A DNA stretch of 64,000 bases from Schmidtea nova (lineage: Eukaryota), in NCBI GenBank assembly GCA_044892505.1, contig CM097883.1, positions 42,346,001 to 42,410,000 on the forward strand. The letters run 5' to 3'. Shown one piece after another: positions 1-64,000 of the stretch. Within the stretch, counting starts at the first letter, position 1. The number at the start of each line of letters is the position of its first letter. Both the position numbers and the translations under genes were made by a program. The notes below the pieces were generated by a model. The model had not been told where the DNA came from. It worked only from the letters and a program-made list of their open reading frames with translations, and made no database searches.

Positions 1-325
1 TTTGTTAAGGAATTCGGCAATGAATTGTCTTTGTTAAGAAATTTGGCAATGAAATGTCTTTGTTAAGGAATTTGGCAATGAAATGTCTTTGTTAAGTTAT
101 TTTGGCAATGATATGTCTTTGTTAAGTTATTTTGGCAATGAAATGTCTTTGTTAAGAAATTTGGCAATGAAATGTCTTTGTTTGGCTTCTTGGCATCGAA
201 ATGTCTTTGTTTAGGTGTTTTGGCATCGAAATGTCTTTGTTTAATTATTATACCAATTAAATGTCTTTGTTAATATTGCACATGGATTGTAATGTCTTTG
301 TTAATATTGCACATGGATTGCAATG
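1..325. repeat. Tandem repeat, 29-30 bp unit (tttgttaagaaatttggcaatgaaatgtc), ~11 copies, degenerating rightwards
   Basis: Unit visible directly; followed by short tttgtgtt(a)n repeats at ~342-437. Confidence 0.9.
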
Positions 326-449
326 TTTCTTGATGACTCATATTTGTGTTAAAAAAAAAAAATTTGTGTTAAAAAAAAAAATTTGTGTTAAAAACAAAAT
401 TGTGTTAAAAAAAAAATTTGTGTTAAAAAAAAAATTTGAACACATATAC

Positions 450-944
450 ACACATGAATATGACCATCATACTCAAATTTCAATTACCTTTTGTTCGATA
501 CATATATTAAATAGTTTTGAACCTTGGACCCTACGAGGGTTGACCATCATACTCAACTCTCAATTACCTTTTGTTTGATATATAACTTGTAATGTTTAAA
601 AATTTTTAAAGGTTTTTGACCCCTTGGAGGTTTAGCATCCACCATAGACCTTCGAAGGTATGACCATTGTGTGCACATCTCAATTACCTTTTGTTTGATA
701 TATATATATATATATTATAAGGTTTGAAAAATTTGAAGGTTTTTGACCCCTTGAAGGTTGAGCACCCACCATTAACCTTTGAAAGTATGACCATGATACT
801 TACATCACCAATGCATTTTGTTTGATATATTACACACAAGGTTTGAAAAAGGTTGAAGGTTTTTGACCCCTTGAAGGTTAAGGACCCTCCATAGACCTTC
901 GAAGGTATGACCATTGTGTGCACATCTCAATTACCTTTTGTTTG

Positions 945-976
<32 letters not shown>

Positions 977-2410
977 GTTTAAAAAAAATTTGAAGGTTTT
1001 TGACCCCTTGAAGGTTCAGGACCCACCATACACCTTTGAGGGTATGACCATTTTACTTACCTCTCAAATACCTTTCGAATGATATATTACACACAAGATT
1101 TGAAAAACTTTGAAGGTTTTGCACCCTTTGAAGGTAGAGCACCCACCATAAACCTTCGAGGGTATGACCAACATACTTACCTCTCAAATACCTTTCGAAT
1201 GATATATTACACACAAGATTTGAAAAAGTTTGAAGGTTTTGCACTTTTTGAAGGTTGAGCACCCACCATAAACCTTCGAGGGTATGACCAACATACTTAC
1301 CTCTCAAATACCTTTCGAATGATATATTACACACAAGGTTTGAAAAAGGTTGAAGGTTTTGGACCCTTTGAAGGTTGAGCACCCACCATACACCTTCAAA
1401 GGTATGACCAACATACCTACCTCTCAAATACCTATCGAATGATATATTACACACAAGGTTTGAAAAAGTTTGAAGGTTTTGCACCCTTTGAAGGTTGAGC
1501 ACCCACCATAAACCTTCGAAAGTATGACCAACATACTTACCTCTCAAATACCTATCGAATGATATATTACACACAAGGTTTGAAAAAGTTTGAAGGTTTT
1601 GCACCCTTTGAAGGTTGAGCACCCACCATACACCTTCGAAGGTATGACCAACATACCTACCTCTCAAATACCTATCGAATGATATATTACACACAAGGTT
1701 TGAAAAAGTTTGAAGGTTTTGCACCCTTTGAAGGTTGAGCACCCACCATAAACCTTCGAAGGTATGACCAACATACCTACCTCTCAAATACCTTTCGAAT
1801 GATATATTACACACAAGGTTTGAAAAAGTTTGAAGGTTTTGCACCCTTTGAAGGTTGAGCACCCACCATAAACCTTCGAGGGTATGACCAACATACTTAC
1901 CTCTCAAATACCTTTCGAATGATATATTACACACAAGGTTTGAAAAAGTTTGAAGGTTTTGCACCCTTTGAAGGTTGAGCACCCACCATAAACCTTCGAG
2001 GGTATGACCAACATACTTACCTCTCAAATACCTTTCGAATGATATATTACACACAAGGTTTGAAAAAGTTTGAAGGTTTTGCACCCTTTGAAGGTTGAGC
2101 ACCCACCATAAACCTTCGAGGGTATGACCAACATACTTACCTCTCAAATACCTTTCGAATGATATATTACACACAAGGTTTGAAAAAGTTTGAAGGTTTT
2201 GCACCCTTTGAAGGTTGAGCACCCACCATAAACCTTCGAGGGTATGACCAACATACTTACCTCTCAAATACCTTTCGAATGATATATTACACACAAGGTT
2301 TGAAAAAGTTTGAAGGTTTTGCACCCTTTGAAGTTTGAGCACCCACCATACACCTTTGAAGGTATGACCATTGTATAGTCCTCTCCAAGACCTTTCGAAT
2401 GATACCCTTG
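450..2410. repeat. 120-bp tandem satellite array (~11.5 homogeneous copies at 1021-2400, degenerate copies at ~450-1020)
   Basis: Lines of the listing repeat with exact 120-nt period; the degenerate left copies are interrupted by (AT)n. Confidence 0.95.
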
Positions 2411-2610
2411 TTTGAAGGTTTGACCTTATTTGACCTTTGGCAATTTAAATTTAAAATTTGAAATGAGTCATCGATGAGTCATGTGATGAGTCATCGATGA
2501 GTCATAACAAAGAAAAAAATGAGTCATCGGGGGGAGGGGGTATGACTGACTCATCGATGACGTCATTTCCTTTGTTCTGCGATGACTCATGGTGCACACT
2601 TCTGTCTACT
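2411..2610. mobile_element. Probable right terminus (TIR) of a Polinton/Maverick-type element
   Basis: Ends ...ctgtctact (reverse complement AGTAGACAG, matching AG-starting Polinton termini); tgacc(t)ttgacc motifs, a G-tract and clustered ATGAGTCAT/TGACGTCA motifs; preceded by subterminal tandem arrays. The partner TIR is not in the window. Confidence 0.4.
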
Positions 2611-4906
2611 CACGTTTGTTCTAAGTGCTAACAAAATAATTTTATTTTTAGCAAATAGATTTCTTTGAAGATCACTCAATTTTATGCTAAATCTTTGTCC
2701 GTCGAATTTAAATCTCTTGAATAAGAAACACTACTTATAACTATTTATGCTTGATTATTTTCCGTGCTCTATTTCATTTAATATATTTAATAATTTAATT
2801 TTCAATATATAATTTTAGTTTATTTTATCTATTCGGCATGCATTAAATACTATTCAAGTAAAAGCCGAATTTCTGCAAGTAATAAATTTCCGTAATTTCC
2901 GTTCAAAGTGAGGATAGTCGGTGTACGTGAGTAGAGTAAGGCTAACTATCTAGATCAAGCCAAATATCCTAGAGTCCCACTTTTTTACAACCCCGACATA
3001 TTTTTTTTAAAAATGTATAATTTATAAAATTTTTCAAAAATTATCCTATTTTTCTTTTTTGAGTAATTTTCTTTTATGAAGAAATCTGTTAAGAATATTT
3101 TAATTTATTATTTATTCATGATTGTGATATAATCTTTGAGAAAATTAATTAATTATTTTTAAATATTTGAAATTTTTAGTAATCTTAAAGAAAATAATTT
3201 TTAAGTGAATTTATTTTAATTGATTAGGGTAATATCATTGACGATAAAATTATGGGGGAATAAATATTGAATTTATTTTTAGTGGAACTGCCGATGAAAT
3301 CTTTTTAGACGGAGTAAATACTTTTTAAAATGGCGTAAGTCCGTTAGGACAAGGTAAATTTCAAAGAGGAAAAACATTCGAAAGAGGAAATTACTAAAGG
3401 AAGAAATGCCGTTTAAAAAGAAAGTTCTGTTTTAATGGAGAATTATTAAACGGTAAATTCATGCAAATGAGGAAATTTGCAAAAAGCGAAACATTTTTCA
3501 GACAGAAATAATCATTGTGAAATAAATTTTAATGGTGAATCTTTGAGTTTTATGTCTATTGAAGAGGATTTCGATGAGTTTTATTCCATAGCCACTTATT
3601 CCATTATTTAGCAATTTTTATGAAATATTTAAAGTATATCTGCCCACATGGGGTTTTGAAGAGTTGAAGTCGATTGTGATTAAATTCATTAAAATATAGT
3701 ACTTTTTAACAATTTTTATGAAAGATTTAAGTCAACTAATAATTTGAATGTCGATATTAGGTAAAATGTTGGTGATAATTCATTGACTAATTATATTTCT
3801 TTTAAATAATTGTATATTTACTGCAATGATATTTTTAATTCGTAAGATTCATTGGGTTTTAATTATGAAATATTTTGACTATATTTTGAAAATAAAAAAT
3901 ATTTTTTTCAAATAATTTGACTATATTTTGAGTATGAAATTAAAAAGTAAAATCAGTTTTAGTTCCTAAAATATTTACATTAAACTTCCGTTCATTTAAA
4001 TAAAGATTTCATTAGTAAGTAATCAAATTCAAGAATTATTATATTTTTTTTTCAAAGGTTGATTTCTTTGTAATTGTCTTTTTGTGGAAATTACGTAACA
4101 AATTATTCATAAATAGATAAATTTCCTCTAAAACTGTCAAGAAATATCTTTGGAAGTTATTTGAATTTCTATTTGTTTACTCTAAAGTTATTATAATCAC
4201 TGCATTCATCTGAACTTTAGCCATAACCTTTCATTAAATTTACATCAGTTTCAATCTAAAAGATATTTTAAATTTACTGAAATCAATAGTTTGCATTAAA
4301 TATTAATTGATAAAAAATAGGTTGAATATTTAAAATAGAATCAATGTGTATTTCTAAAATATTAATTATGTTTAAATTTAGTTAGAATAACTGCATTTGA
4401 TTTTAGCAAAAGTTTTATTATTTAGAATAAATTTTATTTTAATTTTAATTTAATTATAATATTATGATTTAATTTCAATATAGAATTAATAATAATTTAA
4501 TTTTTGATATCGAATTAATTATTCTGTATGATAATTACTGAATTTAATTTTCAATGCCGAAGAAAAGTATTGGTAAATATAGTTAAGAATCTGGTTATTT
4601 AATTCCTCAACAAATTAGAAAGATCGATTTTTCGCCATTTTTCTTTTAATTATTTTTAAAAATTATTAATTAATTATCGATGTTTTCATTATTTTTTAAA
4701 ATTTACTAAAATTAATTGAAAATCATTCAATTTTATGCAGGACTGGATATAAATAGTTTAAATGCGATGACTTTTTAAATCTTTTATTGTAAATCCTTCG
4801 AATAAAATTTTTGAATATTGTGAATTATTTTTTTATCATTCTTAGATCATACAGATATTGCTTATGTCAGAACCCTAATTTATTAATATGAGCTGTAGTG
4901 CCTTCG

Positions 4907-4908
<2 letters not shown>

Positions 4909-4975
<67 letters not shown>
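4909..4975. repeat. (AT)n microsatellite
   Basis: Direct. Confidence 0.95.
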
Positions 4976-4976
<1 letters not shown>

Positions 4977-5112
4977 TTATTTTTTTACATTTTATATTAT
5001 TGTTAGATATCATATATTTTTACATTTTAAAGTACTGTAGTATATTAAATATATGTTTATATAATTAAATTTAACATAGTTATGTATATAAATATTAATA
5101 GTTGTTGTTTAA

Positions 5113-5340
5113 CCCGTTAACGCCCAATTTAAAAATTAAATTAAATTAATTTTAAATAATGTCAAATTAAATAATTTTTTCTCAAAATCTATTTTCAGAA
5201 CTGAGATAAAAATATCATACTTAGTTCAGTGTAGACTAAAGGACAAAATAATATTTTTTATATTGAATTTGAACATTATTTAATTGCTTAAAAAAATAAA
5301 ATCCTGGCGTCTTATAAATAGGACGCTGGGCTATAACGGG
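5113..5340. mobile_element. piggyBac-type MITE, 228 bp
   Basis: TTAA on both sides (5109-5112, 5341-5344); TIRs cccgttaacgccca / tgggctataacggg (12/14 match) with CCC...GGG ends. Confidence 0.75.
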
Positions 5341-6984
5341 TTAAATTTACAAAAGGAAGAGGGAAATTAAAATATAAACCGACATTTACAAAATTATAAA
5401 GCAAAGCAGCAGATTCAAAATAACAGTTTTATTCACTATTAGCAGCAAGCAAATTTAGATTCAAAATAGCAGTTTTATTCAATATTAAGCAGCAAATTCA
5501 AATTCAAAAATAGCAGTTTTATTTCATTATGAAGAAGGAAGCAATTCAAATCGGAATGCACAGACATTTTTATATAAATAAATGTTTATTTTTGATAGTA
5601 ATTTATTTCAGGGTTACTACACGATCTATTGAAGAAAACTAATTATAAATATGAATAAAAAAGGTATCAAACTTTGAGAAATGTAAAGTAAATCCGTTAT
5701 GTCTCAATGTATTTGTCTTGTGTAATATTTGACATTAAAACCTTCGATTATCATGAATCAAATCAAGGATCGAGGATGATGAAATACTAATTATTTTGGT
5801 AAACATTAACTAATGTTTTATCATGTATGCATAATATGTTTATATGTTTTTCATTGAGTTGTTTGTGTTGCAAAATTTTTATATATACAAGTTTATTATT
5901 TATTTATTTATTATTTATTTATCAAAATGACTAAAGAATAAGATAGTTAGTTTTTTATATTCTTAATTTAATTTATCTTTATTTTATTATTTTAGGAACA
6001 TTTTTTAACGCACTGATTGATACTGGTTTAGGCTGTATCCTAATGAAATAAAATATTTGGTCTTTTGGGCACCGGAATTGGTAAAATTCAAGATCGCATT
6101 TATTACTGGGCTCAATATCGAACAAATACTAGAAGAACACAAAATATATTTAGATATGACATCATATTAAAACCATTTCTTTGCATTCTTTGTAAATGCT
6201 GCCAGGATGTGAAGCTTTTAAAAGATAATGAGATGCTTCTTTAAGCTCTCGAAAGATAGCATATAGATCATTTGATTAACTAATATAACTTTATTGTCAT
6301 ATTTTAGCATTTTATTCTCATATTTTGATTCAATTTTGTTTGTTTTTATATATTTTAAATGTTTTTAGGTGCATTTGATTTTATTGGTTTAAATATTTTA
6401 GAATATTTAACTTGTGTTCAAATTTTGTTTGGTTATTTACTTGTATTATAAAAAGGTTTTTTGTGATTGTAAAGGTTATATCAACACTGTTGTTATTTTT
6501 ATTATCTTTATCATGATTAATATTGTCGTCGCTTTTATTATCACGGTCGTCCTTGTGAACACAGGGTAACCCACTTTAATTTTGTTTTGATGTGGTTGGC
6601 AATTTTGTCGAGGAAATAATTTTAAATAATAATAAATTAGAAATTCAAATAAAAAAATCAATAAAAATTCTTATAAAAAAATAAATATTTAATGATAAGA
6701 TTTTGATTAAAGAAAAAATTAACTATTGAAATTAAAAAAAGCTTATTTTCCGATTTTGCTATAAAAGTGAGTAAAAGTATCTTCACTCATAATGTCAATT
6801 ATATTTAAAAACAATGCTTCACTTTTTCAATCCTTAATATTAAAACAATATTATTATTTTAATATTGACACATTTCATAACTTTCCCCTCTTCAATTTGA
6901 TTTCCATCTCTTCAACCATTCGATTCGTCTCGTCTTTACTGAGTTTTGGAATTGTAGTGCTACTTGTCTTGGTGACAAAAAATT

Positions 6985-9134
6985 TTAAAATTTCAAAAGG
7001 TCCTTCGTACTGTTCGCCATTTTTTCCCGTTTGTTTGGCTCAATTCTTACTAATACTCTCTTTCTCACCTTGAAGAGCCTTGTTCCTCGTTTGTTTATGT
7101 CTCTTTCTTGCATAGAAGTAGCAGCTTTATCTAAATTTGATTTTGTCGTATGTAGTACCTCATCTTTCATTTGCTGTACATATCCTGGACTAGAAAACAA
7201 ATTAATTTTCCTACCGTAGACTATTTCAAAGGGTGAGAAATTTGTTGTACTTTGTTTCGTCGCATTGAGACAAAATTCAATTCTCGGTAATATCTCGTCA
7301 TTATGTTTCGTTTGGCATTGACTGCACAAGTTATTTTTTATTCTAGATAAGCCATCAGCATTTCCATGATCTTCTCCTTTTCTGTACTGTAACTCGAAAT
7401 TATACTCTGACAAATTAGCCATCCAATTTTGAAACTGAGGGCTAATTGGCTTCCTCGTGTCCTTCATGAATGTTAAAGCTTTGTGGTCGGTTCTTGCGAC
7501 GAATTCTTTACCATATAAATACTGTTTGAAATTTACAATGAACTCATGGAGTGCTAATAATTCTTTTCTTGATACACAATAACCCATTTCGTGAGTCGTC
7601 AGATGTCTTGATGCGTATGCTATGACGACTTTCCTGCCTTCTTCATTAATCTGGCTTAATACTGCTCCTACGGCTCCAAAACTTGCATCTGTATCAATGA
7701 TAAACTTTCGATCTGATCTCAGAAATTCTAAAATCGGTGCTTCACATAACACCTTCTTTAAGTTATTAAAACTAATGTTACATTCTTCTGACCATATAAC
7801 TTTCTTTTCACCACCTGATGTTGCTGCGTATAACGGTGCTGCAATCTTTGCATAATTTTTTATAAATCGACGGGAATAGTTTGTGAGTCCTAAAAACGCC
7901 CTGAGTTGTGATACACATTCTGGTACTGCTGAATTTTCAATTTCGCTTATTTTTTTTTATTTGTCTGAACACCTTCACCACTGACTGTATGGCCAATAAA
8001 GTTGATTTCCGCCTTATTGAACGAGCACTTTTCCGTGTTAATTCTCAAACCTGTGTTTCTTATCCGTGTTAATACCTCCAACAACAGTTTATCGTGATCA
8101 ATTTGATTATTTGCGTAAACTAGTATATCATCCAAATATACAACAACTCCTTTGAAAATAAGCCCTTCCAGTATTTTATGCATTAATCTTTGAAAAGTTG
8201 CTGGTGCTGTCGATAATCCAAATGGTAGTCGATTAAAACAGAATTGTCCTTCCTTAGTACTAAACGCCGTCTAATTTTGTGAATCCTTCTGCAATTCGAC
8301 TTGGTAGTACGCTTGTCCTAGATCAATTGCTGTAAATATCTTTGACTTACTTAAACAATCCAGTAATAACTGCATATCGGGCATTGGAAACGAAATGTTT
8401 TCCGTTACTGAATTCAATCTTCGAAAATCCAAACACATGCGGATCGAACCATCCTTCTTTCCAACAATCACTAAAGGTGAATTCCAAGGACTTTGGCATC
8501 TTCTAATAACGCCTGCCTCCAATAAGTTTGATATTAATTCGTCAATTGTCGTTTCTAAGTGCATTGGTTGTCTGCGTGGATTCTGTAATATCGGAGGTCC
8601 TATTGTTTTTATTTCGTGTTCTATTAAACGTGTATGGCCAAGATCGAATCGCGATGCAATGAAAATATCGCTAAAGTCTGAAATAATTTTACTTAGTGAT
8701 GAGTTATTCTCGCATTTAATATATTGCAGAGCCTTATCTCTTCTCTCTTCATTTGTGAATGTTAATTTTGTTAACGAAGCTCCAATATTATTTACCTCTT
8801 TCAATTCTAGACCGAACTGCTTCATGGTGTCAACACCGCCTATGAAATCTGGACATATCTTCTTCACAACAACAATATCAAGATTTTTAGACTTTTTGTT
8901 CCATTTCGCATTAACCTTTATACTTCCTAATGGCATTTCATTTTCTTTCGAAAATACACCACTCAAAACTATTTTGCTACTTATCAGTGGTGGACAGCCA
9001 ATATGTTTCCAATAATCTTCACTTATTACGCTAATTGACGCACCAGAATCCCACAACATATCAACTTCTACTTCATTTAGAATAATTCTACTCCAAATCC
9101 TACCATCTTCCTTCATATACATCACATCCTTCAT
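6985..9134 (-). pseudogene. pol of the 6770-10457 element (PR-RT-RNase H, integrase remnant), disrupted
   Basis: LWDSGAS protease, SPWNSPLVIV..KKDGSIRMCLDFRRLN, VYLDD, DTDAS..AVGAVLSQ, RTDHKAL, ADGLSR; several frameshifts and stops. Confidence 0.9.
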
Positions 9135-9160
9135 AACTCCATTTCGATTTCTTGATTGTC

Positions 9161-10170
9161 CTATTGACTCGACCCCACCGACGAAATGTGTACGACAGGG
9201 TCGAATTGGTTTTTTTGATACTCTACATCATGTAAAAGAGGTTCATTGATTATTTCTGAATCATCTTGTTCTTCATCGTGTATACAATATACTTGGTGCT
9301 GTTTCCTTTCGAAATTCTTCTTAATCACATGGCAGTCTCTAAACGTGTGTCCGGTTTTGCCACAAATCAAGCATCTATCTTTCAAAGGACACTGAAATCG
9401 TAAATGAATGCTCTCCCCGCAACATAAACACTGGCCCGGTTTCAAATTATCTTCTTTCGGCTCTGGTAATCCACAACATCTTTTATAAAGTCTCCTTGCA
9501 ATATGCTTCATCGATACGGTTGGTAATTGTCTTCTTTCTTCATATTCATTCGTTTTTCTGTCTCTCTGATCTTCTGATATAGGTTTACTGCTATTAAATT
9601 GCTTATCTTGATATGTTATATTGCGCTGATGGTTTGGTTCAAATACTCTGTTATTTTGAACTATTGCTTTTGGTTTGTTTTTATGCTCCCACTGAGTATT
9701 TCGTTCTCGAACCGCATTTGCATATGACCTTCTATCCACTGCTTGAATTTCTTCAATACGCACGTTTCTTTCCGCGATATCGTTTGATTCAAATACCTTT
9801 GCTAATGTTCGCATTTCTTCTCTTGACATTTTGGCATTAGAAACAAAATTCTCCTTAAACCGTTCATTGTGGACCCTATTGGTAACAATATTTCTCACAA
9901 TTTCTTATCTGGATAATCCACAATCGAAAATATCATCAAGTAATTTTTTTACTCTAATTTCAAAAGTTGCAAATCTTTCTTTTTTTGTTCAACTCTTGCT
10001 AAATCACATATTCTATCAGTGATCGACTCTTTCTTTGTGAATGTGTCACTGAACCATTCTTTTGCCTCTTTATCGGTAATATTTGGAATTTTATAATCCT
10101 TCCATAACATACCAACTTCTTCTGACAATAATAAATCAAAAATGCTTACTAAACTCAACTCGTTCATCAT
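9161..10170 (-). pseudogene. gag of the 6770-10457 element (frameshifted; two CCHC-type knuckles)
   Basis: CLCCGESIHLRFQC and CLICGKTGHTFRDC; split across ORFs 9949-10170 and 9161-9898. Confidence 0.8.
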
Positions 10171-10689
10171 AAGCTAATCTTCGATATCTTTCATCCACAG
10201 TTCTGCTTCTGCTGTATTTCTTCCATTGAATTTCCTGACATTAAAATTCAGGATATCCCGTGCTTGTTTTGGAAGTGACTCTAAGATGAGTTTCTGTTGT
10301 TGCCTTGTCACTGCTTAAATTGTTTCCACCTTTGCGTGGTCGCCAGTAAAAGTATCTTCACTCATAATGTAAATTATATTAAAAAACAATTCTTCAATTT
10401 TTTAATCGTTAATATTAAAACAATATTATTATTTTAATATTGACACATTTCATAACTAAGTGAATTTAAAAACTGGAAAGGAGCAATCCCTGGATTTATT
10501 ATCATTCAAAATCACGAATTTGGATCAACTGAAATTTAAGATTCGTCAAATTGGAAAATCCGGAAACTTTAGAAAACTCTAGTTAGGGATTCAAAAGAAC
10601 TAACTAACAAAATTCAAGTAAATTTACAAAAGAAACTTCAGCTACTAATTCAAAAGAACGAACAGAGAAATTTAAAGAATTACGTGAGT

Positions 10690-10785
10690 ACAAGCTTTTC
10701 TACCATTGTTACTAAATAATAAAAGTGGTTCTACAGTTGTTGTTTTTAGTTCTTTTGTTGTTAATACGCATTTACAACATTCACA
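10690..10785 (-). mobile_element. Fragment of another LTR element (LTR 3' end ...TAACA followed by PBS-like TGGTAGAAAAGC), running into the gap
   Basis: + strand gcttttctacca t tgttac; no coding sequence or partner LTR visible. Confidence 0.35.
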
Positions 10786-11185
10786 NNNNNNNNNNNNNNN
10801 NNNNNNNNNNNNNNNNNNNNNNNNNNNNNNNNNNNNNNNNNNNNNNNNNNNNNNNNNNNNNNNNNNNNNNNNNNNNNNNNNNNNNNNNNNNNNNNNNNNN
10901 NNNNNNNNNNNNNNNNNNNNNNNNNNNNNNNNNTGAATAGTTTCTGGTTAATTTTATGTCTAGGATGGATGTGTATTGTGTGATAGACTGATGTTGTGTG
11001 GGAGAAGTTGTAGAGCCCGAGAGTCTTCCAAAAACCGTGTGGAGACATTCGGGAGACATTCCAAGGTTTCTATAGTTTTATTTTTAGCAGGATTAATTTT
11101 CTCTTTGATAGAATATTATCTTCTGTTATTTTCTTAAAATTTCTCTGTACTCTGAATCTAATTTAGTTGATTTTCTTATGGGTAT

Positions 11186-12973
11186 TGTAGTGCCTCCGTT
11201 ATTTATATATTAGTGTAATATTTTTATATATAGAAATTCAATTAAATATTATATATATATATATATTAAAATCAAATATTAATTTATATATACAAATAAA
11301 AAAGCGATTGTTTAAATAACTAAAAACGACATTTTTCTCTCTTTTTCAAAAACCAAGAATCAAGCAAGAAAACAACAATCCATTAAACATCAATTTCCGA
11401 AGCACAATAATAGATCATCAGTTTCAAGAAAACAACAATCCAAAAATCATCAATACTTCGAAGCAACAACGATATTGGAATTTGAATAAATGTTTACTTA
11501 TTTTTTAGCTTTATTGTGTTTTATTTCAGTAGCTAAAAATTGTGTCAGAAATCCTCCTGATGACAATCAAACAGGACTAGTTACAAAAAAATAAATGAAC
11601 CAATCACCACAACAAATGAACCAATTACCACAACAAATGAATCAAATAATTCCAATAAACAATCGGTTTAAAGAAAATTCCGCCGAAGATAGCTCTTTAC
11701 AATTCATGCAAGCTCAATTGAATATGCAAAGCCAAATGCCACCCGCGAGAAGTGGCTACCAAAATTTTCCCAATTCTCACATTCCATTTTCAAATACAAC
11801 CGGGAACTTCCGACAAGAAAGACCTCAAATGAATGAATTCAATGATCCAAGTTGTCACAAATCACGGCCAATGAAGAATCCGATGCTCAACAATGTGAAT
11901 CCCAATAACCGGCGTCCTTTCCACCAGGAATTCAATAAACCGAACAAGCACAATCGGCATAATTCCTACAATAATCGGCCATTTAATAGCAACAACAAAA
12001 GAAACAAATATTTCAATAATCAATCTTCAGTAATCAATCTTCAACGGCGAGTAATATTTTAAATTTGTACTATTAATTAATTATTAATTATACGTATTCC
12101 TCTTAAATTACATAATATTATATATATTATCTATCATAATTATAAAATTTTATGCTATACAATTTTTCTACTCTCCCATTAAAATCAATACTAGTAATCC
12201 TACTCAATCCACCATGTACAACAACGATTCTGTCGCCAGTCCCCCAACATATGCTCTAACGCGCTTTAACCACAAAACACGCCAAATCCACATTTTCACG
12301 GATTTGCGCACCGATATCGCCACCTCTCATCTGATTAATAGGAATGATTTTTACATGACGTACAACGGTTTCCAAGTTTCATCACTCACCGACATTTTCA
12401 CCTAATGCTATCATAGAAATTCATTGCCACGTTTTAAGAGGCGTTCGGCCCTCTACAGAACAGTCTTATTCATCCACTTCACGTCCAATTTTGTTCTTTT
12501 TGGATCCCGACGGCACACCCTCGTCGTGGTTCCGCATTTTCGAATCGCGCATGTCTTCCTTTCTGAAATCAAGCGCCGATTACTTACTCGACAGCCTACC
12601 ATCTGAGGTGATAGCCAAGCTTGCCATTAAATATAGAAATTCAAATAAATATTATATCATTATCTATATATATATATTAAAATCAAATATTAATTTATAT
12701 ATACAAATAAAAAAAGCGATTGTTTAAATAACTAAAAACGACATTTTCTCTCTTTTTCAAAAACCAAGAATCAAGCAAGAAAACAACAATCCAAAAATCA
12801 TCAATTTCCAAAGCACAATAATAAATCATCAATTTCCCAAGCACAATAATAGATCATCAGTTTCCAGGCAACAACAACCCAAAAATCATCAATAATTCGA
12901 AGCAACAACGACATTGGAATTTGAATAAATGTTTACTTTTTTTAGCTTTTTTGTGTTTTATTTCAGTAGCTAA
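11186..12973 (+). mobile_element. Non-autonomous, internally deleted LTR element, 1788 bp
   Basis: Direct repeats 11186-11536 and ~12631-12973 (right copy 5'-truncated); GGGTAT duplicated at 11180-11185 and 12974-12979; PBS-like ttgtgtcagaa (tRNA-Leu type) after the left LTR; gag-like remnants inside. Confidence 0.75.
11595..12062 (+). CDS. N/Q-rich low-complexity ORF (155 aa) inside the non-autonomous LTR element, probably gag-derived
   Basis: ORF track; lies just after the PBS; a second remnant (DPDGTPSSWFRIFESRM, 12491-12630) resembles a retrotransposon Gag N-terminus. Confidence 0.4.
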   Translation: MNQSPQQMNQLPQQMNQIIPINNRFKENSAEDSSLQFMQAQLNMQSQMPPARSGYQNFPNSHIPFSNTTGNFRQERPQMNEFNDPSCHKSRPMKNPMLNNVNPNNRRPFHQEFNKPNKHNRHNSYNNRPFNSNNKRNKYFNNQSSVINLQRRVIF

Positions 12974-14081
12974 GGGTATAAATCTTTTCTTCACAATCAG
13001 CTTTATTTTTAGCAGGATTTAGTTTCTCTTTAATTGACTCTTCTATTCTGGTGTTTTCTTTTAATTTCTCTGCATTCTGAATCTAATTTAGTTGATTTTC
13101 TTTTGGGTATAAATCTTTTCTTCACAATCAACTTTAATTTTAGCAGGATTTACTTTAGATTGTAATTGCTATTTTTAATATCATATAATCATATAAAATT
13201 TTAATCATAAAATTTATGTCCTTTTTTAAATCCTATAATCTTTATTGATCCTTTTATTTGTAATTTGGCTTACTATAGCAATTTGCTATAGCAAGCCAAA
13301 TTCAAATTTACAATTCAAATTACCATACAAATAAAAACACAATTTTAATTAAAATCATAATGCACACAAATAATTTGGGGGGGGGTTTCTGTACCACGAT
13401 ACCATCAATAATAATAAAACAACAACAATTGCCATTCATTCCTGTACACTACAGGCATACATTCCAGCTGTCCCGCGACAGAAGTTTTACCGGAGACTCA
13501 GCTGGGCTCGACTGATTTCTTAAAAACAATTAACATATATAATACAAAATCAACAACATAATAGTGATTAATATCATTTTGAATTGGAAGGATCAAAATT
13601 ATTTAGTAACAATGGAAAGGTCAAGCCAATTAGACCAAAGAAAGGTGATATGAATTCAGTTAAATTGTATTAGTTGGGTTTTTATTTTGCCCAAAAATAT
13701 TATAATGTTTTTCATTAATGCGTGTTCCCCACTTGCCGGTAAAGTTTCTCGTAATCGAACTACTCGTTTGAAAATTGTATGCCAGAATCAAATTATGATT
13801 ACAGGCGTTTCCTAACTGGATAACCCGGGGGGTTGCGAAACTAACGTGGAAAATTGTTTTATTAATCTAATGGAAACATATTCATATCCTCTTCGGTTGG
13901 TTATAATGCTTAGTCATATATTTGGGAACTTATTCAAAGTAAATTTGGAAGAAATGGTCAACCATAAAATAACTTATTTATTGGTTGTCAAGTCTTATCA
14001 TAGTTATGGGTAATACTATAATTATAATTATTATAATTATTATTATTATTGTTCTGAACACTCAACACGAAATCAAGATAT

Positions 14082-14517
14082 TTATTGTACATGATCTAAC
14101 ACTAGAATATATTGCCTCAGGTCATTGATAGCAGCAACCGAATCAGGATAATCCATCACAATATCAGATATTGATTCAACTCGCGTATCGAAAATAATTC
14201 TATGAAAGAATTCACTAGGCAACGGAATTGAGATTTCCATTTTTAAATGTCTGTGGAAACAGACTCGGAATGACTCTTCTTTCAATTATTGATGTTTTAT
14301 TGTCAAAAATCTTCTCCAAAACATTTACATCATATTCAGTATTATATAAAGCCAATATTTTTCTGATAAAATCCTTCAAAACTTCAATAAACATGCTGAT
14401 AAATATATTTTCTATGGGAATAAGGCATGAATTCAATGCATTAAACACACTTTCAAATAGAACGAAATAATTGTGATTCGAATTCTTCTCCATCAGATCG
14501 ATATTTGTAATATTCAA
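14082..14517 (-). pseudogene. ANAPC2: Anaphase-promoting complex subunit 2-like fragment, frameshifted
   Basis: EFFHRIIFDTRVESISDIVMDYPDSVAAINDLRQYI matches the APC2 motif FFY..Y..LRIEELFSI++D+PDS.PA+.DLK.CL; EYDVNVLE matches EYERSFLR; frameshift near 14285 and stops on both flanks. Confidence 0.6.
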
Positions 14518-15688
14518 TCAGCAAAAACTACTTTCCAATGTAATTACCAATAACTATTCAATTTTATCAAATAATTGAAGAAATCCAAAATAATCCAATT
14601 ACCAATTGGATTATTAAAACAATTCAAAATAATCTACAAAAATCATTTAGAAAATCCATTTAATTCAAATTTAAAAAGATCCCAAATAATCCAATTACCA
14701 ATTGGATTATTAAAACAATTCTGATTGTCAGAATTCAATTAAATTTCTTGAATAATAGCAAGAAAAAATCAATAAAACCACGAACGCGCACACAGACGCG
14801 AAATAACAATTAATCTAGCAATGCGCACACAGGCGCAAATAAAATCATAAAATAATAAGCGCTGCAATCCGCGCACACCGACTCGAACAACCGAAATAGC
14901 CAAAGTTTGCAAACAANNNNNNNNNNNNNNNNNNNNNNNNNNNNNNNNNNNNNNNNNNNNNNNNNNNNNNNNNNNNNNNNNNNNNNNNNNNNNNNNNNNN
15001 NNNNNNNNNNNNNNNNNNNNNNNNNNNNNNNNNNNNNNNNNNNNNNNNNNNNNNNNNNNNNNNNNNNNNNNNNNNNNNNNNNNNNNNNNNNNNNNNNNNN
15101 NNNNNNNNNNNNNNNNNNNNNNNNNNNNNNNNNNNNNNNNNNNNNNNNNNNNNNNNNNNNNNNNNNNNNNNNNNNNNNNNNNNNNNNNNNNNNNNNNNNN
15201 NNNNNNNNNNNNNNNNNNNNNNNNNNNNNNNNNTAATACCATTACCTTTTGATTTTAATACAGGTCCACAATTAAATATAAGTGTACCCTGCTAAGGTTT
15301 TAAGTTCACCTCACCCTAATGGGTATGGTGTTACCATTAATCTGTAATCCTATGTAATCAATTACAAATTTCTGTTAGTCAATAGATTAACTTAAAAATA
15401 ATTTTATCATGAATATTATAGTTTAAATTTCTATTATTGACCGTAATCGAGGGTTAACTATTAAATGATTTATTAACAGTGCTAGATATAAAATGGACCG
15501 CCAAAACGAGAAAAGGGTCAAGAATGAAAAATGTTTAAGAAAACTTGATTATAAGCCGGAAAATGAATTAAGAAAATCTCAGAAACAAGTTTCATGGAAT
15601 TACAAAATTCCGTAAATATTTATCAAGAATTATCCTCATTATTATATTGCGTCATTCAGCAAGAATATTTCATATATAGGCATGCTCA

Positions 15689-16939
15689 ATGGCTTCTTTC
15701 ATCATTCAAATGATTACCAAGTCATTTTTTGATCTGACCAAAAAACCCAAAGAGAGCACGATTGAACTTGAAGGAGCGATTGACAGGCTCAATTGGTCTG
15801 TGTCTTGTAAGCTTTTCCTTTTATCAATTCTTATCATAGCTGCCAAGGTTTATTGGAGCTCTCCCATCGAATGTTACACCCCAATCGCTACATCTGGCAA
15901 AGACTTCGATAAATTCGCAAAGGAATACGGATGGATCAACTCGAAATACAGCAAGATACCGAATAAAGATGGAGCGGCCAATTCACAATCATTGGACAAT
16001 TTCTCGTTAGATTATTACATTTGGACGCCTTTTTATTTATCACTGGCGGCAATTTTACTGTATTTACCGCATGCCGTTTTATCATATGTCACAAGGAAGG
16101 CGGTTGACATAGACTTACAGAACAGTTTGATCAAAGCGCGATCTCTGGCAAGGAAAGTTGGGGCGGTTTCGGAGGAATCAATCTCAGAAATCGCAGACAA
16201 AATGAAAATTATGTTCACATCAGAGAGAAGAATGAAAAGAATCGGCTGGCTGTCATCGGTTAAAAGGATGGTTCATAGATCCTGCTGTCCACTTCTCGTT
16301 CCTTCAAGAAGAAACGGAACAATTCTATCATGGACTTATCTGGTAGTCGCCACCCTGTATTTGCTTGTCAGTTGCACCATTGTAATTGGAATGGCGAGAT
16401 TTGTCGGTTATGCCAATGCCGAGGAGTATTTTGTGTCTATCAGGAACTTCATTGTTGACCGAGAATATGCGAATGCGATTCCGCGATTTCCAAGAATGGC
16501 TTATGCAGTGATGCCGATTGCCGATCAAGCGATGATCAATCATTATGAATTGGAATGCGTTCTACCGATCAACATGCTATGGGGAAATATGTTTATCCTT
16601 TTATCTATTTGGATGATGTTTGTAGCACTGGTGAATGCGCTGAATGTTCTATCGATGCTCCTCAATACGAGTTCGAGGCGAGAATCATTCGTCAAGGCTT
16701 CACTGAATCTTCGAGCTCACGGAGAGTTGAATGATTTGAACCTTGTTAGAAGATTCAGTGAGGAGTTTTTGAAACATGATGGGATTATGATTCTACAATC
16801 CATGGTGTCGAATTGCGGCCAGTATACGACTAGTTATATTGTGTTGGCGCTATGGGACAAATTCTTAGACGAAGAGAGACATGCGCCTCGCTTAGTAATC
16901 TCTGACGTTCCTAGCACCTCTCATAAACGGTTGCAATGA
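15689..16939 (+). CDS. inx: Innexin (gap-junction/hemichannel protein), 416 aa, intronless, copy 1
   Basis: DRLN before TM1, PIEC, YYIW (YYQW motif) followed by LPH, FPR, CVLPIN, four hydrophobic segments, DG..+L near the C-terminus. Confidence 0.93.
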   Translation: MASFIIQMITKSFFDLTKKPKESTIELEGAIDRLNWSVSCKLFLLSILIIAAKVYWSSPIECYTPIATSGKDFDKFAKEYGWINSKYSKIPNKDGAANSQSLDNFSLDYYIWTPFYLSLAAILLYLPHAVLSYVTRKAVDIDLQNSLIKARSLARKVGAVSEESISEIADKMKIMFTSERRMKRIGWLSSVKRMVHRSCCPLLVPSRRNGTILSWTYLVVATLYLLVSCTIVIGMARFVGYANAEEYFVSIRNFIVDREYANAIPRFPRMAYAVMPIADQAMINHYELECVLPINMLWGNMFILLSIWMMFVALVNALNVLSMLLNTSSRRESFVKASLNLRAHGELNDLNLVRRFSEEFLKHDGIMILQSMVSNCGQYTTSYIVLALWDKFLDEERHAPRLVISDVPSTSHKRLQ

Positions 16940-17036
16940 ATAATACATGAAATCCGGAAAAACCTTTGCTAAAATTTAAAATGCATGATTTGATTGATAA
17001 CATATAAATGGGTCATCCTGAAACCTTTTTTCATTG

Positions 17037-17953
17037 TCAAGAAGAATAACACTAAAACCTCCTGGCTAATGAGAGTCAAAAATGCCATTGACAACCTAAG
17101 ACAAAATCACAATATTAATATAAAATTTACCTTTAGTGGAATAGTTCTCGGTACTGAAACAGAATTTTCGGCAAAGGATAAATCTACGCTCACCTATGAT
17201 GTCCAAGAACTTTCCAAAAACCTTCACTGGATGTTGAAAGAACAATACCTTATCACCTGGAAAGCTGCTATATGCCAAGGTTATATCCACAGGCTCCCAG
17301 TCTCAGATTATATGGAAAAATCCTTTCCGAAAATACTCCACGATAATGAATGGTGATTTCTTGTTAAAGCATGGTCAAATATGCTCGATCTCAACTTCAA
17401 GCAATCGAATCAAGGTGGGAGAATTGGATCGATAAGCTGCAGAAGATGCCAATATATCAAAGAATGCTCTCCTCATGTCATCAACCATTGCAACTTTGGA
17501 AATGCAATTAGAACCGCAAAGCATAATGAAGTCCAAAAACGGCTTGCAAAACTCCTAAAATCCAAAGAGTTGGCCTTCGAGCTTGAATCCAGACCTCCTG
17601 AATCCACCCAAAATCTTCGACCAGACATCATTATTCGTCAAAAAGATAAGATAATAATCTTGGATATCAAGTGCCCCTTCGATGATTCCAGCTCTGTGGA
17701 ACAGGCTCGTAACAAGAACTGCGACAAATACCGACTTCTAGCTACCGAAATCCATACAGTTACAGGCATCAAGACCACAGTCCAAACGTTCGTGATTTGT
17801 TCCCTTGGTACGTGGGACAAAAGAAATAACGATGTCCTCAAAATACTCGGTTTCAAATTCTCTGATTACAAGAACTACAAAAATGATATAATCCAAAAGG
17901 TGATAACCGGATCCCGAATGACCTACGACATTCATCGAGGGTTCAATGTTTAA
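17037..17953 (+). mobile_element. 5'-truncated non-LTR retrotransposon 3' end with restriction-like endonuclease (R2/NeSL group)
   Basis: CRRC..E...HVINHC knuckle, KHN, RPDII, ILDIKCPFD, K..KY, SLGTW; in-frame TGA at 17354-17356; no RT domain left. Confidence 0.85.
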
Positions 17954-18059
17954 TACCTAGTGTTCTCTAGCTCCAATTGATGTCCCATTATCTTCGAAGT
18001 TTCGAGATAATTGCTATACTTGTCCTTAGTGGCAATTAGAATTGTTGTATTAATAAATT

Positions 18060-19191
18060 TTAGTCATTCAATACCGTAGCGTTATTCGCTTTCTCTTTCT
18101 GATAGGAAAAAATAGAGAAGAGGTTCTTTCTGAACTGAAAGCTGTTTACCAACAAGAGTGCTCATCCACAGCAACAATTTATCGTTGGTTCAATTACTTT
18201 CAGAGTGGTAGAACCTCCGTGGTGGACGAAGAAAGATCTGGAAGACCATCAGAAATTGATGAAAAAATAACGCAAAAGCTGCAGATAATCGTGCAAAATG
18301 AGAGAAAAATAACGACGAGAGAGCTCACAACCCGTCTAAATGTGAACAAAGGCACTGTGCATACTCTAATCACTGAAAGTGGTATTCGAAAACTATGTTC
18401 CCGTTTTGTGCCACGCTTATTAACGGTGGAAATGCGATAACGACGCTTGGAATGCTGCTTGGAGAATCTGCAGATCAGGACCAATGTTGGATAATTGATA
18501 ATATCATTGATAATATCATCACTGCGAACAAGACACCGTTGTCCCTTTATGTCCCCTAATCTAAAAGAAAGTCTCAAGAATAGAAACTGCTAGGAGAAAG
18601 CAGCTCACTGAAAATGCGGTCCTCAACTTGCCACCGAAAGGCTCTCATGCTGACGGTGTTTTGGGACGCCAATGGCATTATTCTGACTGACTTTGCTGAA
18701 TCCGGCGTGAAGATCAATAGTTCTTACTACTCCAACATCGTGCAGCAAGCAAGGAAGGCACGACGCAAGAGCAGAGTGTGTGATCTCTATTTTTTACACG
18801 ATAATGCTCCCATCCACACCAGCAGCGTTTCCATGGCCAAAATTGAGCGTTACGGGCTCAATTTGCTTCCCCATATACCATACAGCCCCGATTTGGCTCC
18901 CTACGATTTTTTCCTGTTTAACCATCTTAAGAAGCATCTGCGGGGTGAGGTGTTTGCCAACAAACATGATTTGAGAGCAGCCGCGGAGAGTTTTCTGGGA
19001 GAAAAGCCTCCAGAATTTTTCAAAAACGCCTTCGAAAACCTCATTATTCGCTGGGAAAATTGTGTCAGCGCAGAAGGAAATTATTTTGAGAAATGATGCC
19101 TATTTACCCTGCTTGTTCTAAATACAAAGTTTTGTGTTGATATCTTAAGTCTTTCTATTTTAGTCTCACGACTTATTGGGCGCACCACGTA
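18060..19191 (+). mobile_element. Mariner (DD34D) transposon relic; left TIR missing
   Basis: YRSVIRFL N-terminus, RSGRP, RFVPRLLT (WVPHEL-like), MLTVFWD, HDNAPIH, PYSPDLAPYDF; right TIR tagtctcacgacttattgggcgcaccacgta ending in TA; stops and frameshifts in the ORF. Confidence 0.9.
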
Positions 19192-19379
19192 CCTCTTTCA
19201 CTTTCTTAAAAAATTCAATTACGCAAATATCACCAATAAATTGATGATAGCTCATTGATCCAGTAAGGTAATTGATAAAGAGTGATCTAGTGGATATCGG
19301 CATATGTTTTGACTTACTCACTATGTAAAATAGACTCAAAGTTAGTATAAAAAACCAATGGTGGTGTTAATATTTTTGA

Positions 19380-20150
19380 CCAATTAATAAATTCCAAATT
19401 TTCAATTTTGGGTAAGGTATATAACGTTGTTCCTAATTGATTTATCAAACCTAATTCCTATTGGTTTTCAAAGATTTCTTGCTTTCGAAAGTCATTTCAA
19501 CAGTTGTCACACCATATGCACTGAATTCGAACACTACAATCCTTACTTAAATAGCAATTCATCTATTTTCGTAATAGATGACGAAAATGTAATGATACTT
19601 TCCATTTTCTTCAATTATAATAAATAAATCGGTTTCACTCCAGTGACTTTTGTTCGATGAATAATATCTAAATGTGAATGCTTCTAACAATATCATCTAA
19701 ATCTGATTGTTTCCTATTACTATAAGTCAACATGTTAATTGACCATGATTTTTACTTTCAAATTTCAAGATATCACACAATTTATAGGCATGTCGGTAAA
19801 ACTAAATATCACTTCCGAAAAGAATGACAAATATTTTTAGCCTATCTCTATCATTCTCGATCTCATCATATTTAATTACAGCTAGAATGCTATTAATGAA
19901 GTGTAAATTATCTTTACTTTGAACATTGACTATTGCTTTTTTACCATTATTAAGAAAAGTACTATTCTCCGGAACCGCACGATTTGACAAATAGACTAAT
20001 TTGATTTCACCATCTTTTTCAAATTCCACTTGAATACCAAATTCCACATTTGATTGCTTCAATTTCAATAATTGTATTCTTAGGTTTTCCAAAAGAGAAA
20101 GTGAAAGTTCTATTTCCTTAGTGTTATATTTCAAAATATTCAATTTAATT
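19380..20150 (-). pseudogene. Degenerate Polinton/Maverick pPolB-associated N-terminal region
   Basis: KKAIVNVQSKDNLHFINSILA resembles the K.AI+N+.N.D..CF.+SILA motif; downstream frameshifted pieces ENGKYHY and WCDNC fit the same family. Confidence 0.45.
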
Positions 20151-21809
20151 ATTCTACGTGTTCGTATTAATCATATTCAATCTCTGGTTCTTCTATTATT
20201 TTCGATTCATTCAGTCCTTGTTCAAGTTGTGTATAATCTTCAATAAATATTTTCTCAAATATTTCATAAGTTAAGGTGCTCCTTATGATCATTATAAAAT
20301 TTAGTGTATGGGTCAGAAGTTTGGGACTGACACAGGACGTATATAATAATTTTTGATTTATATAATAATTTATTTCATGGCAGTTAATATTGTCATGGGG
20401 CTGTTGGACGAAGACTGAGTTGCTTTGAGTTTTGTGTAAATGATGCGGTAACATACCATGTAGAGAGCGCACATGAATTGAAGGTAAATTGAAAAAAAGG
20501 AAAATATCAAATAAACAACTCGTGAAAATTAATTAAAACACGTCTTAGAATTAAATTGAAATTTAATAGCGCGAATTAAACACGAAGAAACACAAAAATA
20601 AAACAAAACCATTTAATTACTGCAATTTACCACAAGTGACAAAAGTTATGACATTTAATTAATAAATTTACTTAATTTTTATAAAATTAAAACAAAAAAG
20701 TTTAAAATAAATGTATAAATAACAAAAGATTATAAATTTAAAAAAATTTAATAAAACTTTGAATAATAATGAAACTTTTTGATTAAAATATACAGCGAAA
20801 ATTGGTAAATACAAACTCATTTTAAACACTTAAACACTTTCCAAACTTGGAAATAAGTCGAAAAAACCTCTAATTGTTTTTTCAGTTTATTTTTTAAAGT
20901 AGTGAAAATAACGAAACTCACTCAGGCTCTCAGGGATTACGCGCTGAGATACCCATACTCTCTAGCGGAATTAAACTCGCGTATTTTTTCAAGTCGAGGA
21001 CAATAATCAGAGGTATAATTCTATCATTTTGGCTGGCTGCATGTTGGATCATGCTGACGATCGCCAGTCCATTGGTATCTTATTTTTGTTGTTTATCATT
21101 AACAATTTCCCTACATTGTGGTGGGTTGTTGATCGTCAATATGACCTTGACGTTTCTATGGCTCTCATCAACAACTCAACACATAAAACATTTAAACTAC
21201 CATCTTGTTACCCGTCACTATGTAACGTTAGTACTGTAACAAGTGGGTGGATATTCGCAATTAGTGAGCGTCGTCAATACGAAACTATGATTGACCGAAT
21301 ATCTCCTGGGTCCAAGGGCTACCGATAGAAGGTTTCATGCCCATTTTGTCCCTTCTTCGACGATTTACCTATAAGCTTTCAATAAAAATTTTATCGGAAA
21401 TTCAACATAAAGGTTCTACATAACTATAAATTCATTATGGCATTCAAATAAATTATTCCGAGCATCAAAACACTAGCAAAACATTAAATTTTTCTAATAT
21501 TGGACTTTATGTTAATTAGTAATTAAAGCATTCTAAAATAAAATTTTAATTTACATTTAAAGTAAAAATAAAAATAAAACTTTAATTTTCTAATTTACAA
21601 AAAAATCTTATTTCTAATTTAGGGTTTTTCACTATTCTTAAATCTATGATTAATTTCCTCGGTTTAAATTGCCGACCCAATTCTGTTTGTTTAAATTGTT
21701 AGTTGACCTCGAAAAAATTTAAATGCTAATTAGTCCCACCTCAATTCCTCATAGTAAGGTATTTTTGTTTTTATGGCATTTTATGGATATTATTACTCTT
21801 TTACTAGTG

Positions 21810-22250
21810 GATCAGCAGACTCTCAAACAACTCGTCTGAAGATCAACGATGGGAATTCAACTCTCAATTTGTATCAAAGAAAACAACCCGGATTCAAATA
21901 CATACCCATAGTAAGAGGAGTATTATAAATTAATTTATCTTATATTCACTTTAAAGGTTGTCTGGACAAAAAGCCAGCACTGTCGGCAACCACGAGATCA
22001 GATGCGGATCCCATATCACAGGACCAAATCGGATTTGACAGTAGGCAAGACTGCCAATTCGGATGAACGGGTAATATGGCTAATTATTCACTACTCATCA
22101 TTCGTTAATAAATTACAATTTTTAGAAAAACACGAAGAGGGAAATGCGTCGAAAAACCGGCACCGAAACAATTCGTAATCGTTGCATTGATGACGATGTC
22201 AATGCCAATAACTCTGATAATTTGAAGTTTTTCATTATATAATAAAAGGT
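21810..22250 (+). other. Possible exons of a spliced host gene or pseudogene with ~46-55 nt introns
   Basis: gtaagagg...ttaaag (~21911-21956) and gtaatatg...ttttag (~22072-22125) flank GC-richer blocks that splice in frame; no family recognised. Confidence 0.3.
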
Positions 22251-23375
22251 TTTCAATTTATATTTTTCTTTTCGTACGACTGAGAGTATGTTGCGACTTG
22301 ATGGTTGTTCAGAAATAAAATTTCAAATTGATTTGCGTATAAAATTTTTGTGTTCATAAATTTATCTTCCGTTTTATTTTATTTCATAAAAGGTGAATTG
22401 AACATTTGTTAAAGCAAAAATTCTTTTAGGTTATTTTTAAATAGTGAATTACGGAGGAATTTGACGCAGTAAACTCGGGAAAAACATTTTTCCTCCAGTG
22501 TTGTGCTAGCTCTATAAATTTTTATGGTCGACAAATCTCAGACTTTGGATGTTGTGGCTCAACTAAGTGTAGATTATTATTGTTTTAATTGCTAATTATA
22601 AGTAAAAATTAAAAAATGTTATACACTGTAAAAAACTTGCGAGATCGGGGTTCTAAGTGAAAATGGAATTGCACATGGGATATTGCAAGGTGGACGTATT
22701 TTGTGAAGTAGTCACCATTGTTGATTGTCACTTGCTGTAAGCAATTTTATATAGGATATTTTCGCTGCAAATTAGTGATTACCTGTATCTTCTAAGTGAA
22801 ATGATAGTCTCCAAGGTGATGATTTGATTGTAGCTGGTATTGTTAAATGAGATAGATAGTTTGATGATGGATGGGAATGTGTGTAATGTTGTATTGTTAT
22901 CGTGTTTGCGTACGATTCTATAATGGGTGACTGAAAACAATTGAGTGATTGTGAGTGTGGTTAGACGTACGATTCTAACTAGCACGTGTGGAATTTTTGG
23001 TATGGTTTGCTTGTGTGTATATGATTGTTGAATGCTATTGAATGATACTGTGTATGTGTGTACATTGTATTTTTAAATAGGGGTTGCTTGTGTATTAGTA
23101 TGGATGATGCTATTGAATGAAAAGGGTGTAATTTTTTGCAATTAGGGATGTATTATGATTTTGAGATATCGTGGGGGTAATTATAATATACTATATATAA
23201 ATTATACAAAGTATTTTTATAATTAACATAATAATAATTTTTAAATTAAAATAATAATACTAATTTTTATAATACTTTTTACGGATTTCTAATATATAAT
23301 TTTATGAAAATTAAATAATGATAAAATTTATAATTTTGATAATATAGGTTTTTGAATTTAAATTTTTATATTTTA

Positions 23376-23377
<2 letters not shown>

Positions 23378-23455
<78 letters not shown>
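23378..23455. repeat. (TA)n microsatellite
   Basis: Direct. Confidence 0.95.
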
Positions 23456-23457
<2 letters not shown>

Positions 23458-24823
23458 ATCATAAAATTTTCTATAAAATTTCGAATTTGGATTTTTATAA
23501 AATGCTAAAATTTATTAATGTAATAATAATATTTCGATTTAAAATTTTTATGGGTTTGGATATAATTCTTAATTTATAAATTCTTTGGAATTTTATAAAA
23601 TGATAAAATCTTTTATAGAATAACAGTATTAGGAAAGTTTTGGTTTACAATTTTTCATTATAAAAATTTTGCAATATATAATAAAAAGTCAAATTTTATT
23701 TTTTGATCAAAATGAAATCCACATTATTATAAATTTTTATCCATAAATTTCAAAATCCAAATAAGCATTCAACCTAAAAAGTTTTATACACTGAATAAAA
23801 AATAAAAATTAAAATAAGTTATAAATTCTTCAAAGAATATTTTTCGATATCGAGCAAAATGAATTTCGGTTTCGTTGAGCATGAATTTCCCAACTAAAGT
23901 GCGCGCGAATTTTTCGGGACGCTTCACTTAGGAGTTTCAGGCTCTCGAAAACGAGGTTCACTGGAGAAACTTATTTAGACAATAATGAGTTTAATTCAGA
24001 TCAAATCAATACTTGTTTCACAATTCGTTTCATTTCGTGAGCAATATTCTAGCTTTGAGCATTATTTCGAAAAATTTTCTTTTCATCATTAGCTTCCATT
24101 TTTCTTGCGTTTTCTCATAAGATGATCGTTGTTGAGAGTGTGAAGGTGAAGATGAGTACGAGTCGATTTTTAATCAGTAATATTTCCTATTTTAAATTTC
24201 AAGACATGAGTTAGAAATTGTTGTGTTATATTACGAAATTTCTTATGTAAAAAAAAAGAATATGCTACTCTATTATAATAAAGATCATTAGTATAACAAA
24301 TCCTTGCTCTTGGCCATACCACGATTCCCCAGTTGGGATGACGTGATTATGGATGTATGAGCCTCACCTTAAAGTGGAAATATGGGCTGGCCGATTACCA
24401 ATCAGACAACGATCCACCCAGGCTACTAACAGATCCGCACAACGCAAGGCTGGAAGGATCGTCAGAAGATATGGGAGGAAAAAAAATTTATTTATTTTCA
24501 TAATTTTATTTAATTTATTAATTTCAATGAGATTTTTCCTGAATTATTTTGGGAATTTGTGACTCGTGATAATGATAATAACAAAAAAAAACTAAGCTGT
24601 TAATCATTAAATACTTTAATAATATAAAATTACATAATTAATAAAATAACAAATAACATATTAAATAAAGGTGAGGAATGGAAGGATCGTTAGGCATGAT
24701 AAACGACCATTCCAGTCCCCAATAAAAAAATAACAATATAAAAAGAAAAATTCAATTAACTCTTACGTTTGTCCACTCCAATTTTTTTTCGGAAAAAAAA
24801 TTTTGAACAAATTCTTCGGAACG

Positions 24824-24933
24824 TTCTAATTTCGGTCCAAATAGTTAATTAAAATTCGGTTTCTTTTCTGCAAATTTCTAATTTTCGGTCCAAATAGTTA
24901 ATAGAAATTCGGTTTCTTTTCTGCAAATTTCTA
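24824..24933. repeat. Tandem duplication, ~54-bp unit x2
   Basis: ttctaatttcggtccaaatagttaa...ttcggtttcttttctgcaaatttcta twice. Confidence 0.8.
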
Positions 24934-25960
24934 CCAATAAGAAAAAATAACTCTTCTACAAATTCTGAAATTTTTCTAAATAAATGTTTGGTTACCACAA
25001 ATTCTTCTGAAATCAAAATAAAAATTTTTTACGACAAAATTCTCACAAATTCTGAAAATTTTTTCCACAAATTCTGAGAAGTTCCATTTTGATGGCTGTA
25101 TATATACCATCCATTTTTCGCTATCTTCACTAGTGCAATAAAACAAATTGTTCTAGAATTTTCTCTTAATTTTTTCTAAATTAATTCTAATGATTTTCCG
25201 AAAATTAATTCCATATTTTTGTATAATAATTTTTTATAGACCATAAATAATTTATTTTAATTCAAAATTTTTATGTTTGAATCGAAATTTTCTCAATTTG
25301 ATTTAATTTATGATATTTCGATCAATATTAATTCTTTCTATTGTTAAATGTGAAATTTTGTGATGAATTCACAATTTTCTTCTAAAATTGTGTTAATTTT
25401 TCTGCACTGAAGGTTTATGACAAAATTCTGTTCTTTATGGGCATTTTCAATGGGTTTTCAGCCTATTCTAACTTTCAAACGTTCTGCTTTTAATTTTTCT
25501 CGAGATTTCAGTGAAAAGACTTGCAAATTTACAGCTAGCGCGTACTCTACCGGTTGATGTGTTTTGATTCCACTTCACCTTTTGGTGTTTTTCACTTAAT
25601 TGTTGGATTTTTAATGGATGCTAGGGTTAAAAATGGAATCTTGCGCGTTCTCTACCTATGGGATTATCGCTGTATTAAAACAAATTGCAGTTTTTGCCCA
25701 ACAATTGTTTTTATTTTTAATAAAATATTTGCAAATGAAATCTTATTTCATAAAATATGTTTAAATTTATTCAGACAAGGAAGTAAATTAAATTCTTTTT
25801 ATTTTTTATTAGCGCAAAATATTGCTCTGCCGTCAAAGTAGAAAAGGAACTTTGAGAGCTGTTCGTTTCTTTTCTGATAAGTATCATTGGATTGATTCAT
25901 TATTCCTTTAGTTCCTGACCTTGAATTTTTATCTCATCATTAGATCAGTGAGCTTCCTGA

Positions 25961-27186
25961 TGTTGGATGATCGAGGGAAGCCCATCCAAGCATTTACCCT
26001 GAACAAATATTACAGGACAGGGCCTAATCGATACATGGTTAATATATATGCAGAAACCCAGTCCGAAAATAATGCAGACTCCATCTTCAATCGCCTCAAA
26101 TAATCACCCTTCTTCAATCAAAGCTAACAGAGCCTAAAATAATCACCCTTCTTCAATCAAAGCTAACAGAGCCTAAAATAATCACCCTTCTTCAATCAAA
26201 GCCAACAAAGCCTCAAATAATCACTATATGACTATGTTTATGTGATCACAACTTTATTATCTAATATACTTTTAAATTTTGTATATGAGTGTCATTATTC
26301 TGTATTTGAAGTGTATATAATTATTCTGTACTTGAATTTCATAATTATTCCGTATATTATCATTTGAATTTTATGTATATTTGTGTAAAAATCTATAAGG
26401 TAATATATCTGTATATGACAGTGCATGAGATGTGAAGTAATAATATATTAAAAAGGGCAAATTGTAGATAATAAATTTTTAATAAAAAATAATAATTTTA
26501 GATAATAATATATTAAAAAGGGCAAATTGTAGATAATAAATTTTAGATATTTATTTAATAAAAAAATAATAATTTTAGATAACGACAAATTGTAAAACGA
26601 CAAGATGTAAATTCTAGATATTATTCTAGATATTGAGCCAGATAAAATAAACAAAATCCGGTTAAAAAGACCGATTGAAATATAAATATTTTAAATAAAT
26701 ATAATTATATGATGGTTAAAAAGACCGATTGAAATATAAATATTTTAATATAATGATTGTCGAACAAGATAAAAATTTACTATATAAGCTGATGGAAAAA
26801 TCAGAAAAAAGGCCCAAAAAATTTCATAGCTTTAAAATCTAATTTTAAACTAAAGAATTAAAATCTGCGCAATATCGAGTTTTCAAGGAAATCTTGAAAA
26901 ACTTATTAAAACCCGGATCAGAAACATTGGATCCACAAATAAAATATAGCACGCACTACATAGCAGTCACCCAATAGGTTCAATTACAAGAATTGATTTG
27001 ACACGACTTTTTCTTTTTTAAAAAAATTGTGTAATAAAGAATTTGAGTTATTAATTGTAAACGGAATAAAAAGTAATTTTATTGTATTAATAAAATTTTG
27101 AAACAAACTTTGTTTTTGATATTTATATACGAATCACCCCAATAACGAGTTGAGATTGCAAATAGCAAATATTTGGAACCTCAACA
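25961..27186 (+). repeat. 5' LTR
   Basis: Matches 38727-39952 (one mismatch seen by eye, 27120 T vs 39886 C); internal 38-bp x3 repeat at ~26098-26222; AATAAA at ~27064. Confidence 0.97.
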
Positions 27187-27188
27187 TT

Positions 27189-27206
27189 TGGTGCCGCGAA
27201 CCGGGA
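27189..27206 (+). promoter_or_regulatory. Primer-binding site TGGTGCCGCGAACCGGGA, probably tRNA-Phe
   Basis: 2 nt after the LTR; has the shape TGG-T-acceptor stem-T arm of metazoan tRNA-Phe (15/18 match to TGGTGCCGAAACCCGGGA). Confidence 0.7.
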
Positions 27207-27435
27207 CAATAAAATATCATAATATCAATTGGGGGATAGGAATTGCGATCAGAGGGATATTGTAATATATATCGGGAAAATATATTTATATAAATATTAT
27301 TGACCAAAACAGAAATTCGAAAATATACAAACATATAAGGTTAACAATAACAAAATAGGTAAAAAGATAAAGAAAGTTATTATAGATAAGCCACCTGAAA
27401 TATTACACAAGTTAAGAAATAAGGTAATATACAAA

Positions 27436-30400
27436 ATGAGTAATAATAGTACAGGCAGCAATAATAGTGGAAGTAACTGCAATACAGACAACATCAACAG
27501 TAATCATAATTTTATAAAAACACTACCAATAGAATCATATAAAGGAGACCCTGAAAAGTTCGACGACTTTTTTGTCGAAATCGCACAATATGCAGAGGCT
27601 TGCGGATGGAAAACAAATGAATTAAAACAACGAATTCCATTATATTTAAAAGGATATGCATTACAAGCATACAATAATTTAGCATGTAAAGGCATTAATT
27701 ATCAAGAGTTAGTTACAAACCTTAGAAAAGAAATAGTAATAGATAGAGACTTACAAAAAATAAATGTTCAAAAATTTAGAAGTAGATACCAAGGAGCAAG
27801 AGAATCAGTAGGTGAATATATATACACGATAACAGAATTAGCAAAAAAGGCATTTGGTGCAGAAGATCACACTAGTAGGTTAATCGAGGATCAGTTTTGG
27901 AACGGAATCCAAAAATATTTATACAAAGCATTAATTACGATTGAATATGAAGACTTAAATGAATTAGTACAAAAAGCAAAACGCATCGAAGCAATACAAA
28001 GAGATCGATTTAGACCAGAGATAGACGCTGTAGAAATTGAAAAGCAACTTGAGGTAAAACCTGAGTTGAAAAATAAAGATGATAGTATCCCTTGGGAAGA
28101 AATGAAACAATTATATTTGAATTTTGTTAATAATAGAAGAAAATTTAGTCCTAATAGAAGCCAATCACCTGAAAACAAGGGAAGGTTTAACAGTTCAGGA
28201 AATAAAAATTTTGATAATAGAAATAGAGATAATTTTAAAGATAACTATAAAGGGAATAATAATAGAGATAGTTTTAGAGACAATCGTTCTGGTTATAACA
28301 GTTACAGTGGATATAATAGAAATAATAGAGATAGTCGCTTCGAATATAATAGAAGAGATAATAGATATAGAGATAATTCGAGAAATAGACAAGATAGCCC
28401 AGTGAGGCGAAATAATAATGAGGGTAGGGATAAAGTGAATTTTAATGGACAAATAAAATGTTACAATTGCCAAAAGTATGGTCACCTAGCAAAGGTATGT
28501 AATAAACCACGAGCAGATTCACCGATAAGAGTAAGATTTAAAAATGAGCCTGAGATAAAGCAGGTAAATAGCGCTGAGCTTGAATCAGCAAATAACGAAA
28601 TAAACATATTAAGAGAAGAATTAAAAGAATTTAAAACGCAATATGGAAGACTTATTGAGAGAAAGCTTGAAATGTCTATAAATGAATTTAGTACTTTTAC
28701 AAATGAAGTAGATATCGATAATGATGAGTTAAAAGAAATTAGAGAAGCAGATGAAATATTTCTCACAGAAGAAAATAAACAAAAAGAATTGATAGAAGAA
28801 TTTAAAGAGATATTGTATAAACAACCATTTGATGATAACGAAACACTGAGAATAATCAATAAAATACAAGTCAATGGGATTGAATTAGACAAGCTTAGAA
28901 ATTTGATACCAATGATGGTAAAGAGGCAAAATATAACGAAAATATTTGAATTAGAAATAGAAATAAAAGAGATGTTAAAATGTTATGGAGAATATATAAG
29001 AAAAAATGAAAGACTGCATGAAACACTAAAGGTAACGATTGAATCAAACGATAACTACTTTTCCAGAAACAAACAAAGGGTACATCCTTGCACTAAAGTG
29101 AGCAAATTAAAACGAATGGTAAGAGCCAAATGGCCAGGAACCATAGGAGAGAAAGATGTAATAAAATTATATTTTAACGGAATAGAATTATTGAGTGACG
29201 AGTATTTAATCGATTATGGGATAAACCCAGTAAGTGATAATATTGTGGTAGCCACAATAGAAAAACGAATGGTCGATGAGATAGTGACGCCAGTACCGTC
29301 GGTTGAATTGAGTATAAATGAAGAAAACGATTTTGATAGATTATTTAGGCTATGGGATAAATCACCTAGCGAAACAAAGAAATCAGCAAGGGATGAAGAA
29401 ATTATATTTAAACCTATAGATAAAAAATATAGTAACTTACAAGAAACAATAGAAAGAATAGCTGACGAAGCAAAAACAAAAGATGCAGAAACATCAAAAC
29501 GAGGTAGAGGAAGACCTCGAAAATCAGAAATAATAGAAAAATCGGACAATAGAAAAACAGCGGAACGATTAAAAGAAATCGCAAACAAACAAAGACATGA
29601 AACACTAGAATACCAAGATGACAACAACGACATAAATAAAATAAAAGAAATAATAAAAGTCATGAATATTAAGCTATTTCCAGAAACAAGACCAACGGTA
29701 CTCATAGAAAACATAACAGAAAAAATGAAACTAATTAAAAAAGATACCAAAAGACTAGCCACAGAAGAAGCAGATGAAAAAACAGTATTAAAGATCCTGT
29801 TTAATACAGGGATAGATAAAGATAGAATAATAACGGCCATGGCATACTTGGCTGCAAGATACAAAAAAATTATAAAGGAAAATCTAAAAGGACAATTAGA
29901 CAACGTGGTAACGATGATGTATAAAAAATTGAAGGTAGAAGCAATACCCTGGATAAAAATGAAAGGAGGATGGAAAATATTATATGATGAGGATACGACA
30001 AACAAAGAAAGTGATACAGATAAAGTAATAAAACAATTAATAGAGAAAACAACAATAAAACCAAAAACAGAAAACAAATCGATAACCTCCACAGTAATAG
30101 TAATAATAACATTATTATTAGATTTAATTAAGGGTAGCAATGCAATAATAGCATATGATTGTCAAAACCCAAAATGGGGACAAAAATATTCATTGTTGGA
30201 TGTCGAAAATTGCCCAGAAGCAAATCCAACTAAATTAATCATGTCAGAGCCTCAAATGTTTCATGTTTATCAAGAATCAGATTTTATTCATACGGAAGCT
30301 AAAGAGTGCATCATAAAGTATCAGGAGGAAGCATATATATGCCATGCTGGGGCAAGAACAGTTTTAAAACCCACATGGACACCAGAAGCAGTAATATTAT

Positions 30401-30840
30401 CACCAATGGAGTGTGAGGAGGCATTTAAAACAAAGAAAGCTAAATATAGCGGTCACAAAGGAATCGAGCTAGAAGCAAGAATAGGAGCAAAGATGAGACA
30501 GGACGTAAATATTGTAGGATGGACATCAAAAGGGGGTTATTGTGAAGGAGGAGAGTATACCGTATGGGGTGAAAAACTCAGTAATGTTGTAGTAAGAAGG
30601 CACTACATGGTAGAACTAAGAAAATTCAAGGCATCATTTGACAGCAGCTCAAAGAAAATGATGATATACAAATTTTGTACATTAGAAGAATCATATTGCG
30701 ATACAGGAGAATCAATGCTAATATATAAAATAGATAAATACGATTGCCAATTAACAAAATTAAAATCATTAAAATTTAGAGAGATCAAAGGGAAACAGTT
30801 CACAGATGTAGACTCAAAAAGAGTGAGAGATCAAAAATGA
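27436..30840 (+). CDS. Polyprotein part 1 (1134 aa): Gag capsid, CCHC knuckle, ubiquitin-like domain, AT-hook, signal peptide, N-terminal half of fusion glycoprotein
   Basis: Retrotransposon Gag motifs (PLYLKGYA, RYQGARESVGEY), CYNCQKYGHLAKVC (28459-28500), RGRGRPRK, hydrophobic VIVIITLLLDLIKGSNA followed by IIAYDC...YSLLDVENC. Confidence 0.9.
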   Translation: MSNNSTGSNNSGSNCNTDNINSNHNFIKTLPIESYKGDPEKFDDFFVEIAQYAEACGWKTNELKQRIPLYLKGYALQAYNNLACKGINYQELVTNLRKEIVIDRDLQKINVQKFRSRYQGARESVGEYIYTITELAKKAFGAEDHTSRLIEDQFWNGIQKYLYKALITIEYEDLNELVQKAKRIEAIQRDRFRPEIDAVEIEKQLEVKPELKNKDDSIPWEEMKQLYLNFVNNRRKFSPNRSQSPENKGRFNSSGNKNFDNRNRDNFKDNYKGNNNRDSFRDNRSGYNSYSGYNRNNRDSRFEYNRRDNRYRDNSRNRQDSPVRRNNNEGRDKVNFNGQIKCYNCQKYGHLAKVCNKPRADSPIRVRFKNEPEIKQVNSAELESANNEINILREELKEFKTQYGRLIERKLEMSINEFSTFTNEVDIDNDELKEIREADEIFLTEENKQKELIEEFKEILYKQPFDDNETLRIINKIQVNGIELDKLRNLIPMMVKRQNITKIFELEIEIKEMLKCYGEYIRKNERLHETLKVTIESNDNYFSRNKQRVHPCTKVSKLKRMVRAKWPGTIGEKDVIKLYFNGIELLSDEYLIDYGINPVSDNIVVATIEKRMVDEIVTPVPSVELSINEENDFDRLFRLWDKSPSETKKSARDEEIIFKPIDKKYSNLQETIERIADEAKTKDAETSKRGRGRPRKSEIIEKSDNRKTAERLKEIANKQRHETLEYQDDNNDINKIKEIIKVMNIKLFPETRPTVLIENITEKMKLIKKDTKRLATEEADEKTVLKILFNTGIDKDRIITAMAYLAARYKKIIKENLKGQLDNVVTMMYKKLKVEAIPWIKMKGGWKILYDEDTTNKESDTDKVIKQLIEKTTIKPKTENKSITSTVIVIITLLLDLIKGSNAIIAYDCQNPKWGQKYSLLDVENCPEANPTKLIMSEPQMFHVYQESDFIHTEAKECIIKYQEEAYICHAGARTVLKPTWTPEAVILSPMECEEAFKTKKAKYSGHKGIELEARIGAKMRQDVNIVGWTSKGGYCEGGEYTVWGEKLSNVVVRRHYMVELRKFKASFDSSSKKMMIYKFCTLEESYCDTGESMLIYKIDKYDCQLTKLKSLKFREIKGKQFTDVDSKRVRDQK

Positions 30841-30882
30841 AAAACAACAATTGTACAAGAAAAAGATACACCAACAATATAT

Positions 30883-33800
30883 ATGTCAGAATCTGAAAAC
30901 GAAGCAATGAGGTTCGTTAGAAAAAGGAAAAGTGTAAAATGTGGTAAGGAAATAATACAAACTAATTATGAAGGGATATACATAAGTAGAGAAGAAGTCA
31001 AAGATGCAAAACAAAAAGTAAATAAATTCGACGTCAAACTCGCATCATATTTCAACAATAAAATAGATTTTTTCTATCATAATCAACTATTGCAATTAGA
31101 TAAAGTATATCAATCAACAATCATGAGCGATTGCAAACTCAACAGAGAAATATTAAGGACAAAAATGGCAGTCGCGGTAACAAACCCAGATTTGATGGCA
31201 CCAATAATCTTCTCAGAAGAAGGAACATTTGCCAGGATAGTAGGAGAAGTGATACAGACATTTCAATGCAAACCTGTTAGTGTATCATTGGCAACAAACA
31301 ATCAGTGCACAAATGAGTTACCAGTAATATACAAAGGAGAAAGGGTATACCTTCAACCAATTACTAGAATACTAACAGAAAAAACATATGTACCAAGAAA
31401 AATAGAAAAATGCACTAATTTATTAGATCCATTATACAAAATAAATGACGAAATGTGGATATCTATGTCAGATAGGAAAGAGGCGATGAAACCACTCAAA
31501 TTAGAACTCATAGAGCTTGAAAAAAGATTGGAGTTTAAAGAAATCAACGATATGGATAGCAATGGCATATATACGAGAGAAGCTATAGAAAGTGCAAGAA
31601 AACACATGTTATTCCCAAACGAAAAAGAAAGAATACTGTCAATAATGGTAAACAAAGTTATCGAAGGAAGTTACGGAGGAAATTACAATTTTGACGTGTT
31701 GTTATCAAAAGAATATTTCAAAAAAGTAGCATATAAAGTATTATATAGTATATGGGGATATTTTGCAGTCCTTGGAAACATGTTCTCTACAATTTTGGGA
31801 ATTTACTATACGGTTGCTTTACTAAAAATGGTTTGTTCTTCTTTAGTATCACTACGACAGCTGAAACAAGTATTCGGAAATTCATATAAATTACTAGCAT
31901 GTTTATTCCCGTTTGTAGCCAAATACCTGATTACGGCAAAACATGATAAAGAAATACGTTTAATAAAAATCCAAAGGAATGAAGAAAGGCAAATATTGAT
32001 AGATGATGAAAACAATGAGGAAATAGTTAAAACGCATATATCACATGAAGGAAATGCACCACAACAAGGACTATACAAAAACCAAAGAGAACAATTAAAA
32101 GAGTTACAAGAAAATATAGAGATTAAAATTCCTAGAGAAAGTAAGAATTGTTACTGTGAACCCAAAAAAATATATGGTTGTTATAGCTTGGAAGTCGAAA
32201 TGATGGAGCAATTAGAGACAGCAAACGAAGCAAGGCCAAGACTTAAAATAATTATAAACAATATAATCATAAATGCACTAGTAGATACTGGAGCAGCAAC
32301 GTCCCTGATTAGGGAAGATCAACTTACAGATGGTCAAAAGAGAAATATTATGAAAACAATGGATAAAGTAGTAACACTATCAGCACACTACATTCCACTA
32401 AAAGGAGATATTGAATTAGTAGTTGAAACATCAGAACAAGTAATACACCACATATTTAAAGTAGTACAAGAATGCAATAGCATATGTATACTAGGGATCG
32501 ATATACTCAACAAGCTGAATAACTGCATCATAGACTTAACGGATAACACGATTAAAAGAAAAGCTATCAAACATAAGTCCAAGTTCACGGAAGTTGTTGC
32601 ATTAGAAGCATTCGAATTAGAATATGAGTGTGATCATATAATCCCCATAAAAGTTAACGTCAAAAGTGAGGACACTTTTATTTTCGAGCCAGAAACGGCA
32701 ATTACACAAAATATAATGTTAACTAATGAATGCGTAATTCCAAAAAAGGGAATAATCCCATTAAGAATAGCGAATTATGAAAAAAGTAATATAAAAATAC
32801 ACAAAGGCACAAAATTGGGAAAACTATTCAAAGGCAAATTTGAGAAAACGTATGAAGTCAGCGAGACAAGTGTGATAAATGATAACGGCAAAAGAGTGGT
32901 CGAACCTAGTAAGACAAATAGTATAAAATCATACGACAAAGTGAAAATCAATAATAAATACCTAACAATAACACAACAAGCACAATTACAGACACTAATA
33001 GATGAATACAGCGATGTTTTTGCAAAACATGAATTTGATTTAGGAGATACTGACATAATCAAACATGTAATAGATACGGGCAATGCAAGACCAATAAAAC
33101 AAAGACCATATAGCGTACCATATAAACTAAGAGAAGAGATAAAGCGACAAATTAAAGAATTAAAAGACGCAGGTGTAATAAAACAAAGTTTTTCACAGTG
33201 GGCATCACCCATTGTACCCGTCAAAAAGAAAGACGGAGAAATAAGAATGTGCATTGACTATCGTAAATTAAATGATGTAACAGTAAAAGATTCATATCCA
33301 TTCCCAAAAGCACAAGAGCAATATGATAAACTTAGGGATGCTAAGTATTTTTCAGTCATTGATGCGAATAAGGGGTATATGCAAATTCAAATGGAAGAAG
33401 GGGATGCAGAGAAAACAGCATTTGTTATTGAGGATGGTTTATATGAGTACACACGATTACCCTTCGGATTAACTAATGCGCCAGCCACATTTCAACGTCT
33501 AATGAACACAATATTAGTAAATGTACAACACTGCGCAGTTTACATGGATGACATATTAATATCATCAATGACATTCGAGGAACATCTAAAAGATATAACA
33601 AACGTACTTGAGAGACTAAGAAAAGCAAGGATAAAAATTAAACCAACCAAATGTAAATGGGCAGAGTCTTCGGCACTATTTTTAGGGCATATAGTCACAG
33701 TAGAAGGGATAAAACCAAATCCAGAAAATATAGAAGTTGTAAAGAAATTCCCAATACCAAAAACAGTACAACAAGTACAAGGGTTTTTAGGTTTAACAGG

Positions 33801-36480
33801 ATACTATCGTAAATTCATACAAGATTATGCAAAGATAGCAACACCTATAATAGAACTAACAAAGGGAATTAAAACAAAAGGAGAATGCAAAGACGTGTTA
33901 ATAGTACAAGAAATTAACAATAAAGTTAACAAGATACAAAAGAAATGGACAAAAGAACATCAAGAAGCATTCGACAAACTAAAAGAAAGATTGATAACAG
34001 CATCAGTGTTAAGATACCCAAATTTCGAAAAACAATTTATAGTAATGACGGATGCCAGAGGGAAAGCCGTAGGAGCAGTATTGGGCCAAGAAGAAGAGAA
34101 AGGGAAAGATTACGTAATAGCATATGCCAGTAAAACATTAAAAGGAGCACAGCTGAGGTATTCAACAATAGAAAAAGAATGTTACGCAATAGTATTTGCC
34201 CTAAAACAATTCAAACCATACATCTACGGAACTGAAGTGATAATAAGAACAGACCATAAACCATTAGAAGGCTTATGGAAACATAAAGATACATCAAGTA
34301 GATTACTTAAATGGGCAATGAAAATACAAGACATGCACCTAAAAATTATATATAAACCAGGTAGAATAAATAAAAACGCAGATGCACTATCAAGAATACC
34401 AGAATTAGGAGCACTTGAAATATTTGCACTAGTAGCAGAAAAGCCAATAGATATATATGAGGAACAGATGAAAGACCCAGAGATCAATAAAATAAGGAAT
34501 GAAATCAGAAAAGAAAACAATTCAAAATATCAAATATCAAAGAAATTAGTAGTAATAGAAGATTTCAACGGTAAGCAATTAATAGTAGTACCTCAGAAAT
34601 TAAGACAAATACTCCTACTACAATATCACGATGGAGCATTAGGAGGTCACTTATCATCTAGAAAGACAGCAAGTAGATTATTACAAAAATATTACTGGGA
34701 AGAATTAAAGAAAGATGTTAAGAGATGGTGTAACGCGTGTACAATATGTGCAACAAGAAAAAATACAGGTACAAAAACAAAAGCGCCGTTACACCCCATT
34801 CCAGCAACAACATCACCAATGGAACTATGTGCAATGGATTTTCTATGTAAATTACCTACTACAATTAATGGGAATAAACATATACTAGTATTTAGTGATT
34901 ATTTTACTAGATGGGCAGAAGCATTTCCAACAAAAGACGAAACAGCAGAAACAGTTGCTAAATTGCTTATAGAAAAAATTATTTTCAAGATAGGCACACC
35001 CAAAAGATTATTAACAGATAAAGGAACAAATTTTACTAGTGAATTAATAAAACGAGTAGCTAATATTTTTAACATGCAAAAGATCAACACAACAGCGTAT
35101 CACCCTCAAACTGATGGACTAGTAGAAAGATTTAATGGGACATTACTAAGCAGACTAGCTGTTTTTGTAGGAAAAAATCAAAATGATTGGGACGAATACA
35201 TAAGTCAATGCACATACATTCATAATATCACTCCAAACGAAACAACAGGGTATTCGCCGTATTATTTAATGTTTTTAAGAGAACCAGCAACACCAATAGA
35301 TACAATATTTGAACCTCGAGTATCACAATATTTAGATGCACCAGATTATGTCACACTAATGCAGGAAAAACTGCAAGAAGTGTATAAAGTAGCCAATCTA
35401 AAAGTCAAATATAGACAAGAACAATACAAAGCCGACTACGACAAAAATAGTAAACCACACAACTTTAAAGTAGGCGATAAGGTTAGACTTATGTCACCAC
35501 AAGTAGGAAAGGGAAAGACAACAAAATTAGCAAGACCATATAAAGGTCCATATGAAGTAGTAAAAGTAATAAATGAGAATTTACATTTACAAAAGCATAA
35601 AAACGAGGATCCAATAGTAGTACATGTCAACAGATGCAAGTTGGCGGAAGCCGAGGTCACGATAGATAAACCTCACAAGTATAATCTAAGATCTCATAAC
35701 AAACTAATAATATCGGCTATCTTCTTAACAATCATAACAATTGTTGGCTCAACCAAAACAATAGAATTCGACAGAGTATTAATAAAAATATCAACAAACG
35801 AAGTTAGAGCATTTATCATAAATAGAGGAGTAATTGATTTATACATGCAAACAACGAATGGGAAAAACCCAAAGATGATAAAAGGAAAGGACGACAGAAC
35901 AACCAACGAAATCGAAAGAGGAAACTATATTAATTTCACAAAACTAACACCTAATACAATATATAGAATCTGCATACAGAGAAACACAGATACAACAACA
36001 TGGAGATGCAAAAAGATAAAAACAGAACAATTACCCAAGGATATAATAAAAAATCAAAACATAACACCCGATAGAATAAAAAGCACAACAACGAAATCAA
36101 ATAATAGACTAAATACCACACTACATACAAACGAAATACCAACAAGCACTGGAATAGCCAAACTCCAAAAACAATACAATGCCAAAAAACAAAAACAAGA
36201 ACCTATCAAAATAAGGCAAGGAAGACCAATAGTGATACATAACTTAGAGGAACTACAAGCATTTCGTAAAAAAGATAAAAATCCACATTGGCCTTTTTAT
36301 GTCATCACAACATCAATAATAGCATTAGCAGTTTTAGCTTTAATAACTAGCGTACAAATTTATAAAAAGTACAAATGGAAAAGGCAGCGGTATCGGAGCC
36401 AACTGGTCAGAAATGTACCAGGGCATTTCCATTTGGATAAATATATACCAGGTGAATATTCGAGGTCCACATTGGTATAA
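30883..36480 (+). CDS. Polyprotein part 2 (1865 aa, same frame as part 1): glycoprotein C-terminal half with TMs, PR, RT, RNase H, IN, FN3-like/TM module
   Basis: GEVIQTFQC..V.V...C.NELPV...LQPITRIL glycoprotein motifs; DTG 32284; YMDD 33541; TDA/EKEC/RTDHKPL; HHCC, MDF, TD.GTNF, ERFN, GPY; C-terminal signal peptide, FN3-like domain and TM. Confidence 0.93.
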   Translation: MSESENEAMRFVRKRKSVKCGKEIIQTNYEGIYISREEVKDAKQKVNKFDVKLASYFNNKIDFFYHNQLLQLDKVYQSTIMSDCKLNREILRTKMAVAVTNPDLMAPIIFSEEGTFARIVGEVIQTFQCKPVSVSLATNNQCTNELPVIYKGERVYLQPITRILTEKTYVPRKIEKCTNLLDPLYKINDEMWISMSDRKEAMKPLKLELIELEKRLEFKEINDMDSNGIYTREAIESARKHMLFPNEKERILSIMVNKVIEGSYGGNYNFDVLLSKEYFKKVAYKVLYSIWGYFAVLGNMFSTILGIYYTVALLKMVCSSLVSLRQLKQVFGNSYKLLACLFPFVAKYLITAKHDKEIRLIKIQRNEERQILIDDENNEEIVKTHISHEGNAPQQGLYKNQREQLKELQENIEIKIPRESKNCYCEPKKIYGCYSLEVEMMEQLETANEARPRLKIIINNIIINALVDTGAATSLIREDQLTDGQKRNIMKTMDKVVTLSAHYIPLKGDIELVVETSEQVIHHIFKVVQECNSICILGIDILNKLNNCIIDLTDNTIKRKAIKHKSKFTEVVALEAFELEYECDHIIPIKVNVKSEDTFIFEPETAITQNIMLTNECVIPKKGIIPLRIANYEKSNIKIHKGTKLGKLFKGKFEKTYEVSETSVINDNGKRVVEPSKTNSIKSYDKVKINNKYLTITQQAQLQTLIDEYSDVFAKHEFDLGDTDIIKHVIDTGNARPIKQRPYSVPYKLREEIKRQIKELKDAGVIKQSFSQWASPIVPVKKKDGEIRMCIDYRKLNDVTVKDSYPFPKAQEQYDKLRDAKYFSVIDANKGYMQIQMEEGDAEKTAFVIEDGLYEYTRLPFGLTNAPATFQRLMNTILVNVQHCAVYMDDILISSMTFEEHLKDITNVLERLRKARIKIKPTKCKWAESSALFLGHIVTVEGIKPNPENIEVVKKFPIPKTVQQVQGFLGLTGYYRKFIQDYAKIATPIIELTKGIKTKGECKDVLIVQEINNKVNKIQKKWTKEHQEAFDKLKERLITASVLRYPNFEKQFIVMTDARGKAVGAVLGQEEEKGKDYVIAYASKTLKGAQLRYSTIEKECYAIVFALKQFKPYIYGTEVIIRTDHKPLEGLWKHKDTSSRLLKWAMKIQDMHLKIIYKPGRINKNADALSRIPELGALEIFALVAEKPIDIYEEQMKDPEINKIRNEIRKENNSKYQISKKLVVIEDFNGKQLIVVPQKLRQILLLQYHDGALGGHLSSRKTASRLLQKYYWEELKKDVKRWCNACTICATRKNTGTKTKAPLHPIPATTSPMELCAMDFLCKLPTTINGNKHILVFSDYFTRWAEAFPTKDETAETVAKLLIEKIIFKIGTPKRLLTDKGTNFTSELIKRVANIFNMQKINTTAYHPQTDGLVERFNGTLLSRLAVFVGKNQNDWDEYISQCTYIHNITPNETTGYSPYYLMFLREPATPIDTIFEPRVSQYLDAPDYVTLMQEKLQEVYKVANLKVKYRQEQYKADYDKNSKPHNFKVGDKVRLMSPQVGKGKTTKLARPYKGPYEVVKVINENLHLQKHKNEDPIVVHVNRCKLAEAEVTIDKPHKYNLRSHNKLIISAIFLTIITIVGSTKTIEFDRVLIKISTNEVRAFIINRGVIDLYMQTTNGKNPKMIKGKDDRTTNEIERGNYINFTKLTPNTIYRICIQRNTDTTTWRCKKIKTEQLPKDIIKNQNITPDRIKSTTTKSNNRLNTTLHTNEIPTSTGIAKLQKQYNAKKQKQEPIKIRQGRPIVIHNLEELQAFRKKDKNPHWPFYVITTSIIALAVLALITSVQIYKKYKWKRQRYRSQLVRNVPGHFHLDKYIPGEYSRSTLV

Positions 36481-36769
36481 GTTAAATTGGTCAATAATAT
36501 ATATTAAAATCACATATATCTGTATCTATAAAATAGCGTATAAGGTTAAACCTGAAATACGCTCTCAACATAAAAATTTACATTTTATTTTTAGAAAAAC
36601 AAGTCACCCATTTGACAAACAACCCAATAAAGCCAGTTTTACATCAAATCCTCAGCACAATCAAAACAATAAAACCAACTCCCAATCAAATCGTTCCAAT
36701 TTTCAATCCAATCACAAATCAAGTCGTAAAATCATATCTCGATCTCATTATCAATCTATATTCTTAGTG

Positions 36770-36905
36770 TTTTATCGTTTACTAACTTATCAATCAATAT
36801 CCCGATTCTTAGTGTTTTATTGTTTGTTAACTTATCAATCAATATCCCGATTCTTAGTGTTCTATTGTTTACTAACTTATCAATCAATATCCCGATTCTT
36901 GTGTC
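36770..36905. repeat. 42-bp tandem repeat x~3.3 between pol and ORF3
   Basis: ttcttagtgttttatcgtttactaacttatcaatcaatatcccga repeated; ends just before ATG 36917. Confidence 0.9.
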
Positions 36906-36916
36906 TTCAATTAACA

Positions 36917-38869
36917 ATGCAATCAGAGCCAAATTATTCTCGATCTATGAACTATGTGGCTATGATCAACAAACACCCTCTAAACTTTTACAAAACCCTA
37001 CAAAACAAAATATGTACCGATGGAAATCCAATCACAATCAGAAGCTTCCCAAACCAAGTATGCATCCCAAATGATATGAAAGTGGAAATTGAAGAAAGAG
37101 AACTACACATTATCAAATTTAATGAAGCTCGACGAACAAAACTAAAAGACCTAATCGGCACATTTGAAAAACATCTTAATGTCGACAAAGCGGTAATCGA
37201 AGGAAAAAAGGTACCACATAGAATCCTATTCCACATGACAAAAACCGAGGTATCAATTTGCCAACATAAAGTACCAATAATCACAACAAGTAATTGTTCA
37301 ATCATCATCAAAACAATTACAAACAACAGAAGTATGCCAGACGATTTTAATCACCTCATAATCCAAATGAACAACTTACCGTGTGTCATAGGAATCGAGA
37401 TACTCTATATCCCTCTGATATCAAATCCATTCCAATCAATGCCGCCAATCCCTTCAAAACCTTGGTACGATCAAAGCTGGATAAATGAAAAAATCTCTTT
37501 CACACACAATGAATTATCCACAGAAGAGAGACACCAACTAATTATGTTCATGGATGCAAAATTTGCAATTGATAAAAATGACAACAAGCGACCAGTAGAA
37601 GTATGTATAAGAAAGTACAACGGTGAAATTATATACAACAAAAAGATAACCCCAAGAACGAAGATAAAAAACTTCTGCACAGAAAAAACAATGATTAATA
37701 AAGAAAGTATCGTCGGAAATGAAGATGAGTACCAGGCGCTATTGGATATCAGAAAGCTGTTGTGGGGAAAAATAATCATAGGATTTGACATGATAGATAA
37801 ATTAAAAATGCTAACATTTGGTCTAGACAACATTGCAGGAATGAGAGAAATGGCCGGAGATAAATTTATGTGCTCATTCGTGAAAAACGTGGATCCACTC
37901 AAAATTAAGCTATCCAATTTAGCTTACCAAGTGATTAAATACCATAAGAGATGGTACAAAGATAAGAGACTGAATGAAGCATTAGTAGAAAGTGAGCCAT
38001 TTTCTGCCAGAAAGACAACAACAATATTAAAGGTAATATATGGAATAGTAGAAGACAAATGGGAACCTATAATAAAATGGAATTCAGCAGCTTCAACATC
38101 GTTACAAAGTGATACACCAATAACAGACGATATCGAAATGAAAGGAGACCTATACCAGATGCAAAACAGAAAATCATGTATGGAAGAGTTGAAGGAAAGC
38201 GAAGAAGAAAGTATAATAATGGATGAAAATTCAGATATGGAAGAAACAATACATGAAGATAGTGATGATGACCTAATGATTACAAAAGAAGAAGGACCAC
38301 CAGAAAATCAAATAATGATTAAAAACGAACCGCAACTAATACAAAAATACAAAGAAAGAGAAGACATATGCGATTTAGATTCGGACGAAGAGTATTTTTC
38401 AGTTGAGGAAAACGACGAAGAAGACTTCACAAAAGAAATGGAGAGTAAAATAAAAGCAGAAGACGAATTAGGACCAGAACCAGGCATTGAAATGGAAATA
38501 GAAGAGGAGGAAGAACCTAGCTTCATTATAGGTGCCGACCAAAAAGAGATAACGGAAAAACAATTATGTACCCATTTCGGAAGACGAATTGAGGAAGATG
38601 ATACCCTAAATCTTGCAATCAAGAAAGGATTCAAGAGAACAGTAATGAAATTAAAGGATAAAGAAATTGAAATGGTCCTGAGCGAAAAAGGTAATGAGGA
38701 CATTACTTTGACGGCCCTGGGAGGAATGTTGGATGATCGAGGGAAGCCCATCCAAGCATTTACCCTGAACAAATATTACAGGACAGGGCCTAATCGATAC
38801 ATGGTTAATATATATGCAGAAACCCAGTCCGAAAATAATGCAGACTCCATCTTCAATCGCCTCAAATAA
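36917..38869 (+). CDS. ORF3 (~650 aa from ATG 36917; open from 36413): REX4/ISG20-like DEDDh exonuclease fold with altered catalytic motifs and an acidic tail
   Basis: IMFMDAKF...GEIIYNKKITPRTKIKNFCTEKTMI...LLWGKIIIGFDM follows the REX4 pattern VA+DCE...G.V+YD..V.P...V.D.RT..SGI...L.G+ILVGH; the last 47 codons lie in the 3' LTR. Confidence 0.75.
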   Translation: MQSEPNYSRSMNYVAMINKHPLNFYKTLQNKICTDGNPITIRSFPNQVCIPNDMKVEIEERELHIIKFNEARRTKLKDLIGTFEKHLNVDKAVIEGKKVPHRILFHMTKTEVSICQHKVPIITTSNCSIIIKTITNNRSMPDDFNHLIIQMNNLPCVIGIEILYIPLISNPFQSMPPIPSKPWYDQSWINEKISFTHNELSTEERHQLIMFMDAKFAIDKNDNKRPVEVCIRKYNGEIIYNKKITPRTKIKNFCTEKTMINKESIVGNEDEYQALLDIRKLLWGKIIIGFDMIDKLKMLTFGLDNIAGMREMAGDKFMCSFVKNVDPLKIKLSNLAYQVIKYHKRWYKDKRLNEALVESEPFSARKTTTILKVIYGIVEDKWEPIIKWNSAASTSLQSDTPITDDIEMKGDLYQMQNRKSCMEELKESEEESIIMDENSDMEETIHEDSDDDLMITKEEGPPENQIMIKNEPQLIQKYKEREDICDLDSDEEYFSVEENDEEDFTKEMESKIKAEDELGPEPGIEMEIEEEEEPSFIIGADQKEITEKQLCTHFGRRIEEDDTLNLAIKKGFKRTVMKLKDKEIEMVLSEKGNEDITLTALGGMLDDRGKPIQAFTLNKYYRTGPNRYMVNIYAETQSENNADSIFNRLK

Positions 38870-39952
38870 TCACCCTTCTTCAATCAAAGCTAACAGAGCC
38901 TAAAATAATCACCCTTCTTCAATCAAAGCTAACAGAGCCTAAAATAATCACCCTTCTTCAATCAAAGCCAACAAAGCCTCAAATAATCACTATATGACTA
39001 TGTTTATGTGATCACAACTTTATTATCTAATATACTTTTAAATTTTGTATATGAGTGTCATTATTCTGTATTTGAAGTGTATATAATTATTCTGTACTTG
39101 AATTTCATAATTATTCCGTATATTATCATTTGAATTTTATGTATATTTGTGTAAAAATCTATAAGGTAATATATCTGTATATGACAGTGCATGAGATGTG
39201 AAGTAATAATATATTAAAAAGGGCAAATTGTAGATAATAAATTTTTAATAAAAAATAATAATTTTAGATAATAATATATTAAAAAGGGCAAATTGTAGAT
39301 AATAAATTTTAGATATTTATTTAATAAAAAAATAATAATTTTAGATAACGACAAATTGTAAAACGACAAGATGTAAATTCTAGATATTATTCTAGATATT
39401 GAGCCAGATAAAATAAACAAAATCCGGTTAAAAAGACCGATTGAAATATAAATATTTTAAATAAATATAATTATATGATGGTTAAAAAGACCGATTGAAA
39501 TATAAATATTTTAATATAATGATTGTCGAACAAGATAAAAATTTACTATATAAGCTGATGGAAAAATCAGAAAAAAGGCCCAAAAAATTTCATAGCTTTA
39601 AAATCTAATTTTAAACTAAAGAATTAAAATCTGCGCAATATCGAGTTTTCAAGGAAATCTTGAAAAACTTATTAAAACCCGGATCAGAAACATTGGATCC
39701 ACAAATAAAATATAGCACGCACTACATAGCAGTCACCCAATAGGTTCAATTACAAGAATTGATTTGACACGACTTTTTCTTTTTTAAAAAAATTGTGTAA
39801 TAAAGAATTTGAGTTATTAATTGTAAACGGAATAAAAAGTAATTTTATTGTATTAATAAAATTTTGAAACAAACTTTGTTTTTGACATTTATATACGAAT
39901 CACCCCAATAACGAGTTGAGATTGCAAATAGCAAATATTTGGAACCTCAACA
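38727..39952 (+). repeat. 3' LTR
   Basis: See 5' LTR. Confidence 0.97.
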
Positions 39953-40939
39953 CTGAGGAACCTGCAGTTTAAAACTGACATTGCAACTCTTACGTTTTGA
40001 CAACCTGAAATAGAGTTGTATGTTGGTGGGCTACATGACAGAAGAAATAGGTCCATTTTATCTTTCTTTTTTGGATTGGTTTTTGAAGGAATATTTCTGT
40101 CATGGATTTCCAAAAAATATATTGCTCAAAAAACTTTGAAATATGATATTGTGATTAAAGCACAATAGTTAAACCTAAATATTATTAGAAATTTCTTTTT
40201 TTACCATTTTATAATAAGAATTTATAACAATTAAATTTGAACTTGTTTCCATCATCTAATACATGAAAACAAAGTTGTACTCTGTTAATAATATCTTTTC
40301 TGTGATGGTTTAAGAGACTGAAACTTGATGTTTATAATACTTGGCTAGTGATAATACCTGGTCGATTATTATATTCTTACTCTGACTGAATACACAACTG
40401 AAATACACACTTGATAAAGGCTGTGCCGAAATATTGTGTACTTGTTTAAAAATAAACTTTTGATTTATAGGCTTATGTAAATTATTGATATTAATATTAA
40501 ACAAGGATCAAAGGTTAAACAAAAAGATAATTATGATTTAATTTTCTATCAAACATTACAAAGAAATTTACGAAGTTAAAATAAAATTTTATTTAAAACT
40601 CGATATTACGAATCACAATCTTCATCTATTTTTCTTAATCCGTGCGCATTCTTTATTATAGAAAGAGGAAGAGATAAAAAAAGGTTTTAAAATCAATTAT
40701 GATACACGTTTTAGTTTTCTGTAATTATTCACATGATTCTGACTGCAAAACACTAATGTAAATATGTGAATGTATTAAACACTGTTGACCATTTATAAAA
40801 ATGATTTTCATGAAGACTTTTAAACCTTGCAACTGTATCTCAATGAAAAAAATGGTTTGAGGATGACCCATTTATATGTTATCAATCAAATCATGCATTT
40901 TAAATTTTAGCAAAGGTTTTTCCGGATTTCATGTATTAT

Positions 40940-42190
40940 TCATTGCAACCGTTTATGAGAGGTGCTAGAAACGTCAGAGATTACTAAGCGAGGCGCATGT
41001 CTCTCTTCGTCTAAGAATTTGTCCCATAGCGCCAACTCAATATAACTAGTCGTATACTGGCCACAATTCGACACCATGGATTGTAGAATCATAATCCCAT
41101 CATGTTTCAAAAACTCCTCACTGAATCTTCTAACAAGGTTCAAATCATTCAACTCTCCGTGAGCTCGAAGATTCAGTGAAGCCTTGACGAATGATTCTCG
41201 CCTCGAACTCGTATTGAGGAGCATCGATAGAACATTCAGCGCATTCACCAGTGCTACAAACATCATCCAAATAGATAAAAGGATAAACATATTTCCCCAT
41301 AGCATGTTGATCGGTAGAACGCATTCCAATTCATAATGATTGATCATCGCTTGATCGGCAATCGGCATCACTGCATAAGCCATTTTTGGAAATCGCGGAA
41401 TCGCATTCGCATATTCTCGGTCAACAATGAAGTTCCTGATAGACACAAAATACTCCTCGGCATTGGCATAACCGACAAATCTCGCCATTCCAATTACAAT
41501 GGTACAACTGACAAGCAAATACAGGGTGGCGACTACCAGATAAGTCCATGATAGAATTGTTCCGTTTCTTCTTGAAGGAACGAGAAGTGGACAGCAGGAT
41601 CTATGAACCATCCTTTTAACCGATGACAGCCAGCCGATTCTTTTCATTCTTCTCTCTGATGTGAACATAATTTTCATTTTGTCTGCGATTTCTGAGATTG
41701 ATTCCTCCGAAACCGCCCCAACTTTCCTTGCCAGAGATCGCGCTTTGATCAAACTGTTCTGTAAGTCTATGTCAACCGCCTTCCTTGTGACATATGATAA
41801 AACGGCATGCGGTAAATACAGTAAAATTGCCGCCAGTGATAAATAAAAAGGCGTCCAAATGTAATAATCTAACGAGAAATTGTCCAATGATTGTGAATTG
41901 GCCGCTCCATCGTTATTCGGTATCTTGCTGTATTTCGAGTTGATCCATCCGTATTCCTTTGCGAATTTATCGAAGTCTTTGCCAGATGTAGCGATTGGGG
42001 TGTAACATTCGATGGGAGAGCTCCAATAAACCTTGGCAGCTATGATAAGAATTGATAAAAGGAAAAGCTTACAAGACACAGACCAATTGAGCCTGTCAAT
42101 CGCTCCTTCAAGTTCAATCGTGCTCTCTTTGGGTTTTTTGGTCAGATCAAAAAATGACTTGGTAATCATTTGAATGATGAAAGAAGCCAT
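40940..42190 (-). CDS. inx: Innexin, 416 aa, intronless, copy 2 (4 aa differences from copy 1)
   Basis: Inverted duplicate 40841-42440 of 15439-17036; differences PNK>PNN, FPR>FPK, YIV>YIE, DVP>DVS. Confidence 0.93.
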   Translation of the reverse strand: MASFIIQMITKSFFDLTKKPKESTIELEGAIDRLNWSVSCKLFLLSILIIAAKVYWSSPIECYTPIATSGKDFDKFAKEYGWINSKYSKIPNNDGAANSQSLDNFSLDYYIWTPFYLSLAAILLYLPHAVLSYVTRKAVDIDLQNSLIKARSLARKVGAVSEESISEIADKMKIMFTSERRMKRIGWLSSVKRMVHRSCCPLLVPSRRNGTILSWTYLVVATLYLLVSCTIVIGMARFVGYANAEEYFVSIRNFIVDREYANAIPRFPKMAYAVMPIADQAMINHYELECVLPINMLWGNMFILLSIWMMFVALVNALNVLSMLLNTSSRRESFVKASLNLRAHGELNDLNLVRRFSEEFLKHDGIMILQSMVSNCGQYTTSYIELALWDKFLDEERHAPRLVISDVSSTSHKRLQ

Positions 42191-43799
42191 TGAGCATGCC
42201 TATATATGAAATATTCTTGCTGAATGACGCAATATAATAATGAGGATAATTCTTGATAAATATTTACGGAATTTTGTAATTCCATGAAACTTGTTTCTGA
42301 GATTTTCTTAATTCATTTTCCGGCTTATAATCAAGTTTTCTTAAACATTTTTCATTCTTGACCCTTTTCTCGTTTTGGCGGTCCATTTTATATCTAGCAC
42401 TGTTAATAAATCATTTAATAGTTAACCCTCGATTACGGTCGCTTGGATGTTTTGAATCAGCGGTGCTTTAGTAATACCATATTTTTCATTTTATGTGTAT
42501 GTGAAATTTTTGTTGTTTTATTCAACTAATGTCTATCATAAATAATAAGACAAACACTGGTTTGAGGAATATTTATTAAATAACATAATTTTATACACAT
42601 AAAAAATATTTACCGTGACCAAATAATTAAAAAGATTTTATATAGTTTTTTTATATTATGTGTTCTTTGATTTATAACCCTAATTATAGTTACATGAGCT
42701 CAGTTATGTAATCTGTATGCTCAAAATTTGGCTTGCTGAGTCAAGTTCTTAATGTGAAGCTCTTCGTAAGTAAAGATTTTATGGGTTGATCTGACTGAAA
42801 AATCAGTCACTTTATATATTAATTTTTAAAGCACTTAATCTGCCAATAACTTGTTATTGTTCCACGCAAGTTTATTAAAAGTGATATTGTTTTCATAAAA
42901 GAATTGTTTTTAACCTTGGAATTGTGAATATAATTTTATTTTGTTGACCTTTGCAGATCCTAACTATAATTTATTTAAACAAAATGTAAAATTTTATTTT
43001 ATTATTTATTTTAGTTTTATTATTATTATTTATTTCTTCGAAATAAAATATTAAAGTAATTTCAAAAATATAAAATAAAATAGTAATCATTTTCTAAATA
43101 ATTTTAAAATAAAATTAATTAACAAAACTACTTTTTCAAAATCATCTAAAATATTTTTTAGTTTTCTAAATTTACAGTTTCACAAAATAAAATGCAATAC
43201 AAATTCGAATCATTAATAATTTGTTGAACAATTGCCTGCCTTCATCGTTATCATGTTTAGTCCATTTCTTTACGTTAACATTTACATTTACTTTGTACGT
43301 AATTGTCCCATATCTAACATGTTTAAAATAAGTATTAAAATTAGATATTAAATAAAAATTAGTTAAATGTTAAAGGTTCATTCATTAAAAGCAAAGAAAG
43401 TTTATGCTGTGTGTCCAACACCCTGTGACTTTAATCACGTTTTAAAGTACACGGCCGTATTGAAGCGTTTAAAGCAGAACTATTTTTTATCACTCTCATG
43501 GAATGGTCAATGCGAGATAATGAATAAAATTATATTCTTCATAGAATGTAATTTGAACAAAATGGATTGGGAAAATATTTTAAAAACGGCAATTTGTCCC
43601 GTTGAGCACTCCTCTGTTTATCAACAAGGTATATTTCATATAATTAAATTTTCAACTTCCAAAGAATAAAAATAATACGTTACGGTCTTAAGGATACTTT
43701 CAAAATAACAATCAAGAAATATTCGTTTTCTGATTTTATTTATTTAGTGCTTACAATTATAATGATGGGTATAATAATGGTTGTTTTCGAAATGCTTTA

Positions 43800-45140
43800 A
43801 CTTGTAAAACACAATCAAACAAAAGAAAAATTAAAAATGGAAGAAATCAGTAGAAGAAGCAAATTATGCTAAAATTATTAAAGAGAAAAAAGAAATCGTA
43901 CAGAAAAAATCAGCATGATTGAAGAAAACCTGAAAATTCCGAATTTGGCAAGGACGGGGAAGGAAGAAATGAGGATATGTATGATGAAACTCTCGGAGTT
44001 ACTGGTGAAAAAAGAAGGAAAAAAGTTGGGAAATACATTTTTTCAAGGGAAAAGTCGAAATTTTGGAATATTATGGGACAATATGGAGAATCATGAAAAA
44101 TAACTCATTCTGAAAAATTTCGAAGGACATTTGGCACAAGAAAATGAGAGCGCCTAATGGAGTCGTCTGGCTAGTTTTGAAATATCGAGGGGAAACTGTA
44201 ATAATTCCGACAATTTGAGAAGCATTTCAAATGAAGAAGAGAATAATTTGATGCCAATAACAGAGGATATGCTAAAACACAGAAACTCGTTCTTATGGGA
44301 AAAAATGTTGAGTGAGGAAATCAGGAAAAACATCGTGTTTATGGACGCGAAGTTTGGAAAAAATGAGGAAAACAGGATGATTGCATTGTCCATTTGCCTA
44401 ATAGATTATACAGGGGAAATATTATACAACTCCTTGATAACCCACAAGAGAGACTAAATATTTATGCTACGCAGATAAAATGGAATTACCGAGATGTCAT
44501 GAAATCAAGAGGATCAGAACGAGAACATGGAGGAAATACACCAGCTAACAGAATGAAAAATTTTAGTGGGTCATGATCTGCAAAGTGAATTATTGTACAG
44601 TTAAGTACTACCAAGTGATTTGTGGGGAATTCGAGATTTGGCAGCAGCTTGTGCATTAATATGCAGAAGGGAAATCATTCCACTTTAGAAGACACTGATG
44701 CAATCAGAAGAGTTTATTTATACATTGAGAATGATTGGCAAGATCATATAAATTGTGCTGAGAGGGTAGCCAAAACATAATGTTCATTGAAAGACAACAG
44801 AAAAAGGAAAGCTGTATCAACAGGTGACGAACCTGGCGAACCGAGAGAGAAAAGGGACATAAAGAATCAAACAATGAAGCAAAATATGGAAACAGCAGAA
44901 GAGATTCGAGTGGTTATGGGGCAAAGGGCGTAGTTGACAACGGAAAATGAACTAAATGTGGCATTGAGTAACAACATTCGAGTGAAAAAAAGACCTTAAA
45001 ACGGAAACCCAAAAAAAGAAAAAGGAACTCAAACAGTGAATGAAGGAGTCGCTGTCAAGAAATTAATAACGATCGATGGAGAGAAATTGGAGCTCACCAA
45101 AGTTGTGGTAACCTATAAAAAGAGAAAACAAACAGAAAAA
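43800..45140 (+). pseudogene. Decayed, diverged homolog of the Gypsy ORF3 exonuclease
   Basis: IVFMDAKF (44341), GEILYNSLIT, KILVGHDL (~44557-44580), GIRDLAA across frameshifts. Confidence 0.7.
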
Positions 45141-46712
45141 GTTGATATAAATAAATAAAAGTATTTAGTTATTATTAACAGCTGTTTTGATTTGTGCATC
45201 CCAGGGTTTTCATAAAAATGCAAAATGTATTAAAAGATCAAAAAGATATAAAATAAAATAATAATAAATGTAATGGTAATAGAACAAAGGCAATTATTTT
45301 ACCCTGGATTCAAAATAATAGGAAGAATAATTGTAAAATACATACAATGATTTAAAATAATTTATAAAAATTTATAAATAAAAATTAAATTATACTAAGA
45401 ATTCCAATACTAATAAGTATGTAGTACAAACCTTATGGGAGTGACTCAGAACAATAGAGATATGTATATGTTTATAATTATTAATAATAATAAAATAATA
45501 AAATAAAGGCAAATATAAAACTTAAAATTCAAAAAAAAATTAATAATATATCTTGAGAATTCCAAATGTCGAACTTCGATATTCGGATTTCTCAGGATAA
45601 ATTACCCTGCTCACCTGCAACACTGGCGCAACCGGTGAGCAGGATAATTTAAAAATGACATTAATTTTATTTTTAGAAAAAGCAAAATATAATGGGGTCG
45701 TAAAAAAAGTAATAATTATCATAAAACTTTTATNNNNNNNNNNNNNNNNNNNNNNNNNNNNNNNNNNNNNNNNNNNNNNNNNNNNNNNNNNNNNNNNNNN
45801 NNNNNNNNNNNNNNNNNNNNNNNNNNNNNNNNNNNNNNNNNNNNNNNNNNNNNNNNNNNNNNNNNNNNNNNNNNNNNNNNNNNNNNNNNNNNNNNNNNNN
45901 NNNNNNNNNNNNNNNNNNNNNNNNNNNNNNNNNNNNNNNNNNNNNNNNNNNNNNNNNNNNNNNNNNNNNNNNNNNNNNNNNNNNNNNNNNNNNNNNNNNN
46001 NNNNNNNNNNNNNNNNNNNNNNNNNNNNNNNNNNNNNNNNNNNNNNNNNNNNNNNNNNNNNNNNNNNNNNNNNNNNNNNNNNNNNNNNNNNNNNNNNNNN
46101 NNNNNNNNNNNNNNNNNNNNNNNNNNNNNNNNNNNNNNNNNNNNNNNNNNNNNNNNNNNNNNNNNNNNNNNNNNNNNNNNNNNNNNNNNNNNNACAAGTT
46201 TGTCTTTTTACAGGTACAGATAAGATATTCAGCATGGAATATTACAACAACAATCATATGTTAAAAAACTGCTGCATCTTTTCGTGGATCTGATATTTCA
46301 TTGGAATTCATTATCCAGCTTTGCGACATTTTTCAGTTGAATTCAGCTTTCTAAAATATAAATGGTTTCGTCGCAGAATGTTTTATTTCGAAAATTACCT
46401 TTAACTACTTGAATTGCCAGTTCAAAAGAGGGTTAATATTTACATACTTTTATAGTTAAAACAAATGTATTTTACAAAACTTTATAATAATTTAAATTTG
46501 TTTAATTAATACTATTTAATATTTATTTACACAAAGTTTGGGAGAAACCCATTGGTATGAAAGTACCAAATTCTAGCTGAATGTGCAATATTACTTATTG
46601 CACAATCTTTCAATAGTGTTTTAATTCTTTTCTCTTGGACCCCCATATTTAATAAAAGATCTATTGTTTTAGGTTCGAATGATCCCAAGGAGCCAATTAT
46701 ACAAGTAAACAA

Positions 46713-49700
46713 TTAAACTTTAAAGTCTGGTTTAACTGCTTGTATCTCAGATCTCAAATTTTCGTATTTTTCCAAGTTTAGTTTGTCACTCAACTCAAAG
46801 TTTGAAACAGAATCAATTGGACATTTCATGTCTACTAAAAGTATAGTTTTCTTTTCAGTATTTGTTATTAAAAAGTCAACGCGTTCAGTTGAATTCGGTA
46901 CCAGGGAACATTTGTGATCGACGACAACAAGTAAATGTGGATTTTTGAGTTCATTTTTGATTTTATCTATACAAGCATTGTGTCTATTTGTAGCTAAAGA
47001 TTGATTGATTTTACATTTTTGTAAAACGTGAAATATTGTTTCATCCTCAGATTTACACCTGCGACACAGACGATTCTCGCCAGTTTTATGTGGTTTGGCA
47101 AATGTTGAGAGAGTGTTTGTTCGTGCACGATGAACGAATTTCCATTCGAATTCTGTCAAATCACTCCGGAAAATAAGCTTATTTACAAGAGGACAGAGTT
47201 TAATCGCAGACACGAGAAGATTACTATTATTACTCATTTCCCATTTTTCGAGATATGAAACTTGTATTGCAGAATGCAATATTTTTGACAACGCCTTTCT
47301 TAGAGTTGGTAATAATATGCGTGTGCCAGTTAATGTTGTATTGATACGAATTGAAAGATTTTCTTTGCCAGTTTCAAATAATAGTTTGATGTTGTGAACT
47401 CTGGCAAAGTAAGCAATAGATGTTCGTAATCGGTAAAAACGAGTTTTACCACCGCTGTGATTTTGTTTACTATCTTTACCATTAACCCATTCTAAACTTT
47501 GCCGAAGAGTTGGATTTTTAATTCCAAGTCTTGGACTCGTTACAGACAAGAGTGAAAAGGTATTTATCTTTTTCGAGTATTCACAAGGTGATGTTAACAA
47601 ACGATAAAAGTATACAATCGTCTGTGTGTGGTACTCATCAAGCAGATCTATGCAACCAGCTCCACCAGTTTCCGTTGCATTATAAAAATAACTAATTTCA
47701 GAATAGTTCGGTAAGTTTAAAATCTTTCTTAAATGGCTTCTCAGCAGACTAGTATTATTAACATTTATTCTTGAATTATTTTGGGGATTAGCTAAAGAAC
47801 TGGTTTTTATTTCTCTAGTTCTAAATGGGAAAATTAGCCGAGAATGCAAAAACATTTTATAAGCCTTAAGTTTTTGCCAGCCATGAAGATCAGAATTAGC
47901 AATCTTTTTAGTGTCTTCGATGACTTTGCTGACGATTTCATAGGGACTTTGATCATTATTCTCACCTATTGGTACACCCAAATATTGGTAAAATTCATTT
48001 GTCGTAATCTTTTTTATGTATTCTTTTTTAACATCAATTTCACTTACAGTTTCAACCTTTGGATATTGAATGTATGCGCATTTCTCAGGACGATATTCAA
48101 ATCCGATTTCATTAGCAGTACTGATAGCAATGTCTATCAATGTCTGTAAATCAAATGTATTCGTCGCGATAAGAGCTATGTCATCTGCATAAGCCAACAC
48201 TTGTACAGGAGAAGTCCCTATCATAAATGGATTAACATTCGACAGGTTTATAGCTTCAAGAACTGGATTGATAGCTATTGAAAAGAGTATCATTGAAATT
48301 GGACAACCTTGCTTGACACCTTTCTTTATCAGAATGTCTGGTGTCTGCATTTTATTACAGCAATAAAATGAGCTTGTGTCCGTGTAAATTAGTTTTAATA
48401 TCTTTATAAAGTTTTCACCAACGTTCATGTGTCTTAAAAGTGTCCACATGTAGTCGTGTGGAACACTACCGAACGCGTCTTTTATGTCGAGCCAAGCTAT
48501 AGTCACAGGTGAGGATTTACTATATTTCGAATGTTCGACAATCGCAGAAAGAATTGAATTGTGTTCAATACATCCCTCGTACTCCGAACCACCCTTTTGG
48601 CCAACGTGTAACAGTGAGTTATTTCTGATCCATGAACTAAGACGATTTGCTAAGACTGAAGCAAAGACTTTGTAAATAACAGACAATAACGCTATTGGTC
48701 TCCAAGATGACACTTTATGGTATTGACCTTTTTTATCAGGTTTCGGAATTAATATTGTTTTAAAAGACTTCCAACTTGTGGGAATTATTTGAAGTTGAAT
48801 AATTCTATTAAATAAAAAAGCCAAAAGTTTACAGTCTGGATCAAATAACAGAAGGTCTTTGTAACGAACATTATCAAGCCCTGGTGATGTGTTGTCAGTT
48901 TTCTCAAGATTAGTAAAGATTTCTCTAGGTGTCATTGGATCTAAAACAAGCATCGCATTAGATGTTTTGGTGAATTTTAAAATGCTTTCCCAACTAGCAG
49001 GAAATTCATCTGGATGACTGAAGTTAAAAATAATTTCCTGAAAAGACGGAGCCACTGATTCAATTTTATCACCTAATATCCTATAAACAGTTTGTTTCAT
49101 ATTAGTTAAAAACTCTGTAGAGTTTTTCATTTTCTTAGTTTTTAATGGCTTATTACCTAGATATGGGCTTCGAGTGTGATTTGTGTTAAGATTTTCTAGA
49201 CGAGGAATGTTTGAAAGAATACAAGAGATTATTTCATCAACGCTCGAATTTTCAAGTGTATCTAAAAGTCGGTTGATCTTTTCTAATCGTTGTTTTAAGT
49301 TCAATTTTAACGAATTTACAAGTTTTAACTTTTGACGTCTTTCTTCCATCACATTGTCATTTTTATCGACTATTGGCACAAGAGCATTTATCAGATTGGC
49401 AATTTCGTGAAGATTAATGTTTTCCAAAGGTCTGTCTTGTGCATAATTTCTCATAAAAGCACAAATTAAAATTTTACTAAACAATCCAGAACCTTTTACA
49501 TCATGAGGACAGTTACGAGTTTTAATAGCACGTCCTGTGCTTTCCCTTATATCATTTATTTTAAGAAATATTTTGTGACAGTAAACTTCTGTCATTATAT
49601 TCACTTCCTTAATCACAGGACTAATAAAGTAATGCTCATCTGTGTTGTAGTCGATTATCATGAGCAAATCATGGACCTTTGGAGGCGAAATGATTGCAAA

Positions 49701-51122
49701 GATAACATTAGCTTTCATCATGCACTCAATGTTTAAAAATTCTTTCAAGTATTGAGTGCAATCATCTGAAATTGCAGCACACATGGTTTTATTTAAAAGA
49801 ATAAAATTATTAGATAAGTTTAGATTAAGAAAATATTGACTGATGATTTTCTCACTTATTTTACCATTGATAGAGCTTAGACTAGGAGTAATTTCTATAC
49901 AAGTTTGAATTTTTATTGTATTTAGCAAATCATATATTTTATCATTTTCTAAGATTTTACCAAAAACAAGTTTCTCGAAAAGAACAATGAAAGAGCTAGC
50001 AAACAATTGATCATCATAAGAGAAAAAAGTCGGGTGAGAAATTCGATGATTAGCTAAGAATTCAATATTACGTCCAAGACAAAATTTATTGAGGTATTCG
50101 GTCATCTTTTCTCCAATTTCAATTAGTCGATCGTCAATGTTTCGGTAACTAAAATCAAGCATGAGACTGTTTTCAAGAGTATTTGAGTAGATGAAGAGGC
50201 ACCAATCGTTGAATTTAGGAATGACAGCGATTATATGATCTACTCCTTTAAATTGCTTAAATGTTACATTATCAGTAATGAAAGATTTATTTTGTGCAAT
50301 TAAATTAAGAGTCATTTCAGCAGATAAAACTGTGATTGCAGTGTTATTTTGATAATATTTACAAATTATTGATGACACACATGGCTTTTGAGTATTTAGT
50401 ATTTTGGTTATAGTTGTATCGTTATTTACTACTCTTTTATTGACAAGTGCTTTTTTAATGTTGATTTTAGACGTGTCAATCTTTAGATTTGCACCGCCTG
50501 ATGACTTTGATTTAGAAATCTGTAACTGTTTCTGATATAAATGTACATCTTTCCGTATTTGTTCAATGAATCCAACAGGGAGACTCGTCCAATCTTTACT
50601 TATAATCACTGCATAAGCGCAAGTGAATGGACCGCAGTCAAAATTATTTTTTTGATATTCAAGATGTACATGTGGTTGACGGGAAACAGTAATATTTAAT
50701 TTGAAGAATTTATTTAATTCTACGTTTATTCTTAATGCCATTTGTTTGTTAATTGGCTTATGTCGATTAGCATAGATTGGGTCAATAAAATAGGATGATA
50801 GAAACTTCTTACTATAGACAAATAGGATCCAATGCGAATTGTTGATATTTAGGGGACAAAAAACTGTTTCAGCATTGATTATGGTTTGAGGAATTTTAAT
50901 AATGTCTTGATGCATATCAGAGCAAAGAATATTTACGACGAAGCATTTTATGTATGCGTGCAGTGGATTGTCAATATTTTGCTCCAAATACCAGTCAATA
51001 TCATTATCGGAAAACCACATTTCAGGATCACGATCGTCAAGGTTTAAATAGTTGGTGTTGATAGTGCTCTCTGCATCAGTCTCATTAGAGGAAATGGCAG
51101 AAGATTGAGCTGATGCAGGCAC
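46713..51122 (-). CDS. Ulp1 protease - RT - CCHC - RLE polyprotein (1469-aa stop-free segment)
   Basis: Motifs as above; YADD at 48180-48191; catalytic His ~50832 and Cys ~50635. Confidence 0.9.
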   Translation of the reverse strand: MPASAQSSAISSNETDAESTINTNYLNLDDRDPEMWFSDNDIDWYLEQNIDNPLHAYIKCFVVNILCSDMHQDIIKIPQTIINAETVFCPLNINNSHWILFVYSKKFLSSYFIDPIYANRHKPINKQMALRINVELNKFFKLNITVSRQPHVHLEYQKNNFDCGPFTCAYAVIISKDWTSLPVGFIEQIRKDVHLYQKQLQISKSKSSGGANLKIDTSKINIKKALVNKRVVNNDTTITKILNTQKPCVSSIICKYYQNNTAITVLSAEMTLNLIAQNKSFITDNVTFKQFKGVDHIIAVIPKFNDWCLFIYSNTLENSLMLDFSYRNIDDRLIEIGEKMTEYLNKFCLGRNIEFLANHRISHPTFFSYDDQLFASSFIVLFEKLVFGKILENDKIYDLLNTIKIQTCIEITPSLSSINGKISEKIISQYFLNLNLSNNFILLNKTMCAAISDDCTQYLKEFLNIECMMKANVIFAIISPPKVHDLLMIIDYNTDEHYFISPVIKEVNIMTEVYCHKIFLKINDIRESTGRAIKTRNCPHDVKGSGLFSKILICAFMRNYAQDRPLENINLHEIANLINALVPIVDKNDNVMEERRQKLKLVNSLKLNLKQRLEKINRLLDTLENSSVDEIISCILSNIPRLENLNTNHTRSPYLGNKPLKTKKMKNSTEFLTNMKQTVYRILGDKIESVAPSFQEIIFNFSHPDEFPASWESILKFTKTSNAMLVLDPMTPREIFTNLEKTDNTSPGLDNVRYKDLLLFDPDCKLLAFLFNRIIQLQIIPTSWKSFKTILIPKPDKKGQYHKVSSWRPIALLSVIYKVFASVLANRLSSWIRNNSLLHVGQKGGSEYEGCIEHNSILSAIVEHSKYSKSSPVTIAWLDIKDAFGSVPHDYMWTLLRHMNVGENFIKILKLIYTDTSSFYCCNKMQTPDILIKKGVKQGCPISMILFSIAINPVLEAINLSNVNPFMIGTSPVQVLAYADDIALIATNTFDLQTLIDIAISTANEIGFEYRPEKCAYIQYPKVETVSEIDVKKEYIKKITTNEFYQYLGVPIGENNDQSPYEIVSKVIEDTKKIANSDLHGWQKLKAYKMFLHSRLIFPFRTREIKTSSLANPQNNSRINVNNTSLLRSHLRKILNLPNYSEISYFYNATETGGAGCIDLLDEYHTQTIVYFYRLLTSPCEYSKKINTFSLLSVTSPRLGIKNPTLRQSLEWVNGKDSKQNHSGGKTRFYRLRTSIAYFARVHNIKLLFETGKENLSIRINTTLTGTRILLPTLRKALSKILHSAIQVSYLEKWEMSNNSNLLVSAIKLCPLVNKLIFRSDLTEFEWKFVHRARTNTLSTFAKPHKTGENRLCRRCKSEDETIFHVLQKCKINQSLATNRHNACIDKIKNELKNPHLLVVVDHKCSLVPNSTERVDFLITNTEKKTILLVDMKCPIDSVSNFELSDKLNLEKYENLRSEIQAVKPDFKV

Positions 51123-51639
51123 ACATCTTCATTTGAGTTTCGGTGGTTGTTTCTTCACTGTTGTTCTGGTATTTGGACCTGATTTCTTTGTTGGTACTTC
51201 TAAGGTTTTTTCAATATCCGAGCTAGGAGCATCAGGGATCGGCTTTACAATTGAAATTGCTTCTACTAAACACTTTTCACATACATTGATGTCGACTCCT
51301 TCTCTGATTGAAATGCATTTCTCAAGTTTATTATTGCATTTCATGCAGTTGATTTCCTCAATCAAAACGATTGGTTCGGGCTCACACTGTTTCTCAATCT
51401 GTTTTACTGTAACTATATCTGGAATAGTTTGTTCGTCATTATTTATTTTGTTTATAGTAAACTTAAGGTCAATGATTATCTTGGAAATTTGTTGGCCCAT
51501 CTCAGGAGTGCAATATTTATTGCTAGATTCATATAATCTGAAATGCTGGTTGCCATTTAAATATTTTCCAACATCCCTCAGCAATAAGTAAATAAATCTT
51601 TTAGCTTTGGCTTCATGTGTGTCATCAACAATTTTACGT

Positions 51640-51640
<1 letters not shown>

Positions 51641-51691
<51 letters not shown>

Positions 51692-51692
51692 C
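51641..51692. repeat. (ATT)n microsatellite encoding poly-Asn in the NeSL N-terminus
   Basis: Direct. Confidence 0.9.
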
Positions 51693-53181
51693 AATAATTC
51701 TCATAATGACTATAGATCAAAATTTTTTTTTTTATAAACAATAACACAATATTTCGGCACAGCCTTTATCAAGTGTGTATACACACTTGATAAAGGCTGT
51801 GCCGAAATATTGTGTTATTGTTTATAAAAAAAAAAAATTTTGATCTATAGTCATTATGAGAATTATTGATAATAATAATAAAAAAAGATCAAAGGTNNNN
51901 NNNNNNNNNNNNNNNNNNNNNNNNNNNNNNNNNNNNNNNNNNNNNNNNNNNNNNNNNNNNNNNNNNNNNNNNNNNNNNNNNNNNNNNNNNNNNNNNNNNN
52001 NNNNNNNNNNNNNNNNNNNNNNNNNNNNNNNNNNNNNNNNNNNNNNNNNNNNNNNNNNNNNNNNNNNNNNNNNNNNNNNNNNNNNNNNNNNNNNNNNNNN
52101 NNNNNNNNNNNNNNNTAACATTATTATAATCATCGTTCTTACTTTTGATATTAAATGTAACCGTTGCCGTTGTCAAGGCCGCCGCAAAAATTTAAAATTT
52201 ATATTGTTGAATTGATAATAAAATTTATATCACAAATTTAAAGCAAGATAGACATTAGATATAGGGGATAAATAGAGGTTAGTTAAATTTACTGACACAA
52301 AAATATACAAATTTAAAAAATCTGGAAAATAATAAAAGCTTAGTCAAAACAATATAAATCAAATACCTCGAAAATAGGTGTTGATAAAAGATTATTCGAT
52401 CTCCGAATTGAGATTGTGATGATATGTTTGCGTATGAGCTTGGGAATCAACTAAAAATGCGAATATGCTTGTTTTTCTTTTTATAATATAATGTGTAGCA
52501 GCTGATTGAAATAATTGATTTTTTTACGTTTTAGATTTTTATCGGAGAAATCGAGAATTCAGTGACAGTAAGGTACGAAAACATCTCGAAAAACCCAAAG
52601 AACTTTAATACTCCTTGTACGAATGATTTTATTGATTTTTTTCTGTTTATTCTTGTGTTATGTGCACCGTAAATGGGCCATTGCGTGAATCATTAATGTT
52701 TTGATGTTGGAGTAATAAATTTATATTGACGCAGACTATTTATTTCGAAATTCCGATTAAAATTCTTTTGAATGTGCTGGTGTGTTGGTTAGTTGTTCAA
52801 CTGAGATCATTTTTGGGTTTTATTCGTTAGGGTGATCTCGCCAACATAAAAACAACTCCCGGCTGACACCCATGATGTATCCCTAACTACTCATCATGTT
52901 GGTACTTTGTCAACGTTGTGAAATGACAAGGCAGGTGAGCAACCTTGCGGCTACTATTCCCTTGTTTATTCACGGGTCCACCACTACCGCTAGAAGGTTT
53001 ATGTGGATTTCTTTTGGTCCCTTTTTATGCGCTGCTTTTATTTATTCTAGGGTAAACTCCAATTTCGGGATGCCCTGTAGCATGAAATGAATCGGTTTAC
53101 ATTTAATTGATTTTACATTTGTTTTCACATGCATTCTCCAAACAATCAAAAATTATTCATTCGACTACCATACGTTTATTA

Positions 53182-53739
53182 TTAACTCAACAACACAGAT
53201 GGATTGATGACATCTAACAACTGTCTCTCTGTCAGCCCACTTAACAAATCCACCTCGATGCCGATCTTTTCAGCGTATGCTCTGCGCTCACGTCGTCTCT
53301 TCGCTCCCAAACGATTTCGGCGTTTGGTTCTCTTTGAACCCTCAGATGGCGTCAACATTTCCGGGGTAGTTGTTGCTGAACTGGGCTTCATATGCGTCTG
53401 GGTGCTTATTGTCGTCGATGTCGTTTCTACCCAGCGATTGAATGTACTGGTTCGGATGAGTGGACGTAATTGTTGTGTGATAAAATCCTGGGTGGAGGTT
53501 CTTATATAATTATTTAACTCCAACTTCACGGCTGCCGTCTCTCGCGTCTGTTCATTGGCGATCTGTTCAGCCCTATAACGCGCTTGCAAGATTGATTTCA
53601 CTCGCTCCGGATTAAACCAGGTAGTTTTCATTCGTTGATATTCATCATTCAATTGGCGCAGCTTACTCTCTAAGACTTTAATACTAGATTTGTGCTCTTT
53701 GGCCTCCCTTTTGTAATCACGATTATTATTGTTGTTCAT
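53182..53739 (-). CDS. Orphan ORF, 185 aa (coiled-coil-like N-terminus, T-rich, Arg-rich basic patch)
   Basis: ORF track only; ATG start; lies in a GC-richer island. Confidence 0.35.
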   Translation of the reverse strand: MNNNNNRDYKREAKEHKSSIKVLESKLRQLNDEYQRMKTTWFNPERVKSILQARYRAEQIANEQTRETAAVKLELNNYIRTSTQDFITQQLRPLIRTSTFNRWVETTSTTISTQTHMKPSSATTTPEMLTPSEGSKRTKRRNRLGAKRRRERRAYAEKIGIEVDLLSGLTERQLLDVINPSVLLS

Positions 53740-53966
53740 CTAGAAGAAATTATATGAGTCTCTCGAATTAGGTTTTATTTATGGATTTATGTTTCCCTTC
53801 GCCCCGTGGGAGTTATGTTGTTAACCCTCACACTATCAGTACTTTTCTCCAGTCATTCCCCCAGTCAGTTGCAGCATACATTAAAATAAAAACAAGAATA
53901 ACTCGTATACAATTTTATTGTCATTTTACACAACACATATCGCTTCACTATCAATGTCATTCCTTC

Positions 53967-54656
53967 CTAGAAGAATGTCAAAATCTCCTGGTCGAGACGT
54001 CGATCGACTCGCCTCCTTCCATCCGGTTGGTATATTTCTGGGCACGGATCCCAGCATAGCCTGTCTTGATAGGCGAAAACCTCCCACAACCTGAGCTCGC
54101 TATGCTCTGGGTTGTGCTCCAACGTCACGCTTCCGGGTGCATGAGGGTATGACTGGATTTCCCCAGTGTCGCTACACCGAGGCCTATCCAGGAGCAGATA
54201 ATCGAGCCGGAAGAATTCATGGCCCGTCATTGTCGAATCACATAAAATCCATCGGGGTTGACCCGCATCGTTGATCATTTGCAGGAACCATCGTAGAAGG
54301 ACCTTGCTGGATCGGTTCGGTAATATCGGCCAATTCGGATCTCCTTCCCACCGGAGTTGTACTGGGAAGGAGCAAGATGGCACATTTGCGGCCATATCGG
54401 TGTATCTCCGCGTCCATAACCGGAGGTGTCGACGCGCTTGTTGGACGATCTGAGTAGGAGCATCCGTCACTCCTCGGAGCTCTATCCTTGGTGTACTGGG
54501 GTGCGATTTCCGAGCTGTTCTTTTGCGAACCATCCCCGATTTGGTTCGATTCTGGCCATCGGTAGGCGATGCGTTCGATGTCAATTTGGTTGTCATATCC
54601 TTCTTCATCGTTCTGAATAATCGCTTGGTTATGATGGTGCATTTTATTCTACGCAT
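53967..54656 (-). CDS. Orphan ORF, 229 aa
   Basis: ORF track only; GC-richer than flanks; overlapped by a 134-aa ORF in another frame. Confidence 0.35.
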   Translation of the reverse strand: MRRIKCTIITKRLFRTMKKDMTTKLTSNASPTDGQNRTKSGMVRKRTARKSHPSTPRIELRGVTDAPTQIVQQARRHLRLWTRRYTDMAANVPSCSFPVQLRWEGDPNWPILPNRSSKVLLRWFLQMINDAGQPRWILCDSTMTGHEFFRLDYLLLDRPRCSDTGEIQSYPHAPGSVTLEHNPEHSELRLWEVFAYQDRLCWDPCPEIYQPDGRRRVDRRLDQEILTFF

Positions 54657-57406
54657 ATTTATTGCTTAAGGGCCCACTCTAGCTTCTGCACAAATTGATG
54701 TAGGTGTGGACTAACTGATCGGCTAACCACTTGTTGATCGGTTCAGTGGACCATATGAGAATAGCTGAGCATCCTCGTGATCTTTTTAAGAATTCAAAAT
54801 ATGAATTTATGGTATCTCATACGTCAGCCATCAACATTATACAGTTCGGTCATACTCTCATCACGACATTTCGTTTATGGTTAATTCACTTGAGGTTTAC
54901 ATCCATTCTTACTATTTACATATCAACATTCTCTCCATCATAATACACCACTAACAATGACTATAACCCCTCGGGTGATTATGTTCGGGACTCGGTGACC
55001 TCGGATTCTCCGCTACGTAACCTTTATACTGTGTCGTCAGCATCATTGGTGTACAAACTCTCTACCCTCAGTTCTCTTCTATTTTAGTTATACATCCTCG
55101 GCTACCTCTACGCTAGCTGGAACACATTCCATTTAATGATCTCGATATCCTATGTGCACCCACCTTCCCTCTCAAGAATCAATTTAATAAACCTAGGGTC
55201 TCGCCGCATCAGCACCTCATATGAAAATATGTTGTGTCGAGAGGCCGAGAATCCCGTCAGATCGTTAGATCTTCGGGACAAAACCTTATAGAGTTTAATA
55301 TTATGAGGGTTCAATTAATAACTAAACAAAATCGAATTTACCTTTTATTCGTCGTACAGTTACAATTCTTCAATTATTCTCAAGAGTTGCTCAAAAATTC
55401 ACTCTGTGAAAAATGACTCTCAAAAAATGACTCTCAAAAAATGACTCTTTGCTACTGATTTTGCTTCAGTATTTATACTGAATGATGTTGCTGGCCAGCC
55501 AATCAGAATCGAGCATGTGTGCATTTATTGTTAATCTTTTATGCTCGCTGATTTCTCTATGCGTTCAATTTGGTGAGTCATTATTTTGCTAGTTTTTGTT
55601 ATTTTATTTATTCTTTTGTTATATTTTAGATTTATGCTCAGCATCAACCCTCGCCTGCCAGTTTCGGTTCCAGTTGAGTGAGCTTTTGCTATTGTTATTT
55701 AATTTTTCTTTTATTATTTTCATCAATTTTTCAGGCTTTGAAGTTTATGCTGAACATATGCCGCTTGGTGAGTTATTATTTTGTTGTTATTGTAGTACTT
55801 GTGGTTATTTTATTTAACTTACTTCTTATTTTTCTAGATTGCTTGGCCCAACAAATGTTTATAGATAAAATTGTGTAAGAAGGGACAAAATGGGCATTAA
55901 AACTTCTATCGGTAGCCCTTGGACCCAGGAGATATTCGGTCAATCATAGTTTCGAATTTTCGACGCTCACTGATTGCGAATACCCACATATTTGTTGCAT
56001 TACTAACGTTACATTGTGACGGGCAACAAGATGGTTAATCTAATGTTTTGTATGTTGAGTTGTTGATGTGAGCCATAGAAATGTCAAGGTCATATTGANN
56101 NNNNNNNNNNNNNNNNNNNNNNNNNNNNNNNNNNNNNNNNNNNNNNNNNNNNNNNNNNNNNNNNNNNNNNNNNNNNNNNNNNNNNNNNNNNNNNNNNNNN
56201 NNNNNNNNNNNNNNNNNNNNNNNNNNNNNNNNNNNNNNNNNNNNNNNNNNNNNNNNNNNNNNNNNNNNNTAACCATAAGGTTAAGAATAAATATCAAAGT
56301 AATTGAAGAAATTAAAAGATATCAAATTAAATAAATTAAAAAAACAAAGTATATAAAAGAAAACGAGGAAATGAAAATGTAGAAGAGAAAAATAGAAGCA
56401 TGAAAAAATTAAATAAAAATTAAATAAATAACGATTGCCAATGATAAACCCCGTAGCAAAGAAATAATGTGAAATAAATAAATAAAAAATAATTAAGAAA
56501 ATAATTAAGAAAATAATAAAAATCAAAATCAATTTACAAAAAATGTAAATCAATTTAATTTTTTCATCGAATAACGGGGCGGTAAAAATCTGACTGGCTG
56601 GCAGCAGTAAGAAAACACTATATAAAGGCCAGCCAAATTCAGAAACAACAACAATTTTTGCGAACTAACCGTAAAAACCGTACAAAGACGAATTTTAATG
56701 TTAACTTAACTTATTTTGACTTCACTTTTATTTTTCCTAAAAGTGATAACTCGGATTACCGTTGTAGTAGAAGATCCTTGTAATTGCTAGAAAATACAAG
56801 TTATTATCAAGTAATTAATTGTCTGTTTTTATTTCTTTTTTACTGTTTATTATTGGTTAACCCTTCATATATTCTGCGTTCAGTCATGGTTTTATTAAAA
56901 TGTTAGTGATTTCAAGGATATGACGGCCCTCCGGATTGCTAACCTTCGGTGGCTCTAGTCGCCGGTTCCGCACAAGTTGGACGGGTGGCTTAAGTCATCG
57001 GCAAAAATAAACTCGTATGATTGTGTTCGTTTAACAAGTAGAAGAATTTTCGATAAATTGTGAGAGTACACTAGGGAAGAATTTTGTTTTAGTTCGCGTA
57101 AAAGGGTGTAGCAGTAACCATAAAACTTAGCGCGGTAGTTATATTGAACCTTAGAAGAGACTTTCCGCTAAGGTCTAATGAGCATAAAATCCGTAGGAAG
57201 TAATATTTTAAAGATTATTCAAATTCATAAAGAAATAAAATCGGCGAGTTAAAATTCTTCTGAATTAAGCAACTTAAATTTAAGCTTCTCTAAAAGTAAA
57301 CATTCACCTTGCGCTTCAAAATCATTCTCCAAACGATTTCAACCTATTTATATAGATGATGGACAAATTTTATTGAAAAAAGTCCCTACCGGAAGCCTTT
57401 TGTTAT

Positions 57407-57990
57407 TTGAAATATTTAAATTCATTCTTTTCAACATCGCGCTTAAATATTTGTAGTTTTCCTTCAAAGGCTTTTATAATATCAAACATTATATCAATCG
57501 TTTTTCAAAATCAAGCTCAGTCCTCCAATGCTGTCATATTTGCTTATTTGGCGCAAGTTATGGTTTGGGTCGGGGCTGGATGGGTCAATTCAACAATGCG
57601 TGAACAATGGTAAAGCCGATAAAGCTCACATTCACGACCTAGTACCCAAAGGTTAAAGCAATTAATAACGGTAAGTCTGCATCCCCACGCCGTTATTTAT
57701 TTATAAAGAAATTTTTATAAATAAGAAAAGGCTTGCAGTCATGTGTTTAAAATTCAAAGCTATCACTAACAGGTTTGTGGCAGACTAGCATTTCACGACA
57801 AAATGTCGTTGGCTAGCGCATTGATATGACAAAACGAGAGGATCGCTATCATTTGCATGATAGCGAGAAAAAACACAAAATAATCCATTTTTTAGATTTT
57901 TTTGTAACTAATATATTATGATGTGGCGTGCCAATCAAAATCATCCCGCGTGCCAAGTTGGGCACGCGTGCCACAGGTTCGCCACCCCTG
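57407..57990 (-). mobile_element. hAT (Buster/SPIN-like) transposon fragment with one terminus
   Basis: Terminus CAGGGGTGGCGAACCTGTGGCACGCGTGCC (minus strand, from 57990); transposase remnant MFDIIKAFEGKLQIFKRDVEKNEFKYF (57489->57407). Confidence 0.7.
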
Positions 57991-60203
57991 ATATAGATGA
58001 TGGACAAATTTTATTGAAAAAAGTCCCTACCGGAAGCCTTTTGTTATACAAAAATTCCTAACTGCTGATCGTAATATTTTGACAGGAAACCCCATTGTTC
58101 GTCGAAAAATTCAATATCTATTGTCTACTACAAATTGCCGTAAACCCATTGTTTAACTAAAATTCACCAGAATATTCTATTGAAACACACTTAGTGAACG
58201 ACCAGAAACCTATTGGCAGTTACATTCGCGCATTTATTGAGAAGCAACGATAACGTGAAAGTGTGGAAAATAGACTTTTCTTGGTGAATTGATGCCGTAA
58301 AATTATTCTATCTCTATATAAAGGAAATCCAACAATAGAGCGGAAATGCGATAGAAACACGCTGAAAATTCAATCCATTATATCACGAGTATACCACATA
58401 GTTAGGTAGCTTTAACAAATTTTCTGTTCCAATCCATATAGATTCCAATGATAGGGGAGCATTATTTGTAATTATTTATAAACAACTAATTTGTTGCTCC
58501 AGATAAATTCTGAAATATTCAATCTCAAGGCTAAGATTTGCGATGGAACTGAGAGTGGACGAACTCATTAGTCAACAAATGATATCAAAGCTATGACAAC
58601 TACTTATACATAGCCATGCCGTTAAAGGACATTTCGATATTGTTCGCCAAGGAACTATTCAAAGAGCATAAGATTACATTCATGTGATAAGAACTAGAGC
58701 CAAGGTTCATCCTACACCGGGACAGCCCGGACAAAATTGTCTGGCAAGGGAGTGCCAAATGGCCCATAAATGTGGATATCATCTATCCAACCGATATCTA
58801 TTCCAACCGATATATTCTAATGAAACTATTGACTCCCCCCTCAGTACTTCAGAGCCGGATGAGAATTGAACCAATACTGGTCCATATGATCGAAATGTAG
58901 TTATGTAAAATCTGATATCCGAATTTGTGTTTTAAAAATCTTTAAATTTTCGTTTAGTAATATATTATCGAACAAAAGTCTTGTTCCTAAATATTTTCAG
59001 TTGTAGTTATTAATTTTATTTGACTCCAAAAAAATTAGAATATTTTCGAATTATAGACTGTAAATATTAGATTTATCAAATAGTTGAACATTAGGTTTGA
59101 TTTTGCCAGAAAGTCATAGTAGGTTAGAGGTTTAATGGGTTATAAATAACAATTAATATAAAATGGTGAAAAATTGGGTTAAATTTAAAGTAGTAATAAT
59201 ACGTACTGATAGGAGAGGGTAAGAATTTCATATAGGGAATGGGAAACCGAAGGGTGAATGCGAAGGGAATGCAAAGCGAGGTTAATGATAGTGTAAGAAC
59301 AAACCGAGGAGAAATTATAAAAGGGTTGGATGTATTGTTCTTTTATTCTAGACAGAATTCGAAACGATGCGGAGACAAATGTCTGACGAAATGTACCGAA
59401 ACGAGAAGAGGTTTTCAGGGGAAGCCATGCCAAATATAGTAACGAACTTAAAGCGGAGATAATCGCAGTTAGAGAATAGCTCTTTCTCACCCCACGAAAT
59501 GAAGGTGGTGAATGACCGATTAAGCAGAGCAAAGCAAATTATCCTTGATTAACAATTAGAGATAGCCACCTTGAAGATTTAGTTGAATAATTGCCAACGT
59601 TACCTGACTCAAACTTTCTTCCGAAATGAGTTGAAGAACCAAATGCGACCGTTAACGCTAGACAATTGCTTCCCACTGCCCTTACAAGTGCTTGAAACGT
59701 CAGACACGCCTAGTCCAATCGACGGAAGAGTGCAAAAACGAAAACGGATTAACGAGATCAAAAGAAGGTGCCTAAGAAGAATTGCGTCTCCACTCAAGAA
59801 ACTCATTCTATTGACATAATCGATTAATTTATTTATAAGATTGTAGTGTATTAATTGGCAATATGTGATCAAGCTTTAATAAATATATTTTCCAAATTAT
59901 GTGTTTTTATTTTTATGTTTATTTGTTACGTTAATACTATTTTACATTAATATTTATTCAGTGTTGAGCCTAAATTGATAGCTTGTGATCGTTAGACGGA
60001 AATATTGTACACGATTGCTATTCTTCACAAAGTGTTGTAATAAGCACTGTATAATTATCTCATTTTATTGATTGGCTGCACCATTGTAATTGTTTACCCA
60101 ACTGTGATATTAATAAAGGTTGCTGTTGTTAATCTTTATTTTATTGATCCATAAAGCACGCTTTGGAGTCAGACAATTAATTAGTAAAATTCATTTTCAA
60201 CAA

Positions 60204-63200
60204 TATTTGGATTTTCATCCTTTGAAAATTGGCAATTAATTGATTCGCTAAATAGGTCCATAAAATTTATTTCAATACAATTATTAAAAACTTTACTGGT
60301 TTTAATTTGTTTCGATATTTAAAAAATTTTTACCATCTTCATTTTTTTTATTTTCAATTTTTCAATTTGAAATATTTTTCAATTTTAACTTTTAAATTTA
60401 AAATATTTAATATAACTTAAAAAAATAACTTAAATAACTTTAAAAATTTTTAGAATCTTCCAGCTTCCCTCATATCCCCCTTCTTTAGAAATTTTTTAAG
60501 TTTTTCCACGTTTCTTTCGATTTTTTACCATTATCGTTTCTTAGGATATATCGTCTGTCATGCACTTTCTCGATCACTTTGTATGGCCCCTCATATCTGT
60601 TCTGGTTTTTGTGGCGTGTTTCTAATTTTGCTAACACGTCTTCTCCAAAATTGAATTTCCTCCTTGTTTGTTCTTCCGTTTGTTCTTTTACCTGTTTTTC
60701 TTCGGACTCGTACCATTTTTCCCTGCTAATCTTTTTTTTCAAAAACTATCTCTGTCGGGCTTTTGCCTGTCGTTTATTGTTTAGTTGCATTTAATGTGAA
60801 TTCGACTTCTGGGAGTATCTCTGCCCAATCAGTCTTCTTTCTGTCCTGTAAAGTAGAGTTTATCAGATCCCGTATTGTCCTGAATTGTCATTCAATCTGT
60901 CCGTTTGTTTGGTGATGATATGGACTCGAAAAACATAAATTAATATTTATCTTCTTTGTGAATTCTCTCATCATTCCTGATTCAAATGGCTTCCCACAAT
61001 CAACTCTTATCTCCTTTGGGTAATCAAATCTTAAAATCCATTTTTCAAAAATCGTTTTCTTTATTGTTTCCTCGTCTTGTCTTGTTATGGCTGCCAAGAC
61101 TTGATACTTACTATACTGGTCTATTATGCCCAATATATACTTTTTACGTCCTTTGGTTTCTTGCATTGGTCCATATATATCCACGAATATGATTTTGAAC
61201 ATTTCAGTTGATTCTAGTTTCTTTACTGGTTCTTTCATTGTTATTATTATAGCCTTAGTTATTGACAAATCTCGCAAGTTCTAACAATTTTCTGAATCTG
61301 ACTCAATAAGTGTTTCCAAAAATATCTATCTTTCATATAATCGGCTATTTTCTCAATTCCAGCAGGACACAATAGTCCGTGTATTTCCTTTATAGTCTAT
61401 TGTATCTCGTTTTCAGGTATCATTGTTTTCTTTTGTACTTCTTCTTCCAAGTTTCTTTGTTGGCTGATGCTTTTCCCTTCTTCTCTGATCGAGTCTAATA
61501 ATTTAGTTTTTATCTTCCCTTGCTTAGCTTCTTCATTGGTCATTTGACACTGAGTACAGGTGTCACGCTTAATTCTCGACACCATGTCTGCATTTTGGTG
61601 ATTAGCAGTCTTTCTGTATTCTAAGACCATATCTAAACTGCTTAAATAATTGATCAAGGTTTGAAATTGTGAAGTAATTGGTTTCTTGGTTGTCATCATA
61701 AACGTGATCGCCTTGTGGTCTGTTCTGAGTGTGAATCTCCTTCCGTAGAGATAGTGCTTAAAATGAATGCAAAAGTAGTATACAGCCAATAGTTCCTTCC
61801 TTGTAATACAATACCCTTTCTTGTGGCTCGTCATCGAGTGTGATCCATACGCAATAACTCGTTCCTTTCCATCTTTATCTCTTAGTGAAAGTACCGCCCT
61901 AATGGTATCAAAACTGGCATCTGTATCTAAGATGAACTCCTTTTCCAGATCCGGAAAACATAGGATCGGTGCAGTCGTAAGTGCTCCCTTTAATACCTCG
62001 AGCACAATATTCGTTGCATCCGTCCTTTACAATTTTTGTTACTCTGGCCGATACATAATTGTTCTAACATCATGGCCTTTGCATACTCGTTGATGAATCT
62101 TCTGTAATAATTGCAAATGCCTAAAAAGCTTCGGAGTTTCTTTACGCAACTTGGCTTCCCAAACTTTTGTATAGCCTCAATCTTAGAAGGATCTGTCTGT
62201 ACTCCTTCTTTACTGATTATGTGTCCTATGAATCTGATTTCTTTCTGTAATATTTGACACTTTTCTGGGTTAATCTTTAGTCCTGCTTCTTTGATCGCCT
62301 TTAACACTTCCACCAAATATTACATAATGTTCTTCTTTACTGCTTGAATAAATCAAGATGTCGTCCAAATACACCATTTCCCCCACCTTTGTCATCATTT
62401 CCTGGAACGTACTTGGTGCTGCTGCAATTCCGAATGGCATTCTATTGAAACAGTATTGTCCGTTCTTTGTTGAGAAAGCTGTTTTCTCCTGTGATTCTTT
62501 CTCTAATTCAACTTGGCAATATGCATTACCTAGGTTGATTAAGCTGAAAAAGACAGCTCCTCCTAACAAATCCAACATCTTGTCTCTGTTCGGCATTGGA
62601 AATGCCTGTCCCTCTGTTACCGCGTTTAGCCGCCTGAATTCCAAACATAACCTTATATCTTTTTTCTCTTTTTTCCATACGCATATTAATGGCGTATTCC
62701 ATGGAGAGTTGCATTTCCGTATAATCCCGTTTTCATACAAATTTTGTATTGCTTATTCAATCTTTGTTTCCAGATTTAATGGTTGATGATATGGTTTTAT
62801 ATTAATCGGTTCACCTCTTGTAACTATCTTATGTTTTACCAAATGCGTACGACCCACATCCCATTTATCCGCCATGAACACGTTTCCACTGTTTTTTATT
62901 ATTTCTTTTAGCTTGCTATCTTCATTAATCTTTAGATGTTCCAAGGCTCGTGTCAACCGTTCTCCATCCTTTATTTGTCTGCCAAATTTTGCTTCAATGT
63001 TACAAATTTTGTTCTTGTCTTTTTCATTAGCTTTGATATTTTTCCTTTTCGACAGTATATATCCAAATACTTCTTGTAATTCCACTCCTCCAATTAAATC
63101 TGGTGTCACTTTCTACGCCACAATGAATAACTTCTTTAGAAATATCTCTAATAGTTACTTGGACTTTGGTTCTTCCTATTTTCTCAACCGTAATCTAGTT

Positions 63201-64000
63201 TGCGCATCGTAATTTATCATCGCTCCTCATCAATTGTTGTCTTCGTAACTTGTTAAAACAGTTCACACTCATTACGTTGATTCGTGTCCCGGTATTTAAT
63301 AAACAGTCGAAACTTTCCCATTCATCATAACTGTTACACTAGGTTTTCCTTGTAGCTTGTCATACACCGCACATAATATCAACATCTTTGATGTTACTTT
63401 TTCTTTTGTGAATTCTTTATTATCAAATACCCTGTTCACAGGGGCCTCCACCTTTTTAAAGTATGTTTCGATCTCTTCGCCTTTTCGCTTATAATTAAAT
63501 AAATTTTCCAAATTTTTTATTACATCTCTTTCAGAATCAAATGCCATTTGTAACCTCTCTTGAAATCCTTCTGCTTTTTTAAGTGTCTTTGCATAGGTTT
63601 CCAGTAGATACTAGTCAATCAGGCATGCTGTTAATCTTTCTTGTTCTTTTTTATTTCTGATGTCCTTAGCATTGAAATAGATTTCACATCTTTTAATAAA
63701 CTTCTCCAAGTCATCATCTTGGAAAAACACCTTTGGAAGTAATCTTTCTGTGATTTACTACTGCCACCATATTAGGATTTTCATCCTTTGAAAATTGGCA
63801 GTTAATTGAGTCGCTAAATAAATCCATAAAATTTATTTCAATACAATTATAAAAACCTTAACTGGTTTTAATTTGTTTCGATATTTAAACAAATTTACCA
63901 TCTTCATTTTACTTTTTCAATTTGATATATTTTTCAATTTTAACTTTTAAATTTAAAATATTTTCTAAATTTTTAATTTCACATTTTCAATATTTTGTAA
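60204..64000 (-). mobile_element. Decayed Ty3/Gypsy LTR retrotransposon; 5' LTR runs off or diverges at the window end
   Basis: LTR copies at 60204-60472 and 63770->63960; PBS TGGTGGCAGTAG (tRNA-Leu type) at 63758-63769; PPT aagggggata; fragmented gag/PR/RT (VYLDD)/RNase H/IN (VDIYGP, HHQTNGQIE, YEGPYKV). Confidence 0.9.

Follow-up and report, generated by a model that had tools for sequence, protein, structure and literature searches.

A flatworm innexin subfamily with one cysteine in each extracellular loop

Open-access reviews and family papers describe two cysteines per extracellular loop as strictly conserved in all innexins, and the variation that they report goes only toward more cysteines (4+2 in Hydra, 6 in Zpg). 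The window, as we call the whole 64,000-nucleotide stretch of Schmidtea nova DNA analyzed here, contains an intact innexin reading frame at positions 15689-16939 of the forward strand that has one cysteine per loop. This locus raises the question of whether its product is still an innexin, whether the missing cysteines were indeed bond partners, and what kind of channel might be formed without them.

Identity of the reading frame and state of its loop cysteines

The reading frame codes for an innexin-family protein with the innexin fold. It is open for 416 amino acids from its first ATG, and residues 30 to 392 match the Pfam innexin family (PF00876) over profile positions 3-333 of 333, with an E value of 1.5e-43 and 149.7 bits, the curated cut-off being 25 bits. 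A phmmer search of solved structures returned Caenorhabditis elegans INX-6 (5h1q) at the top (E 3e-16), with pannexin-1 next. AlphaFold2, run with a 95-sequence alignment, gave a confident innexin model (pLDDT 88, pTM 0.85) in which the four-transmembrane (TM) fold, the N-terminal helix, the E1 helix, the E2 beta-hairpin and the helical cytoplasmic domain match those of INX-6; a Foldseek search with the predicted fold placed INX-6 entries at ranks 1 to 5 (TM scores of 0.65-0.72 by target length), followed by pannexins and LRRC8. TM2 opens with the YY(x)W motif and has its conserved proline (Y109, Y110, I111, W112, P114, P127), the x position being Ile or Met in the clade of the query where Gln is the usual residue.

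Translation probably starts at M8 (15710), which would give a protein of 409 amino acids, rather than at the first ATG, since the relatives described below all begin with MITKS and a TATA-like motif lies 37-39 nt upstream of this start in three genes. In the window, the putative core promoter (15647-15678, forward strand) consists of TTGCGTCAT, which is CRE-like, and TATATA (15673-15678), 37 nt before the MITKS ATG, and the order and spacing of its motifs are repeated upstream of two related genes, on contigs L001 and L002. The series common to the three genes 5' of the ATG comprises TTAAGGAA, the CRE-like TTACGTCAT and TATA(A/T)A, the last of these 37-39 nt before the MITKS start codon. These motifs have been kept despite saturated synonymous sites, and the shared series may represent a conserved core promoter.

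Two of the four expected loop cysteines are retained. C62 (TGT, 15872-15874), the first cysteine of extracellular loop 1 (EL1-C1), is aligned by phmmer to INX-6 C58, and C290 (TGC, 16556-16558), the second cysteine of loop 2 (EL2-C2), corresponds to INX-6 C265 and lies on the second strand (283-291) of the predicted E2 hairpin. At the two remaining columns, G81 (GGA, 15929-15931) replaces EL1-C2, equivalent to INX-6 C76 and UNC-7 C191, within the predicted E1 helix (71-84), and A273 (GCA, 16505-16507) replaces EL2-C1, equivalent to INX-6 C248, on the first hairpin strand (270-278); all four codons are on the forward strand. In the phmmer alignment of the query over INX-6, the corresponding segments read PIECYTP over PITCWTP, EYGW over QYCF, FPRMAYA over FPRIVHC and ELECVLP over TVLCVLT, and the EL2 cysteine-to-cysteine spacing of 17 residues is preserved as A273-C290. 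Because the INX-6 structure contains the disulfides C58-C265 and C76-C248 (Oshima et al. 2016, PMC5146279), the residues missing at the G81 and A273 columns are partners of one bond. An earlier note on this sequence had named the same two kept and two lost cysteines and had proposed that the lost ones form a pair; its four coordinates (15872, 16556, 15929 and 16505) are exact, and the alignment to INX-6 together with the published bond list bears out the pairing.

It is exceedingly improbable that the missing cysteines are an alignment artefact, with other cysteines belonging at these positions. The other cysteines of the query (40, 199, 200, 229 and 376) all lie outside EL1 (57-108) and EL2 (240-292), which leaves no displaced cysteine to take over, and the count of one cysteine per loop, C62 and C290, refutes this explanation. 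The usual family pair per loop is absent from the protein, which does not exclude homology. Column assignments agree between phmmer, MAFFT alignments with 8, 95 and 156 rows, and the AlphaFold secondary structure.

A predicted N-glycosylation sequon, N104-F-S (15998-16006, forward strand), is located at the end of EL1, just before YYIW; the sequon is NLS in the relative P0001 and absent in the relative P0002.

Relatives, rarity and order of loss

Word-based and exhaustive HMMER searches yielded a small set of close relatives, all with Gly at EL1-C2 and Ala at EL2-C1. They are P0001, a UniParc entry with 81% identity to the window protein; P0002, encoded on the ENA contig L001, with 58% identity; and P0003 and P0013, the two exons of one gene on contig L002 (53% and 67% identity), which were handled as separate sequences throughout. 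Judged from these sequences, the Gly/Ala state is not a private mutation. Among the window gene, the L001 gene and exon 2 of the L002 gene, pN ranges from 0.25 to 0.29 and pS from 0.71 to 0.74 (saturated), and the frame has stayed open after a divergence from these relatives at dS above 2, with a pN/pS of about 0.35. As pN is far below pS, the subfamily is under long-term purifying selection. The suggestion of the earlier note that this is a selected variant therefore agrees with both the sharing of Gly and Ala by relatives at 81, 58 and 53% identity and the low pN.

Conservation is highest in the N-terminus, TM1, EL1 and TM2, with 65-78% identity to P0002 compared to 45-57% elsewhere; these are the pore-lining elements in INX-6. 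The loops themselves are 83% (EL1) and 81% (EL2) identical to P0001, and 65% and 57% identical to P0002. With regard to gene structure, the L002 innexin has one GT-AG intron of about 55 nt (at L002:466-503), in phase 1 and just before its YYMW motif, and the L001 gene and the window gene are intronless, so that intron presence varies within this small subfamily.

To place this state in the family, we aligned with MAFFT the 150 best representatives of 50%-identity clusters, out of 1024 homologues. Four loop cysteines (C-C-C-C) were found in 131 of these 150, and most of the others are fragments. In the cleaner 95-row alignment, Cys stands at both columns in 100% of the sequences other than the query clade, P0035 and P0030, and the only full-length exceptions among the best 150 of the 1024 are the query clade (G/A), P0035 (G/T) and P0030/P0175 (I/G). 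P0030 comes from the same ENA assembly as P0002, and the near-identical P0175 was found in a Logan assembly; the I/G state is thus not dependent on one assembly. Every lineage without the bond carries at least one Gly at the pair (G/A, G/T or I/G), which would fit two backbone segments that are kept in van der Waals contact. A scan of JGI metagenomes with the subfamily alignment gave 598 pattern matches, 0 of which were confirmed.

A search with P0035 further recovered P0176 (UniParc UPI0006096F8C), which is 54% identical to P0035 and has the configuration C-C-A-C: EL1-C2 is kept, EL2-C1 is Ala, and three loop cysteines remain. This implies a free extracellular thiol or an intermolecular bond in P0176. 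In the maximum likelihood tree, P0035 and P0176 are sister to the query clade with 98/95 support, although the long stems call for caution about long-branch attraction; the two groups also share the derived states T86 to K/R, Q111 to a hydrophobic or aromatic residue, N227 to V, and W306 to S. Because P0176, the kin of P0035, keeps EL1-C2 while lacking EL2-C1, the bond was probably lost stepwise rather than strictly simultaneously. On the simplest reading, EL2-C1 would have been lost first in the common ancestor, and the orphaned EL1-C2 later and more than once. Of the concerted loss postulated in the earlier note, what stands is that both partners are eventually gone; simultaneous loss is not required, given the C-C-A-C intermediate.

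Residues that are otherwise conserved family-wide have changed at many further positions in the query clade, including Y76F, T86K, Q111I/M (YYQW to YYIW), W131L, K221A/T, Q231I, G247Y, N298W, W306S and W323, and its stem measures 1.66 changes per site. At the level of sequence, the cysteine loss is one of many departures in a fast-evolving subfamily. All members of the enclosing 28-row clade (100/99 support) that carry a name belong to the Platyhelminthes, the genera being Taenia, Schistosoma, Trichobilharzia, Paragonimus, Macrostomum, Spirometra and Cichlidogyrus. On sequence evidence, the gene would come from a free-living flatworm, probably a triclad planarian.

Two copies in a transposon-rich window

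The innexin gene is present twice in the window. The duplicated unit of copy 1 (15439-17036, forward strand) is made up of 250 nt of upstream sequence, the reading frame and about 97 nt downstream, and the inverted unit of copy 2 (40841-42440, reverse strand) holds a reading frame at 40940-42190 (reverse strand) whose product is identical to that of copy 1 at 412 of 416 amino acids, with the same Gly81 and Ala273. By blastn, 15439-17036 and 42440-40841 are 99.4% identical over 1600 nt. The copies differ at 8 nt (4 nonsynonymous, 2 synonymous and 2 non-coding changes), with copy-specific coding variants at 15967, 16494, 16842 and 16910; a dN/dS from these six coding differences is uninformative on the constraint of these particular copies.

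Both copies are located in a region dominated by transposable elements (TEs), the window being AT-rich (about 30% GC) and full of retroelements. Among its reading frames of at least 150 amino acids, only the innexin copies have a non-TE Pfam match, and no further gene was found. Between the copies lies a 14-kb Gypsy-type element (25960-39952) with internal reading frames at 27436-38869 and long terminal repeats (LTRs) of 1227 nt each (25960-27186 and 38726-39952); since the LTRs are 99.9% identical, its insertion appears to be very recent. A reading frame of 1469 amino acids (46713-51122, reverse strand) encodes a reverse transcriptase (E 3.5e-29) preceded by a Ulp1/C48 protease domain at the N-terminus (E 1e-5). 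Further TE fragments, at 18614-19096 (forward strand), 6985-9898 (reverse strand) and 61397-62005 (reverse strand), include a piece of a mariner-type DDE transposase and Gypsy/retroviral protease, reverse transcriptase and RNase H pieces. We also considered whether the inverted innexin copies might be the terminal repeats of a large mobile element, and rejected this since homology is confined to the 1.6-kb unit and the 14-kb Gypsy-type element between them has its own LTRs. An origin as a processed retrogene is not supported either: although the gene is intronless, 250 nt of 5' sequence carrying the conserved motifs belong to the duplicated unit, which lacks a poly(A) tail.

Four sequencing runs of one study contain the sequence, none of them recorded as RNA. 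To judge from the Nextera adaptor ends and a repeat with a depth of 300-1000x, their contigs appear to be genomic DNA. Independent contigs from the four runs are exact matches to copy 1, and the copy-2 allele at 16494 was seen in run X4. Every site that differs between the copies is crossed without a break by a single contig in runs X1 and X3, and copy 2 may therefore be absent in some individuals. The exact window protein is not on record in the gene-call collection, as determined by exact look-up.

The two flanks of the copy-1 unit have features of their own. On the left, the unit is adjoined by an assembly gap (14917-15233), and the X1 and X3 contigs cease to match the window left of 15381 (15234-15381) and run on into other sequence; either individuals differ in structure here, or the assembly is faulty beside the gap. 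On the right, a high-copy repeat (17036-18000) begins exactly where the innexin duplication ends, at 17036. At this point, contig depth in runs X2 and X4 increases from about 17-25 to 300-1000, and left of 17036 the sequence differs in other copies of the repeat. A reading frame within the repeat (17381-17953) has weak nuclease-like Pfam matches (L_protein_N and CoiA_nuc, E about 1e-3).

Possible function and comparison with known channels

On balance, we favor the reading that the product of this gene is a functional subunit of an innexin-fold large-pore channel with one loop disulfide, belonging to a small, selectively maintained flatworm subfamily. The extracellular domain would be held by the single disulfide C62-C290, the equivalent of INX-6 C58-C265. 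In the ordinary case, the second bond, C76-C248 in INX-6, links the E1 helix, which lines the pore, with the first strand of the E2 hairpin; here the bond would be replaced by a putative Gly/Ala contact, and such tiny residues could keep helix and strand tightly packed in a noncovalent manner. EL2-C1 would have been lost before the then unpaired EL1-C2. The channel would presumably still assemble, and the freed E1 helix might alter both the extracellular mouth and the docking surface; E1 helix and E2 hairpin also build the docking surface in INX-6 (PMC5146279).

Within this preferred reading, we lean tentatively toward a channel that does not dock or docks poorly, or toward a modulatory subunit of mixed channels, over a classical homotypic gap junction. 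This lean is based on the analogy to UNC-7 C191A, which is altered at the G81 column and loses junction plaques while it still rescues a neuronal phenotype, a non-junctional function (Bouhours et al. 2011, PMC3102621), and on the predicted EL1 sequon, kept in P0001; the absence of the sequon in P0002 speaks against it. Cys-less UNC-7 likewise forms no junction-like plaques and still rescues, and Neuro2A cells expressing it are not coupled (PMC3102621). The failure of pannexins to dock is generally attributed to glycosylation of their loops, but junctions are also formed by some innexins with such sequons (PMC8769644). As published cysteine mutants point both ways, the non-docking hemichannel that the earlier note had put forward, next to one with altered docking specificity, is a plausible candidate only. 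Zpg cysteine mutants are cytoplasmic and null (PMC9578636), and Panx1, according to a review, needs all four cysteines even as a single-membrane channel (PMC3928549), so that loss of the bond is not generally harmless. Also against a non-docking channel, an engineered mutation by which one cysteine is left unpaired makes a poor model for a natural Gly/Ala pair. Rather doubtful, in our estimate, is the more specific proposal that a conserved flatworm innexin clade gave up the bond between E1 helix and E2 hairpin and now provides a pannexin-like single-membrane channel or a docking-blocking subunit. If it were true, protostomes would have reached non-junctional innexin channels independently, through removal of a bond rather than, or besides, an added glycan, and P0176 would be a preserved half-lost intermediate.

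The protein might instead still form gap junctions, one disulfide and Gly/Ala packing being enough for docking, possibly with a changed partner preference, be it through heterotypic docking with one given innexin or through acting solely within heteromeric hemichannels. We regard this as possible but less probable. The loops are well conserved within the subfamily, as a partner-binding surface would be, the model is highly confident for the E2 hairpin and the E1 helix, and the many uncharacterized flatworm innexins leave room for specialized pairs (46 innexin contigs, 11 of them named, in Dugesia ryukyuensis; PMC12654950). However, junctional localization is lost in both UNC-7 C191A and Cys-less UNC-7, the latter losing coupling as well, and the described innexins that we found with demonstrated junction function all have four cysteines.

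It is improbable that the two copies in the window are young duplicates without function, or a stretch that the assembly has doubled in error, with the functional member, if there is one, located elsewhere. Youth alone could explain the intact frames, and several features of the locus agree with this: the unit is only 1.6 kb long and lies between TEs beside the assembly gap, nonsynonymous changes between the copies outnumber synonymous ones 4 to 2, none of the runs containing the sequence is recorded as RNA, and the unbroken X1/X3 contig suggests that copy 2 may be missing in some individuals. Yet the frame has remained open over a divergence of dS above 2 with pN/pS at about 0.35, the unit carries the conserved upstream motifs, and four runs reproduce copy 1 exactly, with X4 showing the copy-2 allele at 16494.

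No innexin with fewer than four loop cysteines was found described in open-access full text; as our literature search covered open-access text, we call the subfamily undescribed only provisionally. The earlier note had allowed that the substitutions could be a long-known feature of a described subfamily, and within this body of text no such description appeared. Planarian entries in a survey of 1521 innexins are already known genes only, and the subfamily motifs were not found in the supplements of PMC12654950 and PMC8769644. Planarian transcriptomes hold many more innexins than the 11-13 described, among them the very divergent D. ryukyuensis transcripts TR966 and TR31404, listed with 25-28% identity to their best hits and with no sequences given (PMC12654950).

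As seen in the available sequences, the Gly/Ala subfamily is a real and conserved variant, within a large and diverse family, that runs against a textbook rule. The role of the loop bond, in docking or in folding and trafficking, has been argued from engineered mutants that disagree, and a naturally evolved and maintained single-bond subfamily would be ready-made material for testing it; the two other bond-less lineages, and P0176 with its one unpaired cysteine, would offer further material. The subfamily also pinpoints an uncharacterized part of the flatworm innexin repertoire and may bear on gap-junction signaling in planarian regeneration.

Among known channels, INX-6 (5h1q/5h1r; PMC5146279) shares with the query the Pfam family, the predicted fold and the first disulfide (C58-C265, the counterpart of C62-C290). 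It differs in sequence (about 18% identity), in having C76-C248 where the query has G81/A273, and in YYQW where the query has YYIW. The nearest named relatives, at 26-30% identity, are canonical platyhelminth innexins, namely, Schistosoma mansoni G4V7R2 (P0012), Taenia solium "Innexin unc-9" (P0007) and the Paragonimus (P0014) and Macrostomum (P0019) proteins; P0012, P0014 and P0019 group with the query in one clade with 100/99 support, and these innexins keep four loop cysteines, whereas the query clade does not. UNC-7 C191 is the second EL1 cysteine and thus the G81 column, its spacing (173/191 and 377/394) matching that of INX-6 (58/76 and 248/265). UNC-7 C191A is, however, an engineered change that leaves the partner cysteine unpaired, while the double replacement in the query arose naturally, has long been conserved and sits in another protein context.

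P0035/P0176 and P0030/P0175, from public assemblies, lack the same bond as the query and are only 22-24% identical to it. P0035 retains more canonical residues than the query (W131, Q231, G247, E299 and K300), and P0176 has the EL1-C2 that the query is without. Finally, the pannexins (Panx1-3) are homologous to the query, share its fold and came second in both sequence and structure searches. They are non-junctional channels with N-glycosylated loops, and the query has a predicted EL1 sequon. Pannexins keep four loop cysteines, whereas the query has two and is not a pannexin orthologue.

What the first reader, a model, noticed from the sequence alone, without database searches (positions are those of the whole stretch)
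35701..36480. Second membrane protein (signal - FN3-like - T-rich stalk - TM - basic tail) fused after integrase
After the integrase GPY region: hydrophobic KLIISAIFLTIITIVGS, a ~90-aa beta-rich domain with the FN3-type F..L.PNT.Y.I.I motif, a Thr-rich linker, TM FYVITTSIIALAVLALITSVQIY and a stop-transfer KKYKWKRQR. This type-I membrane topology occupies the usual env position. It could be a receptor-binding or attachment partner of the fusogen, or a captured host adhesion domain for immune modulation (inference).
Basis: partly seen in the sequence, partly recalled or inferred. Interest (0 to 1): 0.75.

Follow-up and report, generated by a model that had tools for sequence, protein, structure and literature searches.

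The report
Second surface protein of gypsy proviruses
A retrovirus-like jumping element, and nearly all of its relatives that I could read, ends its giant protein with a second membrane protein (a fibronectin-type domain, a stalk, a membrane anchor and a tail of the PDZ-binding kind) that likely helps the element attach to and pass into neighbouring cells alongside its fusion protein.

Summary
The module closes the single gag-env(gB-like)-pol frame of a 14-kb Ty3/gypsy element with near-identical LTRs. The ectodomain folds as FN3 (AF2 plus two structure searches; a family profile hits fibronectin, E 1e-5). It is under purifying selection between subfamilies (dN/dS about 0.3), except the stalk. 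The same layout (signal, one to four FN3-like domains, TM, tail) follows integrase in at least nine families of this genome, in six metagenome contigs and in two giant Burro-type copies. Between families the FN3 diverges fastest (33-38% identity) and the tail is kept (71%). Best reading (0.5): a surface adhesion or attachment protein, anchored at PDZ scaffolds, that serves cell-to-cell transfer by the fusogen. Expression, ligand and contact with Env are untested. No host donor was found. I found no description in the papers I could see; this scan noted the same module once before in another genome.

The parts
25961..27186 (+). 5' LTR (TG...CA), preceded by target-site copy CTGA at 25957-25960
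   Evidence: one mismatch to the 3' LTR
27189..27206 (+). primer-binding-site-like stretch beginning TGG
   Evidence: sequence; tRNA type not tested
27436..30093 (+). Gag with CCHC knuckle (28453-28503), AT-hook-like motif (29497-29526) and Bcl-2-like stretch (29779-29973)
   Evidence: zf-CCHC E 4.6e-4, AT_hook E 0.41, Bcl-2 E 9.1e-5 (all below their cut-offs)
30094..31848 (+). internal signal 1, gB-like class III fusion glycoprotein and its TM; broken in this copy by one in-frame stop at 30838-30840
   Evidence: PF24664 E 3e-19 and 6e-70; hydropathy
32227..35640 (+). protease, RT, RNase H, integrase with GPY C-terminal domain
35680..35694 (+). YNLRS motif at the end of integrase, kept as Y-x-L-R in relatives
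   Evidence: resembles the foamy virus Gag chromatin-binding peptide quoted in PMC6021111
35701..35751 (+). internal signal 2 (predicted cleavage after VGS)
   Evidence: signal-like stretch in 27 of 30 loci; cleavage site judged by eye with the recalled -3/-1 rule
35752..36030 (+). FN3-fold ectodomain
36031..36180 (+). Thr/Ser-rich stalk with in-frame length variation
36181..36291 (+). juxtamembrane segment with conserved PIVIHNLEELQAF (36226-36264)
36292..36363 (+). TM anchor
36364..36480 (+). 38-residue cytoplasmic tail: basic stop-transfer cluster, ending in class I PDZ-binding motif STLV (36466-36477) and the stop
   Evidence: motif definition in PMC4810129
36347..38869 (+). ORF2 with a DEDD-exonuclease-like domain (about 37481-38062) and an acidic region; ends inside the 3' LTR
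   Evidence: homolog in L167 (tblastn E 2e-20) hits RNase_T PF00929 E 1.4e-5; no Pfam hit for the window's own ORF
38727..39952 (+). 3' LTR, followed by target-site copy CTGA at 39953-39956

Best explanation
The module is a conserved second membrane protein at the end of the element's single Gag-Env-Pol polyprotein, with an FN3-fold ectodomain and a PDZ-type C-terminus, and it likely acts as a cell-surface adhesion or attachment protein that helps the gB-like fusogen pass the element from cell to cell. Shown: one frame from Gag to this tail, two signal/TM pairs, the fold, the selection, the clade-wide layout and the C-terminal motif. Inferred from ER targeting rules: the chain would thread the membrane four times (Gag cytosolic, signal 1, Env luminal, TM1, PR-RT-IN cytosolic, signal 2, FN3-stalk luminal, TM2, tail cytosolic); signal peptidase would free the FN3 protein's N-terminus and the element's protease would free Pol from its two membrane tethers. 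Because a PDZ motif generally needs a free C-terminus and Env's own tail runs on into the protease, the last protein of the chain is the only place for such a motif. Inferred function: the tail binds a host PDZ scaffold (Dlg/MAGI/Scribble type) and so gathers budding sites at cell contacts, while the fast-changing FN3 on its stalk binds a partner on the target cell.
For: Single frame: 31 of 147 copies have open frames of 3,040 aa or more. Fold; profile of 24 domains hits fibronectin E 1.4e-5 and neogenin E 8.6e-5, nearly all 60 listed rows FN3; Atlas leads 0.87 and 0.81, both FN3. Selection. Spread: 27 of 30 loci taken by an integrase-end pattern carry the signal, 18 reach TM and tail, 17 of these 18 end S/T-x-V/L/C; 14 of 15 family representatives, including 6 of 6 complete metagenome tails; control 7 of 205 frame ends. 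The -1 residue varies freely (STLV, STQV, STSV, ETEV, ETKV, ETFV, LTAL, LTDL, STVV) while -2 and 0 hold. Co-occurrence with the fusogen: 6 of 6 complete tails have env upstream, also L166, L167 and two giant copies. Rates between families A and A2/A3: FN3 38/33%, tail 71/71%, Env ectodomain 71%, IN 84-86%, the pattern expected of a host-facing binding domain with a conserved inner partner. Precedent for a PDZ motif in cell-to-cell spread: HTLV-1 Env class I motif, DLG1, virological synapse (PMC4810129 passages).
Against: No expression, localisation, processing or binding data. Family H lacks the PDZ motif (8-residue tail in 10 of 10 loci) yet has 22 copies at 96-100% and 3,345-aa frames. Family E has lost the domains with the L-x5-Y motif but keeps signal, one beta domain, a weaker TM and ESRV. 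The two giant copies end in VMVI, a class II-type not class I end. So neither the canonical FN3 nor the class I motif is indispensable. The window's domain has no RGD and no strand-B tryptophan. Families share ancestry, so counts are not independent. The domains in alignments A4 and A7 were picked by eye around the L-x5-Y motif, which biases those profiles towards FN3 (the AF2 model of A1 is free of this bias). 7 of 20 loci have no env within 6 kb; all 7 are decayed copies with truncated tails.
Confidence: 0.5

Rival explanations
1. Host-modulating membrane protein: it works in the producing cell as a decoy receptor or PDZ-sequestering protein that alters junctions, survival or immune signalling, with no role in entry.
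For: The clade is rich in host-interference cargo: Bcl-2-like, ankyrin, MATH/TRAF, RING and exonuclease ORFs. Cytokine-receptor FN3 domains rank among the top fold matches (IFNAR2 Z 8.2). Viral class I motifs often serve this role (Ad E4ORF1 TLV, Tax TEV). The tail is the best conserved part.
Against: Fold rows are tied within 1 Z unit with adhesion FN3s, so they name no class. No catalytic or signalling domain in a 23-94 residue tail. Other cargo comes and goes between lineages, whereas this module is in every env-bearing lineage read.
Confidence: 0.22
2. Env cofactor or assembly anchor: it binds the gB-like trimer (chaperone or trigger, as gH/gL does for herpes gB), or mainly tethers Pol's C-terminus to the budding membrane.
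For: Made in equal amount with Env from one frame; always beside the fusogen; herpes gB needs partners (own knowledge); one weak Pfam row to Herpes_glycoH_C (E 0.06, 1 of 24 domains).
Against: A tight partner should change at Env's pace, but FN3 identity falls to 33-38% where Env keeps 71%, and FN3 number varies from zero to four. The signal alone would tether Pol. The gH row is at chance level.
Confidence: 0.15
3. Superinfection block: the protein occupies or down-regulates the entry receptor, or marks producer cells, so that related elements cannot re-enter.
For: Fast, family-specific ectodomain with a conserved anchor fits lineage-specific exclusion; receptor interference is known for retroviral Env (own knowledge).
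Against: Many families and hundreds of copies coexist in one genome (848 motif matches); no test bears on it.
Confidence: 0.09
4. Non-functional read-through or a decayed passenger.
For: No homolog in large protein collections; Pfam below cut-off; stalk near neutral.
Against: dN/dS about 0.3 outside the stalk (pooled p 5e-7); layout and C-terminal motif kept across lineages whose integrases are only 45-51% identical.
Confidence: 0.02

Closest known systems
Burro / GYPSM1 gypsy-like LTR elements of planarians (PMC6431247, section 7 read whole)
   Same: One polyprotein with Gag, BCL2-like motif, env in frame between gag and pol with mononegavirus-type hits, PR-RT-RH-IN. Giant copies in this genome with ankyrins after IN and a MATH/TRAF ORF carry the same FN3-TM module.
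   Different: The window's element is 14 kb, not over 30 kb, and lacks ankyrin, MATH and BIR hits. The section names no FN3, second TM protein or PDZ motif ('fibronectin' 0 times).
GAG-ENV-POL HSV/gB-type errantiviruses of Nematoda, Bryozoa and Platyhelminthes (PMC13524379; abstract, section 5 part 1, passages, rows of supplement 1)
   Same: gB-type env between gag and pol, LTRs, many near-identical copies; nine flatworm elements of 12-18 kb are listed.
   Different: The text has no mention of fibronectin, PDZ, Bcl-2, ankyrin or exonuclease; nothing after integrase is described.
HTLV-1 Env and other viral membrane proteins with a class I PDZ-binding motif (PMC4810129 passages)
   Same: Type I membrane protein ending S/T-x-hydrophobic; in HTLV-1 the motif binds DLG1 and supports cell-to-cell fusion.
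   Different: There the fusogen carries the motif; here it sits on a separate FN3 protein. No sequence relation.
Two-component entry systems: herpes gB with gD, gH/gL, gE/gI; paramyxovirus F with HN/G (recalled)
   Same: A fusogen paired with a stalked beta-sandwich surface protein that changes faster than the fusogen.
   Different: An analogy only; no homology shown; FN3 rather than Ig-V or beta-propeller; encoded behind integrase in one chain.
Small TM ORF3 and DEDDy ORF3 of bdelloid LTR elements (PMC5408684 passages)
   Same: Extra TM proteins and DEDD exonucleases behind pol.
   Different: Separate ORFs, no FN3 or PDZ mention (0 hits), no gB-type env in the same element.

Membership tests
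FN3 fold | seven-stranded beta-sandwich superimposable on FN3 domains | tested here: met
   7 strands, pLDDT 71; Z 8.3, rmsd 2.6, 76 aligned; Foldseek rows almost all FN3, best E 2e-3
FN3 fold | L-x5-Y tyrosine-corner motif before strand F (recalled) | tested here: met
   L65 and Y71 nearly invariant in 24 domains; host-FN3 profile scores this stretch 8.4 bits, 3 of 500 shuffles reach it
FN3 fold | strand-B tryptophan (recalled) | tested here: not met
   absent in the window's domain, present in families B and H
Pfam fn3 (PF00041) | score above the curated cut-off of 25 bits | tested here: not met
   13.2 bits; 5 of 24 domains match, best E 0.011
GAG-ENV-POL gB-type Ty3/gypsy elements | PR-RT-RH-IN order with GPY integrase end, LTRs | tested here: met
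GAG-ENV-POL gB-type Ty3/gypsy elements | gB-type (class III) env between gag and pol | tested here: met
   PF24664 E 6e-70 and 3e-19
GAG-ENV-POL gB-type Ty3/gypsy elements | placement in a tree with the published flatworm elements | not testable with these tools
   supplement 1 gives places only; names not found in supplement 2
Burro / GYPSM1 | giant size (over 30 kb) and polyprotein near 5,000 aa | tested here: not met
   13,992 nt; frame about 3,060 aa
Burro / GYPSM1 | BCL2-like motif before an in-frame env | tested here: met
   PF00452 E 9.1e-5, below cut-off; 43-51% identical in families A2, A3
Burro / GYPSM1 | ankyrin, MATH/TRAF, BIR, dUTPase domains | tested here: not met
   none in the window's frames; ankyrin and MATH occur in relatives
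Env fusogen (class I or III), for the post-integrase module | fusogen ectodomain (hundreds of residues, fusion peptide or loops, helical or gB core) | tested here: not met
   about 180-residue ectodomain of one FN3 plus stalk; no fusogen hit
class I PDZ ligands | C-terminal S/T-x-hydrophobic | tested here: met
   STLV; 14 of 15 representatives; definition from PMC4810129
class I PDZ ligands | binding to a PDZ domain | not testable with these tools
   needs a bench assay

The most novel reading that the evidence does not exclude
A whole clade of invertebrate endogenous retroviruses, from compact 14-kb elements to giant Burro types, uses a two-component entry system made from one four-pass polyprotein: a gB-like fusogen plus a dedicated FN3 attachment protein whose PDZ tail builds a virological synapse at cell junctions. 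This would be a retroelement counterpart of herpes or paramyxovirus entry, with family-specific FN3 arrays setting which cells (for example stem cells) are invaded.
Probability: 0.3. Interest if true: 0.88.

Novelty: new variant of a known kind. Interest (0 to 1): 0.72.

Why it matters
How env-bearing Ty3/gypsy elements move between cells is stated to be largely unknown (PMC13524379, passage). LTR elements are thought to carry one surface protein. Here a second one is fixed across a deep clade, and it names testable host partners: a PDZ scaffold inside and a receptor outside. It also shows a retroelement with a flavivirus-like membrane-threaded polyprotein, in which Gag and Pol would be tethered to the budding membrane. 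The module is short and can be studied alone.

Tried and rejected
Protein searches found no relative of the module: 0 of 1,550 candidates; 0 of 5,928; 1 hit among 1.84 billion, a Kelch protein matching the TM stretch only. One search gave two integrase ends (P0004, P0005); P0005 runs on into ankyrins, a signal and the start of a beta domain. Host donor: 43 host FN3 exons gave no clear best match (A1 best E 0.011; A7 best E 5e-7 but spread over several genes, reversed control E 0.17). hhalign of family A against family B ectodomains: no match. AF2 of the family B ectodomain failed (pLDDT 32) and was not searched. Host-FN3 profile on family B: not significant (23 and 83 of 500 shuffles). PDB sequence search with the narrow profiles A1 and A2 and with the giant's ectodomain: nothing clear. 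No RNA holder listed; contigs of four runs of unknown kind showed no joint into the module among the 15 joints listed, 9 more not shown, so splicing is untested. The complex prediction of Env with the FN3 domain was not available. First metagenome scan and the viral-contig scan found nothing. Negative control: an env-less gypsy family (0 of 8 with env, 0 of 30 with a signal after GPY), but it has IN before RT and is one family, so it is a weak control. The integrase tree supports groups A and C/D/F but leaves the deep forks open; no order of events is claimed. Literature: searches found no paper on an FN3 or PDZ-tailed protein behind integrase (125: 0 papers with all three terms). Not seen: Grohme 2018 (not held), Sacco 2022, Jurka 2007, and all figures; these could annotate the module.
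Full report
1. The observation. The frame 30841-36480 runs from the glycoprotein through protease, RT, RNase H and integrase into the flagged module without a break. The last residues are STLV.

2. The element. LTRs of 1,226 nt at 25961-27186 and 38727-39952 differ at one place and are flanked by CTGA on both sides, so the insertion is recent. The order is Gag, Bcl-2-like stretch, signal, gB-like fusogen (PF24664), TM, Pol, module, then a separate ORF2. This copy has one in-frame stop in env at 30838-30840. Of 147 scored copies in the own genome, 31 have open frames of 3,040 aa or more, so the family encodes everything in one chain. The host is an AT-rich animal; a flatworm is likely from the Burro-like layout (inference).

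3. Is the module functional? For 29 uninterrupted copies (of 40 loci held then; copies with stops or frameshifts left out), dN/dS between the window's subfamily and the most distant one was 0.04 for integrase, 0.32 signal, 0.30 FN3, 0.70 stalk, 0.30 TM and 0.23 tail (pooled p 5e-7 without the stalk). Stalk indels keep the frame.

4. The fold. AF2 on eight natural copies gave seven strands at pLDDT 71. Foldseek found no row at E 0.001 or better, but almost all listed rows are FN3 domains. VIA-align gave Z 8.3 and 8.2 for sDscam FN3 and IFNAR2 D2, with FN3 domains filling nearly all 50 rows; these Z values are only just above the tool's stated background of 7-8, and the rows are tied, so they name the fold and not a function. 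Profiles of 17 and 24 domains from many families hit neogenin, DCC and fibronectin by sequence (best E 7e-4 and 1.4e-5); the domains were chosen by eye, which favours this result. No host donor stood out.

5. The clade. A search for the fusogen brought up families whose integrases are about 50% identical; 12 of 14 loci showed a signal-ectodomain-TM-tail frame, 2 were broken. A pattern for the integrase end matched 848 places, control 0. In the first 30, 27 have a signal-like stretch, 18 reach TM and tail, and 17 of these end in S/T-x-V/L/C. Twenty longer loci showed env upstream in 13; all 6 with a complete tail have it, and the 7 without env are decayed copies. Seven metagenome contigs, probably from other organisms (integrase 45-51% identical), gave six complete tails: TTLV twice, GTVV, STVV, ATFV, GTMV; two contigs reach far enough to show env. 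Earlier scan notes pointed to two giant Burro-type copies; both end in a signal, four FN3-like repeats, TM and VMVI and are followed by a MATH/TRAF ORF.

6. The tail. 14 of 15 representatives end in a class I PDZ-binding motif (definition from PMC4810129 passages), against 7 of 205 frame ends in the window. Further families end LTAL, LTDL, LTEL, LTVL (6 of 12 loci; two end LIAL or LMAL, the rest are broken) and DSQL. Tails of distant families cannot be aligned apart from this end. Exceptions: family H has an 8-residue tail without the motif (10 of 10 loci) and is still multicopy; family E lacks the L-x5-Y domains. Between families A and A2/A3, identity is 33-38% for FN3, 71% for the tail, 71% for the Env ectodomain (A vs A2) and 84-86% for integrase.

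7. Mechanism. Shown: frame, fold, selection, spread, motif. Inferred from general ER targeting rules: four membrane crossings, release of the FN3 protein by signal peptidase, release of Pol by the element's protease. No Met is conserved at the start of signal 2, so separate initiation is unlikely; splicing could not be tested. Env's tail continues into the protease, so only the last protein can offer a free C-terminus to a PDZ domain. I rate a surface adhesion or attachment role in cell-to-cell transfer at 0.5, host modulation 0.22, Env cofactor or anchor 0.15, superinfection block 0.09, no function 0.02.

8. Known and new. The gag-env-pol layout is in print (PMC6431247 section 7 read whole; PMC13524379 abstract, section 5 part 1, passages and supplement rows). 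Neither text mentions FN3, and PMC13524379 has no mention of PDZ (PMC6431247 was not searched for it; its section 7 has none). PMC5408684 (passages) describes other extra ORFs. PMC6021111 and PMC3395148 were seen as passages only. Searches found no description. Grohme 2018, Sacco 2022, Jurka 2007 and all figures were not seen and may annotate it. The scan's note e1-9163015 reached the same reading on another genome; I saw it, after my reading was written down, and it is not independent evidence.

9. Verdict. A real, conserved and apparently undescribed second membrane protein in a known kind of element: new variant of a known kind, interest 0.72.

Noticed in passing
window 36347-38869: ORF2 holds a degenerate DEDD-type exonuclease domain; homologs occur in most families and the metagenome ones hit RNase_T.
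   Followed up: partly
window 35680-35694: Y-x-L-R motif at the integrase end in 14 of 15 representatives, like the foamy virus Gag nucleosome-binding peptide; a candidate chromatin tether.
   Followed up: partly
window 29779-29973: Bcl-2-like stretch just before the Env signal, which would make it membrane-tethered like cellular Bcl-2 proteins.
   Followed up: partly
L167:2891-3850: A further signal-FN3-TM module sits between two protease domains, upstream of RT, besides the one after integrase.
   Followed up: partly
L164:3618-7106 and L168:3529-5727: Extra protease-like domains (and ankyrins in L164) lie between integrase and the signal.
   Followed up: no
L170:3689-5095; L162:2055-3389: Accessory ORFs with TRAF zinc finger plus MATH and with a RING finger follow the module.
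   Followed up: no
window 15680-16939 (+) and 40940-42199 (-): Two intronless innexin frames, 99.5% identical in DNA, in inverted orientation on either side of the element.
   Followed up: no
window 46713-51128 (-): Non-LTR element with a Ulp1-type protease domain ahead of RT.
   Followed up: no
window 36760-36900: Three 45-nt tandem repeats between the polyprotein stop and the body of ORF2.
   Followed up: no
L173-L210: A multicopy env-less gypsy family with integrase before RT.
   Followed up: partly

Follow-up and report, generated by a model that had tools for sequence, protein, structure and literature searches.

Enzyme folds encoded by accessory genes have been described in several kinds of mobile elements. 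The Juno and Vesta LTR elements of bdelloid rotifers, together with the Terminons, carry a DEDD-fold ORF3 placed after pol in a Ty3/gypsy setting, and this protein is RNase D-like, of the DEDDy type, with an intact DEED set (PMC5408684). KolobokD, an animal transposon, has a DEDDh exonuclease as accessory nuclease, but it is a DNA transposon, and its enzyme is exuperantia/TREX/ERI1-like, not ISG20/REX4 (PMC9587614). An orchid Ty3/gypsy element carries an accessory 2-ODD ORF of the AlkB type, which is reported to be close to AlkB demethylases and active in vitro (PMC9289625). The Burro elements are planarian (PMC6431247), and the related GAG-ENV-POL errantiviruses have been reported in nematodes, bryozoans and flatworms (PMC13524379). 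Folds of this kind are also kept after catalysis is lost: the same bdelloid account lists Maelstrom and EXD1 as inactive DEDD derivatives retaining RNA binding (PMC5408684), and the poxvirus proteins C10, C4, A37, F11 and A51 are presented as inactivated, exapted prolyl-hydroxylase folds (10.1101/2022.11.22.517515). DEDDy nucleases in LTR elements, the KolobokD DEDDh enzyme, an active orchid AlkB and GAG-ENV-POL elements are already published. To our knowledge, few anti-silencing or RNA-protecting proteins from animal retrotransposons are known. Here we analyze a retroelement protein of the planarian Schmidtea nova in which two of these folds, both lacking their canonical active sites, are predicted to be joined. 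Within the openly licensed PMC and bioRxiv texts, the scope of our search, neither an accessory ORF with a beta-helix and an ISG20-type domain nor repeated inactivation of one was found.

The DNA analyzed, hereafter the window, comprises 64,000 nucleotides of contig CM097883.1 (assembly GCA_044892505.1, positions 42,346,001 to 42,410,000). It contains a Ty3/gypsy LTR element of 13,992 bp on the forward strand (25961-39952), bounded by a 5' LTR (25961..27186, TG...CA) and a 3' LTR (38727..39952) of 1226 bp each and flanked by CTGA target-site copies, 5' of the 5' LTR at 25957-25960 and 3' of the 3' LTR at 39953-39956. A primer-binding-site-like sequence that starts with TGG, as read from the sequence, lies 2 nt after the 5' LTR (27189..27206, +), and the polypurine tract occupies 38719-38726 (+); with protease, reverse transcriptase, RNase H and integrase in this order, the element has the full set of Ty3/gypsy hallmarks. 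The LTRs are mismatched at only 1 of 1226 positions, so the insertion is very recent and the element is young.

ORF1 (27436..30840, +) encodes Gag with a CCHC knuckle, a Bcl-2-like domain and the first part of a mononegavirus-type fusion glycoprotein (Pfam: PF00098, E 4.6e-4, and PF00452, E 9.1e-5, both below cut-off; PF24664, profile 4-207, E 3e-19). ORF2 (30841..36480, +) continues in the same frame with the remainder of the glycoprotein (PF24664, profile 241-648, E 6e-70), RVP, RVT_1, RT_RNaseH, Integrase_H2C2 and rve matches, and a C-terminal part. The two frames are separated by an in-frame TGA at 30838-30840, which ends ORF1, splits the glycoprotein between PF24664 profile positions 207 and 241 and also divides gag from pol; it may be a lesion, a sequencing error or a site of regulated readthrough. 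Because this stop lies in env, the present copy may be non-autonomous. We also observed that the Bcl-2-like domain sits just before the glycoprotein at aa 826-890 of ORF1 (window 27304-30837, +; E 9e-5, below cut-off) and that a weak AT-hook lies at aa 732-741. After the integrase, ORF2 runs on for about 260 aa (35701-36477, +), in which two hydrophobic segments are separated by about 195 aa; Pfam gave no match to this region, which seems to resemble an additional membrane protein forming the C-terminus of Pol.

A fusion glycoprotein in frame between Gag, with its Bcl-2-like domain, and the protease is the defining layout of GAG-ENV-POL elements, and on this sequence organization the host element is of the GAG-ENV-POL (Burro-like) type of Ty3/gypsy. 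Burro elements and GAG-ENV-POL errantiviruses have Gag, a Bcl-2-like domain, a mononegavirus-type glycoprotein and PR-RT-RH-IN in one frame, as here (PMC6431247; PMC13524379), and by eye the glycoprotein resembles the ENV of a Schmidtea element in the supplement of PMC13524379. However, our element measures 14 kb versus more than 30 kb for these flatworm elements and yielded no BIR, MATH or ankyrin matches. In the sections of PMC6431247 and PMC13524379 drawn on here, no exonuclease ORF is reported for such elements.

Several other features were noted in the rest of the window. An inverted duplicate (15439-17036 and 40841-42440, 99.4% identical) flanks the element on either side, each copy bearing an intron-free innexin ORF of 416 aa (PF00876, E 3e-42), and it may reflect recent duplication or an assembly effect. 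An ORF of 1435 aa at 46713-51020 (-) combines a Ulp1-type protease with a reverse transcriptase and marks a protease-carrying non-LTR element, a putative member of the NeSL family. Two further gypsy-like elements with broken pol (6770-10457 and 60200-63963, both -), each bounded by short direct repeats, are similar to the pol of the host element by tblastx. There are also a mariner-type transposase fragment (18614-19096, +; PF01359), a nuclease-like ORF fragment (17381-17953, +) and a tandem satellite in which a 120-bp unit is repeated some 15 times (530-2404).

The accessory gene, ORF3 (36917..38869, +), stands alone between pol and the 3' LTR and encodes an open frame of 650 aa. Searched as a whole, it had no match in Pfam, NCBIfam or PADLOC; Rfam and ARAGORN returned no match either. 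Upstream of 36917 its frame continues without a stop for 570 nt, back to 36347, and thereby overlaps the final 134 nt of pol, which is read in a different frame; an earlier ATG lies at 36413, while 36917 is the only ATG from 36481 to 36920. Among dinucleotide shuffles of 36482-36760, 46-55 of 20,000 were stop-free, and Pfam found no match on 36347-36916 (+). In 42 of 43 family rows, a conserved proline is found at a distance of 22-112 aa from the N-terminus; in ORF3 it falls at residue 51 when counted from the ATG at 36917 versus 219 from that at 36413, which is outside the family's range, and the latter start is therefore disfavoured. A longer form begun at 36413, or one produced by frameshift from pol, may exist, but the N-termini of family sequences favour 36917.

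Immediately upstream, a 45-bp tandem repeat of about 3.5 copies (36760..36900, +) carries putative acceptor sites at which an ORF3 mRNA could be spliced or trans-spliced. TACTAAC is a branch-point consensus; the repeat contains this branch-point-like heptamer at 36780 and 36870 and acceptor-like TTCTTAG ends with AG at 36766, 36811 and 36856. On both strands of the window, 36780 is the sole site where TACTAAC is followed by a pyrimidine-rich AG within 12-32 nt, although a looser form of the TACTAAC/acceptor motif occurs 50 times. This arrangement suggests that the ORF3 mRNA may be spliced or trans-spliced at the repeat; against this, no splice donor of the form GT[AG]AG was found in 25961-28000.

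Four regions could be delimited in the protein. A double-stranded beta-helix domain of a prolyl-4-hydroxylase/AlkB/cupin-like fold is predicted by AlphaFold2 at aa ~6-170 (36932..37426, +), and alignment and structure comparison place an ISG20/REX4-type DEDDh fold at aa ~193-386 (37493..38074, +). They are followed by an acidic linker predicted to be disordered (aa ~395-545; 38099..38551, +), which has a net charge of -41 and pLDDT below 50 across aa 396-521, and by a C-terminal part with low-confidence beta strands in the AlphaFold2 model (aa 546-650; 38552..38869, +). The last part has no Pfam match above cut-off and crosses the polypurine tract and 143 nt of the 3' LTR, which encodes its last 47 codons and the stop. 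The earlier note on this DNA spoke of a long acidic tail; the acidic stretch is indeed present, but it is a linker and not terminal, as some 105 aa follow it. The N-terminal beta-helix domain had been missed.

Sequence searches with ORF3 by phmmer gave ISG20L2 (E 0.0012) and ISG20 (E 0.0013), and the ESM Atlas assigned it to an RNase_T cluster with a score of 0.95. The signal became much stronger with a profile of the ORF3 family (ISG20L2, E 1.5e-33; ISG20, E 9.7e-22; SDN1, E 3.1e-17), and hhalign to P0074, a REX4-like protein, reached a probability of 99.3. In the AlphaFold2 model, computed from a 68-row alignment with pLDDT mostly above 85 over aa 21-380, the domain superposed on human ISG20 (1wlj) with a VIA Z of 17.9 and an rmsd of 2.2 over 160 aligned residues (next row, 14.5); Foldseek likewise put human ISG20 first (E 1.7e-7). 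By modeled fold and homology, aa 193-386 belong to the ISG20/REX4 branch of the DEDDh exonuclease superfamily, as the earlier note had recognized from the sequence. Among known proteins, ISG20, ISG20L2 and REX4-type enzymes (PF00929; 1wlj, 7yw5) and SDN1 (5z9x) are the best profile and structure matches and share both the fold and the motif spacing. The bdelloid case, which had been offered as precedent, holds in that DEDD ORFs do occur in LTR elements, but the enzymes described there are of another subfamily, DEDDy with catalytic residues intact (PMC5408684). In the ORF3 family an ExoIII histidine is found and DEDDh structures match first, and the published description thus sets the bdelloid ORF3 apart from this DEDDh, dead, two-domain protein.

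The five catalytic positions, namely the D and E of ExoI, the acid of ExoII and the H and D of ExoIII, were mapped through the family and the REX4-like match. ORF3 reads D213, K215, K295, F362 and T367, so only D213 is canonical and the D-x-E, D, H, D set is absent. The mapping bore out the claims that ExoI reads MDAKF (aa 212-216) and that the ExoII and ExoIII residues are altered, and the loss is larger than the D-x-K of the earlier note's title implied. Two metal-binding positions of the pocket are replaced by lysines. In addition, 12 residues are inserted before ExoIII relative to most family rows, and other acidic residues occur within the domain (D270, E271, D291 and D294); no alternative conserved Cys/His set was seen. 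Set against ISG20/REX4-type enzymes, ORF3 is missing four of five catalytic residues and has a beta-helix domain and an acidic linker as fusion partners.

For the N-terminal domain, prolyl 4-hydroxylases were the best VIA matches of the full model (2jij, Z 12.1; 5c5t, Z 11.7). When the domain was folded alone from a 47-row alignment (mean pLDDT 79.6), the same structures came out (2jij, Z 10.8, rmsd 3.4, 153 aligned; 5c5t, Z 10.5), with AlkB-family rows at Z 8-9.3 and small cupins at Z 8.5. A viral fold search returned AlkB-like domains weakly (best E 3.9e-4) and, also weakly, proteins of LSDV (E 0.006) and molluscum contagiosum (E 0.012). The models are clear as to the class, a double-stranded beta-helix of the 2OG-oxygenase-like type, and pick out no closest subfamily. 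At the sequence level the domain had no match in Pfam, PDB sequences or the Atlas (aa 10-175). Since aa 1-170 contain no H-x-D/E and the family has a single conserved histidine column (H106, 40 of 47 rows), the H-x-D/E...H iron triad is absent, and an active AlkB demethylase was rejected as a candidate. The orchid element likewise has a 2OG-fold accessory ORF in a gypsy context, whereas its enzyme is reported as active (PMC9289625) and the ORF3 domain lacks H-x-D/E and any sequence-level match. The conserved residues of the domain are Y25, P51, N52, K55, H106 and E161, and all except Y25 are noted as kept in catalytically dead and intact family members alike.

A full HMMER scan with aa 193-390 collected 74 proteins at E up to 0.001. 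We dropped an unrelated repeat protein (P0056) and four judged to be host-type (P0045, P0072, P0074 and P0075), which left 69 relatives at 50% clustering in addition to ORF3. With an E cut-off of 0.01, PF00929 was recognized in 36 of 73 scanned proteins; a reverse transcriptase or integrase domain was seen in none of the 73. An alignable N-terminal part is present in 47 family rows, and a profile built without ORF3 gave its N-terminus 39.5 bits, whereas the highest score among 200 shuffles was 7.3; by these alignments, family members share the beta-helix domain whether their nuclease is dead or intact. Of 40 long tails, 26 contain an acidic patch, defined as a net charge of -10 or beyond within 50 aa, the strongest being that of ORF3. 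In individual members, a RING finger forms the end of P0071, and the linker of P0063 is a long acidic repeat. Within a set of these two and P0010, P0021, P0057, P0064, P0069, P0070 and P0073, a short beta-rich terminal segment looks alike by eye in several members, with weak support from pairwise searches.

ExoIII histidine is found in 38 of 74 rows. Catalytic scoring used the 54 rows complete at all five sites and left out 16 incomplete ones: the D-E-D/E-H-D set is intact in 35 and degenerate in 19, of which 13 keep none of the five residues, 5 keep one and 1 keeps two. The replacements vary across dead lineages (SKQIE, ASFLE, VGILM, NDTNR, ARQTE). Other positions are held: across 29 rows classed as degenerate, P246, R247, D270 and G289 are 97% conserved and G308 and R310 100%. 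The mean net charge of the exonuclease domain is +3.2 in dead versus +0.3 in intact members with overlapping ranges, and this sequence difference lends little support to a better RNA-binding surface in the dead ones.

The nearest relatives, P0002 and P0003, which were also the only hits of a word-based search with the family alignment, share 62% and 57% of the nuclease domain with ORF3 and have exactly its five catalytic-site residues; the dead site is therefore not the decay of one copy. Among the three sequences 83 of 181 columns are invariant, and the naive chance that five given sites are invariant is about 0.02. Identity among them is 57-67% in the folded domains, 27% in the inter-domain linker and 36-46% in the acidic part. 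Both relatives are chimeric gene models fused to unrelated genes and known without genomic context; the alignment of P0003 runs across the peptide encoded by the polypurine tract and LTR start, which suggests that it comes from a related element. The supposition that ORF3 is a pseudo-nuclease within an LTR element thus holds on the fold, the motif mapping and the altered state conserved in relatives.

The window also holds a decayed member of the family that is not part of the host element (43918..45158, +; tblastn), with 58% identity to P0054 (E 3e-43) and 27% to ORF3 (E 2.7e-7), many stops and a frame change near 44655. By sequence it derives from a catalytically intact branch, nearest P0054, and it keeps ExoII and ExoIII but has D-x-K at ExoI. 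Lysine at the ExoI Glu position can thus arise without selection, and since host-type P0075 reads D-x-K too, this motif, which the earlier note took as one sign of a pseudo-nuclease, is present in ORF3 as K215 but is not diagnostic alone. An assembly gap (45734-46193) lies 3' of the decayed member, and no pol was seen beside it in the window.

How often the active site was lost depends on the columns used. A tree with the catalytic columns (64 rows) united 24 degenerate rows in one clade with an SH-aLRT of 99, but this clade dissolved when 20 motif columns were masked or the N-terminal domain was used alone. The combined-domain tree, built from 330 columns of the 42 rows in which both domains are present and no motif call is missing (without P0003, P0071 and P0073), needs four state changes, two of which are forced by well-supported branches. 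With catalytic columns masked, a single degenerate clade (13 degenerate versus 29 rows) was rejected by the AU test (p=0.0004). This test was chosen after the FastTree result and used a quick search over long branches, that of ORF3 included, and recombination between the domains may play a part; on the masked and N-terminal trees and this test, the single dead clade was set aside. The safe statement from these alignments is that the catalytic set was lost independently at least twice, assuming no regain.

Taken together, we somewhat favour the reading that ORF3 is a maintained non-catalytic accessory factor, binding RNA or a partner and derived from an active exoribonuclease. Under such a model, ORF3 would descend from an accessory gene for an active 3'-5' exoribonuclease and would be expressed from a separate subgenomic RNA, with the acceptor-like repeats serving for splicing or trans-splicing. 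With lysines at two metal-binding positions, the dead pocket could hold RNA 3' ends uncut. The beta-helix domain, in which dead and intact members do not differ at the conserved residues, could bind a host or element partner. The element would probably benefit because its RNA is protected or because a host pathway of RNA decay or small RNAs is dampened. A benefit through RNA binding is proposed because other dead DEDD proteins act in this way, and by this analogy the dead fold may bind RNA without cutting it. Those pseudo-enzymes keep their fold after catalytic loss, as ORF3 does, but have independent origins, and the two folds are not combined in the accounts cited above (PMC5408684; 10.1101/2022.11.22.517515). 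Antagonism of host RNA surveillance or piRNA trimming, which the earlier note had raised, is plausible.

The alternative that survives best, possible though in our judgment unlikely, is that the beta-helix is the working part, a protein-binding pseudo-dioxygenase, and that the exonuclease fold is only its structural partner without any RNA role. The unchanged beta-helix residues in dead members agree with it, as do the wide variation of pocket replacements between lineages, expected if the pocket were free, and the weak LSDV and molluscum contagiosum matches. However, the three close relatives conserve the exonuclease domain and the beta-helix part equally well, and the conserved positions of the former include the basic, non-catalytic R247 and R310. 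Continued cleavage of nucleic acid by ORF3, with an altered active site or one contributed by a partner, is distinctly less probable. All three close relatives retain D213, the domain contains D270, E271, D291 and D294, and Maelstrom-type proteins show that DEDD folds can change their chemistry (10.1101/2021.02.01.429129); yet four of five canonical residues are replaced, two of them by lysine, no alternative conserved Cys/His set accompanies them, and D270 precedes a helix start and may be structural.

Slightly more improbable again is that ORF3 is a decaying passenger, which lost catalysis and persists only owing to the youth of the element or to the polypurine tract and LTR sequence that its 3' end shares. 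In a very young insertion the frame would be open with or without selection; the recent insertion and the stop in env would suit decay, and variation of the bdelloid env and GDSL ORF3 within genomes is described as mostly neutral (PMC5408684). But in relatives diverged by about 40% the domain is still an open frame and retains both its fold residues and the same dead-site residues, the truly decaying copy in the window looks different with its many stops, and the LTR overlap covers the last 47 codons only. Least probable of all is that the family consists of host genes from which the element recently picked up one dead member: the relatives are known without context, none of the 73 scanned has a reverse transcriptase or integrase domain and no pol lies beside the decayed copy at 43.9-45.2 kb in the window, but P0003 runs through the polypurine-tract/LTR-encoded peptide as ORF3 does, the 13 matches that show contigs are long ORFs on contigs of 1.3-4 kb, the extreme diversity of 69 clusters at 50% suits mobile elements, and the two-domain architecture is absent from host-type P0074 and P0075.

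To return to the maintained accessory factor, the family would supply a natural pair of active and dead accessory nucleases, in which catalysis and binding could be compared without engineering, and its beta-helix is an unannotated domain. The retroelement appears to reuse two enzyme folds much as large DNA viruses reuse inactivated host enzymes, and planarian RNAi and small-RNA tools make the function of ORF3 directly testable. A bolder and doubtful extension, which we put forward as speculation, is that ORF3 typifies a widespread accessory family of retroelements with a dead 2OG fold and an ISG20-like exonuclease, whose intact members would destroy host small RNAs or RNA triggers, and in which several lineages would independently have made 3'-end-binding decoys that shield the element RNA from the piRNA or decay machinery. 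If true, this would mean that a double pseudo-enzyme encoded by the element acts in counter-defence, in animals whose stem cells are under piRNA control.
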